Assembly (NCBI GenBank): GCA_035450765.1
Contig: DAOTNL010000003.1
Location: 1 to 39,538, forward strand
Direction of reading: 5' to 3'
From: Kiritimatiellia bacterium
GTDB lineage: Bacteria; Verrucomicrobiota; Kiritimatiellia; CAIQIC01; Lenti-01
DNA: 39,538 bases
In this document: positions 1 through 39,538 of the stretch, one piece after another
Position numbering within the stretch: position 1 is the first letter of the stretch
Layout of the letters: every line of letters begins with the position of its first letter
Position numbers and translations under genes: made by a program
The notes under the pieces: generated by a model
The model's input: only the letters and a program-made list of their open reading frames with translations
Databases searched by the model: none
Told to the model about the DNA's origin: nothing

Positions 1-1
1 G

Positions 2-346
2 CAGATGGCCGCGCCGCTGGCGCCCGCGCCGGCCCCGCCGCCCGTTGCGCCGGTGCCCATGGCGGCTCGCGCCGCGGCCACCTCGATCGTGGCGGCCGCG
101 CCGGCGCGCTATGCGGCGGCGCCGGCGCCGATCTCGGCTGCTCCGCCTCCCGCGGCGGCTCCTGTCCAGGCTCCGCCGGTCGCGGCGCCCGCGCCCCCGC
201 CGGCGGCCGTTCCCGCGCCGGCGCCGATCCTGGAAGCCCAGGCGGCGCCGCCGGTCGCCGCCGCACCGCTGCCCGCCGTGCGGCCGGCCATCGCGCCGCC
301 GCCCATGAGCCTGCTGAATCCCAATCTGGTCACCCGCGCGCAATAG
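2..346 (+). CDS. 3' end of an Ala/Pro-rich low-complexity protein (5' end outside window)
   Basis: Frame is open from the window edge to TAG at 344-346. Product is almost pure A/P/V (APAPAPPPVAPVP...AAPPVAAAPLPAV) and ends LLNPNLVTRAQ. No domain recognised. Frame choice in such GC-rich DNA is uncertain. Confidence 0.4.
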   Translation, partial: QMAAPLAPAPAPPPVAPVPMAARAAATSIVAAAPARYAAAPAPISAAPPPAAAPVQAPPVAAPAPPPAAVPAPAPILEAQAAPPVAAAPLPAVRPAIAPPPMSLLNPNLVTRAQ

Positions 347-370
347 AGAATGCCGGAAGGAACCGTCCGC

Positions 371-1438
371 ATGAAGAAAACGAGTTTGGATTTCCTGAAG
401 CGCCTGATGAACGCGATTTCTCCGTCCGGCTACGAACTGGATGCCGTGCGGGTGTTCCGCAAGGAGGCGGAATCGTTCGCCGCCGAAGTCCGCACGGACG
501 TGCACGGCAACGTCGACGTCGTGGTGAATCCCGGCGGCTCGCCGCGCGTGATGCTGGCGGGACACTACGACGAGATCGGCTTCATCGTGACGCTGATCGA
601 TTCGCACGGGTTCCTCTGGATTTCGCCCATCGGCGGCTGGGACGCGCAGATTCCGCAGGGCCAGCGCGTGGCGATCCGCACGGCCAAGGGCGTCGTGCCC
701 GGCATCATCGGCAAGGTGCCGGTCCACGTGCAGAAGCCGGACGAGCGCAGCCGCGTGACGCCGCTGACCGACCTGTGGGTGGACGTCGGCGCGAAGAACC
801 GCAAGGAAGCGGAGAAAATGGTGTCCGTGGGCGATCCGATGGTGATCGACCAGGGCGTGGCCGAGTTGCCCAACGGGCGGTTGGCGGGGCGGGCGTTCGA
901 CGACCGCGCCGGCGCGTTCGTGGTGCTGGAAACGGCGCGGCGCTTGGCGGAAATGGCGCCTCAGGCCGCAATCCACGCCGTCGGCACGGTGCAGGAGGAA
1001 ATCGGCAGCCGCGGCGCGACGACCTCCGCGTTCGGCATCGCGCCGGACGTGGGCATCGCCGTGGACGTGACGTTCGCGACGGACCACCCGATGATGGACG
1101 GCGCGGAAAAGCGCGAGGGCAAGGTGGCGCTCGGCGGCGGCCCGGTGCTGTCGCGCGGGGCGAACATCAACCCCGTCCTCTACGATCATCTGCTGGCGAC
1201 GGCGAAGAAGCGCAAGATCCCCGTGCAGATCGTGGCCGACGGCCGCGCGACGCCGACGGACGCCGATCCCATCCAGCTTTCCCGCGCGGGCGTGGCCGCC
1301 GCGCTGGTGAGCATCCCGTTGCGCTACATGCACACGCCCAGCGAAATCGTCGCCGTCGACGACCTCGACCGGACGGTCGAGCTGCTCGCGCACGCGATCG
1401 CGGCCATGAAGCCCGGGCAGAAGTGGATTCCGTTTTGA
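371..1438 (+). CDS. M42 family metallopeptidase (FrvX/YpdE-like aminopeptidase/endoglucanase family)
   Basis: ORF 350-1438, with start moved to ATG 371 (MKKTSLDFLKRL, GGAAGG upstream). Family motifs present: LAGHYDEIGF, FDDRAG, VQEEIGSRGA, MHTPSE. Confidence 0.85.
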   Translation: MKKTSLDFLKRLMNAISPSGYELDAVRVFRKEAESFAAEVRTDVHGNVDVVVNPGGSPRVMLAGHYDEIGFIVTLIDSHGFLWISPIGGWDAQIPQGQRVAIRTAKGVVPGIIGKVPVHVQKPDERSRVTPLTDLWVDVGAKNRKEAEKMVSVGDPMVIDQGVAELPNGRLAGRAFDDRAGAFVVLETARRLAEMAPQAAIHAVGTVQEEIGSRGATTSAFGIAPDVGIAVDVTFATDHPMMDGAEKREGKVALGGGPVLSRGANINPVLYDHLLATAKKRKIPVQIVADGRATPTDADPIQLSRAGVAAALVSIPLRYMHTPSEIVAVDDLDRTVELLAHAIAAMKPGQKWIPF

Positions 1439-1446
1439 TTCGCGAG

Positions 1447-1474
1447 GATTCAGAGTTCAGGGTTCAGAGTTCAG
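1447..1474 (+). repeat. Four in-phase heptads GATTCAG-AGTTCAG-GGTTCAG-AGTTCAG in the argC leader
   Basis: Read directly from the sequence. A fifth degenerate heptad, GAGTCGG (1475-1481), supplies the GGAG Shine-Dalgarno before ATG 1485. Confidence 0.8.
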
Positions 1475-1484
1475 GAGTCGGACG

Positions 1485-2543
1485 ATGATCAAAGTCAAGG
1501 TAGTCGGTTGCGGGGGATACGGCGGCGTGGGGATCGTGGAGCTGCTGCTGCGGCATCCCGAGGTGAAGATCCAGACGCTGGTGGCGGCGACGGAAACGGG
1601 CATGGCGATGAGCGAGCTCTATCCGCACCTGAAGGGCTTCTGCGACCTGCCGATCCTGAAGCCCGACGATCCGGCGGCGCAGGAGCCGGCCGACGTGGTG
1701 TTTTTCTCGACGCCCGACGGCGTCGGCATGGTGCAGGCCCCGGCCGAACTGGCCAAGGGCGCGCGGGTGATCGACTACAGCGGCGATTTCCGCTTCAACA
1801 ACGTCGAGGACTACGCCGAGTACGCCCGGCGCATCGGCCGCGATCCGGTCCACAAGACGCCCGAACTGCTGCCGCAGACCGTCTACGGCCTGCCCGAGCT
1901 GAACCGCAAGGCCTATTCGAAGAACCAGCGTCTGGTCGGCAATCCCGGCTGTTTCGCGGTGAGCTGCCTGGTCGGTCTGGCGCCGGCGGCGGCGGCCAAG
2001 CTGGTGGATTTCAAGAGCGTCATCTGCGACTGCAAGACGGGCGTGTCGGGCGCCGGCAAGAAGGCCACGCCGATCCACCATTATCCGGCCCGCTACGAGA
2101 ACATGCAGGCCTATCGCCTGAGCGGCCACCAGCACGTGATGGAAGTCGAGCGCATGCTCGGCGGCCTCGCGGGCGAGCCCGTGCCGGTGACGTTCACCGC
2201 GCAGGTGGTGCCCGTCTGCCGCGGCATCCTGAGCTGCCTTTACGGCACGCTGCGCGACGGCATCGGCCTGGCGCAGGTGCGCGAAGCCTACGCCGAGTTC
2301 CACAAGGGCAATCCGTTCGTGCGGCTCTTCGACTCCAAGGCCGTCGTGGGCACGGCCCACGTGCGCGGGTCCAATTACTGCAACCTGACCGTCGACGTCG
2401 ACGAGCGCACGCGCCGCCTGCGCGTGGTCTCGCACATCGACAACCTCATGAAAGGCCAGGCCGGCAGCGCCTTGCAGAACATGAACCTGATCTTCGGCCT
2501 GCCCGAAAACCTCGGGCTGGACCATCCCGGCGCCTATCCCTAG
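1485..2543 (+). CDS. argC: N-acetyl-gamma-glutamyl-phosphate reductase
   Basis: 352-aa ORF. N-terminal Rossmann motif VVGCGGYGGVGIVELLLRHPEV, active-site GNPGCFA, and C-terminal IDNLMKGQAG typical of ArgC. Confidence 0.9.
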   Translation: MIKVKVVGCGGYGGVGIVELLLRHPEVKIQTLVAATETGMAMSELYPHLKGFCDLPILKPDDPAAQEPADVVFFSTPDGVGMVQAPAELAKGARVIDYSGDFRFNNVEDYAEYARRIGRDPVHKTPELLPQTVYGLPELNRKAYSKNQRLVGNPGCFAVSCLVGLAPAAAAKLVDFKSVICDCKTGVSGAGKKATPIHHYPARYENMQAYRLSGHQHVMEVERMLGGLAGEPVPVTFTAQVVPVCRGILSCLYGTLRDGIGLAQVREAYAEFHKGNPFVRLFDSKAVVGTAHVRGSNYCNLTVDVDERTRRLRVVSHIDNLMKGQAGSALQNMNLIFGLPENLGLDHPGAYP

Positions 2544-2567
2544 ACTGTCTTCCGAAAGGAGAGGACC

Positions 2568-3998
2568 ATGAAGAAACTCGTGTTGTTCCTCGGTTGGTTG
2601 CCCGCGGCGGCGCTCGCCGCCGGGCCGCAGGTCACGATCTACAACGACGGCTTCGCGACCGTGAAGGAGGATCGGACGCTGGCCCTCGCGGAAGGCGTTT
2701 CCGAAGTGCGCGTGACGGACATGTCGCGGCAGCTCGAGCCCGATTCCGTCATGCTGCGGGAACTGTCCGCCGAGCCCTTCGGCGTGCAGATCCTCGAGCA
2801 GAGCTTCGTGAACGATCCGCTGACGGAAGGCCTGCTCCTGTACCAGATGGAAGGCAAAACCCTGCGGTTCGAGGAAAAGCGCGAGGACGGCACCGTGAAG
2901 GAACACGTCGGCAAGCTGGTCCGCAGCGGCTACGTGCCGGGCGGCGGCTCCGAGCAGCCCATCGTGGAAGAAGACGGCGCGGTGCGGTTTTCCCTGCCGG
3001 GCCAGCCCGTGTTCGAGGGCATCGATCCCAATGCCTTCCTGAAGCCCTCGCTGGTGTGGCAAATCGCCTCGAAAAAGGCGGGGGAGTGCCCGATCGAGGT
3101 CGCCTACGTCACGGCCGGCATGAGCTGGGAGGCCACCTACAACCTCGTCATGCCCGCCGAGGGCGGCGACGTCTTCGATTTCTCCGGTTGGATTTCCTTG
3201 CGCAACGACACCGGCAAGGATTTCGTGGACGCCGCGGTCAAGCTGATCGCCGGCGACGTGCAGAAGGTGGAGCAACCGGTTCCGCGGATGCCCAAGCGAT
3301 TGGCCTTCGCGGCGGCGGCCGAGGCCGAATTCGGCATGCCCGAAGAGCGCGCCTTCGACGAATTCCACCTCTACACCCTGCCGCGGCCGGTCCGGGTGCG
3401 GAACAACGAGCTGAAGCAGGTCGAATTCCTGCGCGCGCCGGGCGTGAAGGGCAACCGCTACTACGTCTACAATCCGCTCGTCGGCTACGGATACTACGGC
3501 GGGGTCCAGCTGGATCCGGACTACGGCACCACGGCGGACAAGAAGGTCGGCGTGCGCATCGAGATTTCCAACAGCGAGACCAACGGCCTGGGCGTGCCGC
3601 TGCCGAAGGGCCGCATGCGCCTGTACCGCACCGACGTGGACGGCCGCCGTGAGTTCACCGGCGAGAACCAGCTGGACCACCTGCCCAAGAACGAGCTGCT
3701 CAAGCTCGACATGGGCAGCGCCTTCGATCTCGTCGGCGAGCGCAAGCGCATGGATTTCCGGGTGGACACCACGGCCAAGACGATGACCGAGTCTTTCGAG
3801 ATCAAGCTGCGCAACCGCAAGGAGAAGGACGCCGTGGAAATCCGCGTGGTCGAGCCGCTGGTTCGCTGCGCGAACTGGAAGGTCGCGTCCAGCAGCCTGC
3901 CGTACGAAAAGATCGATTCCCACGCGGTCGAGTTCCGCGTGCCCGTGCCGGCGGACGGCGAGACGGTATTGACCTATACGGTCAACTACCGGTGGTGA
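2568..3998 (+). CDS. DUF4139-type (MuiA-like) exported protein
   Basis: 476-aa ORF with GGAGAGG SD. Signal peptide MKKLVLFLGWLPAAALAAG. The YNDGFATVKE start and overall layout resemble the DUF4140/DUF4139 family. Recognised from memory only. Confidence 0.65.
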   Translation: MKKLVLFLGWLPAAALAAGPQVTIYNDGFATVKEDRTLALAEGVSEVRVTDMSRQLEPDSVMLRELSAEPFGVQILEQSFVNDPLTEGLLLYQMEGKTLRFEEKREDGTVKEHVGKLVRSGYVPGGGSEQPIVEEDGAVRFSLPGQPVFEGIDPNAFLKPSLVWQIASKKAGECPIEVAYVTAGMSWEATYNLVMPAEGGDVFDFSGWISLRNDTGKDFVDAAVKLIAGDVQKVEQPVPRMPKRLAFAAAAEAEFGMPEERAFDEFHLYTLPRPVRVRNNELKQVEFLRAPGVKGNRYYVYNPLVGYGYYGGVQLDPDYGTTADKKVGVRIEISNSETNGLGVPLPKGRMRLYRTDVDGRREFTGENQLDHLPKNELLKLDMGSAFDLVGERKRMDFRVDTTAKTMTESFEIKLRNRKEKDAVEIRVVEPLVRCANWKVASSSLPYEKIDSHAVEFRVPVPADGETVLTYTVNYRW

Positions 3999-4023
3999 GG
4001 CGGTTCCCGCGCCGCGGAAAAGG

Positions 4024-4042
4024 TTTTCCACGGCGTGGAAAA
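4024..4042. promoter_or_regulatory. Perfect 19-bp palindrome TTTTCCACG-G-CGTGGAAAA (candidate operator or hairpin)
   Basis: Read directly. Lies between stop 3998 and ATG 4087. A near-identical copy sits at 28654-28672. Confidence 0.45.
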
Positions 4043-4086
4043 ATATGCGACAAGATCGCTTCCTGTGCGATAGATTCGGAGAACAT

Positions 4087-5043
4087 ATGGATTTCAGACT
4101 GAAAACGATTTCCGCCGTCCTGGCGCTGGCCTTGCTGGCCACGCCGGGATTCGGCGTGCCGGCCATCGTGCACGATCCGATCAAGGTGGCCGAAAAAGGC
4201 CAGCCGCTGGGCGTGCGGGCCACGGTCCGCGACGCCGCGGCGCCGGTGGAGTCGGTGGCGCTGTTCTATTCCTCCTCGCGGGGGATGACGCCGTTCCGGG
4301 CGCCGATGTCCAGCTCGGGGGCGGGGGTTTGGTATGCCACGATCCCCGGCCACATGATGGGGCCCGGCGCGCAGATGTTCTACTACATCCAGGCCGAGAA
4401 CGCCGACGGCGAGACGCGGGAAACCGATTGGCTGACCGTCAAGCTGGTGGATTCCGGCGTGGCGCCCGAAGCGATTCCGGCGGCCAGCGCGGTGGCGCAA
4501 CAGGCCCGGCAGCAGGCAACGCCGGCCGCCGCGCCCGCGCCGGCCCCCGCGCCGGCTCCGGCCAAAGGCGGCAAGTCGAAGTACCTTTTGCCGGCGGCGG
4601 TCATCGTCGGCGGCGGCCTCGCCATCGGCGGCGCCTTGGCGATCGCGACCTACGACAGCGGCGGCGGGGGCGGGGGCAGTTCCAAGACCGTGGACGGCAA
4701 CTACGGCGGCAACTACAACCTGTGCTTCGTGCCGGGCGCGACCACCAACGCCGCGACGAACGTCACGACCACGTGCGACAACGGCCTCGTCAACGTCTAC
4801 GTGACCAACGGCGCCGCCCGCATCGTCGGCCTCTGGGGCGGCGAGACCCTCAGCGGCCCCGTGAACGGCAGCCTGTTTTCCGCCGTCGCGGACGTCGGCG
4901 CCACCGCCCAGTTTCCGCCGGCGCACCTGATCGCATCCGGAGAAATCTCCGGTTCGGCCTGCACGGTGCGCATCGACGGCTATTCGACGGATGCAACCCG
5001 GCCCGGCAATTTCAGCGGCCAAGCGAACCTGACGAAGAGGTAG
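4087..5043 (+). CDS. Exported/membrane hypothetical protein with (PA)n spacer and mid-protein TM helix
   Basis: ORF 4045-5043, with start moved to ATG 4087 (GGAGA SD; MDFRLKTISAVLALALLATPGFG signal peptide). Contains the ATPAAAPAPAPAPAPAKGGKSKY linker, hydrophobic LLPAAVIVGGGLAIGGALAIA, and a G/S run. Confidence 0.6.
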   Translation: MDFRLKTISAVLALALLATPGFGVPAIVHDPIKVAEKGQPLGVRATVRDAAAPVESVALFYSSSRGMTPFRAPMSSSGAGVWYATIPGHMMGPGAQMFYYIQAENADGETRETDWLTVKLVDSGVAPEAIPAASAVAQQARQQATPAAAPAPAPAPAPAKGGKSKYLLPAAVIVGGGLAIGGALAIATYDSGGGGGGSSKTVDGNYGGNYNLCFVPGATTNAATNVTTTCDNGLVNVYVTNGAARIVGLWGGETLSGPVNGSLFSAVADVGATAQFPPAHLIASGEISGSACTVRIDGYSTDATRPGNFSGQANLTKR

Positions 5044-5046
5044 GCG

Positions 5047-5577
5047 ATGCGGAAGACGGCGTTTCTGGAGCTGGCGGAAAAGCGGCGCAGCGTGCGGGCC
5101 TACAAGCCCGACGAGGTGCCGGACGAGCTCGTGCAAACGGTGCTGGAGGCCGGGCGGCTGGCGCCGTCGGCCTGCAACAAGCAGCCGTGGCGGTTCATCG
5201 TGGTCCGCAGCGAGACCGGCCGGCGCGCGCTGGGCGCGGCCTATGCCCGCGAATGGTTCTGGAAAGCGCCGGTCGTGATCGCGGTCTGCATCCTGCCCAA
5301 GGAAGCCTGGACGCGGTCCTACGACGGCCAGAACTACGCCATGGTGGACGGCGCGCTGGCGCTCGACCACATGACCCTGGCCGCCGCCGAACTGGGCCTG
5401 GGCACCTGCTGGATCGGCGCATTCGATCCGGCCGCCGCCCGCGAAATCCTGAATCTGCCCGACGGCGTCGAGATCGTCGGGATGACGCCGCTGGGCTTCC
5501 CCGACGTGGATCCCAATCCGCGCGTCCGCTCCCGCCGCCCGCTGGGCGAAATCGCCATGAAGGAACGCTGGGGCTGA
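5047..5577 (+). CDS. Nitroreductase family protein
   Basis: 176-aa ORF. RRSVRAYKPDEVPDELVQTVLEAGRLAPSACNKQPWRFIVV is the classic nitroreductase N-terminal signature. Confidence 0.85.
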   Translation: MRKTAFLELAEKRRSVRAYKPDEVPDELVQTVLEAGRLAPSACNKQPWRFIVVRSETGRRALGAAYAREWFWKAPVVIAVCILPKEAWTRSYDGQNYAMVDGALALDHMTLAAAELGLGTCWIGAFDPAAAREILNLPDGVEIVGMTPLGFPDVDPNPRVRSRRPLGEIAMKERWG

Positions 5578-5595
5578 ACCGCCAAATGCAGACGA

Positions 5596-5658
5596 CGAAT
5601 CACTCGAATGATGCGAATGAAATCTCGGAAACCCCATTCGTTCAATTCGTGCCATTCG
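5596..5658. repeat. Symmetric array: 3 x CGAAT then 3 x ATTCG, each set phased at 9 nt, mirror-symmetric about position 5627
   Basis: CGAAT at 5596, 5605, 5614 and ATTCG at 5636, 5645, 5654. Followed by heptads GATTCCG-GATTTCG-GATTTCG (5664-5684) just before the uvrB ATG. Confidence 0.75.
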
Positions 5659-5691
5659 TAGTTGATTCCGGATTTCGGATTTCGGGGTTTC

Positions 5692-7749
5692 ATGGCCTCG
5701 TTTGAACTGGTCTCGGATTTCCGCCCGACGGGCGACCAGCCCGACGCCATCGCCGCGCTGGTGGCCGGTTTTCGTTCCGGCCAGCGTTTCCGCACGCTGG
5801 AAGGCGTGACGGGCTCGGGCAAGACTTTCACGATGGCCAACGTGATCGCCCAGCTCGGGCAGCCGACGCTGCTCGTCTCCCACAACAAGACCCTCGCCGC
5901 GCAGCTCTACGCCGAGCTCAAGGAGTTTTTCCCCCGCAACGCCGTCGAGTACTTCGTCAGCTACTACGACTACTACCAGCCCGAAGCCTACATCCCGCAG
6001 ACGGACACCTACATCGAGAAGGATTCCAGCATCAACGAGGAGATCGAGCGCCTGCGGCTGGCGGCGACGGATGCGCTGATCAACCGCGAAGACGTGATCA
6101 TCGTCGCGTCCGTTTCGTGCATCTACGGCCTGGGCTCGCCCGAAGACTACCGCGGCATGCTGGTCACCCTGCGCGTGGGCGACGAATTTCCCCGCGAGGA
6201 GATCATGCGCAAGCTGGTGGACGTGCAGTACGCCCGCAACGACCTGGCGACGCTGCCGGGCACGTTCCGCGCGCGCGGCGACGTCCTCGACGTCTTCCCG
6301 GGCTACAGCCAGGACGGCGTGCGCATCGAGTTCTTCGGCGACCGCATCGAAAGCCTGAAGCGCATCGATCCGCTGACCGGCAAGACCCTCCAGGCGTTCG
6401 ACCACACGACGATTTCGCCGGCCAAGCACTTCGTGATGCCCGCCGAAAAGATCGCGCCGGCCGTCGAACGGGTCCTGGTCGAGATGGAAGCGCGCGTAGC
6501 GGAGCTGGAAAGCCAGAACAAGCTGCTCGAAGCCCAGCGGCTGCGCATGCGCACCACCTTCGACATGGAGATGCTGCGCGAAGTGGGCTATTGCAGCGGC
6601 ATCGAGAACTATTCGGGGCCGCTCTCGGGCCGGCCGCGCGGGTCGCGGCCGTACACCCTGATCGATTTCTTTCCGCCGGGCTTCCTGACGATCGTCGACG
6701 AGTCGCACGTGACCCTGCCGCAGATCCGCGGCATGTTCAACGGCGACCAGGCCCGCAAACGCACGCTGGTGGAACACGGTTTCCGCCTGCCGTCGGCCCT
6801 CGACAACCGGCCGATGGACTTCGACGAATTCATGGGCGTGACCGGCACCATGCTGTTTACTTCCGCCACGCCGGGCCCGCTGGAAGGCCGGCTCGCCGGC
6901 GAACCCGTGCGCCAAGTCATCCGCCCGACGGGCATCCTCGATCCCGTCGTGGAGGTGAGGCCCCTGAAGAACCAGATCGACGATCTCATCGAGGAAGTCC
7001 GCCGGTGCGCGGAAAACAAAGACCGCGTGCTGGTGACGACGCTGACGAAGAAAACGGCGGAGGACCTGTCGGCCTATCTGCAGAACATCGGGATCCGCTG
7101 CAAGTACCTGCATTCCGACATCACGGCGCTGGATCGCGTGGCGATCCTCAAGGGCCTGCGCAAGGCCGACTTCGACTGCCTGATCGGCATCAACCTGCTG
7201 CGCGAAGGTTTGGATCTTCCCGAAGTGGCGCTGGTGGCCGTGCTGGACGCGGACAAGGAAGGCTTCCTGCGCAGCGAAACGTCGCTGATCCAGACGGCCG
7301 GCCGCGCCGCGCGGCATCTCCAGGGCCGCGTGATCCTCTACGCCGACCAGATCACCGACTCCATGAAGCGCATGATCGACCTGACGCGGGAACGCCGGCG
7401 CGTCCAGGAAGAATACAACCGCGCCAACGGCATTACCCCGCGGAAAATCGAAAAGGCCATCAGCGAGAGCCTGGCCCAGGCCGAAAAGGCCCGGGAGACC
7501 GAGGAATTCGTCGTGCGCGAGGCGGGGGAGGACTACGACGTGGTCCGCGCCATCGCCGAGATGGAACGCGAAATGGCCGAGGCCGCCGAGGCCATGGAAT
7601 TCGAGCGGGCGGCGCTCCTGCGCGACCAGATCTACGAGCTGAAACAGGCGGAAAACCCTTTCAAGGGCACCGTGCAGGTCAAGAAACGGAAGAAGATCGC
7701 CTACCATCCGGGCCAAGGCCGCCTCGGCGGCCGGAGGAGGAAGCCATGA
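5692..7749 (+). CDS. uvrB: Excinuclease ABC subunit B
   Basis: ORF 5662-7749, with start taken at [17 protein letters not shown]. Walker [19 protein letters not shown] box, and C-terminal UVR motif [15 protein letters not shown]. Confidence 0.95.
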
Positions 7750-8612
7750 GCGAAGACGTGCTGCCGCTGGAACAGGATCCCGAAATCCGCGAACTGATCG
7801 CGCGCGCGCTGGCCGAAGACGTGGGCTCCGGCGACGCGACGACCTTGGCGCTGGTGGATGCGGACGCGACGGCCAGCGCCCGCATCGTGGCCCGGCACGA
7901 AGTCGTGCCGGCCGGCCTCGCGGTCGCGGCCGAAGTCTTCCGCCAGGCCGATCCGCGCCTGACGTGCGAGATGCTCTGCCCCGACGGCGAACCGGTGGGG
8001 CCGGGGACGGCCTTGCTGCGCGTGTCCGGACCGGCGCGGGCTTTGCTGACGGCGGAACGGACGGCGCTCAATCTGGCGCAGCGCATGACGGGCATCGCCA
8101 CCGCCACCGAATGCCTCGTGCGGATCGTGGCCGACTACGGCACGCTGATCCTCGACACCCGCAAGACCGTGCCCGGCCTGCGGCGGCTGGACAAGTACGC
8201 CGTCAAATGCGGCGGCGGCACCAACCACCGCATCGGCCTGCACGACGCCATCCTGATCAAGGACAACCATCTCGCGTTCTGGCGGCAGAAGAACAAGGGC
8301 ACGCTGGCCGACGCGGTCCGCGCCGCCCGCGCGGCCTATCCGGGGCTGAAGATCGAAATCGAAGTGGACACCTTGGATCAGCTCCAGGAAGCCTTGCCGG
8401 GCCAGCCCGACTGGGTGCTGCTGGATAACATGTCGCCGCAGCAAGTGGCCGCGGCGGTCATCCTGTGCAACGGCGCCTGCAAGACCGAGGCGTCCGGCGG
8501 CATTACCAAGGACAACGTGCGCGAATACGCCCGCGCCGGCGTCACGGCCATCTCCATCGGCGCGCTGACGCATTCCTCCCGCGCCGCGGATCTGGGGTTG
8601 GACTTCGAGTAG
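7746..8612 (+). CDS. nadC: Nicotinate-nucleotide diphosphorylase (quinolinate phosphoribosyltransferase)
   Basis: In-frame ATG 7746 overlaps the uvrB stop (ATGA). ALAEDVGSGDATT, DTRKT, IKDNH and SGGI motifs are typical of NadC. Confidence 0.9.
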   Translation: MSEDVLPLEQDPEIRELIARALAEDVGSGDATTLALVDADATASARIVARHEVVPAGLAVAAEVFRQADPRLTCEMLCPDGEPVGPGTALLRVSGPARALLTAERTALNLAQRMTGIATATECLVRIVADYGTLILDTRKTVPGLRRLDKYAVKCGGGTNHRIGLHDAILIKDNHLAFWRQKNKGTLADAVRAARAAYPGLKIEIEVDTLDQLQEALPGQPDWVLLDNMSPQQVAAAVILCNGACKTEASGGITKDNVREYARAGVTAISIGALTHSSRAADLGLDFE

Positions 8613-8617
8613 GCCCG

Positions 8618-9223
8618 ATGGAATGGGGCTATCCACGGCGTTGGCTGGCGGAAACGGCGTCCACGAACGATGTCGCCCGCGACTGGGCGCTGGCGGGCGC
8701 GCCGGACGGAGCGCTGGTCGTCGCGACGCATCAGACGCGTGGCCGGGGCCGCCGCGAACGCACATGGGATTCGCCGGCGGGCACCGGGCTCTACGCCTCG
8801 TTCGTCCTGCGGCCCGATTGGCCCGCGGACCAGGCGCCGAATTTGGCGATCGTTGCGGGCATGGCGGCCTTCCGCGCCTTGGAAAGGGCCGGGGTGGCGA
8901 ATCTGCGCATCAAATGGCCCAACGACGTCTTGGCCAACGGCAAAAAAATCTGCGGCGTGCTGGTCGAACCGCGTCTCGGCGCGGGGCGCATCGACTTCGC
9001 CGTGGTGGGCATCGGCATCAACGTGGGACAGGGCGCCGGCGATTTCCCGCCGGATCTGCGGCTGCCGGCCACGTCGTGCCGGCTCGAAAACGCGCCGATT
9101 TCGGTGGACGGCATGCTGGAGCTTCTGGTGCAATCGCTGTACGACGCTGTCCGGGCGCCGTTCGGCGCGCTCCGCGCCACATGGATCGCGGCCGGCGCCA
9201 AGGAACAGGAGCCCGAGCTATGA
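8618..9223 (+). CDS. birA: Biotin--[acetyl-CoA-carboxylase] ligase, catalytic domain only (no HTH)
   Basis: Start at MEWGYPRRW inside ORF 8465-9223. HQTRGRGRRERTWDSPAGTGLYASF (GRGRxGRxW loop) and KWPNDV motifs. Only about 201 aa. Confidence 0.8.
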   Translation: MEWGYPRRWLAETASTNDVARDWALAGAPDGALVVATHQTRGRGRRERTWDSPAGTGLYASFVLRPDWPADQAPNLAIVAGMAAFRALERAGVANLRIKWPNDVLANGKKICGVLVEPRLGAGRIDFAVVGIGINVGQGAGDFPPDLRLPATSCRLENAPISVDGMLELLVQSLYDAVRAPFGALRATWIAAGAKEQEPEL

Positions 9224-9957
9224 ACGTCTTGGCGATCAACGTCGGCAATTCCCGCACGGCGGCGGGCTGGTTTTCCAAGGGCAGGATCCGGCGCTCGGCG
9301 CGCAGCGAAACGGCCAGTCCCGTCATCCTCGAAGCCGTGGCCAACGACGAGATGCCCGACGGCATCGTGATCGGTTCGGTGGCGCCGCGGTGGAATAAAA
9401 CCTGGGCGCGGCTGGTGAAGAAAGTCTTCCCGAAGGTGCGCGTGCTCTGGATGGACCACCGGCTGGATTTCGGCATCGGCGTGGACCTGAAGCGCCCCGA
9501 CCAGACGGGACACGACCGGTTCGCCGACGCGGTGGCCGCCGCGGAACTGTGCGGCGTGCCCTGCATCGCGTGCGATTTCGGCACGGCTACGACGTTCAAT
9601 CTGGTCCTGCCGAAGCGCGGCTTCGCGGGGGGCGTGATCGCGCCGGGCTACGGCATGTGGTTCGACGCCTTGGCGAGCGCGGCGCAACTGCCGAAGCTGA
9701 AGCCGGGCGGCATCAAGCTCAAGACCGGCCGCAACACGGAAGAGGCCATGAGGCTCAGCGCGCGCTGGGGCTATCGCGGCATGGTGACGGAAATCCTGTG
9801 GCAACTGGGCAAGGCCTGCGGAAAGAAAGATCCCTGCATCTGCGCTACCGGCGGCTACGCCAAGTCGGTCCTGGCCGACGCGGGGCTGAAAATACCGGTT
9901 TATCCGGACCTGACGCTGCACGGCCTGGCCCGCATCTACGAGCTGAATTCCCGCTAG
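9220..9957 (+). CDS. coaX: Type III pantothenate kinase
   Basis: ATG 9220 overlaps the birA stop (ATGA). INVGNSRT, GHDRFADAV and CDFGTATTFN match the CoaX/Baf family. Confidence 0.9.
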   Translation: MNVLAINVGNSRTAAGWFSKGRIRRSARSETASPVILEAVANDEMPDGIVIGSVAPRWNKTWARLVKKVFPKVRVLWMDHRLDFGIGVDLKRPDQTGHDRFADAVAAAELCGVPCIACDFGTATTFNLVLPKRGFAGGVIAPGYGMWFDALASAAQLPKLKPGGIKLKTGRNTEEAMRLSARWGYRGMVTEILWQLGKACGKKDPCICATGGYAKSVLADAGLKIPVYPDLTLHGLARIYELNSR

Positions 9958-10013
9958 GTCATGCGGCCGGCCGGCTTGCCTCCGGCAAGGGCGGGGTGTA
10001 TGTTGGCACCCCG

Positions 10014-10406
10014 ATGAAACACCTGACTCCATTGACGGTGCGGCCCTACGAATGCGACTCGTACGGGCACGTGAACCACGCCGTCTACGTCAACTATCTG
10101 GAGCATGCCCGGATGCAGTTCCTGCATGCGGCGGGGTTCGACTACAAGGGAATGATCGCGGACGGGTTCTTCACCGTCATTTCCCGGCTGGACGTCTCCT
10201 ACCGGGCGCCGGCCTACGCCGACGACGAACTGGCGATCGAAACGGAGGCCACGGACGTGCGTCGGATCGGCGGCACCTTCCATCAGGTCATCCGGCGGGG
10301 CGACGCGGTGGTGGCCGAAGCCGACGTCTATTGGTGCATGGTGAATGGCCAAGGCCGCCCGGCCCGGCCGCCGGAGAAGTACGATCTGCGGAGGCTCCTG
10401 TCGTGA
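10014..10406 (+). CDS. 4HBT-fold acyl-CoA thioesterase (YbgC-like)
   Basis: MKHLTPLTVRPYECDSYGHVNHAVYVNYLEHAR is the hot-dog thioesterase signature. In frame within ORF 9549-10406. Confidence 0.8.
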   Translation: MKHLTPLTVRPYECDSYGHVNHAVYVNYLEHARMQFLHAAGFDYKGMIADGFFTVISRLDVSYRAPAYADDELAIETEATDVRRIGGTFHQVIRRGDAVVAEADVYWCMVNGQGRPARPPEKYDLRRLLS

Positions 10407-10966
10407 AACGGAAACTGCGCGAACGGGCCAAAGGCCGGAAGGTTTCCAAGGGCGCCTCGGAAACGATCCAGCAGCGGTTGATGGCCGCGGACTGGTGGGC
10501 GGCGGCGTTCCAGGTGGGGCTCTACCGTTCGACGCCGACCGAGCCGGCCACGGAAGCCCTGCTGGCCGATTTGTTGGCGCGCGGCGCGCAGGTGGCCGTA
10601 CCCGTGCGCCGGGGAACGAGCTATGGCTGGGGCTGGGTGGATGCGTCTACGAGCTGGAAACGGGGCGCCCACGACATCTGGGAGCCGCGGGAAACCAAGC
10701 CGGCCGCGGCGGAGGACCTGCGTTTGATCGTCGTGCCCGGCGTGGCGTTTGACGCGCAGGGCGGCCGGCTCGGGCATGGCCGCGGCCATTTCGACCGCCT
10801 GCTGGCGCGAAGCGGAGCCTTGCTGGTAGGATTGTGCTTCGAGAACCGCCTCCTGGAGGCGGTGCCCATGGAACCCCACGACGTCCGCATGGACGTCGTG
10901 GCGACGGAAAAACGGATGCTCTTCGCCCCGACGGCGGCGGCGAAAATGGAACGGTTGATCGGCTAG
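10403..10966 (+). CDS. 5-formyltetrahydrofolate cyclo-ligase
   Basis: GTG 10403 overlaps the preceding stop (GTGA). VVPGVAFDAQGGRLGHGRGHFDRLL is the family motif. Confidence 0.75.
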   Translation: MKRKLRERAKGRKVSKGASETIQQRLMAADWWAAAFQVGLYRSTPTEPATEALLADLLARGAQVAVPVRRGTSYGWGWVDASTSWKRGAHDIWEPRETKPAAAEDLRLIVVPGVAFDAQGGRLGHGRGHFDRLLARSGALLVGLCFENRLLEAVPMEPHDVRMDVVATEKRMLFAPTAAAKMERLIG

Positions 10967-12526
10967 ATGGCGGTGTTTTGGGAATGGCTGTGGCCCACGC
11001 TGACGGCGGCGGGCTTCGCGCTGATCGGATTCTTCGGTCATGCGCTGTTCGTGCGCGTCCGCGACGCGGCGGCGAACCGCGCGGCCGGCGACATCCTGCG
11101 CGATGCCCAGCGCGACGCGGAGGTGCTGCGCAAGGAAGCCCAGCTGGCCGTGCGCGACGAGCTGATGCGCAACCGCGAGAAGGCGGAGAGCGAACTGCAG
11201 CAGCGCCAACTCGTGCTCTCGGCCGCGGCCGACCGCCTGGCGAAGCAGGACGAACGGCAGGAACGCGAAAGCCATCGCCTGGAAGAACGGGCCCAGGCCC
11301 TCGACCTGCGGGCCGAACAATTGGAAAAAGACCGCGCGGCGCTGCAGGCCGAGCGGGACAAGGTCGCGCAACTGGCGGCCGATGAGCGCCGCCGGCTGGA
11401 ATCCCTCGCGAATCTCACGGCGGACCAGGCCCGGCAGGCGCTGCTCGAGCGGCTCGAAGGCGAATTGACCGCCGAATCTTCCGCGCTGATCCGCAAGAAA
11501 CAGGAAGACGCCTTGGCGACGGCCGAAGCGCAAGCCCGGCAGATCGTGACCGCCGCCATCCAGCGGGTGGCGGCGGACCAGGTGGCGGACGTCACGACCG
11601 TGCCCGTCCACTTGCCGGACGAGACGATGAAAGGCCGCATCATCGGCCGCGAGGGCCGCAACATCCGCGCGCTGGAGATGGCGACGGGCGTGACGGTCAT
11701 CATCGACGACTCGCCGGGCGTGGTGGTGCTGTCGTCCTTCGATCCCATCCGCCGCGAGATCGCCAAGGTCACGCTCGAGCGATTGGTGGCGGATGGCCGG
11801 ATCAATCCGGCGCTGATCGAGGAAATGGCCGACAAGGTCACCGCGGAACTCGACGATCTGATCCTGAAGGCGGGCGAAGAAGCCGTCGCGGCGCTGCGGC
11901 TGGCGCGGGTGCCGCTCGACCTGCTGAAATTGCTCGGCCGCCTGAAATTCCGCACGAGCTATTCCCAGAACGTCCTGCGGCATTCGGTCGAGGCCGCGCA
12001 TCTGGCCGGTCTGATGGCGCCGGAAATCGGCCTCGATCCCGAAATCGCCAAGCGCGTCGCCCTGTTCCACGATCTCGGCAAGGCCGTGGACCACGAGGTG
12101 CCGGGACGGCACGCGGACATCGGCGCGGATCTGCTGGCGAAAGCCGGCGAAAGCGAAACGGTGGTGAACGCCGTGCGCGCCCACCACGGCGACGCTCCGG
12201 GCGGCGCCTATGCCGCGCTGGCCGCCGCCGCCGACGCCATCACCGCGGCCCGGCCGGGCGCTCGCGCGGAGACGACGGACCTGTTCCTCCAGCGCATGGA
12301 AAACCTGGAAGGCCTTGCCAAGACCGAGCCCGGCGTGGTGCGCAGCCTGGCCATGCAGGCCGGCCGGGAATTGCGCGTGTTCGTGGAGCCGACGGCGGTG
12401 GACGACGCGGCGGCGATCCAGCTGGCGCGCCGGGTCGCGCAGCGGATCGAAGACCAACTGGATTATCCGGGCCAGATCAAGGTCACGGTGATCCGCGAAA
12501 CCCGGTGCGTGGAATATGCCCGCTAA
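10967..12526 (+). CDS. rny: Ribonuclease Y
   Basis: 519 aa. N-terminal TM helix, long charged coiled coil, KH motif GRIIGREGRNIRALE, and HD domain (LFHDLGKAVDHE). Confidence 0.95.
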   Translation: MAVFWEWLWPTLTAAGFALIGFFGHALFVRVRDAAANRAAGDILRDAQRDAEVLRKEAQLAVRDELMRNREKAESELQQRQLVLSAAADRLAKQDERQERESHRLEERAQALDLRAEQLEKDRAALQAERDKVAQLAADERRRLESLANLTADQARQALLERLEGELTAESSALIRKKQEDALATAEAQARQIVTAAIQRVAADQVADVTTVPVHLPDETMKGRIIGREGRNIRALEMATGVTVIIDDSPGVVVLSSFDPIRREIAKVTLERLVADGRINPALIEEMADKVTAELDDLILKAGEEAVAALRLARVPLDLLKLLGRLKFRTSYSQNVLRHSVEAAHLAGLMAPEIGLDPEIAKRVALFHDLGKAVDHEVPGRHADIGADLLAKAGESETVVNAVRAHHGDAPGGAYAALAAAADAITAARPGARAETTDLFLQRMENLEGLAKTEPGVVRSLAMQAGRELRVFVEPTAVDDAAAIQLARRVAQRIEDQLDYPGQIKVTVIRETRCVEYAR

Positions 12527-12548
12527 TGCGGCAGGAAACGAAGGGACC

Positions 12549-13343
12549 ATGAAGATTCTGGTGGTGGGCGACATCGTGGGCGGACCGGGCCGGATGGCCA
12601 TGGCGCGCGTGGCCACGCGCTACAAGGCGGAGGGGCGGGCGGACGTCGTGGTCGCCAACGCGGAGAACAGCGCCGCCGGACGCGGCATCACGGGCGCGCT
12701 GGCCGAAGAGCTGTTCGCGGGCGGCGCGGACGCGCTGACCATGGGCGACCACGTGTGGGACCAGAAAGAGGCGGCGGCCTATTTCGACCGGGAAACCCGC
12801 ATCGTGCGGGCCTTGAACCTGCCGCCCGGCGTGCCGGGGAAGGGAGCCATCTCGATCCAGACCAAGGCCGGGCCGCTGGCGATCGTGCAGCTCATGGGGC
12901 GCACGTTCATGAACGCCTCGGCCGATTGCCCGTTCCGCACGATGGATGAATGGCTCAAGAAAAACGGGTCCCAGTACAAGCTGATCCTCGTGGACATGCA
13001 CGCCGAAGCCACCAGCGAAAAGGTGGCCATGGGCAAGTATCTCGACGGGCGCGTGACGGCCGTGCTCGGCACGCACACGCACATCCAGACGGCGGACGAA
13101 GCCGTCACGGCCAAGGGCACGGCCTACATGACCGACCTGGGCATGACCGGGCCGTGCGATTCCGTCATCGGCCGCACGACCGACGCCATCCTGACGCGCT
13201 TCCTGACGGGCATGCCGACCAAGTTCGAGATCGCCAGCGGCGACGTGCGCCTGCACGGGGCGCTGCTGACGGTGGACCCGGCCACGGGCAAGGCGCTCAA
13301 GATCAAGCGCATCGAGGAAATCCTGTCGAAACCCAACGGATGA
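12549..13343 (+). CDS. ymdB: YmdB-type (TIGR00282) metallophosphoesterase
   Basis: MKILVVGDIVG..., ANAENSAAGRGIT, GDHVWD and GTHTHIQTADE motifs. Sits immediately downstream of rny, as in the known rny-ymdB pair. Confidence 0.9.
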   Translation: MKILVVGDIVGGPGRMAMARVATRYKAEGRADVVVANAENSAAGRGITGALAEELFAGGADALTMGDHVWDQKEAAAYFDRETRIVRALNLPPGVPGKGAISIQTKAGPLAIVQLMGRTFMNASADCPFRTMDEWLKKNGSQYKLILVDMHAEATSEKVAMGKYLDGRVTAVLGTHTHIQTADEAVTAKGTAYMTDLGMTGPCDSVIGRTTDAILTRFLTGMPTKFEIASGDVRLHGALLTVDPATGKALKIKRIEEILSKPNG

Positions 13344-14317
13344 AGCGGATCCTCGTCATCAAGCTGAGTTCGCTGGGCGACGTCGCCCACGCCTTGCCCG
13401 CCGTGCGCGCGCTGAAGGAGCGCACGGGCGCGGAGATCGACTGGGTCGTGCAACCGGAATACGCGCCGCTGCTAGCCGCCTGTTCCGACGTGGCGCGGAC
13501 GATCGCGTTCCCGCGGCGTAATTTCGCGCGCGGGTTCTGGCCGTTCCTGCGCGAGCTGCGGCGCGAAAAATACGACGCCGTCGTGGACTTGCAAGGGCTG
13601 ATGAAGAGCGCCTTGGCCGCGCGGTTGGCGCGCGGTAAGCGGCGGGTGGGGCCGGCCTGGGCCCGGGAGGGCGCCCCGCGGTTCTACGACGCGCAGCCGG
13701 CGAAGGTCGCCGGCCCGCGGCGCCATGCCGTGGATGAACTGATGGACGTCGTCCAGCTCGTCGCCCCCGGCGCGGCGGCGCCGCCCGAACCGCAACTGGC
13801 CTTTCCGGAGGCCGAACACGATGCCGAGCCCGGTCCGCACGTGGCGTTCGCGCCGTTTTCGCGCTGGGACACGAAGGATTGGCCGGTGGAGAAATTCGCC
13901 GAACTGGGCCGGCGGCTGGCCTCGGAGATGGGGTGCCGCATCCGCATCGTGGGCGGGCGCGACAACGAGGCGGCCGGCGAAGCGCTCGCGGGCCGGATCG
14001 GCGAAGGCGCCCGGAACGTATGCGGCAAGACCGACCTGCCGGGGCTGTGCGCGCTGCTGAAGGGCATGGATCTGCTGGTGACCGTGGATTCCGGCCCGAT
14101 GCACTGGGCGGATGCGCTGGGCGTGCCGCTGGTGGCGATCTTCGGCGCGACGGATCCCGCCCGCACCGGACCGTACCGCCAGTTGGCGCACGTGGTGGCG
14201 AAAGAAGGCCTGGAATGCCGTCCGTGCCACTCCCGCACCTGCGCGCGGGGCGATTTGGCCTGCCTGCGCACGCTGGACGTCGAAACCGTGTTCCAGGCCG
14301 CCTTGAAACGCCTATGA
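13340..14317 (+). CDS. Glycosyltransferase family 9 (LPS heptosyltransferase-like)
   Basis: ATG 13340 overlaps the ymdB stop. [26 protein letters not shown] and C-terminal [23 protein letters not shown] are typical GT9 motifs. Confidence 0.85.
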
Positions 14318-16032
14318 AAACCATTCTTCGCATTTGCGTCTTGGCCGCGCTCGGCGCGAACGCGGTTTGGGCCGGCAGCCCGCTGCGGGTGCCCGTGCAT
14401 TTCGCGATCACCAACGACGCCGGGCTGGGCTACGAATGGTACGTGGTGGGCAGCCATCCGGACGTCGGCGCTTGGGATCCGGCGCAGGCGATCAAGCTGG
14501 CCTGGTCGACGGGCAACGTCTGGTGGGGCGACGTCGGCGTTCAGGCCGGGACGGCGCTGGAGTACAAGTTCGTGAAGCGCTCGACGGCGCCCGGCGACGT
14601 CTGCGACAGCGGCAACGGCGACTGGTGGCCCGGCGGCGCCAACCTGCAAACCAACGTGCCGGCGGAGCCCGCCGCGCCGTTTTCCGGCAAGCGCATCGAA
14701 TTCTATTCCGATCTGACCAACGTGAGTCTGTTCTATTCCGTCCTCTCCGCGGCCGAGTTCGGCGCGACGGGCACATGGCATTCCGTCGGCATGACCCGGG
14801 TCGGGCCGGGCTTGCGCGCGGGCGAGGGACGGCACGTGGCGGAGGGCGTCGGGACCGAAGGCGAATGGCTGCGGTTCACGTTCAACGGCTGGCGCAACGG
14901 AACGAACGTCTGGGAAGGCGCGTGGGACGGCCAGGACTACTGGACGCCGCTGGACGCGCTGATCGTCCGCGACCGGCAGGTGTTCAACTACCTGCCGCCG
15001 TCGAACGGGGTTTCCGACAGCCGGATCGTCACCAACTACGTGGGTTCCACGGCGCCGCACGTGACGGGGCGCTGGGTGCGGGTGTATCTGCCCCGCGGCT
15101 ACGCCGAGAACGCGAACCGCCGCTATCCGGTGGTCTACATGAGCGACGGGGAGAACGTTTTTCAGCCAGGCGGAACGTATGGATGCTGGAATGCGGACAC
15201 GACGGCCGACGCGGAAATCCGCGGCGGGCGCATGCGGGAGAGCATCATCGTCGGCGTGCCGTCCGCGGCGAACCGGCAGACGGAATACCTGCCGCACATG
15301 GATACGGATCCCGACCGGCCGCCGGGCACGGTCGGCCGCGCCAACTATTACGCCGACTATCTGGTCCACAACGTGCGGCCGATGGTGGATTACGGGTACC
15401 GCACGAAGAACGACCGCGCGAACACGGCCTGCATCGGGTCTTCCTCGGGCGGATTGCTGGCGACGTATCTGGGCACCTGGACGAACGTGTTCGGGCTGGT
15501 CGGGGCGATGTCGGGCGTCTACAGCGCCGATTTTTGCCCGAACTTCCGGTCCTGGCTGGAATCGGCGCAGCCGCACGACGCGCGGTTCTGGATGGACGTC
15601 GGGACGGTCGGGGGCGAACTGAACATCGGCGGCATCAGCCTCTACTACGACAACTACGACCTGTATTGGTACCTGACGAGCTTCGGCTATGTCCCCAACG
15701 CCGACCTGCGCTTCATGATCGGCTGCGGCCACGACCACAACGAGTGGGCCTGGAGCCAGCGCCTGCCGCGCGTCTACCGTTTCCTGCTCGACGTGCGCGA
15801 GGAGCCGAATCCCTTGGTGGCGCCGGAACTGGAAGCCGCCGGCGCGGGCGGCGAAATCTCGTTCCCGGTTTTCGAGGGCACGGCCTACGCCGTCGAGTGG
15901 ACGGACAACCTGACGAACGGCTGGACCGCCGCGACCAACTGGGCGCGCGAAACCCGCCCGTGGAGCAATCGGACCGTGAATCTCCCTGCGCTGAAACCCG
16001 CCGGCGGCTATTTCCGCGTGCGGGGCGACTGA
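14314..16032 (+). CDS. Secreted CBM20-like domain / esterase (PF00756-type alpha/beta hydrolase) fusion with C-terminal beta domain
   Basis: ATG 14314 overlaps the GT9 stop. Signal peptide [23 protein letters not shown]20-like stretch [14 protein letters not shown]...WWGDV...EYKFV. Esterase block [22 protein letters not shown] with a GSSSGG nucleophile elbow. Tail reads [13 protein letters not shown]...GYFRV. Confidence 0.75.
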
Positions 16033-16088
16033 TTGACGGCCGGCCGCCGAAGGATTACAAGAATCGGAACGGATTTCAGGAGACCGCG

Positions 16089-17144
16089 ATGAGCATGGAA
16101 ATGTCGGGCAGAGTGTTGGTGACGGGCGGCAGCGGATTCTTGGGGATCAACCTGATCCGCTACCTGTTCGCCAAGGGCATGACGGACGTCCGTTCGCTGG
16201 ATCTGGTCGAATTCGACTATCCCGAGAAGGACCGCGTGGATGCGGTGATCGGCGACATCCGCGACGAGGCGATGGTGGCGAAGTGCATGCAGGGAGTGAA
16301 GTACGTCGTCCACTGCGCGGCGGCGCTGCCGCTGTATTCCGAGCACGACATCTACACGACCGACGTGGTCGGCACGCGCATCGTGCTGGCCGCCGCGCAC
16401 AAGGCCGGCGTCGAACGCTGCGTGATGATTTCCAGCACGGCCGTCTACGGCATTCCCGACCACCATCCGCTGGTGGAGACCGACCGGCTGATCGGCGTGG
16501 GCCCCTACGGCCGCGCCAAGATCGAAGCCGAAGGCGAATGCCTGAAGATCCGCGAGCAGGGCCTGTGCGTGCCGATCATCCGGCCCAAGTCCTTCATCGG
16601 GCCGGAGCGGCTGGGCGTATTCGCGCTGTTCTACGATTGGGCCTATACCGGCCACGGCTTCCCGATGATCGGCAACGGCAAGAATCGCTACCAGCTGCTG
16701 GACGTCGACGACCTCTGCGACGCGATCTGGCTGACGCTGACGCTGGACAAAGCCAAGGTCAACGACGTCTTCAACATCGGCGCGAAAGACTTCCGGACGA
16801 TGCGCGAGGACTACCAGGCGGTGCTGGACGAGGCGGGCCACGGCAAGAAGATCCGCGGGTTCCCGGCGGCGCCGATGATCTGGACGCTGCGGTTCCTGGA
16901 ACTGCTCCGGCTGTCGCCGCTCTACAAGTGGGTCTACGAGACCGCCGCGGAGGATTCCTTCGTCAGCATCGAGAAGGCGGAAAAAATCCTCGGTTACCGG
17001 CCGAAGTATTCGAACCGGCAGGCGCTGGTGCGCAACTACCATTGGTACGTCGACCACCTGGACCAGTTCAAAAACGCCAGCGGCGTGTCGCACCGCGTGC
17101 CTTGGAAGCAGGGCATCCTGCGGCTGGCGAAGCTGTTCTTCTGA
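16089..17144 (+). CDS. NAD-dependent epimerase/dehydratase (SDR)
   Basis: [19 protein letters not shown] (GxxGxxG) and catalytic YGRAK (YxxxK). In frame within ORF 14334-17144. Confidence 0.85.
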
Positions 17145-17146
17145 GC

Positions 17147-17557
17147 ATGAAGGGCAAGGAGCCGGCCAAGGTCGAATTGCGCTGTCCCGCCTGCGGGCAG
17201 GATGCGTGGCTTTCGCGCAAGCCGAAGTACGACGGCTTTACGAAGGTCGGCGAGACGCTGAGCTGCGCGCTGTGCGGCCACGCGTTCGCATCCGAAGACG
17301 AGATCCCGTTCAAGGACAACCGGCCGAAGGTGTTTTCCGACGCCGACCGGCCGCGGCCGGTGAAGGTCTTTCGCGAGGACGAAAAGGGGAAGATGTGCCG
17401 CTATTGCGCGGAATACGTCGTGAACCCGTTTTTGCAGCGCTGCGGCCTGCACCGCTGCGAGGTCGAGGCGACGGACACCTGTCCGCACTTCCGGCCCAAG
17501 CCGGAACCGCCGGCGGCCGCCGCGGAGACGGATGCCCCCAATCCGCTGCGGCTGTGA
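17147..17557 (+). CDS. Cys-rich zinc-ribbon hypothetical protein (136 aa)
   Basis: ATG lies 2 nt after the epimerase stop. CPACG...CALCG ribbon, then CRYC...C...C...C in the second half and a Pro/Ala tail. No family recognised. Confidence 0.55.
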   Translation: MKGKEPAKVELRCPACGQDAWLSRKPKYDGFTKVGETLSCALCGHAFASEDEIPFKDNRPKVFSDADRPRPVKVFREDEKGKMCRYCAEYVVNPFLQRCGLHRCEVEATDTCPHFRPKPEPPAAAAETDAPNPLRL

Positions 17558-17565
17558 ACGCGACC

Positions 17566-17617
17566 GTTTTACGTAGAACGTAAAAAGTTTCGGGAAGTTT
17601 TACGTAGAACGTAAAAA
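17566..17617. repeat. Two identical 21-nt copies (GTTTTACGTAGAACGTAAAAA, 31-nt period), each containing the palindrome TTTTACGT-AGA-ACGTAAAA
   Basis: Copies at 17566-17586 and 17597-17617. AT-rich island between convergent gene ends. The second copy is followed by CTTTTT, so it may be a bidirectional terminator or a paired operator. Confidence 0.8.
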
Positions 17618-17631
17618 CTTTTTAGGCGGGG

Positions 17632-17793
17632 CTAGTAGCCGCCCACGTTGCCGGGGAGAGCGGGGGCGCTTTCCCAGGACTGGGGCATGTTCCACGGCAG
17701 TTCGGATTCGTCGGAGGGGGTGGCGCAACCGGCGGCGGCGAGCGCCAGGCCCGCCGCGGCGACCAGCGCCAGCAAGCGACGGAAACGAATCAC
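17632..17793 (-). CDS. Possible 53-aa lipoprotein (below ORF-track cutoff)
   Basis: GTG 17793. Translates to VIRFRRLLALVAAAGLALAAAGCATPSDESELPWNMPQSWESAPALPGNVGGY: basic n-region, hydrophobic core and an AAGC lipobox. The start overlaps the upstream mini-ORF stop (GTGA). Confidence 0.35.
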   Translation of the reverse strand: MIRFRRLLALVAAAGLALAAAGCATPSDESELPWNMPQSWESAPALPGNVGGY

Positions 17794-17912
17794 GGCCAGA
17801 TGGACGGGACGGCCGAGTAGTAGCTGATTTCGGCGGCCTGCAGGCTCACCACCGCGAGCAGCAGCAGCAGCGCCACGAGGGTCAGGGCGGACAATCCGTT
17901 AGTAGAGAACAT
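17790..17912 (-). CDS. Possible 40-aa signal/TM mini-protein (below ORF-track cutoff)
   Basis: ATG 17912. Translates to MFSTNGLSALTLVALLLLLAVVSLQAAEISYYSAVPSIWP. Overlaps the 3' end of the coiled-coil gene by 14 nt in another frame. Confidence 0.3.
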   Translation of the reverse strand: MFSTNGLSALTLVALLLLLAVVSLQAAEISYYSAVPSIWP

Positions 17913-18774
17913 GGTCGCCCTCCTTGACGGTGGCCTTCTGGTAGTCGGGCAGGACTTCGGCGATGGAGACGTCGTCGCGCACGGCGCTGATCTTGATCTT
18001 GCCGACCATGTCGTCGCCGCGGTGGACGATCATTTCGGCGGTGGCCTGGACGCCGTCGTTGGAACCGATGTCGATGACGACGAAGTTCCAGTCCTTGTTG
18101 GCGTAGACGATGGTGCCGGTGGTGCCGGGCTTCATCGTGATTTCCTTGTGCAGTTCCTTGTCGCACTTCTCGAGCTGGACTTCGAGGACGGACTTGTCTT
18201 CTTCGAGCTGGGCGACCTGGTCCTGGAGGCCGGCGATCTGGGCATTCAGCTCGGCGACCTGGGCTTCGAGGGAGGCCTTTTCATCCTCGAGGCCGGCGAT
18301 CAAGTTGCTCTTTTCGAGGAGTTCCTGATCCTTGGCGCGGATGGTTTCGTTGAGCTGGACGATCTGGGTGCGGGCGTCTTCGAGCTGGGCCTTGGTGCTT
18401 TCCAGCTCGGCGCGGGTGTTTTCGAGATCCTGGCGGGTGTTCTCCAGATCGGTCTGGGTGAACTGCCAGCCCTGGAGGACGGCGTTGGCGACCTGGTTGG
18501 CCTTGTTCAGCTCGCTGTCGAGGCGGGGCAGGTCGACCTTGTCGCCGATCTTGAGGTTGTTGGCGTTGAAACCGGACTGGGCCTTGATCTCGTCGGTCAG
18601 GAGCGACTGCGGGCCCTTGAGGGTGGCGACGACGCGGTCGATGCCGCTTTCGAGCTTCTGGGTCCGTTCTTTGATCAGCGTCCGTTTGGGGAAAAGAACG
18701 GCGGCCTGGATCACCAGCGCGGCGATGCTGACCAGCAACACGATGATTACGAGCGGCTTCAACAGTTTAGCCAT
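17899..18774 (-). CDS. Membrane-anchored coiled-coil protein with C-terminal beta-rich domain
   Basis: ORF 17899-18831, with start moved to ATG 18774 (GGAGGAA SD; MAKLLKPLVIIVLLVSIAALVIQAAVLF TM helix). Heptad-rich region LENTRQDLENTRAELESTKAQLEDARTQ... and C-terminal block WNFVVIDIGSNDGV...VGKIKISAV...EGDHVLY. Confidence 0.7.
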   Translation of the reverse strand: MAKLLKPLVIIVLLVSIAALVIQAAVLFPKRTLIKERTQKLESGIDRVVATLKGPQSLLTDEIKAQSGFNANNLKIGDKVDLPRLDSELNKANQVANAVLQGWQFTQTDLENTRQDLENTRAELESTKAQLEDARTQIVQLNETIRAKDQELLEKSNLIAGLEDEKASLEAQVAELNAQIAGLQDQVAQLEEDKSVLEVQLEKCDKELHKEITMKPGTTGTIVYANKDWNFVVIDIGSNDGVQATAEMIVHRGDDMVGKIKISAVRDDVSIAEVLPDYQKATVKEGDHVLY

Positions 18775-18802
18775 GATTTCCTCCAAAACGTTTAGTGCGG
18801 GC

Positions 18803-18831
18803 ATTGTGGGACAAAGGCAGCGGGATGTCAA
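18803..18831 (-). promoter_or_regulatory. Candidate sigma70-type promoter TTGACA-N17-CACAAT for the coiled-coil gene
   Basis: On the minus strand, TTGACA is at 18831-18826 and CACAAT at 18808-18803 with a 17-nt spacer, about 30 nt upstream of ATG 18774. Pattern match only. Confidence 0.35.
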
Positions 18832-18873
18832 ACGCCAAAAGGCAATTCCGACGATCCGCGGGACGCGGATGGG

Positions 18874-20040
18874 TCAGTAGAGGAGGATGTCGGCCCATGC
18901 GCGTCCTTCGGCGGTGAATTGCCAGGTGCCGCCGCTTTGGGCGAAGTAGCGCCGGCCGTTGTTGCCGAGCACGGCGGGATCGACCCGCAGGACGGCCTGG
19001 CGCTGGTTGCCGAGCCGGGCGGTTTCGGCCGCGGTGGCGTTGCGGCCGGCGAGGGGCAGGCCGGATTCGGACAGTTTCAGGAAAAGCGGACCGCCGTCGT
19101 GCGGGGCTCCTTGCCACAGGGCCGGAAAGCGGCGGAAATAGTCCGGCGTTTTGCCGCGCAGCACGACTTCGCAGGCAACGGGCACCGCCGCCAGATGCGC
19201 GGCCATGGTCAGGCCCGGATCGCGGGAGTGGGCGGCATAGAAAACGAGCGGATCGATGGCGAACAGGTTGTGGCCGTGGTAGTTCCCGAAATCGGGGGAG
19301 AGCTTTTCCTCGCGGTGCTTGATCTCGTAGCGGGAGTTCAGCAGCAGGCCGATTTCCCAGTGCAGATGGCTGCGCTCGCGCGGGATGGGCGGCTGGGTGC
19401 TGCTGGTGTTGCCGAGGGTGCCGATTTCGTCGCCGGGCTCGACCGCGTGGCCGGGGCGGATGCCGAAGCGGACGTCGGCGAGGTGGCCATAGAGGGTATA
19501 GACCGTGGCCGGCACGCTGGTGCCGTCGCGTTTCTCGACCTGGCCGAGGGACGGGTCGGGATGCTCGATCACGACGTATTTGCCGTAGGTGGATTTGCCG
19601 CCGACGGTGTTCACGAACGCGACGCGGCCGGCGGCGACGGCAAAGACCGGATCGGTCGCGACACCCTTGCGGTCGCGCTGCGTGGCGGCGATGTCCACGC
19701 CCTCGTGGAACACGGGCACCAACCGTCCACCGCGCAGGCCCGTGCGGGTGGAGCCGAACTTGGCGGATTCCAGCCGGCCCGAGCCGGTGGGTTGCAGGAC
19801 GCCCGGTTCGTCCGGATTCAGAAGATTCTGCTGCGGAGTGGGCGTGGCCAGCCGCTGCCAGACGGGCGGCGGCGGCCGCGGCGGTTCGGGGGCTTCCGCC
19901 GCGACGGGCTCGGGCGCGGCCGGCAGGCGGCAACCGCCTTGGCGGAGGGCCAACCAGCGGAACAAAAAGAAATCCAGCGCCAACAGGGGAACGATCCAGA
20001 CCAGATGGCGCAGAGGGGACTTGCGCGCGGGCATTCGCAT
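18874..20040 (-). CDS. M23 family metallopeptidase with ~150-aa C-terminal extension
   Basis: 388 aa. N-terminal TM helix (LVWIVPLLALDFFLF). HEGVDI (HxxxD) and HLHWE (HxH) catalytic motifs are intact. Confidence 0.85.
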   Translation of the reverse strand: MRMPARKSPLRHLVWIVPLLALDFFLFRWLALRQGGCRLPAAPEPVAAEAPEPPRPPPPVWQRLATPTPQQNLLNPDEPGVLQPTGSGRLESAKFGSTRTGLRGGRLVPVFHEGVDIAATQRDRKGVATDPVFAVAAGRVAFVNTVGGKSTYGKYVVIEHPDPSLGQVEKRDGTSVPATVYTLYGHLADVRFGIRPGHAVEPGDEIGTLGNTSSTQPPIPRERSHLHWEIGLLLNSRYEIKHREEKLSPDFGNYHGHNLFAIDPLVFYAAHSRDPGLTMAAHLAAVPVACEVVLRGKTPDYFRRFPALWQGAPHDGGPLFLKLSESGLPLAGRNATAAETARLGNQRQAVLRVDPAVLGNNGRRYFAQSGGTWQFTAEGRAWADILLY

Positions 20041-20046
20041 GGCCGG

Positions 20047-20613
20047 TCAGACGGCCATGATGTCTTTTTCTTTGGCGGCGACCAGTTCGTCCACCTTCTT
20101 GGAGTAGGAATCGGTGTACTTCTGCACCTCTTCGAGCGCGCGGTCGCGGTCGTCCTGGCTGATGGTCGCGGCTTTTTCGAGGGCCTTGACGGCCTCGTTG
20201 GCGTCGCGGCGGACGGCGCGCAGGGCCACGCGGGCTTCTTCGCCCATGCGGTTGGCCACCTTGGTCAGTTCCTTGCGGCGCTCTTCGCTCAGCTCGGGAA
20301 TCGGCACGCGGATGATGCGGCCGTCGTTGAGCGGGGTCACGCCGATGTTGGCGGCGAGGATGGCTTTTTCGATGGCCGGCAGGGAGGAGGGGTCGTAGGG
20401 CTTGATGACGATGAGGCGCGGCTCGGGCGTGCTGATCAGGGCCATCTGGTTCAGGCGGGTCTGCGCGCCGTAGCAGTCGGCGCTGATGTGGTCCACGAGG
20501 CTGGTGGAGGCCTTGCCGGTGCGCAGGCCGGAGAGGCCTTGCTGCAGGTGGGCAACGGCTTTTTCCATCTTGTCGTCGGCTTCGAGCAGGACGTCGTCGG
20601 CGGATTCGTACAT
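20047..20613 (-). CDS. frr: Ribosome recycling factor
   Basis: 188 aa from ATG 20613 (inside ORF 20047-21282). Contains LSGLRTGKAS, IKPYDPS, PIPELSEERRKEL and the QKYTD tail. Confidence 0.95.
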   Translation of the reverse strand: MYESADDVLLEADDKMEKAVAHLQQGLSGLRTGKASTSLVDHISADCYGAQTRLNQMALISTPEPRLIVIKPYDPSSLPAIEKAILAANIGVTPLNDGRIIRVPIPELSEERRKELTKVANRMGEEARVALRAVRRDANEAVKALEKAATISQDDRDRALEEVQKYTDSYSKKVDELVAAKEKDIMAV

Positions 20614-20636
20614 GGCGGGATCCTTTCGATCGGTTT

Positions 20637-21356
20637 TCAGGCGGTGACCAAGGTGCCGGCTTTTTCGCCGCGCACCACGCGGAGCAGTTCCCCGCGCTTG
20701 AAGAAATCGAACACGAGTATAGGGATTTGGTTGTCCATGCAAAGCGAAAAGGCCGCGGCGTCCATGACCTTCAGCCGCCGCGCGAGCGCATCGGAATAGG
20801 TCAAGCGGTCGAACTTCACGGCCTTGGGGTTCTTCACGGGGTCGGCGTCGTAGATGCCGTCGACCTTGGTGGCCTTGAGGAGGACCTGGGCGCCGATTTC
20901 GGCGGCGCGCAGGGCGGCGGCGCTGTCGGTGGTGAAGAACGGATTGCCGGTGCCGCCGCCGATGACGACGACGGTGCCGGCCTCGAGCAGCTCGAGGGCG
21001 CGGCGGAAGGTGTAGAGCTCGCACAGCGCCGGCATGGCGGTGGCGGAGAGGGCCTTGGCCGGCACGCCGGCGGCCTCGAGGGCGGACTGCAGCGCGAGGC
21101 TGTTGATCATCGTGGCCAGCATACCCATGTTGTCGCCGTGGGCGCGGCCGAAACCGCGGTCCTGGCCTTTCAGGCCGCGGAAGATGTTGCCGCCGCCGAT
21201 GACGACGCCGACCTGCACGCCCAGTTGCCGGACGGCTTTGATCTGCGCGGCCATCGCGGCGAGGATGGCGTCGGAAAGGCACTCGCCCGACGCGGAATCG
21301 CGGAGGACTTCGCCGCTGAGCTTGAGGAGGATCCGACGGTATTTGGCTTTCTTCAT
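20637..21356 (-). CDS. pyrH: UMP kinase
   Basis: 239 aa. ILLKLSGE and VIGGGNIFRG motifs, located directly upstream of frr. Confidence 0.95.
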   Translation of the reverse strand: MKKAKYRRILLKLSGEVLRDSASGECLSDAILAAMAAQIKAVRQLGVQVGVVIGGGNIFRGLKGQDRGFGRAHGDNMGMLATMINSLALQSALEAAGVPAKALSATAMPALCELYTFRRALELLEAGTVVVIGGGTGNPFFTTDSAAALRAAEIGAQVLLKATKVDGIYDADPVKNPKAVKFDRLTYSDALARRLKVMDAAAFSLCMDNQIPILVFDFFKRGELLRVVRGEKAGTLVTA

Positions 21357-21372
21357 GGGGTTGCTCCGGGGG

Positions 21373-21693
21373 TTAGAAATGGTGGCCGGGGATCGAACAG
21401 GTCGGGAGGACGTCCGCGCCGTCGCCGAGGGCGTAGGCGCCGCCGGACGGACAGACGGGGAGGGCGGGCAAATAGTCCGGCACGAGGTCTTCCGGGGCGC
21501 GGGGCGGCGCGCCTTTTTCGGCGGCGTAGTTGCGGCTGGCGACGCGGAGGGCTTCCAGCTGCATGGCGCAGCGGGCCGCGCGCTTCCGCTGGACGTTCTG
21601 CCGGACGGACGGGACGGAGATGGCCGCGACCAGCAGCGCGAAGGCCACCACGATCGTCAGCTCGACGACGCTCATGCCGCGGCGGCCGTTCAT
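21373..21693 (-). CDS. Prepilin-type N-terminal cleavage/methylation domain protein (small pseudopilin-like)
   Basis: ATG 21693 overlaps the upstream stop (ATGA). MNGRRG/MSVVELTIVVAFALLVAAISV has G at -1, E at +5 and a hydrophobic helix. The C-terminus has 4 Cys (VCPSGGAY...PTCSIPGHH). Confidence 0.65.
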   Translation of the reverse strand: MNGRRGMSVVELTIVVAFALLVAAISVPSVRQNVQRKRAARCAMQLEALRVASRNYAAEKGAPPRAPEDLVPDYLPALPVCPSGGAYALGDGADVLPTCSIPGHHF

Positions 21694-22079
21694 GGCCGGT
21701 GTTCCTCGAGGCGGGCGCGGACTTCCGCGGAAATCGGCACCGGCTGGCGGTTCTTGAAATCGTAGTGCACGACGACGGAGTTGCCCTTGGCGCCCAGTTG
21801 GCCGTTCTGCCAGGCTTCCTGGTAGACCGTGAAGGACGTGCGGCCGACCTTGGCGACGTACGTCCGGATCTCGATGTCCGCGCCCAGCAGCATCGGCACG
21901 AGGAAATCCACGTCGATGTGCGCCATGATCAGGTTCCAGTTCTCGAACTTCATCTCCGGATTGAAGAAGCGGAAAAACGGATCGCGGCCCAGCTCGAACC
22001 AGATGGGCAGCCGCGTGTTGTTGATGTGGCGCAGGCCGTCCACGTCGCCGAAGCGGGGAGTGATGGTTTTGGTGAACAT
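21690..22079 (-). CDS. 4HBT-fold thioesterase
   Basis: 129 aa. RFGDVDGLRHINNTRLPIWFE is hot-dog thioesterase-like. Second such gene in the window. Confidence 0.75.
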   Translation of the reverse strand: MFTKTITPRFGDVDGLRHINNTRLPIWFELGRDPFFRFFNPEMKFENWNLIMAHIDVDFLVPMLLGADIEIRTYVAKVGRTSFTVYQEAWQNGQLGAKGNSVVVHYDFKNRQPVPISAEVRARLEEHRP

Positions 22080-22235
22080 GATGGGGCGGGACCTCGGTTG
22101 ATCGGCGCGATTTAACGGAGAACGGGGCGAAGAGTAAAGATGAAAGCGCGCCGGCCGCCGCCGCCGCCCGTAAAAAAGGCTTCACCGGCCGGCGCAATCC
22201 GCTAGAGTGCGCCGGAATCCAAAGGACTTCGCGAC

Positions 22236-23021
22236 ATGCTGACGACCAAACGCTTCGACTACGTGCCGTTCGACCGGGTGCATCTGCACCCCTCGGTGGC
22301 CAACCACCGGCCCCTCAACGAGGCCAAGGTGGCCCATTACGCCGAGGACATCCTCCGCAACGGACTGCTGGAGCCCATCGTGGTCTGGGAACGCAATCCG
22401 GGCGAGTTCTTCCTCGTCGGCGGCTTCCACCGGCACAACGCCATCCGGCGCATCCGGGCCCAGAATCCGGGCTACTTCGACCGGGTGGACGTGCGCGTCG
22501 TCCACGGCGAACTCGACGAGATCCAGGCCCTGAACCTCAAGCTGAACGCCGACCGCCTCGACGCGCGCATCACGGACTACTTCGACGCCGTCATCTTCAT
22601 GGCCAACGCGAACTGGGACGTCCAGCGCATCGCGCGGTTCCTGGACAAGAGCGCGGCGTGGATCGAAGACATCTTGCGCTATGCGCCGGGCATGGATTCC
22701 CGCGTGCGCCGCATGCTCGAAGCCGGCGAGATCAGCTGGGCCAAGGCCAAGGAGGTCTGCAAGGCGGTTCTGGCCGCGCCGGCCGGCCAGGAGCGCGCCG
22801 CCCTCGACGCCGCGCTGGCCCGCCTCCGGACGCCCGCCGAAAAAGCGCCGCGGCTGCTGACCTACCGCGCCGCCGCCAAGCGCCTGAAAGCGCGAAAGGA
22901 ACCCTTCCGGGTCACGGGCGAAGACCTCGCGGCTCTCCTGCAGGTTCTCCGCGGCAAGACCGCGGCGCCGGAAACGGTGGAGCGGGTCCGCGCCGCTTTC
23001 CCGGGCCTGCTGGATTCCTGA
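22236..23021 (+). CDS. ParB/Srx N-terminal domain protein (orphan, no parA)
   Basis: 261 aa. LLEPIVVWERNPGEFFLVGGFHRHNAIRRI resembles the ParB N-domain GxxRxxA box. Helical C-terminal half. Confidence 0.7.
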   Translation: MLTTKRFDYVPFDRVHLHPSVANHRPLNEAKVAHYAEDILRNGLLEPIVVWERNPGEFFLVGGFHRHNAIRRIRAQNPGYFDRVDVRVVHGELDEIQALNLKLNADRLDARITDYFDAVIFMANANWDVQRIARFLDKSAAWIEDILRYAPGMDSRVRRMLEAGEISWAKAKEVCKAVLAAPAGQERAALDAALARLRTPAEKAPRLLTYRAAAKRLKARKEPFRVTGEDLAALLQVLRGKTAAPETVERVRAAFPGLLDS

Positions 23022-23068
23022 CCCTTTTGGCTTGTTTGGCGGGGTGGGGGGGAGTAAGAAAATCCGTC

Positions 23069-23953
23069 ATGAAACTTCCGATCCATTTGCTGGGCGCGGC
23101 GTTGCTGCTCGCGGCCGGCTTCGGCGGCAGCGGCTGCCTGCTGGTGCGCAAGGGGGCCGCCAAAATCGTCACGCCGGTGGCCATGGAACTCTCCGACGGT
23201 TTCATGCGCCAGACCGACGTGGAACTGGTGCGGGAGGGCGCGCCCGCGTTCCTCCTGATGCTCGACGCCCTCGCCGAAGCGCATCCCGAAAAACCGGCCG
23301 TCCTGATCGCCGCCGCGGAAGCGCAAATGGCCTATGCCATGGGATTTCTCGACAAAGCGCAAAAGGAACGCGCGAAGACCATGTTCCTGAAAGCGAAAAC
23401 CTACGGGCTGCGCGCCTTGTCGTTCCGCAACCGCCGATTCGCCCGCGCCCTGGAGGGCGGGTCCTACGAGGATTTCGTCCACGCCTTGGGCCATTTCCGG
23501 AAGAAGGACGCCGACGCCTTGCTGGCGACGGCCACGTCCTGGGTCATGTGGATCATCGCGTCGTCCGATTCGCCCGCGGCGCTGGGCGACATGCCCAAGG
23601 TTCTCGCCATGATGGAGCGGGTCAAGGAACTGGATCCCCGCATCCGCCAAGGCGGCGTGGACCTGTTCTACGGCATCTACTACACGGTGCTGCCGCTCGG
23701 CGGCGGGCGCGATCTCGCCAAGGCCCGGCGGCATTTCGAACGCAGCATCGCCGTCGCCGGTCCCGACTATCTGCTGAACCGCGTGACGTTCGCCGAGTAC
23801 TACGCCCGCTATGCCCTCGACCAGGAGCTGTTCGAGCGCACCTTGCGCAACGTGCTCGCGGCGGATCCGGCCGTGCCGGAATTCACGCTGATGAACGCCG
23901 TGGCCCAGACGCGCGCCCGCGCCTTGCTGGCCCAGATGGACGATCTGTTCTAG
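23069..23953 (+). CDS. tatT: TRAP transporter TatT component (TPR lipoprotein)
   Basis: ATG 23069 within ORF 22658-23953. Signal plus Cys (LLLAAGFGGSGC). All-helical TPR-like body resembling the TatT family. Directly precedes dctP/Q/M. Confidence 0.75.
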   Translation: MKLPIHLLGAALLLAAGFGGSGCLLVRKGAAKIVTPVAMELSDGFMRQTDVELVREGAPAFLLMLDALAEAHPEKPAVLIAAAEAQMAYAMGFLDKAQKERAKTMFLKAKTYGLRALSFRNRRFARALEGGSYEDFVHALGHFRKKDADALLATATSWVMWIIASSDSPAALGDMPKVLAMMERVKELDPRIRQGGVDLFYGIYYTVLPLGGGRDLAKARRHFERSIAVAGPDYLLNRVTFAEYYARYALDQELFERTLRNVLAADPAVPEFTLMNAVAQTRARALLAQMDDLF

Positions 23954-23973
23954 GAAGAAAGGGGCGAGCCCAG

Positions 23974-24972
23974 ATGAAATGCGGTTGGCGGAATTTCCTC
24001 GCGGCGGTTTGCGCGTGCGGCCTTTGGGCCGGCGCCGCCGCCGCCCAGACGACCCTCAAGCTGGCCACCATGGCGCCCGACGGCAGCATCTGGATGCAGG
24101 CGCTGGCCGACGCCAAGGCGGAGATCGAAACGGCCACCGCCGGCGCCGTGAAGGTCAAGATCTATCCCGGCGGCATCATGGGCTCCGAGCAGGACGTGCT
24201 CTTCAAGATCAAAACCGGCCAGCTCCACGGCGGCGGCTTCCTTGGCTACGCCATCAACGTCGTCTGTCCGGACGTCGGCGCCCTGATGTTTCCGATGGTC
24301 TTTCGGAACTACGACGAAGTGGACCGCACGCTTGAAGCGATGCGCCCGTTCCTGGACGGCCGGACGCGGGCCGCCGGATTCGAGGCGCTGGGCTGGACCG
24401 AGGTCGGCTTCAGCTATGCCTACAGCGTGAAACCCATACCCAGCCTGGAAGCCCTGCGGGCCACGAAAGTCTGGGGGTTGGATTCGCCGATGTTGATGGA
24501 ACTGCTGGGGGCCGCGGGCATCGCCAGCATTCCGGTCGACGTCACCGACGTCCTCACGGCGCTGCAGACCGGCCTGCTGGATACCGTGTTCGGTCCGCCG
24601 ACGGCCGCGATCGCGGTGCAGTGGCACACCAAGATCCGCCATGCCAACGCGCTGCGCCTGACCTACGCCCTCGGCGGCGTCTTCCTGTCCTCCGCCGCCT
24701 GGAACGGCTTGCCCGCCGCGCACCGGGAAACCGTCAAGGCCATCTTCGACAAGCATTGCCGGCAGTTGACGCCCAAGGTCCGCCAAAGCGACGTGGAGGC
24801 CTTGGAGTTCATGCGGACCCAGGGCGTCCAGATCGCCGAAACGACGCCCGAAACGCGCGCCGCGTTCGAACAGGTGGCCGCCACCGCGCTCCAAAAGGTG
24901 AAAGGCCGGGATTTTTCGGCTGCGGCCTGGGATCTGCTCCAGCAAACGCTGCGGGAAATTCGGGGACCATGA
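23974..24972 (+). CDS. TRAP transporter substrate-binding protein (DctP family)
   Basis: ATG 23974. Signal peptide MKCGWRNFLAAVCACGLWAGAAAA. LKLATMAPDGSIWMQAL and KVKIYPGG are typical of DctP. Confidence 0.85.
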   Translation: MKCGWRNFLAAVCACGLWAGAAAAQTTLKLATMAPDGSIWMQALADAKAEIETATAGAVKVKIYPGGIMGSEQDVLFKIKTGQLHGGGFLGYAINVVCPDVGALMFPMVFRNYDEVDRTLEAMRPFLDGRTRAAGFEALGWTEVGFSYAYSVKPIPSLEALRATKVWGLDSPMLMELLGAAGIASIPVDVTDVLTALQTGLLDTVFGPPTAAIAVQWHTKIRHANALRLTYALGGVFLSSAAWNGLPAAHRETVKAIFDKHCRQLTPKVRQSDVEALEFMRTQGVQIAETTPETRAAFEQVAATALQKVKGRDFSAAAWDLLQQTLREIRGP

Positions 24973-25508
24973 GCGGTCGCAGCGAAAAGGCGTTCCGCGT
25001 CGTCTGCCGCTGGACCGATCGTCTCGAACGCCTGCTGCTCGCCCTGCTGGTCGCGGGCATGGTGGGGTTGGCCGCGATCCAGATCGTCTTGCGCAACGTG
25101 TGGCACGCGGGCTGGGTCTGGGCGGAGCCGCTGCTGGGCATGGGGCTGCTCTGGTTGACCATGCTGGGCGCATTGGCCGCCGCCGGCCGTGGCCGGCACC
25201 TGTCGATCGATCTGGCCGAGGCGCTCCTGCCGCGCCGGGCCGCGGCCGGCCTGGCCCGGTTCATGGCGCTGTTCGCCGCCGTCGTGTGCGTCCTGCTGGC
25301 CTGGGCCGCCGGCCGCTACGTGGGCTTCCAGCGCGAGTTGGATCCCAGCCGCCTGCTGGGCTGGCCGGTCTGGAAATACCAGCTGATCATCCCCGTGGCG
25401 TTCTGGCTCATGGCGCTGCGGTTCGCCGTGCGCGCCGCCGTGCCCGCGGCGTGGTGGGCGCTTCCGGGCGACGAGGTTCTGCCGGGCGAGGGGAGGGCGG
25501 CCCCATGA
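24969..25508 (+). CDS. TRAP transporter small permease (DctQ family)
   Basis: ATG 24969 overlaps the dctP stop. About four hydrophobic helices. Position between the P and M components. Confidence 0.8.
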   Translation: MSGRSEKAFRVVCRWTDRLERLLLALLVAGMVGLAAIQIVLRNVWHAGWVWAEPLLGMGLLWLTMLGALAAAGRGRHLSIDLAEALLPRRAAAGLARFMALFAAVVCVLLAWAAGRYVGFQRELDPSRLLGWPVWKYQLIIPVAFWLMALRFAVRAAVPAAWWALPGDEVLPGEGRAAP

Positions 25509-26767
25509 TCGGATTCGTGCTGGCCTGCGCCCTGCTGGGGGCGCCGATGTTCGCCGTGTTCGGCGCGCTGGCGATGATTTCCTACCGCGCGGCCGGCATG
25601 GATTTCTCCATCGTCGTGGGCGAACTGACCCGGCTGGCGCGGATGCCCATGCTGCAGGCCCTGCCGATGTTCGCGCTGGCCGGCTACGTCCTGGCCGGCA
25701 GCCGGGCGTCCGAACGGCTGCTGCGCCTGACGCGGGCGGCGTTCGGCTGGATGCCCGGCGGCCTTGCCATGGTCTGCGTCGTCCTGTGCACGTTCCTGAC
25801 CGCGTTCACCGGCGCCTCGGGCGTCACGATCGTGGCGCTGGGCGGCTTGCTGCTGCCGGCGCTGCTCAAGGACGGCTACCGCGAAAAGGCCGCGCTGGGC
25901 CTCGTCACCAGCGGCGGCAACATGGGCGTGCTGTTCGCGCCGAGCCTGCCGCTGATTCTCTACGCCATCATCGCGCAGCCGATCTCGCGGGAGGTCACGA
26001 TCGCCGCGCTGTTCCGCGCCGGGCTGCTGCCGGGGCTGTTGGCGCTGGCGGCGCTGTGCGGCTACGGCATCTGGGCCGGATTCCACGCGAAAATCCCGCG
26101 CCGGCCGTTCGCGGTGCGCGAACTGGTGGCAGCCGCGAAAGAGTCCAAGTGGGAAATTCCGCTGCCGTTCGTGGTGCTGGGCGCCATCTACGGCGGCTGG
26201 CTGGTCGCCAGCGAAGCCGCCGTCCTGACCGCCGCCTACGTGCTGGTCGTCGAAGGATTCGTCTACCGGGAAATGCCCTTGCGCAAACTGACCGGCATCG
26301 TCCGCGACACCGTGGTGCTGGTCGGCGGCGTGCTGCTGATTCTCGGCATGGGCATGGCCATCACGAACTACCTGATCGACCAGGAAGTGCCGCAACTCAT
26401 TCTCGAGTGGGTGGGGGCGCGCATCCGGAATCCGCTGGTCTTCCTGATGGCCCTGAACCTGTTTCTGCTGGTCGTGGGCTGCGTCATGGACATCTATACC
26501 GCCACGATCGTCATCGTGCCGCTGCTGGCGCCGTTGGCGGCCCGGTACGGCATCCACCCGGTGCATCTGGGCGTCATCTTCCTGGCCAATCTGGCCATCG
26601 GCTACAGCACGCCGCCGGTCGGCATGAATCTGTTCATCGCCGCCATGCGGCTCCACAAGCCCCTGATGAAACTGGCAGCCGCCTCCCTGGTCCTCATGGG
26701 ACTCATGCTGGGCATTCTGGTGCTGATCACCTATTGGCCCGCGCTCAGCTTGGCGCTGGTCCGCTAG
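25505..26767 (+). CDS. TRAP transporter large permease (DctM family)
   Basis: ATG 25505 overlaps the dctQ stop. 420-aa polytopic membrane protein with DctM-like TGASGVTIVALG and PPVGMNLF motifs. Confidence 0.9.
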   Translation: MIGFVLACALLGAPMFAVFGALAMISYRAAGMDFSIVVGELTRLARMPMLQALPMFALAGYVLAGSRASERLLRLTRAAFGWMPGGLAMVCVVLCTFLTAFTGASGVTIVALGGLLLPALLKDGYREKAALGLVTSGGNMGVLFAPSLPLILYAIIAQPISREVTIAALFRAGLLPGLLALAALCGYGIWAGFHAKIPRRPFAVRELVAAAKESKWEIPLPFVVLGAIYGGWLVASEAAVLTAAYVLVVEGFVYREMPLRKLTGIVRDTVVLVGGVLLILGMGMAITNYLIDQEVPQLILEWVGARIRNPLVFLMALNLFLLVVGCVMDIYTATIVIVPLLAPLAARYGIHPVHLGVIFLANLAIGYSTPPVGMNLFIAAMRLHKPLMKLAAASLVLMGLMLGILVLITYWPALSLALVR

Positions 26768-26801
26768 GTCGGCCGAAGAAGAGATCAAGGGGGGCGGAGC
26801 A

Positions 26802-26831
26802 GGGCAGGGGGAGGGTGGCGCCCCCCTGCCC
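26802..26831 (+). terminator. GC-rich hairpin after dctM (GGGCAGGGGG-N10-CCCCCTGCCC), no U-tract
   Basis: Perfect 10-bp inverted repeat 35 nt after the stop at 26767. Confidence 0.35.
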
Positions 26832-27303
26832 CGGTCTCAAAATGGATCAAGATATCAATGGGCCATCGCCGTACCCGGCAAGGCGCCGGGTCTGACGTTC
26901 CAGGTGGTCTCGGACCTACGCCAGGGCTCGGCAAGATTCCCGCCTCGGTAAACATGGCTCGCCGGTGTTCATCCAACCGCCTTGCGAACGCACGGATAAA
27001 ACCGCATCGAGATAATACGGTCAGATGATCTGACGAAATCAGGCGGCATGCGGCGAATGTTCCAGCAGATGCGCATTCGCGCAGCGCGCAGATATTCACG
27101 TCGTTAACAGGCTTATCCACAAAGTTATCGTCGGGGTCGAAACGCCGACATCCCGGGCCGGCCCACAACATATAGGGATCACGCATATCCACTAAGCAAC
27201 ATAATATGTATTATGCGACGATAATGGATTGCCCGTGGCAGGGGTTTGGAGCCCAACGTCTGATCATTCCCTGAAGTAAGCGCTTCCGATTCTCCGTCGG
27301 CGC

Positions 27304-27341
27304 AAAGAAATGGCCCGGATCCGCCGAAGCAGATCCGGGCC
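27304..27341 (-). terminator. Rho-independent terminator after rubredoxin
   Basis: Perfect 10-bp inverted repeat GGCCCGGATC-N10-GATCCGGGCC (27312-27341), followed on the minus strand by ATTTCTTTG. Confidence 0.6.
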
Positions 27342-27361
27342 GATCGACCTGTCGAGGTCGC

Positions 27362-27520
27362 TTATTCTTGCGCGACGAAGGAATCCTTGCCGACGCCGCA
27401 GACGGGACAAACCCAGGAATCCGGGATGTCTTCGAACTTCGTGCCGGGCGCGATGCCGCCATCCGGATCGCCGACGGCCGGGTCATACACGTAGCCGCAC
27501 ACGGTGCACAGGTATTTCAT
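27362..27520 (-). CDS. Rubredoxin
   Basis: 52 aa from ATG 27520 (AGGAGGAG SD). [14 protein letters not shown]...WVCPVCG carries both CxxCG knuckles. Confidence 0.9.
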
Positions 27521-27549
27521 GGATCTCCTCCTGGGTTGGGTTTTGTTTC

Positions 27550-28641
27550 TTAAAGGATCGTTTCGCGGTTCTGCTGGGTCCGCAACCGGGCCAACAGCCC
27601 CTTGATGTCCTGGGACCGGGCCTTGCTGCAGACCAGCGTCACGCCTTCGGCCTGGACGACCACCAGGTCGTCCACGCCGACGAGCGCCGTCAGCCGGCCA
27701 TCGCTGACCACGATGTTGCGGGCGCTGTCCAGCGCCTCCACGTCGCCCTTCGTGGCGTTGCCTTGGCCATCCTTGGGCAAATGGGATTCCAGCGCCGGCC
27801 AGGAGCCGACGTCGTCCCAGGCGAAGGTGCCTTTGCAGACCACGAGGTTGCGGGCTTTTTCCATGACCGCGTAATCGATGGAAATTTTGTCCAAACCGGG
27901 AAAATCGCGTTCCAGCGCCGCCTGGAACGCGGCGTCGTCCGAACAAGCCGACCAGGCTTCGATCCGTTCCGCCAACGCCGGCCGGAATTCCTCAAAGGCC
28001 TTGAGGATGTTGCGGACGGACCAGACGAACATCCCGGAATTCCAGGCATAGCGCCCGGTGGCCAAGTAGCCGCGGGCGGTTTCGGCGTCGGGCTTTTCCA
28101 CGAAGCGCCGGACCTGGAAAAATTCGACGTCGCCCGATTTCCGCCACCGGTCGCCGGCCTCGATGTAGCCGTAGGCGCTGCTGGGTTCCGATGGATTGAT
28201 CCCGATGGTCATCAGCACGTCGTTTTGCGCGCACAATTCCATGCCCCGTTCCAGGATGTCCCGGAACGTCGGCAGGTTGCCGATCACGTGGTCGGCGGTC
28301 AGGACGCAGAAGACCGCTTCGGGATCGCGCCGCTTGATCCAAGCGGCGCCGGCGGCGATGGCCGCCGCCGTGTCCCGCCCCACGGGCTCGCCCAGGACGC
28401 CGACCGGACTCCCCTGCCCCAGCATTTCGCGGATCGGAGCCACCAGGGATTCGTTCGTGACGATCAGGATCCGATCGGGAGCAACCAAGCCGGCCAGGCG
28501 GTCGACCGCCTGCAGGATCAAGGGCTTGCCGCCCGCCAGATCCAGCAATTGCTTGGGCCGTCGGGCCGTGCTCAGCGGCCAGAACCGCTCCCCTTTCCCG
28601 CCGGCCATGATGACCGCATAGGCATGTTGCAGATTTGCCAT
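27550..28641 (-). CDS. manC: Mannose-1-phosphate guanylyltransferase
   Basis: ORF 27550-28680 opens with a TTG start. ATG 28641 ([24 protein letters not shown]) gives the normal spacing to the GGxGxRxxPLS motif. Confidence 0.85.
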
Positions 28642-28653
28642 GACTTTCCCGGA

Positions 28654-28672
28654 TTTTCCACGTCGCGGAAAA
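28654..28672. promoter_or_regulatory. 19-bp palindrome TTTTCCACG-T-CGCGGAAAA (second copy of the 4024 motif)
   Basis: Read directly. Lies 12 nt upstream of the manC ATG. The 21-mer matches 4024-4044 at 19 of 21 positions. Confidence 0.45.
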
Positions 28673-28739
28673 ATGTTCAACGCTATTTCCGTGCCGAAAT
28701 TTCGGAGGTCGGCACGGTGGCCTTGCCCGGCATCGGCCG

Positions 28740-31031
28740 CTATGGCGATGCGTCCTCGGGACGGGCGTTCGACAACGCCGCTTCCAGCTCTTTGCGGGCG
28801 TCTTCCAGCTTCTTTTCCAGGACGCGGGCTTCTTCGGTCAAGCGCGCCATGCGTTCCTCGGCCGCCTGGCGGGCGGACCTTTCGGCCTCGATCCGCGCGG
28901 CGTCTTCCGCCGGTTTCGCGGCAGTCGGTTCGGCGGGCGGGGCCGGCAAGGTCGCTTCCGGCTTCTGGCTTTCCAGGCGGCGCAGGTCTTCCGCCACGCG
29001 CGCCATTTGCTGTTCGGCCTCGCGCCGCGCGGCCTCTTCGGCGACCAAACGCGCCGCGGCCGCTTCGGCGATGAGTTGTCCTTGCCGGGCGGCATCCCGG
29101 GCGGCGCGCAACTCGGCTTCCCGCCGGGCGTTTTCGGCCGCGGCTTGCGCAGCCAGTTCGGCCACCCGGGCCGCCGCCTGCATTTCGGCTTCTTGCTGGA
29201 TCCGGATACGGTTGGCTTCGGTCTGCAAATTCAGGATTTCGCTCTCCAGCCGGGCAATATTCCGTTCGACCGTTTGGCGCGATTGCTCCTCTTGGGCCAG
29301 CATCCGGGCGGCTTCGCCCGCCATTTCATTGCCGCGCACGGCCATTTCGCGGGTGATCCGCAACACTTCGTCCTGCTGGGCGGCTTGAGCTTCCAGTTGC
29401 GCCTGGCGCGCGGCGGCCCGGGCCGCTTCCTGTGCGGCCATTTCGCTGCGGATTCGTTCGAGGGTCGCCGCTTTTTCGGCTTCGATGGTTCGCACTTCGG
29501 CCTCGGCGGTGCTTTGGCGCGCGGCAAGTTCGGCCAGTTGACGCTCCGCGGCCTGGCGGCGAGCCTGCTCCACCGCGATGATGCGTTCGAGTTCCTGGGC
29601 CTCGCGGATGGCGTTTTCGGCCTGTCGCTTTTCCGCGGCGATCCGTTCCGCCTCCTCCTGCAAGCGGCGGGCATCGGCTTCGGCCTGCGCGGCAATGGCC
29701 CGGGCTTGCGCCTCGGCTTCCTCGCGGGCGCGGGCCTCGGCCTTCCGGCGCTCCCGTTCCGCCTGCGCGGCGGCCTTGGCGGCCCGAGCCTCTTCTTCGG
29801 CGCGACGCTCCGCTTCGAGACGCGCCTGCTTTTCGGCAGATCTCCGTTCCTCTGCTTCGAGCTTCGCCTTCCGTTCGGCCGCAGCCTTCTGTTCGGCGGC
29901 AATGCGGCGGGCATCGGCTTCGGCCTGCGCGGCAATGGCCCGGGCTTGCGCCTCGGCTTCCTCGCGGGCGCGGGCCTCGGCCTTCTGGCGCTCCCGTTCC
30001 GCCTGCGCGGCGGCTTTGGCGGCCCGAGCCTCTTCCTCGGCGCGGCGTTCGGCTTCTAGACGCGCCTGCTTTTCGGCCGCCTTCTTTTCCTTGGCTTCCA
30101 ACTTGGCCTGTTCTTCTTGGGCCAGGCGCTGGGCTTCGGCGTTCGCTTCCGCTTCGGCTTTCTGGCGTTCCCGTTCCGCTTGTGCAACGGCTTTGGCCTC
30201 TTCTTCGGCGCGGCGCTCGGCTTCGAGGCGCGCCTGCTTTTCGGCCGCCTTCCGTTGCTTGGCTTCCAGTTTGGCTTGCCGTTCGGCTTCCGCCTTCTGT
30301 TTGGCGACCGCGGCTTTATCCTTCGCTACGGCTTCTTCGCGGGCCCGTGCGGCGGCCTTGGCGGCCTGCGCCTCTTTTTTGGCGCGCTTCTTGGCCTCCA
30401 ACCGGGCCTGTTTTTCCGCGGTTTTATTGTCGGCAGCCTCGGCCGGAGCGGCCTGTTCCGCAGTCGGCGGGGGGGCCTCCACGGAAGGCGGCAGCACGAC
30501 TTCAAATCCTCCCTCTCCTCCTCCGGCGTCCAGGATCTTCGCCTCGATGAGCGGCGGCGATTCGCCCGTTTGCTCTGCCGCCGGGGTTGCTTCAGGATGC
30601 GGCGCAAAAGCATCCACCCATTGTTCGCGACCGGCTTCTTCCGTACGGATAAAGCAGGCATCGACGACGACATGGAATTCTCCATCCGTCTGATCGACGA
30701 TTCCCGCAAAGAAATAGTCCCGGCTAGGATCGAGGTTTTGGAACGGCCGGGTCAAATGGGCGGGAACCCAAACCAAGCCGGCGCCGGCCAATTTCATGGC
30801 GCGATGCCGAACGCCGTCTCCGAGTTTTTTCGCCGGTCCCGAAGGCGGAGTCTCGATTTTGTCCGGAAACGAGATCGCGCGCGCCCACCAATTGCCGGGA
30901 TTCGCCTGGAGCTCGGCCGCATCGACTTTGGCATAGGCCGCCATGTCCGGCCGCGCCGCCGCTTGATGGGATGCCGATCCCACCCATCCCAGCATGATCG
31001 CCAAGCACACGTATTTCGGTTTCATCGGCAT
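28740..31031 (-). CDS. Exported E/R/A/K/Q-rich long-helix repeat protein (763 aa), paralog of the 851-aa gene
   Basis: Start at ATG 31031 or, better spaced from the GAGG SD, ATG 31025 (MKPKY...). Signal peptide, then a ~100-aa N-terminal domain shared with the 31975-34530 product, then ~550 aa of AEKQARLEAERRAEEEA-type repeats. Confidence 0.7.
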   Translation of the reverse strand: MPMKPKYVCLAIMLGWVGSASHQAAARPDMAAYAKVDAAELQANPGNWWARAISFPDKIETPPSGPAKKLGDGVRHRAMKLAGAGLVWVPAHLTRPFQNLDPSRDYFFAGIVDQTDGEFHVVVDACFIRTEEAGREQWVDAFAPHPEATPAAEQTGESPPLIEAKILDAGGGEGGFEVVLPPSVEAPPPTAEQAAPAEAADNKTAEKQARLEAKKRAKKEAQAAKAAARAREEAVAKDKAAVAKQKAEAERQAKLEAKQRKAAEKQARLEAERRAEEEAKAVAQAERERQKAEAEANAEAQRLAQEEQAKLEAKEKKAAEKQARLEAERRAEEEARAAKAAAQAERERQKAEARAREEAEAQARAIAAQAEADARRIAAEQKAAAERKAKLEAEERRSAEKQARLEAERRAEEEARAAKAAAQAERERRKAEARAREEAEAQARAIAAQAEADARRLQEEAERIAAEKRQAENAIREAQELERIIAVEQARRQAAERQLAELAARQSTAEAEVRTIEAEKAATLERIRSEMAAQEAARAAARQAQLEAQAAQQDEVLRITREMAVRGNEMAGEAARMLAQEEQSRQTVERNIARLESEILNLQTEANRIRIQQEAEMQAAARVAELAAQAAAENARREAELRAARDAARQGQLIAEAAAARLVAEEAARREAEQQMARVAEDLRRLESQKPEATLPAPPAEPTAAKPAEDAARIEAERSARQAAEERMARLTEEARVLEKKLEDARKELEAALSNARPEDASP
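29664..30077 (-). repeat. Two ~174-bp near-identical coding copies (29664-29837 and 29904-30077), 240-bp period
   Basis: Line-by-line comparison at offset 240 shows 7 mismatches in 174 nt. A third, more diverged partial copy lies at about 30178-30283. Confidence 0.85.
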
Positions 31032-31135
31032 GCCTCTTCTCTCGAAAAACCGCTTCCGGCTTCTGGACCGCGGCCATCCGCAATGATCCTACATGGGTTG
31101 GCTGGACTTGCAAAGGGCTTTCGCGGGGTTGGCCA

Positions 31136-31999
31136 TCAATAGGACATGGGTTGCGCCCACTCGGGATCGGCTCCGGAACCCGCCGGCAAGAGTAGCGGTA
31201 GTGGCGGGGAAACCTGGCCGGCGGCACTTGGGGTGCGGCGGGTGTCCTGCGCCTCGGCGGCGCGGCTCGCCCGACGCGCCAGCCGTTCCTGCCGGTCGCG
31301 CTCTTCCTCCAGTAGAGCCTGTTGCCGGACTTGCCGCTCGGCTTCGGCCTGCTCTGCCCGCACCGTGGCGGCCTTGGTTTTCTCGGCCTCGGCGGCGAGC
31401 AAAGCCGCGGTGGCCGCCGCCTTGCGGTCGGCTGCGGTTTTCAGGCGGCGCTCCTGCGCCGCGCGCTGGACGCGGGCCGCCGCGGCTTGTTTTCGCAAGG
31501 ATTCCGCTTCGCGTTTGGCCTGCGCCGCTTCGCGTTCTTTTTGCTTGGCGGCCAGCGCTCGAGCCGAGCGCTGGGACGCGGCCTGCCGCGCGGCTTCGCG
31601 TTGGGCGGTTTTCTCGGCGGCGGATCGGGCCCGTGCGTACTCCCGGGCCAATTGCTTCTCGGTTAATCGGCGCTCGCGTTCGGCCTGTTGCGCTTCCTGT
31701 TCGATCCGGCGGATGTCCCGAGCCGCGCGCCGGTCGTATTGTTCGCGCTCGCGCTGTTTGCGGGCGGCCGTTTGCCGGACCTGTTCCCGCTCCCAGGGGG
31801 TCGGTTCCGTGCTGACCAGCGACACCACGTTCGGCCTTCCCGTGGTATCCGGAACGGGCTTGCGCGACTGCGGAGACGCGGGCCCGGAATGGGCGCAACC
31901 CAGAATGAAGCCCGCCATCCAAACGCCGGCGAAGGCCAAGATTGACCGCGGCCGCCGCGGGGATTCGAAGCCGCCTAGAACTGGACCGGCTGCATCCAT
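31136..31999 (-). CDS. Lipoprotein with E/R/A/K/Q-rich helical body (287 aa)
   Basis: RRPRSILAFAGVWMAGFILGC lipobox, then a charged helix (REREQYDRRAARDIRRIEQEAQQAERERR...). Tail DPEWAQPMSY. The start overlaps the upstream gene by 25 nt. Confidence 0.6.
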   Translation of the reverse strand: MDAAGPVLGGFESPRRPRSILAFAGVWMAGFILGCAHSGPASPQSRKPVPDTTGRPNVVSLVSTEPTPWEREQVRQTAARKQREREQYDRRAARDIRRIEQEAQQAERERRLTEKQLAREYARARSAAEKTAQREAARQAASQRSARALAAKQKEREAAQAKREAESLRKQAAAARVQRAAQERRLKTAADRKAAATAALLAAEAEKTKAATVRAEQAEAERQVRQQALLEEERDRQERLARRASRAAEAQDTRRTPSAAGQVSPPLPLLLPAGSGADPEWAQPMSY

Positions 32000-34530
32000 T
32001 CGGGCAATTCGCCGGAATCGATGGCCTTTTGCAATTCTTCCGCAGCCTGGATCTTCGCTTTTTCGGCCTGGGCTTTCTTCTCGGCCGCTTCGGCTTGGGC
32101 GGCGGCTTTCGCGGCTTCCTTGGCGGCGCGCTCGGCCTCGAGCTGCGCCTTTTTCTCGGCGGCAGCCTGCTTGCGTTTTTCAAGTTCCGCTTCTTTTTCC
32201 GCCTGGGCGGCCAGCCGTTTCCGATTCGCCTCTTCCGCCTTTTCGTCCTTCGCGGATTCCGCGGAAGCCGGTTCGGGCTGCGCCAGTTCCGGGGCCGGTT
32301 CTGCGGCCGGCAGCGCCACGACCGGAGCCAAGCCGTTCTTGATTTCCGTCTTGGTGCGCTGGGTCTGGTTTTCCAGTTGGCGGGTTTCCGATTCCACCTG
32401 GGCCATTTGGCGTTCGATTTCCTCGGCGGCGGCTTTTTCTTCCGCAATGCGCGCGGCGGCGGCTTCGGCTTCCCGGCGTTCGAATTCGGCGACTTCCTGG
32501 GCGATGCGGATGGATTCTTCCTGCCGGGCCTTTTCGGCGGCCAGCTGGGCTGCGCGCTCGGCGGCGGCCGCGGCGGCCTTGGCGGCAACTTCTTCCTGCA
32601 TCTTCTGCAGCGCCGCTTGCTTGGATTCCTCCACGGCGCGCAGCGCCGCTTCGGCTTCCGCCTTGCGGGCGACCATCTCCGCCAACCGTTGTTCGGTCGC
32701 GATCCGCTTCGCGGCGGCCGCTTCCACCTGCTTGCGGAGCTCTTCGGCGCGGCGCATGGCCAATTCAGCCTGTTTTTGCTCCTCGCGGATGCGTTCTTCG
32801 GCGATTTTCTGCTGCTTGCGGGCTTCGGCTTCCGCCTTGCGGGCTTCCGCCTGCGCCTTGCGTTCGGCGAGTTCGCGCGCCTCGGCTTCCGCTTCGGCTT
32901 TCTCGCGCTCGGCGCGCTCGCGGGCGATCTGGGCGCGCCGGGCTTCCTTTTCGGCGCGCTTGGCTTCCTTGGCGGCCTTGGCCTCGGCGATTTCGCGTTC
33001 GCGCTCGGCGATGGCCGCCATTTTCCGGATGCGGGCCAGTTCTTCCTTGGTCGGCTCCACGCTGACCATCGGCACGACTTCGGGCTGCCCCGTCAGCGGC
33101 ATGACCAGCATGCTGCTCGGCGGCGGAGCCACTGGGCCGGGGGTCGTTTCCGGACCCGCGGGCGCGACGAACTCGGCCGCTTGCGCTTGCTGGATTTCTT
33201 CATCGAGCGTCGGCCCCGGCTGGAATTCGAGCGTCGTTTCGACCTCTTCCGGCGCCGGCATCGGCTCGGGCATGGCGGATTCCGCCGCGACCGGTTCCGC
33301 AACGGGCGGTTCGACGGCCAGTTCTTCCGCGGGCGCCAGTTCAGCGGACTTCTTCGACTTCTTGTGCTTCTTCTTACTCTCTTTTCGGTCGGGAGTTCCC
33401 TCGTCCGCGGCGGCGATCGCCGTCGGCTCGGTCGCGGCCGCTTCTGCCACCGCGGGTTCGACGGACACCGGCACTTCCGCGGGCGTTTCCACGGCGACTT
33501 CCGGAGCGGCGGCGACCGGTTCTTCCGCCGCGACTTCCGGCGCCGCTTCGACGGCGGGAGCGACCGCCGCTTCTTCAGTAGCCACGGCTTCCGGAACGAC
33601 GGCCGGCTCTTCCGGCGCCGGGGCTTCTTCCGGCGTTTCGGGCTGCGGAGCGACGGCGACTTCCTCGACCACGGCCGCAGGCGCTTCCTCCACGACGGCC
33701 GCCGGCGGTTCAGGCGCCGGGACGGCATCTTGGACCGGCGGCGCAACCGGCGCGGGCTCGGCGGGTGCGATCGGCTCCGCCGGGGGCAAGGCCTGCGCGG
33801 CGTTCTGCTCCGCCACCTGGCGCGACTCGTCGAGAACGGCTTGCTTCTGGAGCAGCGCCAGCACCGAGCCGATCATCAGCTCCTCCGCGGTCTTGTTCTG
33901 GGCCTTCAGTTCGCCCTGCAGCGCATCGGCCACGAGTTTCTCCGCGATGCGCTGGCCGCCGTCGGTTTGGGCTTCGATGAGCTGGGCCACGGTCACGTTG
34001 CTTTCCTGGGCCAGCTGGATGAGGCGATTCTGGGCCTCGAGCAACAGGGCCTGCATCGCCGTTTCGGAAAGCCGGGCCTGAGCGTCCGCAGGCGTGTTTT
34101 CGGCGTTGAGCATGTCCGTCCAGCGCTCGCTCATGTCCTGCGCGGTCTGCACCCGGTAGCACGCGTCCACGATGACGTAGTAGCGCCGCGAGATCTGGTC
34201 CACCGTGCCGGCGAACGAATAGGTCTGGCCGACCTGGAGATTCATGAATTTGCCCGCCAGCGCTTCCGGCACCCAGACGGTCTTCGCCGTCGCCAATTTC
34301 ATCGGCAGGAAATTCTTGCGGTCGAGGCGCTGGGGCCGGCCGGCCGGGAGCTGCTCGACGACGTCGGAGAACAGAATGGCGCGCGCCCAGGCGCTTTGCG
34401 GGCTGCTGACCAGAGACGCCGCCTCGATCTTGGAGTAGGAATCCGGAGAAGGAGCCGTGCCGGCCGCCCAGGCCAGGGCTCCTGCCGCCATCCCCGTCGC
34501 CATCGCCAAGGCCATTTTTTTCGGTTTCAT
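31975..34530 (-). CDS. Exported multi-region protein (851 aa): shared N-domain, acidic P/A/E/V spacer, E/R/A/K/Q-rich helix
   Basis: MKPKKMALAMATGMAAGALAWA signal peptide. N-domain is collinear with the 763-aa paralog (WARAI, VWVP, FAGxVDQ, VDAC). KKKHKKSKKS patch. About 350 aa of charged helix. Tail LPEWMQPVQF. Confidence 0.7.
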   Translation of the reverse strand: MKPKKMALAMATGMAAGALAWAAGTAPSPDSYSKIEAASLVSSPQSAWARAILFSDVVEQLPAGRPQRLDRKNFLPMKLATAKTVWVPEALAGKFMNLQVGQTYSFAGTVDQISRRYYVIVDACYRVQTAQDMSERWTDMLNAENTPADAQARLSETAMQALLLEAQNRLIQLAQESNVTVAQLIEAQTDGGQRIAEKLVADALQGELKAQNKTAEELMIGSVLALLQKQAVLDESRQVAEQNAAQALPPAEPIAPAEPAPVAPPVQDAVPAPEPPAAVVEEAPAAVVEEVAVAPQPETPEEAPAPEEPAVVPEAVATEEAAVAPAVEAAPEVAAEEPVAAAPEVAVETPAEVPVSVEPAVAEAAATEPTAIAAADEGTPDRKESKKKHKKSKKSAELAPAEELAVEPPVAEPVAAESAMPEPMPAPEEVETTLEFQPGPTLDEEIQQAQAAEFVAPAGPETTPGPVAPPPSSMLVMPLTGQPEVVPMVSVEPTKEELARIRKMAAIAEREREIAEAKAAKEAKRAEKEARRAQIARERAEREKAEAEAEARELAERKAQAEARKAEAEARKQQKIAEERIREEQKQAELAMRRAEELRKQVEAAAAKRIATEQRLAEMVARKAEAEAALRAVEESKQAALQKMQEEVAAKAAAAAAERAAQLAAEKARQEESIRIAQEVAEFERREAEAAAARIAEEKAAAEEIERQMAQVESETRQLENQTQRTKTEIKNGLAPVVALPAAEPAPELAQPEPASAESAKDEKAEEANRKRLAAQAEKEAELEKRKQAAAEKKAQLEAERAAKEAAKAAAQAEAAEKKAQAEKAKIQAAEELQKAIDSGELPEWMQPVQF

Positions 34531-34610
34531 AGTTGGGCTGTCTTCTCCAAAAATATTCGTTATTTGTATATCGCCCCGGGGGGCGAGGCAAGCCTATCCT
34601 CGTCAAGATT

Positions 34611-35972
34611 TCAGCCAGCCGGCGGGGGTGTTTTCCCTTGCCGGGCGGCTTTTCGGAGGCCGTTCCAATGCTCGAGGCGCTTGCGGATGACCTCTTCGTA
34701 GCCCTCCGAGGTCGGCTGATAGTAGATTTTATCGGTCGGCACGTATTCCTGATCCACGAAATGCCCCTCGAAATCGTGGGCATACCGGTACCCCTGGTGC
34801 CCGAACGCCTGGGCGGCGCGCTTGGACCCCGTGCTGCGCAAGTGCTTGGGCACCGGCAGGGTCCGCCCTTCCTTCACGTCGGCCGTGGCGGCCTCCAGCC
34901 CCATGTAGGCCGCGTTGCTCTTGGGCGCCGTCGCCAGATAGGTCGTCGCCTGCGCCAAGGCGATCCGCGCCTCGGGCATGCCCACGAAGTCCACGGCTTC
35001 GAGCGCGGCCACGGCCACGCTCAGCCCGCGCGGATCGGCGTTGCCGACGTCCTCGCTGGCCAAAATGACCAGCCGGCGCGCCACGAACCGGGGGTCCTCC
35101 CCCGCGTAGAGCATCTTGGCCAGCCAGTAGAGCGCCGCGTTCGGATCCGAGCCGCGCACGCTCTTGATGAACGCCGAAATGGTGTCGTAGTGCCCGTCCT
35201 CGTCGTGGTCGTACACGACGGCTTTCTTCTGGATGCTTTCTTCCGTCACCGCGCGCGTGACGCGGATGATTCCGTCCGGGCCCGGCGCGGTCGTGAGCGC
35301 GGCGATCTCCAGCGCGTTGAGCGCGCGGCGCCCGTCGCCTTCGCACACGGCGGCCAGATGCGCCACCGCCGCGTCGTCCATCGCGATCTTCAGGTGCCCC
35401 AGCCCTTCCGGATGCGCCAGCGCCCGCCGCAGCAGTTGCGCCACCGCCTCCGCGTCCAGCGGCTCGAGCTGGAAGATCTGGCTGCGCGACGTCAGCGGGT
35501 TGTTGATGAAGAAAAACGGGTTGTGGGTCGTCGCGCCGATCAGCGTGACCGCCCCCTCCTCCACGTACGGCAGCAGGACGTCCTGCTGGGCCTTGTTGAA
35601 GCGGTGGATCTCGTCGATGAACAAAATCGTCTCGCGGCCCGACGCCGCGCGGCGCTGCTTGGCGGCTTCCAGCGATTGCCGCAGGCCCGCCACGTTCGAC
35701 AGCACGCCGCTCGACCGGTCGAACGCCCGGCGCGTCGTCCGCGCGATGACTTCCGCCAGCGACGTCTTGCCGCAGCCGGGCGGGCCGTAGAGGATGATGC
35801 TCGACAGGCGGTCGGCCTCGATGGCCCGGCGCAGCAACTTGCCGGGACCGAGGACGTGGTCCTGGCCGACGATGTCTTCCAGCGTGCGCGGGCGCATCCG
35901 CGCCGCCAAGGGGCGGCGGGTGGCGTCGAAGTCCGGCTTGTCCGCCGGGGCAGGCTCGAAGAGATCGCTCAT
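34611..35972 (-). CDS. rarA: Replication-associated recombination protein A (AAA+ ATPase)
   Basis: 453 aa. Walker A GPPGCGKTSLA, Walker B/sensor FIDEIHRFNKAQQD, and the C-terminal MgsA helical domain (YDHDEDGHYD...SAFIKSVRGSDPNAALYWL). Confidence 0.95.
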   Translation of the reverse strand: MSDLFEPAPADKPDFDATRRPLAARMRPRTLEDIVGQDHVLGPGKLLRRAIEADRLSSIILYGPPGCGKTSLAEVIARTTRRAFDRSSGVLSNVAGLRQSLEAAKQRRAASGRETILFIDEIHRFNKAQQDVLLPYVEEGAVTLIGATTHNPFFFINNPLTSRSQIFQLEPLDAEAVAQLLRRALAHPEGLGHLKIAMDDAAVAHLAAVCEGDGRRALNALEIAALTTAPGPDGIIRVTRAVTEESIQKKAVVYDHDEDGHYDTISAFIKSVRGSDPNAALYWLAKMLYAGEDPRFVARRLVILASEDVGNADPRGLSVAVAALEAVDFVGMPEARIALAQATTYLATAPKSNAAYMGLEAATADVKEGRTLPVPKHLRSTGSKRAAQAFGHQGYRYAHDFEGHFVDQEYVPTDKIYYQPTSEGYEEVIRKRLEHWNGLRKAARQGKTPPPAG

Positions 35973-36013
35973 GGAATCCCTTCAGATTGCCAGATTCCGG
36001 GGGCCGGCCCAAT

Positions 36014-36055
36014 CGAAAAAGAGACCGGGAAGGCCCCGCGCTCGGGGGCCTTTCC
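36014..36055 (-). terminator. Rho-independent terminator after lemA
   Basis: Minus strand reads GGAAAGGCCCC-GAGCGC-GGGGCCTTCC (one bulge), followed within 7 nt by TTTTT. Confidence 0.5.
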
Positions 36056-36074
36056 GGAAGCCGGCTTCCGCGGG

Positions 36075-36638
36075 CTAGAACTGGACGGTCGGCGCCGTTT
36101 CGGCGCCCTGGGCGGCCGCGAACGGAGCCCGGGTCTGGAACCCCGCCAAACGCGCCACGAGGGCCGTCGGGAACCGCCGAATGGCCACGTTGTAGGCTTG
36201 CACCGATTCGTTGAAACGCTGGCGCTCGACGTTGATCCGGTTTTCGGTCCCGGCCAGCTCGTCCTGCAGAGCGATGAAGTTCTGGTTGGCCTTCAGATCG
36301 GGATAATTCTCCACCACGACCATCAGTCGGCTCAGCGCGCCTTCCAGGCCGGAGGCCGCCTCGACCTTTTCCGAAGTCGACTTGGCTTCGCCCCACTGGC
36401 TGCGCAGTCGGGTGATTTCTTCCAGGATGCCCTTTTCGTGCTGGGCATAGCCCTTCACCGTGTTGACCAGGTTCGGGATCAGGTCGAACCGGCGCTGCAG
36501 CACCGACTCCACGTTGCCCCAGGCTTTCTTGCAGGCCTCGTCCTTGTCCACGACGCCGTTGTACATGCCCATCGCCATCAAGCCGACGACGATCGCCAGC
36601 AGAACCGCCACGCCGCCCGCCACCAAACAACCCTTCAT
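36075..36638 (-). CDS. lemA: LemA family protein
   Basis: 187 aa. N-terminal TM helix, then RRFDLIPNLVNTVKGYAQHEK and ENYPDLKANQNF, the LemA signatures. Confidence 0.9.
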   Translation of the reverse strand: MKGCLVAGGVAVLLAIVVGLMAMGMYNGVVDKDEACKKAWGNVESVLQRRFDLIPNLVNTVKGYAQHEKGILEEITRLRSQWGEAKSTSEKVEAASGLEGALSRLMVVVENYPDLKANQNFIALQDELAGTENRINVERQRFNESVQAYNVAIRRFPTALVARLAGFQTRAPFAAAQGAETAPTVQF

Positions 36639-37423
36639 GCTGACGTTCCTTTCCGTTGACTTTCCAAATCACCAGCGCCCGCCCGCCCCGCCGCCGCCCG
36701 AGCGTCCGCCGCCGAATCCGCCAAAACTGCTGCCGCCCCCGCCTCCGCCGCCGCTCCAGCCACGGCCGGAAAACCCGCCCCCGGAAATTCCGCCGCTGGA
36801 AATTCCCCCCCACCCTTGCCGCCGCGGATCGCCGACCGGACGATCAGGATGAACACGATGGCGAAAATGAACAGAAACACGATGGCGGCCAGCGGATTTT
36901 CCTCCGGCGCGGCGGGCTCCGGCAGCGTCTCGCCGCCCATGACGCGCAGCAAGGCGTCGGCGCCGTCGCTCAGGCCCCGCGCGTAGTCGCCTCCCTTGAA
37001 GCGCGGAAGAATCCACTCGTCCCGGATGCGCCCGCACTTGGCGTCGTTCAGCACGCCTTCCAACCCGTAGCCGACTTCGATCCACATCGCGCGGTCCTCG
37101 ATCGCCGCCAGCAGCAGGACGCCGTTGTCCTTGCCTTTCTCGCCGATGCCCCATTGCGCGAACAGCTTGACCGCGAAATCGTTGATATCGCCCCCTTGCA
37201 GCGATTTCAAGGCCACGACCGCCAGTTGCGCGCCGGTCGCCTGGCGCACCGCGGCGATGCGGCTTTCCAGATCGGCCTTTTGCGCGGGCGTGAACACCCC
37301 CGCCCAGTCGCTCACGTGGCCTTGCGGGACCAGGCTCTCGCGGAACCGGTCCGATTCGATCTGCGCATGGGCGCCCGCCGCGGCCAACCAGATCGCGCAC
37401 GCGATGAAACGGAAAATTCTCAT
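36635..37423 (-). CDS. TPM-domain protein (YgcG-like); the 3' end is probably in the wrong frame (see finding)
   Basis: Signal peptide; VSDWAGVFTPAQKADLESRI...QLAVVAL...GVLLLAAIEDRAMWIEVGYGLEG matches the TPM fold; TM helix LAAIVFLFIFAIVFILIV. The canonical Gly-rich tail ending GGGGAGGRW lies in the other frame (stop 36669). Confidence 0.75.
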   Translation of the reverse strand: MRIFRFIACAIWLAAAGAHAQIESDRFRESLVPQGHVSDWAGVFTPAQKADLESRIAAVRQATGAQLAVVALKSLQGGDINDFAVKLFAQWGIGEKGKDNGVLLLAAIEDRAMWIEVGYGLEGVLNDAKCGRIRDEWILPRFKGGDYARGLSDGADALLRVMGGETLPEPAAPEENPLAAIVFLFIFAIVFILIVRSAIRGGKGGGEFPAAEFPGAGFPAVAGAAAEAGAAAVLADSAADARAAAGRAGAGDLESQRKGTSA

Positions 37424-37466
37424 GACGCCACGACGCTATCAAAACCCGTTCCGAGCGCGAGACTTT

Positions 37467-37494
37467 TTGAAATCAACGCAAGGTGCGGTATGTT
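37467..37494 (+). promoter_or_regulatory. Candidate sigma70-type promoter TTGAAA-N16-TATGTT for the cupin gene
   Basis: TTGAAA at 37467-37472 and TATGTT at 37489-37494, about 25 nt upstream of the AAGGAG SD and ATG 37519. Pattern match only. Confidence 0.35.
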
Positions 37495-37518
37495 CGGGAC
37501 TCAATCGAAGGAGTGCCC

Positions 37519-37869
37519 ATGAGTTCCGAACCCGCCGCGAATCCCGCCCAGAACCTGATGTCCCAGGTCATCCCCATGGCCGGCATGGTCGCCGTGCAGC
37601 CCGGCGCCGTCGTCAGCCGCACCGTGATTTCCAAACCCGCCGGCACGGTGACGTTGTTCGCGTTCGACCAAGGCCAGGGTCTCAGCACGCATTCCGCGCC
37701 CTACGACGCCATGGTGTGGATCCTCGAAGGCGACGCGGAAATCACCATCGACGGCAAGCCGCTGCTGGCCAAGACCGGCGACATGGTCATCATGCCGGCC
37801 AACCTCCCCCACGCCCTGAACGCCGCGCGGCCGTTCAAGATGGCGCTGGTGATGATCAAGGAGAAGTAG
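37519..37869 (+). CDS. Cupin domain protein
   Basis: ORF 37483-37869, with start moved to ATG 37519 behind a strong AAGGAG. GLSTHSAPYDAMVWILEGDAEITIDGK...GDMVIMPANLPHAL contains the two cupin motifs. Confidence 0.8.
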   Translation: MSSEPAANPAQNLMSQVIPMAGMVAVQPGAVVSRTVISKPAGTVTLFAFDQGQGLSTHSAPYDAMVWILEGDAEITIDGKPLLAKTGDMVIMPANLPHALNAARPFKMALVMIKEK

Positions 37870-37888
37870 GTCGCCCGCGGTCCGCGGG

Positions 37889-39283
37889 TCAGAACGCTTC
37901 GCGGTTCCGGCGCTCTTCGAATTCGTCCACGGCTTTCTGCATGCGGGTGCGCGGCAGATCGGCCGCGGCGGGATCCGGCGCGGCGAGATCCCCGGGCGCC
38001 GCCCGGTCGAACGAATCCACGTAGCGCTTGCGGTTCTGGTGCGATTCGAGAAACGCCTGATGGGCGCGCTCGGCGCGCAGCCAGAGCTGGTTGAGCGCCA
38101 CCTGCCAGGTCGCGTCGTCGGGCGGGCGCAGGGCGCCGTCCTCTTTTCTTTCGCGCTGCCACCAGGCCTTTTTTTCGGCCGGGGGCGTGCCGAGCTGCTC
38201 GAAGAACGCGACGTAGGAGGCCAGCACGCCCAGCAGGGCCGGCGGCGCGCCCAATTCGAGACTGCGGACCTGCATCGCCAGCGCGCCCGCCAGCGGCGGC
38301 GTCCACGACTCCCCGCGCAAGTCGATCAAGTCCCGCGCGAAGAGTTCCTGCGGCACGTCGTCGGGCACGGCCTCCAGCCAGTCCCGCGGCCGGAAATTCA
38401 GGGTTTGCAGGAGCTTTTCCTCGATCTGGAGCGAACGGTCGCCCCACGCTTCCGCGGTGCGCGCGCGCGCCTTGCGTTCGAGGAACTCCTTCCAGACGGC
38501 TTCCGGATTCCGCGCGCCCAGCGCGGCGCAGTTCTGCCGCAGCCAGGCGGCATCGATGGGCTGGCGCAGGCCGACGGACTTGAACAGCGCCGTCCACGCG
38601 CGGGCGTCGCCGTCGGGAAACAGCAATTCGACGGCGGCGGCGGCATAGGCTTTTTCGCGCCAGCGGCCGGAAGGCAAGACCTCCTGCTTGACCACCTGCG
38701 CCAGCGGCAGGATGCGGCCCTCGGCCAGTTCGCGGGCGATCCATTCGCGGTTGCGCGCGCGGCCGGCCGCCTGCGCGTTCTGCGCAAGTCCGGCGGAAAT
38801 CCAGTCCGGGACGGTCGCGCCCAGGCCGTGGCGTTGGCTGGCCGGCGCGTACTCGGCGGCATAGCGGTTCAGCAGCAACCAGGTGGCGCCTTCCAGCAGG
38901 TCCTCTTCGTCGAGCTGCCGCGCGCCGGGAACGACGAGCCGCTGGTAGAACTGGCCGTCGTCCCAGCCCTGCACCTTGAGCACCCGGGCGTCGGGCGCGG
39001 ACGAACTCTGGACCATGACGCCGAGAATCTGGTCCCGCCGCATCGGCAGCGGCAGCCCGGCGGCGGCCTCGATCCGGGCGGCGTGCTCGGACAGCTTGCG
39101 CGCCAGCACCATGTTTTCGGCGGACGACAGGCCCGACACCATGAACCGGCGGTCGGCGCTGGTGATCGCCGCGCGGCCGGGCTTGCCCGCGGGCCAGGCG
39201 GGCGGCGCATCCGCCTGTCCCAGCGCGGCGCAGGCGCAGGCGCCCGCCAGCAGGATTCCGCAGATGGACCGGCGTCCCGTCAT
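37889..39283 (-). CDS. Secreted hypothetical protein (~464 aa)
   Basis: ORF 37889-39385, with start moved to ATG 39283 (MTGRRSICGILLAGACACAALGQA signal peptide), 2 nt after the ettA stop. No family recognised. Confidence 0.55.
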   Translation of the reverse strand: MTGRRSICGILLAGACACAALGQADAPPAWPAGKPGRAAITSADRRFMVSGLSSAENMVLARKLSEHAARIEAAAGLPLPMRRDQILGVMVQSSSAPDARVLKVQGWDDGQFYQRLVVPGARQLDEEDLLEGATWLLLNRYAAEYAPASQRHGLGATVPDWISAGLAQNAQAAGRARNREWIARELAEGRILPLAQVVKQEVLPSGRWREKAYAAAAVELLFPDGDARAWTALFKSVGLRQPIDAAWLRQNCAALGARNPEAVWKEFLERKARARTAEAWGDRSLQIEEKLLQTLNFRPRDWLEAVPDDVPQELFARDLIDLRGESWTPPLAGALAMQVRSLELGAPPALLGVLASYVAFFEQLGTPPAEKKAWWQRERKEDGALRPPDDATWQVALNQLWLRAERAHQAFLESHQNRKRYVDSFDRAAPGDLAAPDPAAADLPRTRMQKAVDEFEERRNREAF

Positions 39284-39285
39284 CG

Positions 39286-39538
<253 letters not shown>

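What the first reader, a model, noticed from the sequence alone, without database searches (positions are those of the whole stretch)
28740..34530. Tandem array of three exported E/R/A/K/Q-rich long-helix proteins: candidate uncharacterised envelope system
Seen: three consecutive minus-strand genes (851, 287 and 763 aa; about 5.8 kb, roughly 15% of the window). Each begins with an export signal: MKPKKMALAMATGMAAGALAWA, the lipobox GFILGC, and MKPKYVCLAIMLGWVGSASHQAAA. Each then runs for hundreds of residues built almost only from E, R, A, K and Q with i/i+4 opposite charges (for example AEKQARLEAERRAEEEARAAKAAAQAERERQKAEARAREEAEAQARAIAAQAEADARR). The two large proteins share an N-terminal globular domain. 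The 851-aa and 287-aa proteins share a C-terminal PEWxQPxx[FY] tail. The first two genes overlap by 25 nt. No catalytic domain is visible. No tolQ/tolR/tolB/pal neighbours and no TolA-type N-terminal anchor or C-terminal domain were recognised. Established: such ER/K patterns form stable single alpha-helices or long coiled coils that act as rigid spacers. Inference: a paralogous family of envelope-spanning struts, rulers or scaffolds, possibly lineage-specific. It is co-oriented with GDP-mannose synthesis downstream and preceded by a hairpin plus an AT-rich promoter-like stretch (34540-34590).
Basis: partly seen in the sequence, partly recalled or inferred. Interest (0 to 1): 0.75.

Follow-up and report, generated by a model that had tools for sequence, protein, structure and literature searches.

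The report
Exported head-spacer-tail protein family, tandemly expanded
Three neighbouring genes in an uncultured Kiritimatiellia bacterium encode real exported proteins with very long charged helices, and they belong to an undescribed family built from a conserved folded head, a spacer of very variable length and a conserved C-terminal peptide, whose function is still unknown.

Summary
Three minus-strand genes (851, 287 and 763 aa) are real: substitutions against orthologues fall mainly on third codon positions, and dN/dS is 0.17, 0.49 and 0.21.

The interpretation needs revising. Only the 851-aa gene (P1) is ancestral. It lies between rarA and manC in all 27 related Kiritimatiellia/Verrucomicrobiota loci found. 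The lipoprotein P2 and the 763-aa P3 occur only in the closest relatives and look like recent tandem derivatives.

P1 consists of:
- a signal peptide;
- an OB-fold barrel plus a helical domain (AlphaFold pLDDT 94-98 over the barrel);
- a roughly 220-aa acidic Pro/Glu/Ala/Val stretch;
- an ER/K segment that looks like a single helix;
- a roughly 150-aa amphipathic coiled-coil block shared with P3;
- an invariant C-terminal tail, LPEWMQPVxF.

An exhaustive profile search finds 242 cluster representatives with the same head. About half of the best 150 end in P-[VLIMA]-x(1-2)-[RWFY], against 1.3% expected by chance. None matches Pfam, NCBIfam, PHROGs or a solved structure by sequence. Spacer length runs from about 70 to over 800 residues, so a fixed-length ruler is unlikely. 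TolA, Lpp and tape-measure membership fail.

My best reading, which is inferred, is a two-ended periplasmic adaptor or tether. P2 keeps the tail on a lipid anchor, and P3 keeps the head without a tail.

The parts
31975..34530 (-). P1, 851 aa. The ancestral family member: signal peptide, OB plus helical head, acidic linker, helices and C-terminal tail.
   Evidence: ORF. Orthologues lie between rarA and manC in 27 of 27 loci. dN/dS 0.17. The exact protein is found on 14 public contigs.
34465..34530 (-). P1 Sec-type signal peptide (aa 1-22, MKPKK...LAWA).
   Evidence: Read from the sequence. 144 of 150 family members have a signal-like N-terminus directly before the head.
34126..34443 (-). P1 OB-fold barrel (aa about 30-135).
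   Evidence: AlphaFold pLDDT 94-98. Foldseek matches generic OB folds at E 3e-5 to 6e-4. Invariant residues P44, F54, D56, F106 and G108.
33790..34083 (-). P1 helical domain (aa 150-247), the second half of the conserved head.
   Evidence: Among the most conserved parts across orthologues, with identity to the window residue of 0.71-0.86 per 20-aa block. Conserved across the wide family. Model pLDDT about 77-86.
33139..33789 (-). P1 acidic Pro/Glu/Ala/Val-rich variable linker (aa 248-464) with one Lys-rich patch.
   Evidence: Composition. Low conservation and many gaps. dN/dS 0.28.
33031..33138 (-). Conserved pre-helix segment (aa 465-500, ...MPLTGQPEVVPMVSVEPTKEEL), also present in P2 aa 39-75.
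   Evidence: Conservation 0.63-0.77. Aligned to P2.
32794..33030 (-). P1 ER/K segment that looks like a single helix (aa 501-579).
   Evidence: 51-57% charged and 6-17% hydrophobic. No 3.5-residue hydrophobic periodicity. The i/i+4 opposite-charge enrichment of z 4.4 was measured over aa 495-730 as a whole.
32341..32793 (-). P1 amphipathic coiled-coil-like block (aa 580-730), homologous to P3 aa 462-612.
   Evidence: 40% identity to P3. Hydrophobic periodicity of 3.55 residues, z 6.8.
31978..32010 (-). P1 C-terminal tail ELPEWMQPVQF-COOH.
   Evidence: PEWMQPVx[FY], with rare conservative variants (PDWMKPIRY, PEWLQPVIF, PEWMEPVYF), in all orthologues whose C-terminus is present. A generalised motif is present in 77 of 150 family representatives against 1.3% background.
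31136..31999 (-). P2, 287 aa. A putative lipoprotein with no head, a basic Arg-rich helix and the tail DPEWAQPMSY. Overlaps P1 by 25 nt.
   Evidence: Orthologues only in L001, L002 and L003. dN/dS 0.49. The start codon is uncertain.
31895..31999 (-). P2 lipoprotein signal (aa 1-35, RRPR n-region, hydrophobic core, FILGC).
   Evidence: Read from the sequence. I matched it by eye to the PROSITE-type lipobox pattern. An L-x-G-C box is kept in L001 and L002 and lost in L003.
28740..31031 (-). P3, 763 aa. Signal peptide, OB head without the helical domain, about 490 residues of helix, no PEW tail.
   Evidence: dN/dS 0.21. The head is lost in the L003 orthologue.
29660..30109 (.). 240-nt tandem repeat (1.9 copies, 90% matches) encoding the 80-aa ER/K unit inside P3.
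   Evidence: Tandem Repeats Finder. The L001 orthologue carries more copies of the unit.
29187..29654 (-). P3 amphipathic coiled-coil-like block (aa 460-615) shared with P1.
   Evidence: Periodicity z 4.2. 40% identity to P1 aa 579-729.
34563..34591 (-). Conserved promoter-like element TTGC-N17-TATACAAA upstream of P1.
Evidence: The only exact match in the window. The hairpin is not significant.
34611..35972 (-). rarA/mgsA, the conserved upstream neighbour.
   Evidence: Pfam MgsA_C, E 7.5e-66. Synteny.
27550..28680 (-). manC (mannose-1-phosphate guanylyltransferase), the conserved downstream neighbour, followed by a rubredoxin gene.
   Evidence: Pfam NTP_transferase plus ManC_GMP_beta-helix. 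Rubredoxin. Synteny.

Best explanation
The region encodes three exported paralogues of an undescribed modular protein family found in Kiritimatiellia and Verrucomicrobiota.

The family plan, which is shown, has four parts:
- a Sec signal peptide;
- a conserved head, made of an OB-fold barrel plus a helical domain;
- a spacer that varies greatly in length and composition;
- a short conserved peptide at the extreme C-terminus. It is LPEWMQPVxF in this subfamily and [DE]-hydrophobic-x-x-P-[VLIM]-x(1-2)-[RWFY] more widely.

In this subfamily the spacer is an acidic Pro/Glu/Ala/Val stretch, then an ER/K segment that looks like a single helix, then a roughly 150-residue amphipathic coiled-coil block.

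The proposed mechanism is inferred. I read the protein as a two-ended periplasmic adaptor or tether. The head would bind one envelope ligand and the C-terminal peptide would dock into a second partner as a short linear motif. The spacer would supply reach and flexibility rather than a fixed distance.

In this window and its nearest relatives the plan has been duplicated and split. P1 is complete. P2 keeps the pre-helix segment, a helix and the tail, but has a lipoprotein anchor in place of the head. P3 keeps the head and the shared coiled-coil block but has no tail. This suggests that the three can co-assemble through the coiled-coil block, or through head and tail contacts, into a membrane-anchored complex.
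For: Real genes:
- Third-position substitutions dominate in every segment.
- dN/dS is below 0.5 for all three genes and 0.07 for the P1 head.

Export:
- The three N-termini look like signal peptides.
- 144 of 150 family members have a signal-like N-terminus.

Head:
- AlphaFold gives pLDDT 94-98 over the barrel.
- Foldseek hits are all OB folds.
- The 35-sequence alignment shows OB and helical domains conserved together down to about 20% identity.

Tail:
- It is near-invariant in all complete P1 orthologues, down to 52% head identity.
- 77 of 150 representatives end in the generalised motif, against 1.3% at random internal positions.
- Every complete ORF that carries the exact tail in a metagenome scan also has the head.

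Spacer:
- Members range from 212-237 aa to over 1000 aa with the same head and tail.
- Spacer length also changes through a tandem repeat.

Composite rod:
- The ER/K parts are 5-11% hydrophobic and show no 3.5-residue periodicity.
- P1 580-730 and P3 460-615 show strong periodicity (z 6.8 and 4.2) and are 40% identical to each other.

Split architecture of P2 and P3.

Ancestral status of P1: synteny in 27 of 27 loci.
Against: - No ligand or partner has been identified for either the head or the tail.
- No envelope gene is a conserved neighbour. The neighbours are rarA and manC here, and rpsO-pnp-nth in distant members.
- Localisation is inferred from signal peptides only, and the P2 lipobox depends on an uncertain start codon.
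- A complete subgroup of the family lacks the tail and ends ...MEREIERQMRR.
- The L003 orthologue of P3 has lost the head and is only a signal peptide plus helix, so the helices may have a function of their own.
- Covariation between tail class and head residues could not be separated from phylogeny.
- No expression data were examined.
Confidence: 0.45

Rival explanations
1. Head-to-tail self-assembly. The C-terminal peptide docks into the OB head of another molecule, much as the acidic C-terminal tip of bacterial SSB can bind its own OB fold. The proteins would then chain or network in the periplasm. P2 (lipid anchor plus tail) would be a membrane-attached starter and P3 (head only) a cap.
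For: - Head and tail almost always occur on the same polypeptide.
- The only tail-only protein (P2) and the only head-only protein (P3) occur together in the same genomes.
- P3's head keeps all the invariant head residues although P3 has no tail of its own.
- Foldseek hits include RPA32, Stn1, SSB and PriB type OB folds.
Against: - Co-occurrence of P2 and P3 is a single evolutionary event in one small clade.
- The covariation test was uninformative: 68 of 72 nearest neighbours share the same tail class.
- There is no sequence similarity to SSB (hhalign probability 0.3%).
- No complex prediction could be run.
Confidence: 0.2
2. A glycan-associated envelope or surface protein. The OB head binds an oligosaccharide or polysaccharide such as peptidoglycan strands, LPS core or exopolysaccharide. 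The protein would organise or retain a polysaccharide layer, and the charged and acidic spacer would act as a hydrated brush.
For: - manC (GDP-mannose synthesis) is the conserved downstream, co-oriented neighbour in nearly all Kiritimatiellia loci that extend far enough.
- One family member (P0048) fuses the same OB domain (E 1.4e-25) to Poly_export and SLBB domains of a Wza-like polysaccharide export protein.
- Paralogue content, repeat number and sequence turn over quickly (dN/dS up to 0.49), as is common for surface-associated proteins.
Against: - The manC link is absent in the distant branch, where the synteny is rpsO-pnp-nth-X.
- The fusion is a single case.
- No carbohydrate-binding family matches.
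- There is no signal for secretion beyond the periplasm.
Confidence: 0.15
3. One reading: rigid envelope-spanning struts or rulers, analogous to Lpp or TolA domain II, that set the spacing of the periplasm.
For: - Long ER/K and coiled-coil helices.
- P2 looks like a lipoprotein with a helix and a conserved C-terminus.
- There is a weak TolA-model hit to P2's helix (22.8 bits).
Against: - Spacer length is not conserved. It runs from about 70 to over 800 residues within one family, and repeat number changes between close relatives.
- P1 carries about 220 residues of probably disordered linker.
- P3's roughly 490-residue helix would be about 70 nm long if continuous. By my recollection the periplasm is only about 25-30 nm wide.
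- The TolA and Lpp defining features are absent.
Confidence: 0.08
4. A periplasmic or extracellular nucleic-acid-binding protein. The OB fold would bind DNA taken up or present outside the cell. The architecture would mirror SSB: an OB fold, a disordered linker and a C-terminal tip that recruits partners.
For: - The best structural matches are ssDNA-binding OB folds.
- The immediate upstream neighbour is a DNA-maintenance gene in both branches: rarA here and nth in distant members.
- Distant members carry basic and aromatic motifs of the LSWWQRR type and Lys-rich patches.
Against: - Foldseek TM-scores are low (0.2-0.55) and the fold is generic.
- The head has only about +3 net charge by my own count, and the spacer is strongly acidic.
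- Neighbourhood with rarA or nth may simply be inherited synteny.
- There is no similarity to SSB, ComEA or other DNA-uptake proteins.
Confidence: 0.05
5. An artefact: the long ORFs are chance open frames in GC-rich low-complexity DNA, or the opposite-strand ORFs are the real genes.
For: Long antisense ORFs exist (31942-34701+, 919 aa; 29007-30059+) and have a similar GC1/GC3 pattern.
Against: - Codon-position substitution pattern and dN/dS below 0.5 in the minus frames.
- A confidently folded N-terminal domain.
- Conserved start context, signal peptides and a C-terminal motif placed directly before the stop codon in dozens of genomes.
- The antisense translations are Gly/Phe/Leu/Arg-rich mirror images.
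Confidence: 0.01

Closest known systems
TolA (domain II) of the Tol-Pal system
   Same: A long Ala/Glu/Lys/Arg-rich helix located in the periplasm, with variable helix length. The NCBIfam tolA_full model gives a weak hit to P2's helix (E 4.6e-5, 22.8 bits).
   Different: - The score is far below the family cutoff of 59.45 bits and covers only the low-complexity helix.
- The N-terminus is a cleavable signal peptide or a lipobox, not a TolQR-interacting membrane anchor.
- There is no TolA C-terminal domain.
- There are no tolQ, tolR, tolB or pal genes nearby.
Braun's lipoprotein Lpp (outer membrane to peptidoglycan tether and periplasm ruler)
   Same: P2 looks like a lipoprotein followed by a helix and a conserved C-terminal end, which could link a membrane to a second partner.
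   Different: - P2 is 287 aa, whereas Lpp is about 58 aa by my recollection.
- P2's helix is basic and lacks heptad periodicity.
- The C-terminal residue is Tyr or Phe within a PEWxQP motif, not the Lys that is cross-linked to peptidoglycan.
- There is no Pfam LPP match.
- The lipobox depends on an uncertain start codon.
Bacterial SSB (OB fold, disordered linker and conserved acidic C-terminal tip ...DDDIPF)
   Same: The same three-part logic: an N-terminal OB fold, a linker of variable length and low complexity, and a short conserved C-terminal peptide made of acidic residues, a hydrophobic residue, a Pro and usually a terminal aromatic. Foldseek matches include SSB, RPA and PriB type OB folds.
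   Different: - The family is exported.
- There is no sequence similarity (hhalign probability 0.3%; no Pfam SSB match).
- An extra helical domain is present.
- The spacer contains long helices.
- Any nucleic-acid binding is untested.
Periplasmic bacterial OB-fold (BOF) proteins such as YgiW and YdeI
   Same: A small OB-fold domain exported to the periplasm. PDB 3f1z, deposited as a putative nucleic acid-binding lipoprotein (my assignment of it to the BOF family is from memory), is among the better structural matches (TM 0.51-0.55 normalised to the target, E 4e-3 to 9e-3).
   Different: - There is no Pfam BOF match.
- BOF proteins are single-domain proteins of about 130 aa, by my recollection, with no helical domain, spacer or C-terminal motif.
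ER/K single alpha-helix (SAH) domains, for example in myosin VI/X and caldesmon
   Same: Segments with 50-60% charged residues, 5-11% hydrophobic residues, significant i/i+4 opposite-charge enrichment (z 4-5) and no heptad periodicity.
   Different: - By my recollection the known examples are mostly eukaryotic and cytoplasmic.
- Here the segment is one part of an exported composite rod that also contains a true amphipathic coiled-coil block.
- Stability as a monomeric helix is untested.

Membership tests
TolA | N-terminal transmembrane anchor that couples to TolQ/TolR | tested here: not met
   P1 and P3 start with Sec-type signal peptides that have Ala-x-Ala sites. P2 has a lipobox.
TolA | C-terminal TolA domain III, with a full-length match to the tolA model | tested here: not met
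   No Pfam hit at E<=1. TIGR02794 scores 22.8 bits against a cutoff of 59.45, only on P2's helix.
TolA | Gene context tolQ-tolR-tolA-tolB-pal | tested here: not met
   The window's genes are housekeeping and none is a tol or pal gene. The conserved neighbours are rarA and manC.
Lpp (Braun's lipoprotein) | Lipoprotein signal with a lipobox | tested here: inconclusive
   FILGC is present if translation starts at 31999, and the box is kept in L001 and L002 but lost in L003. Public gene calls start downstream of it.
Lpp (Braun's lipoprotein) | Short trimeric coiled coil with heptad periodicity | tested here: not met
   P2's helix is about 180 aa, has net charge +18 and shows no 3.5-residue hydrophobic periodicity.
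Lpp (Braun's lipoprotein) | C-terminal Lys for cross-linking to peptidoglycan | tested here: not met
   P2 ends in ...DPEWAQPMSY and its orthologues end in Y or F.
ER/K single alpha-helix | High charge density with i/i+4 opposite charges above what composition predicts, and no hydrophobic seam | tested here: met
   P3 205-460 gives z 5.0 at i/i+4, with 5-7% hydrophobic residues and no periodicity. P1 501-579 has 6-17% hydrophobic residues and no periodicity, and its i/i+4 enrichment (z 4.4) was measured over aa 495-730 as a whole. Not met for P2 (z 1.2) or for the coiled-coil blocks.
ER/K single alpha-helix | A stable monomeric helix in solution | not testable with these tools
   Needs circular dichroism, SEC-MALS or SAXS on purified fragments.
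Phage tape-measure protein | Similarity to phage families and a prophage gene context | tested here: not met
   No PHROGs hit at E<=0.01. The flanks are rarA, manC and other housekeeping genes in conserved synteny.
OmpH/Skp | Match to the OmpH family model | tested here: not met
   No Pfam or NCBIfam hit.
Bacterial OB-fold (BOF, YgiW/YdeI) | Match to the BOF family model, single-domain protein of about 130 aa | tested here: not met
   No Pfam hit. Only a fold-level resemblance to 3f1z (TM 0.51-0.55, E 4e-3 to 9e-3).
SSB | SSB-type OB fold detectable by sequence | tested here: not met
   hhalign probability 0.3% against E. coli SSB. No Pfam SSB hit.
New family defined here (OB head, spacer, C-terminal PV tail) | Signal peptide, then OB barrel with the PQxxWAR.I.F.D and Y.F.GTV.Q motifs | tested here: met
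   P1 and P3 both carry the motifs. There are 242 representatives at E<=1e-3.
New family defined here (OB head, spacer, C-terminal PV tail) | Extreme C-terminal [DE]-hydrophobic-x-x-P-[VLIM]-x(1-2)-[RWFY] motif | tested here: met
   Met for P1 and P2. Not met for P3, which ends ...NARPEDASP.

The most novel reading that the evidence does not exclude
The family is a previously unrecognised class of periplasmic hub protein, conserved across Verrucomicrobiota and Kiritimatiellota, that works on the same logic as SSB. An OB head would bind a polymer or a partner, and an ultra-conserved C-terminal tip would either recruit other envelope proteins or bind the head of the next molecule. The result would be a self-assembling, lipid-anchored periplasmic scaffold. 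The P1/P2/P3 array would then be a natural split of the system into a complete unit, an anchor and a cap.
Probability: 0.15. Interest if true: 0.8.

Novelty: new variant of a known kind. Interest (0 to 1): 0.5.

Why it matters
The envelope biology of Verrucomicrobiota and Kiritimatiellota is poorly known, and most lineages that carry this family are uncultured. The loci recovered here come mainly from wastewater, digester and bioreactor metagenomes.

This work turns an anonymous low-complexity ORF cluster into a defined family with testable parts:
- a confidently folded OB plus helical head;
- a short C-terminal motif that is conserved between proteins whose heads share only about 20% identity;
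- a spacer that evolves freely.

Architectures of this kind usually mark hub or tether proteins. Finding the partners of the head and the tail could therefore reveal how these bacteria connect or organise their envelope layers.

The natural split into a lipid-anchored, tail-only paralogue and a head-only paralogue gives a ready-made experimental handle.

If the proteins turn out to be ordinary periplasmic fillers, the finding still documents a family that is missing from Pfam and NCBIfam.

Tried and rejected
- **Family libraries.** Pfam, NCBIfam and PHROGs scans of the three proteins gave nothing apart from a sub-threshold TolA hit on low-complexity helix. Pfam on ten distant members gave nothing apart from the Poly_export/SLBB part of one fusion protein.
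- **PDB by sequence.** Profile searches returned only low-complexity hits and weak TAL-effector repeat hits to the helical domain (E about 1e-5 to 1e-4, no stretch passing on its own). I judged these spurious.
- **Foldseek.** Only generic OB folds came back. No specific family could be assigned.
- **Word-indexed protein searches.** All three returned few hits, mostly fragments. The only organism labels were 'Kiritimatiellia bacterium' and 'Verrucomicrobia bacterium'. Cluster look-ups gave no names.
- **GC3 frame analysis.** It could not separate sense from antisense, because GC1 and GC3 are similar in these genes. I replaced it with substitution-by-codon-position and dN/dS analyses.
- **Covariation between tail class and head residues.** The classes follow phylogeny (68 of 72 nearest neighbours share a class), so the test was uninformative.
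- **PVC 'signature protein' CT421.2.** I checked it because of the PVC distribution. It is an unrelated protein of 53-80 aa.
- **Literature.** Searches for a described periplasmic protein of this kind found nothing relevant.
- **Upstream hairpin.** It is not more stable than shuffles and not conserved. No sigma-70 consensus site was found, and terminator-like sites were not above expectation.
- **SSB homology.** Rejected.

Full report
**1. The observation**

The three minus-strand ORFs are at the stated coordinates: P1 31975-34530 (851 aa), P2 31136-31999 (287 aa) and P3 28740-31031 (763 aa). The quoted signal sequences, the FILGC lipobox, the quoted ER/K stretch and the 25-nt overlap of P1 and P2 are all present. 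The ER/K stretch lies inside a 240-nt tandem repeat of 1.9 copies.

P1 and P3 share an N-terminal domain (39% identity over 169 aa, E 2e-30). They also share a helical block, P1 579-729 against P3 462-612, at 40% identity. P1 and P2 share a segment just before the helix and the PEWxQPxx[FY] end.

The window has about 67% GC and carries long antisense ORFs, so I tested which strand codes. GC3 does not discriminate, because GC1 and GC3 are similar in these genes. Two other tests do:
- Against five orthologous loci, substitutions concentrate on third codon positions of the minus frames in every segment. For example, the counts are 20/14/77 in the P1 helix against L001.
- Nei-Gojobori dN/dS against L001 is 0.17 (P1), 0.49 (P2) and 0.21 (P3). 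The flanking genes give 0.05 (rarA) and 0.13 (manC).

The genes are therefore real and under purifying selection. P2 is the least constrained.

**2. What is conserved and what is recent**

A scan of one genome per species found 27 loci, all labelled as Kiritimatiellia, Verrucomicrobiota or similar MAGs. In all 27 the P1 orthologue follows rarA. manC follows it wherever the contig extends far enough.

P2 exists only in L001, L002 and L003. P3-like genes exist only in those loci. L006 has a different, short second paralogue. Between these close relatives the paralogues change quickly:
- the L003 copy of P2 lacks the lipobox cysteine;
- the L003 copy of P3 has lost the OB domain;
- the number of 80-aa ER/K repeats in P3 differs between loci.

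P1 is therefore the ancestral gene, and the "array" is a young, unstable tandem expansion.

**3. Anatomy of P1**

An alignment of 25 orthologues and composition scans give this layout:

| Residues | Feature |
|---|---|
| 1-22 | Signal peptide |
| 30-135 | Conserved domain (OB barrel) |
| 150-247 | Very conserved helical domain |
| 248-464 | Poorly conserved acidic Pro/Glu/Ala/Val stretch with one Lys-rich patch.
| 465-500 | Conserved segment, also present in P2 |
| 501-730 | Helix |
| 736-760 | Pro/Ala hinge |
| 765-838 | Second helix |
| 841-851 | Tail ELPEWMQPVQF |

AlphaFold with a 68-sequence alignment gives pLDDT 94-98 for a beta-barrel (residues 51-126) and about 77-86 for the helices at 150-247. 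Foldseek against the PDB returns only OB folds: RPA32, Stn1, Ten1, the anticodon-binding domains of Asn/Asp/Lys-tRNA synthetases, and PDB 3f1z, deposited as a putative nucleic acid-binding lipoprotein. E-values are 3e-5 to 1e-2 and TM-scores 0.2-0.55. The fold is clear, but no specific family can be assigned.

The helical part is composite. Opposite charges at i/i+4 are enriched over shuffles in P1 (z 4.4) and P3 (z 5.0 and 4.2) but not in P2 (z 1.2). P1 495-580 and P3 205-460 are 5-11% hydrophobic and show no 3.5-residue periodicity, which fits an ER/K single helix. P1 580-730 and P3 460-615, the block the two proteins share, show strong periodicity (z 6.8 and 4.2), which fits a coiled coil.

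**4. The wider family**

An exhaustive HMMER search with the head profile found 242 cluster representatives at E<=1e-3, of which 146 are at E<=1e-10. Most of the distant ones are 300-550 aa. They have a signal peptide, the OB barrel and the helical domain, which are conserved together down to about 20% identity. After the head comes acidic, Pro-rich low-complexity sequence, often with basic motifs.

144 of 150 members have a signal-like N-terminus.

The most notable feature is the extreme C-terminus. 77 of the best 150 representatives end in P-[VLIMA]-x(1-2)-[RWFY and a few others]. Examples are LDADPSAPVPLR, DIYAPVGR, DLNSPVAW and LPEWMQPVQF. The rate at random internal positions is 1.3%. Many of the non-matching sequences are fragments or near variants.

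In a metagenome scan for the exact PEWMQPVx[FY]-stop sequence, every complete ORF that carried it also had the head.

Members with the same head and tail range from 212-237 aa (P0039, P0034) to more than 1000 aa. None of the distant members has a Pfam match, a source name other than "hypothetical protein" or a relative of solved structure by sequence.

**5. Genomic context**

The window contains housekeeping genes only: an M42 peptidase, asd, uvrB, coaX, RNase Y, ymdB, frr, pyrH, a TRAP transporter, rubredoxin, manC, rarA, a LemA/TPM pair and others. There are no tol/pal genes.

In the distant branch, seven of seven contexts examined place the gene downstream of, and co-oriented with, pnp and/or nth. 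The usual order is rpsO-pnp-nth-X.

No envelope gene is a conserved partner in either branch. The gene behaves as a stand-alone core gene with stable synteny.

The hairpin is no more stable than shuffles. I read the conserved element as a promoter of P1's own.

**6. Interpretation**

*Shown:* an exported, modular family with a conserved folded head, a conserved C-terminal short linear motif, and a spacer that is free to vary.

*Inferred:* this is the design of a two-ended adaptor or tether. The head binds one ligand, the tail docks into another, and the spacer provides reach.

The local array splits the design. P2 keeps the pre-helix segment and the tail but has a lipid anchor instead of a head. 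P3 keeps the head and the shared coiled-coil block but has no tail. This is compatible with co-assembly through the coiled-coil block, or with head-tail contacts between molecules.

The architecture parallels bacterial SSB (an OB fold, a variable linker and a conserved C-terminal tip). There is no sequence relationship, however, and the family is exported.

Rival readings that remain open:
- Head-to-tail self-assembly.
- A glycan-associated role. This is hinted at by the manC neighbour and by one fusion of the OB domain to a Wza-like export protein.
- Less likely, nucleic-acid binding.

A fixed-length ruler is disfavoured by the spacer variability and by the roughly 70-nm length of P3's helix if it is continuous.

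TolA, Lpp, Skp, BOF, SSB and tape-measure memberships were each tested and failed.

**7. Limits**

- No partner, ligand, localisation or expression evidence was obtained.
- P2's lipoprotein status depends on the upstream start codon, which public gene calls do not use.
- A test for covariation between tail and head was confounded by phylogeny.

**8. Verdict**

The real finding is a broadly distributed, undescribed head-spacer-tail family in Verrucomicrobiota and Kiritimatiellota, with a young tandem expansion in this lineage. Interest is moderate (0.5). It would be high if the head or the tail proves to organise the envelope.

Noticed in passing
L028-L030, L032, L034, L036-L039 (distant family members): In Verrucomicrobiota-type members with only 20-27% head identity, the gene lies downstream of and co-oriented with pnp and/or nth in 7 of 7 contexts examined, usually as rpsO-pnp-nth-X. 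Here the upstream neighbour is rarA. In both branches the neighbour is a nucleic-acid metabolism gene, and I have no explanation for that.
   Followed up: partly
P0048, locus L033 67-1845: One protein fuses the same OB domain (E 1.4e-25) to an N-terminal membrane anchor plus coiled coil and to C-terminal Poly_export and SLBB domains, as in a Wza-like polysaccharide export protein.
   Followed up: partly
Distant members P0055, P0058, P0066, P0068, P0073, P0089, P0146, P0052: The spacers contain two or three copies of a short basic and aromatic motif (for example PKRLSWRERRALAREE, LSWWQRRR, RRGWFRRG) set between acidic Pro-rich stretches. Many also have a Lys-rich patch shortly before the C-terminal motif.
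   Followed up: no
P0032 (502 aa): The tail occurs twice: once internally (PPPEWLQPVWMDG...) and once at the end (PPPEWMKPIGY), with the preceding helical segment duplicated as well.
   Followed up: no
window 17899-18831 (-) and 18874-20040 (-): A 310-aa protein with a membrane anchor, a canonical Gln/Leu/Glu coiled coil and a small C-terminal domain lies next to an M23 peptidase gene and upstream of frr and pyrH. This may be an EnvC/NlpD-like cell-division hydrolase pair. It is unrelated in sequence type to the three ER/K proteins.
   Followed up: partly
window 36075-37423 (-): A LemA-family gene followed by a TPM-domain gene lies directly upstream of rarA. The LemA gene also flanks rarA in the contigs that carry the identical P1.
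   Followed up: no
window 33790-34083 (P1 aa 157-216): Profiles of the helical domain give weak hits to TAL-effector repeats (E 1e-5 to 3e-4, no single stretch significant). The sequences NVTVAQLIEAQTDGGQRIAEKLV and LTPDQVVAIASNGGGKQALETV look alike. This is probably chance similarity between helix-loop-helix units.
   Followed up: partly
window 31895-31999; loci L058-L060: Public gene calls for P2 start downstream, giving 230 or 260 aa. That would remove the lipoprotein signal. The first eight codons from the ATG at 31999 overlap the conserved P1 tail, so their conservation is not independent evidence for that start.
   Followed up: partly
window 2568-3998 (+), 4045-5043 (+), 22236-23021 (+), 37889-39385 (-): Other genes with little or no annotation: a DUF4139/DUF4140 protein and three ORFs with coding-like GC3 but no Pfam match.
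   Followed up: no
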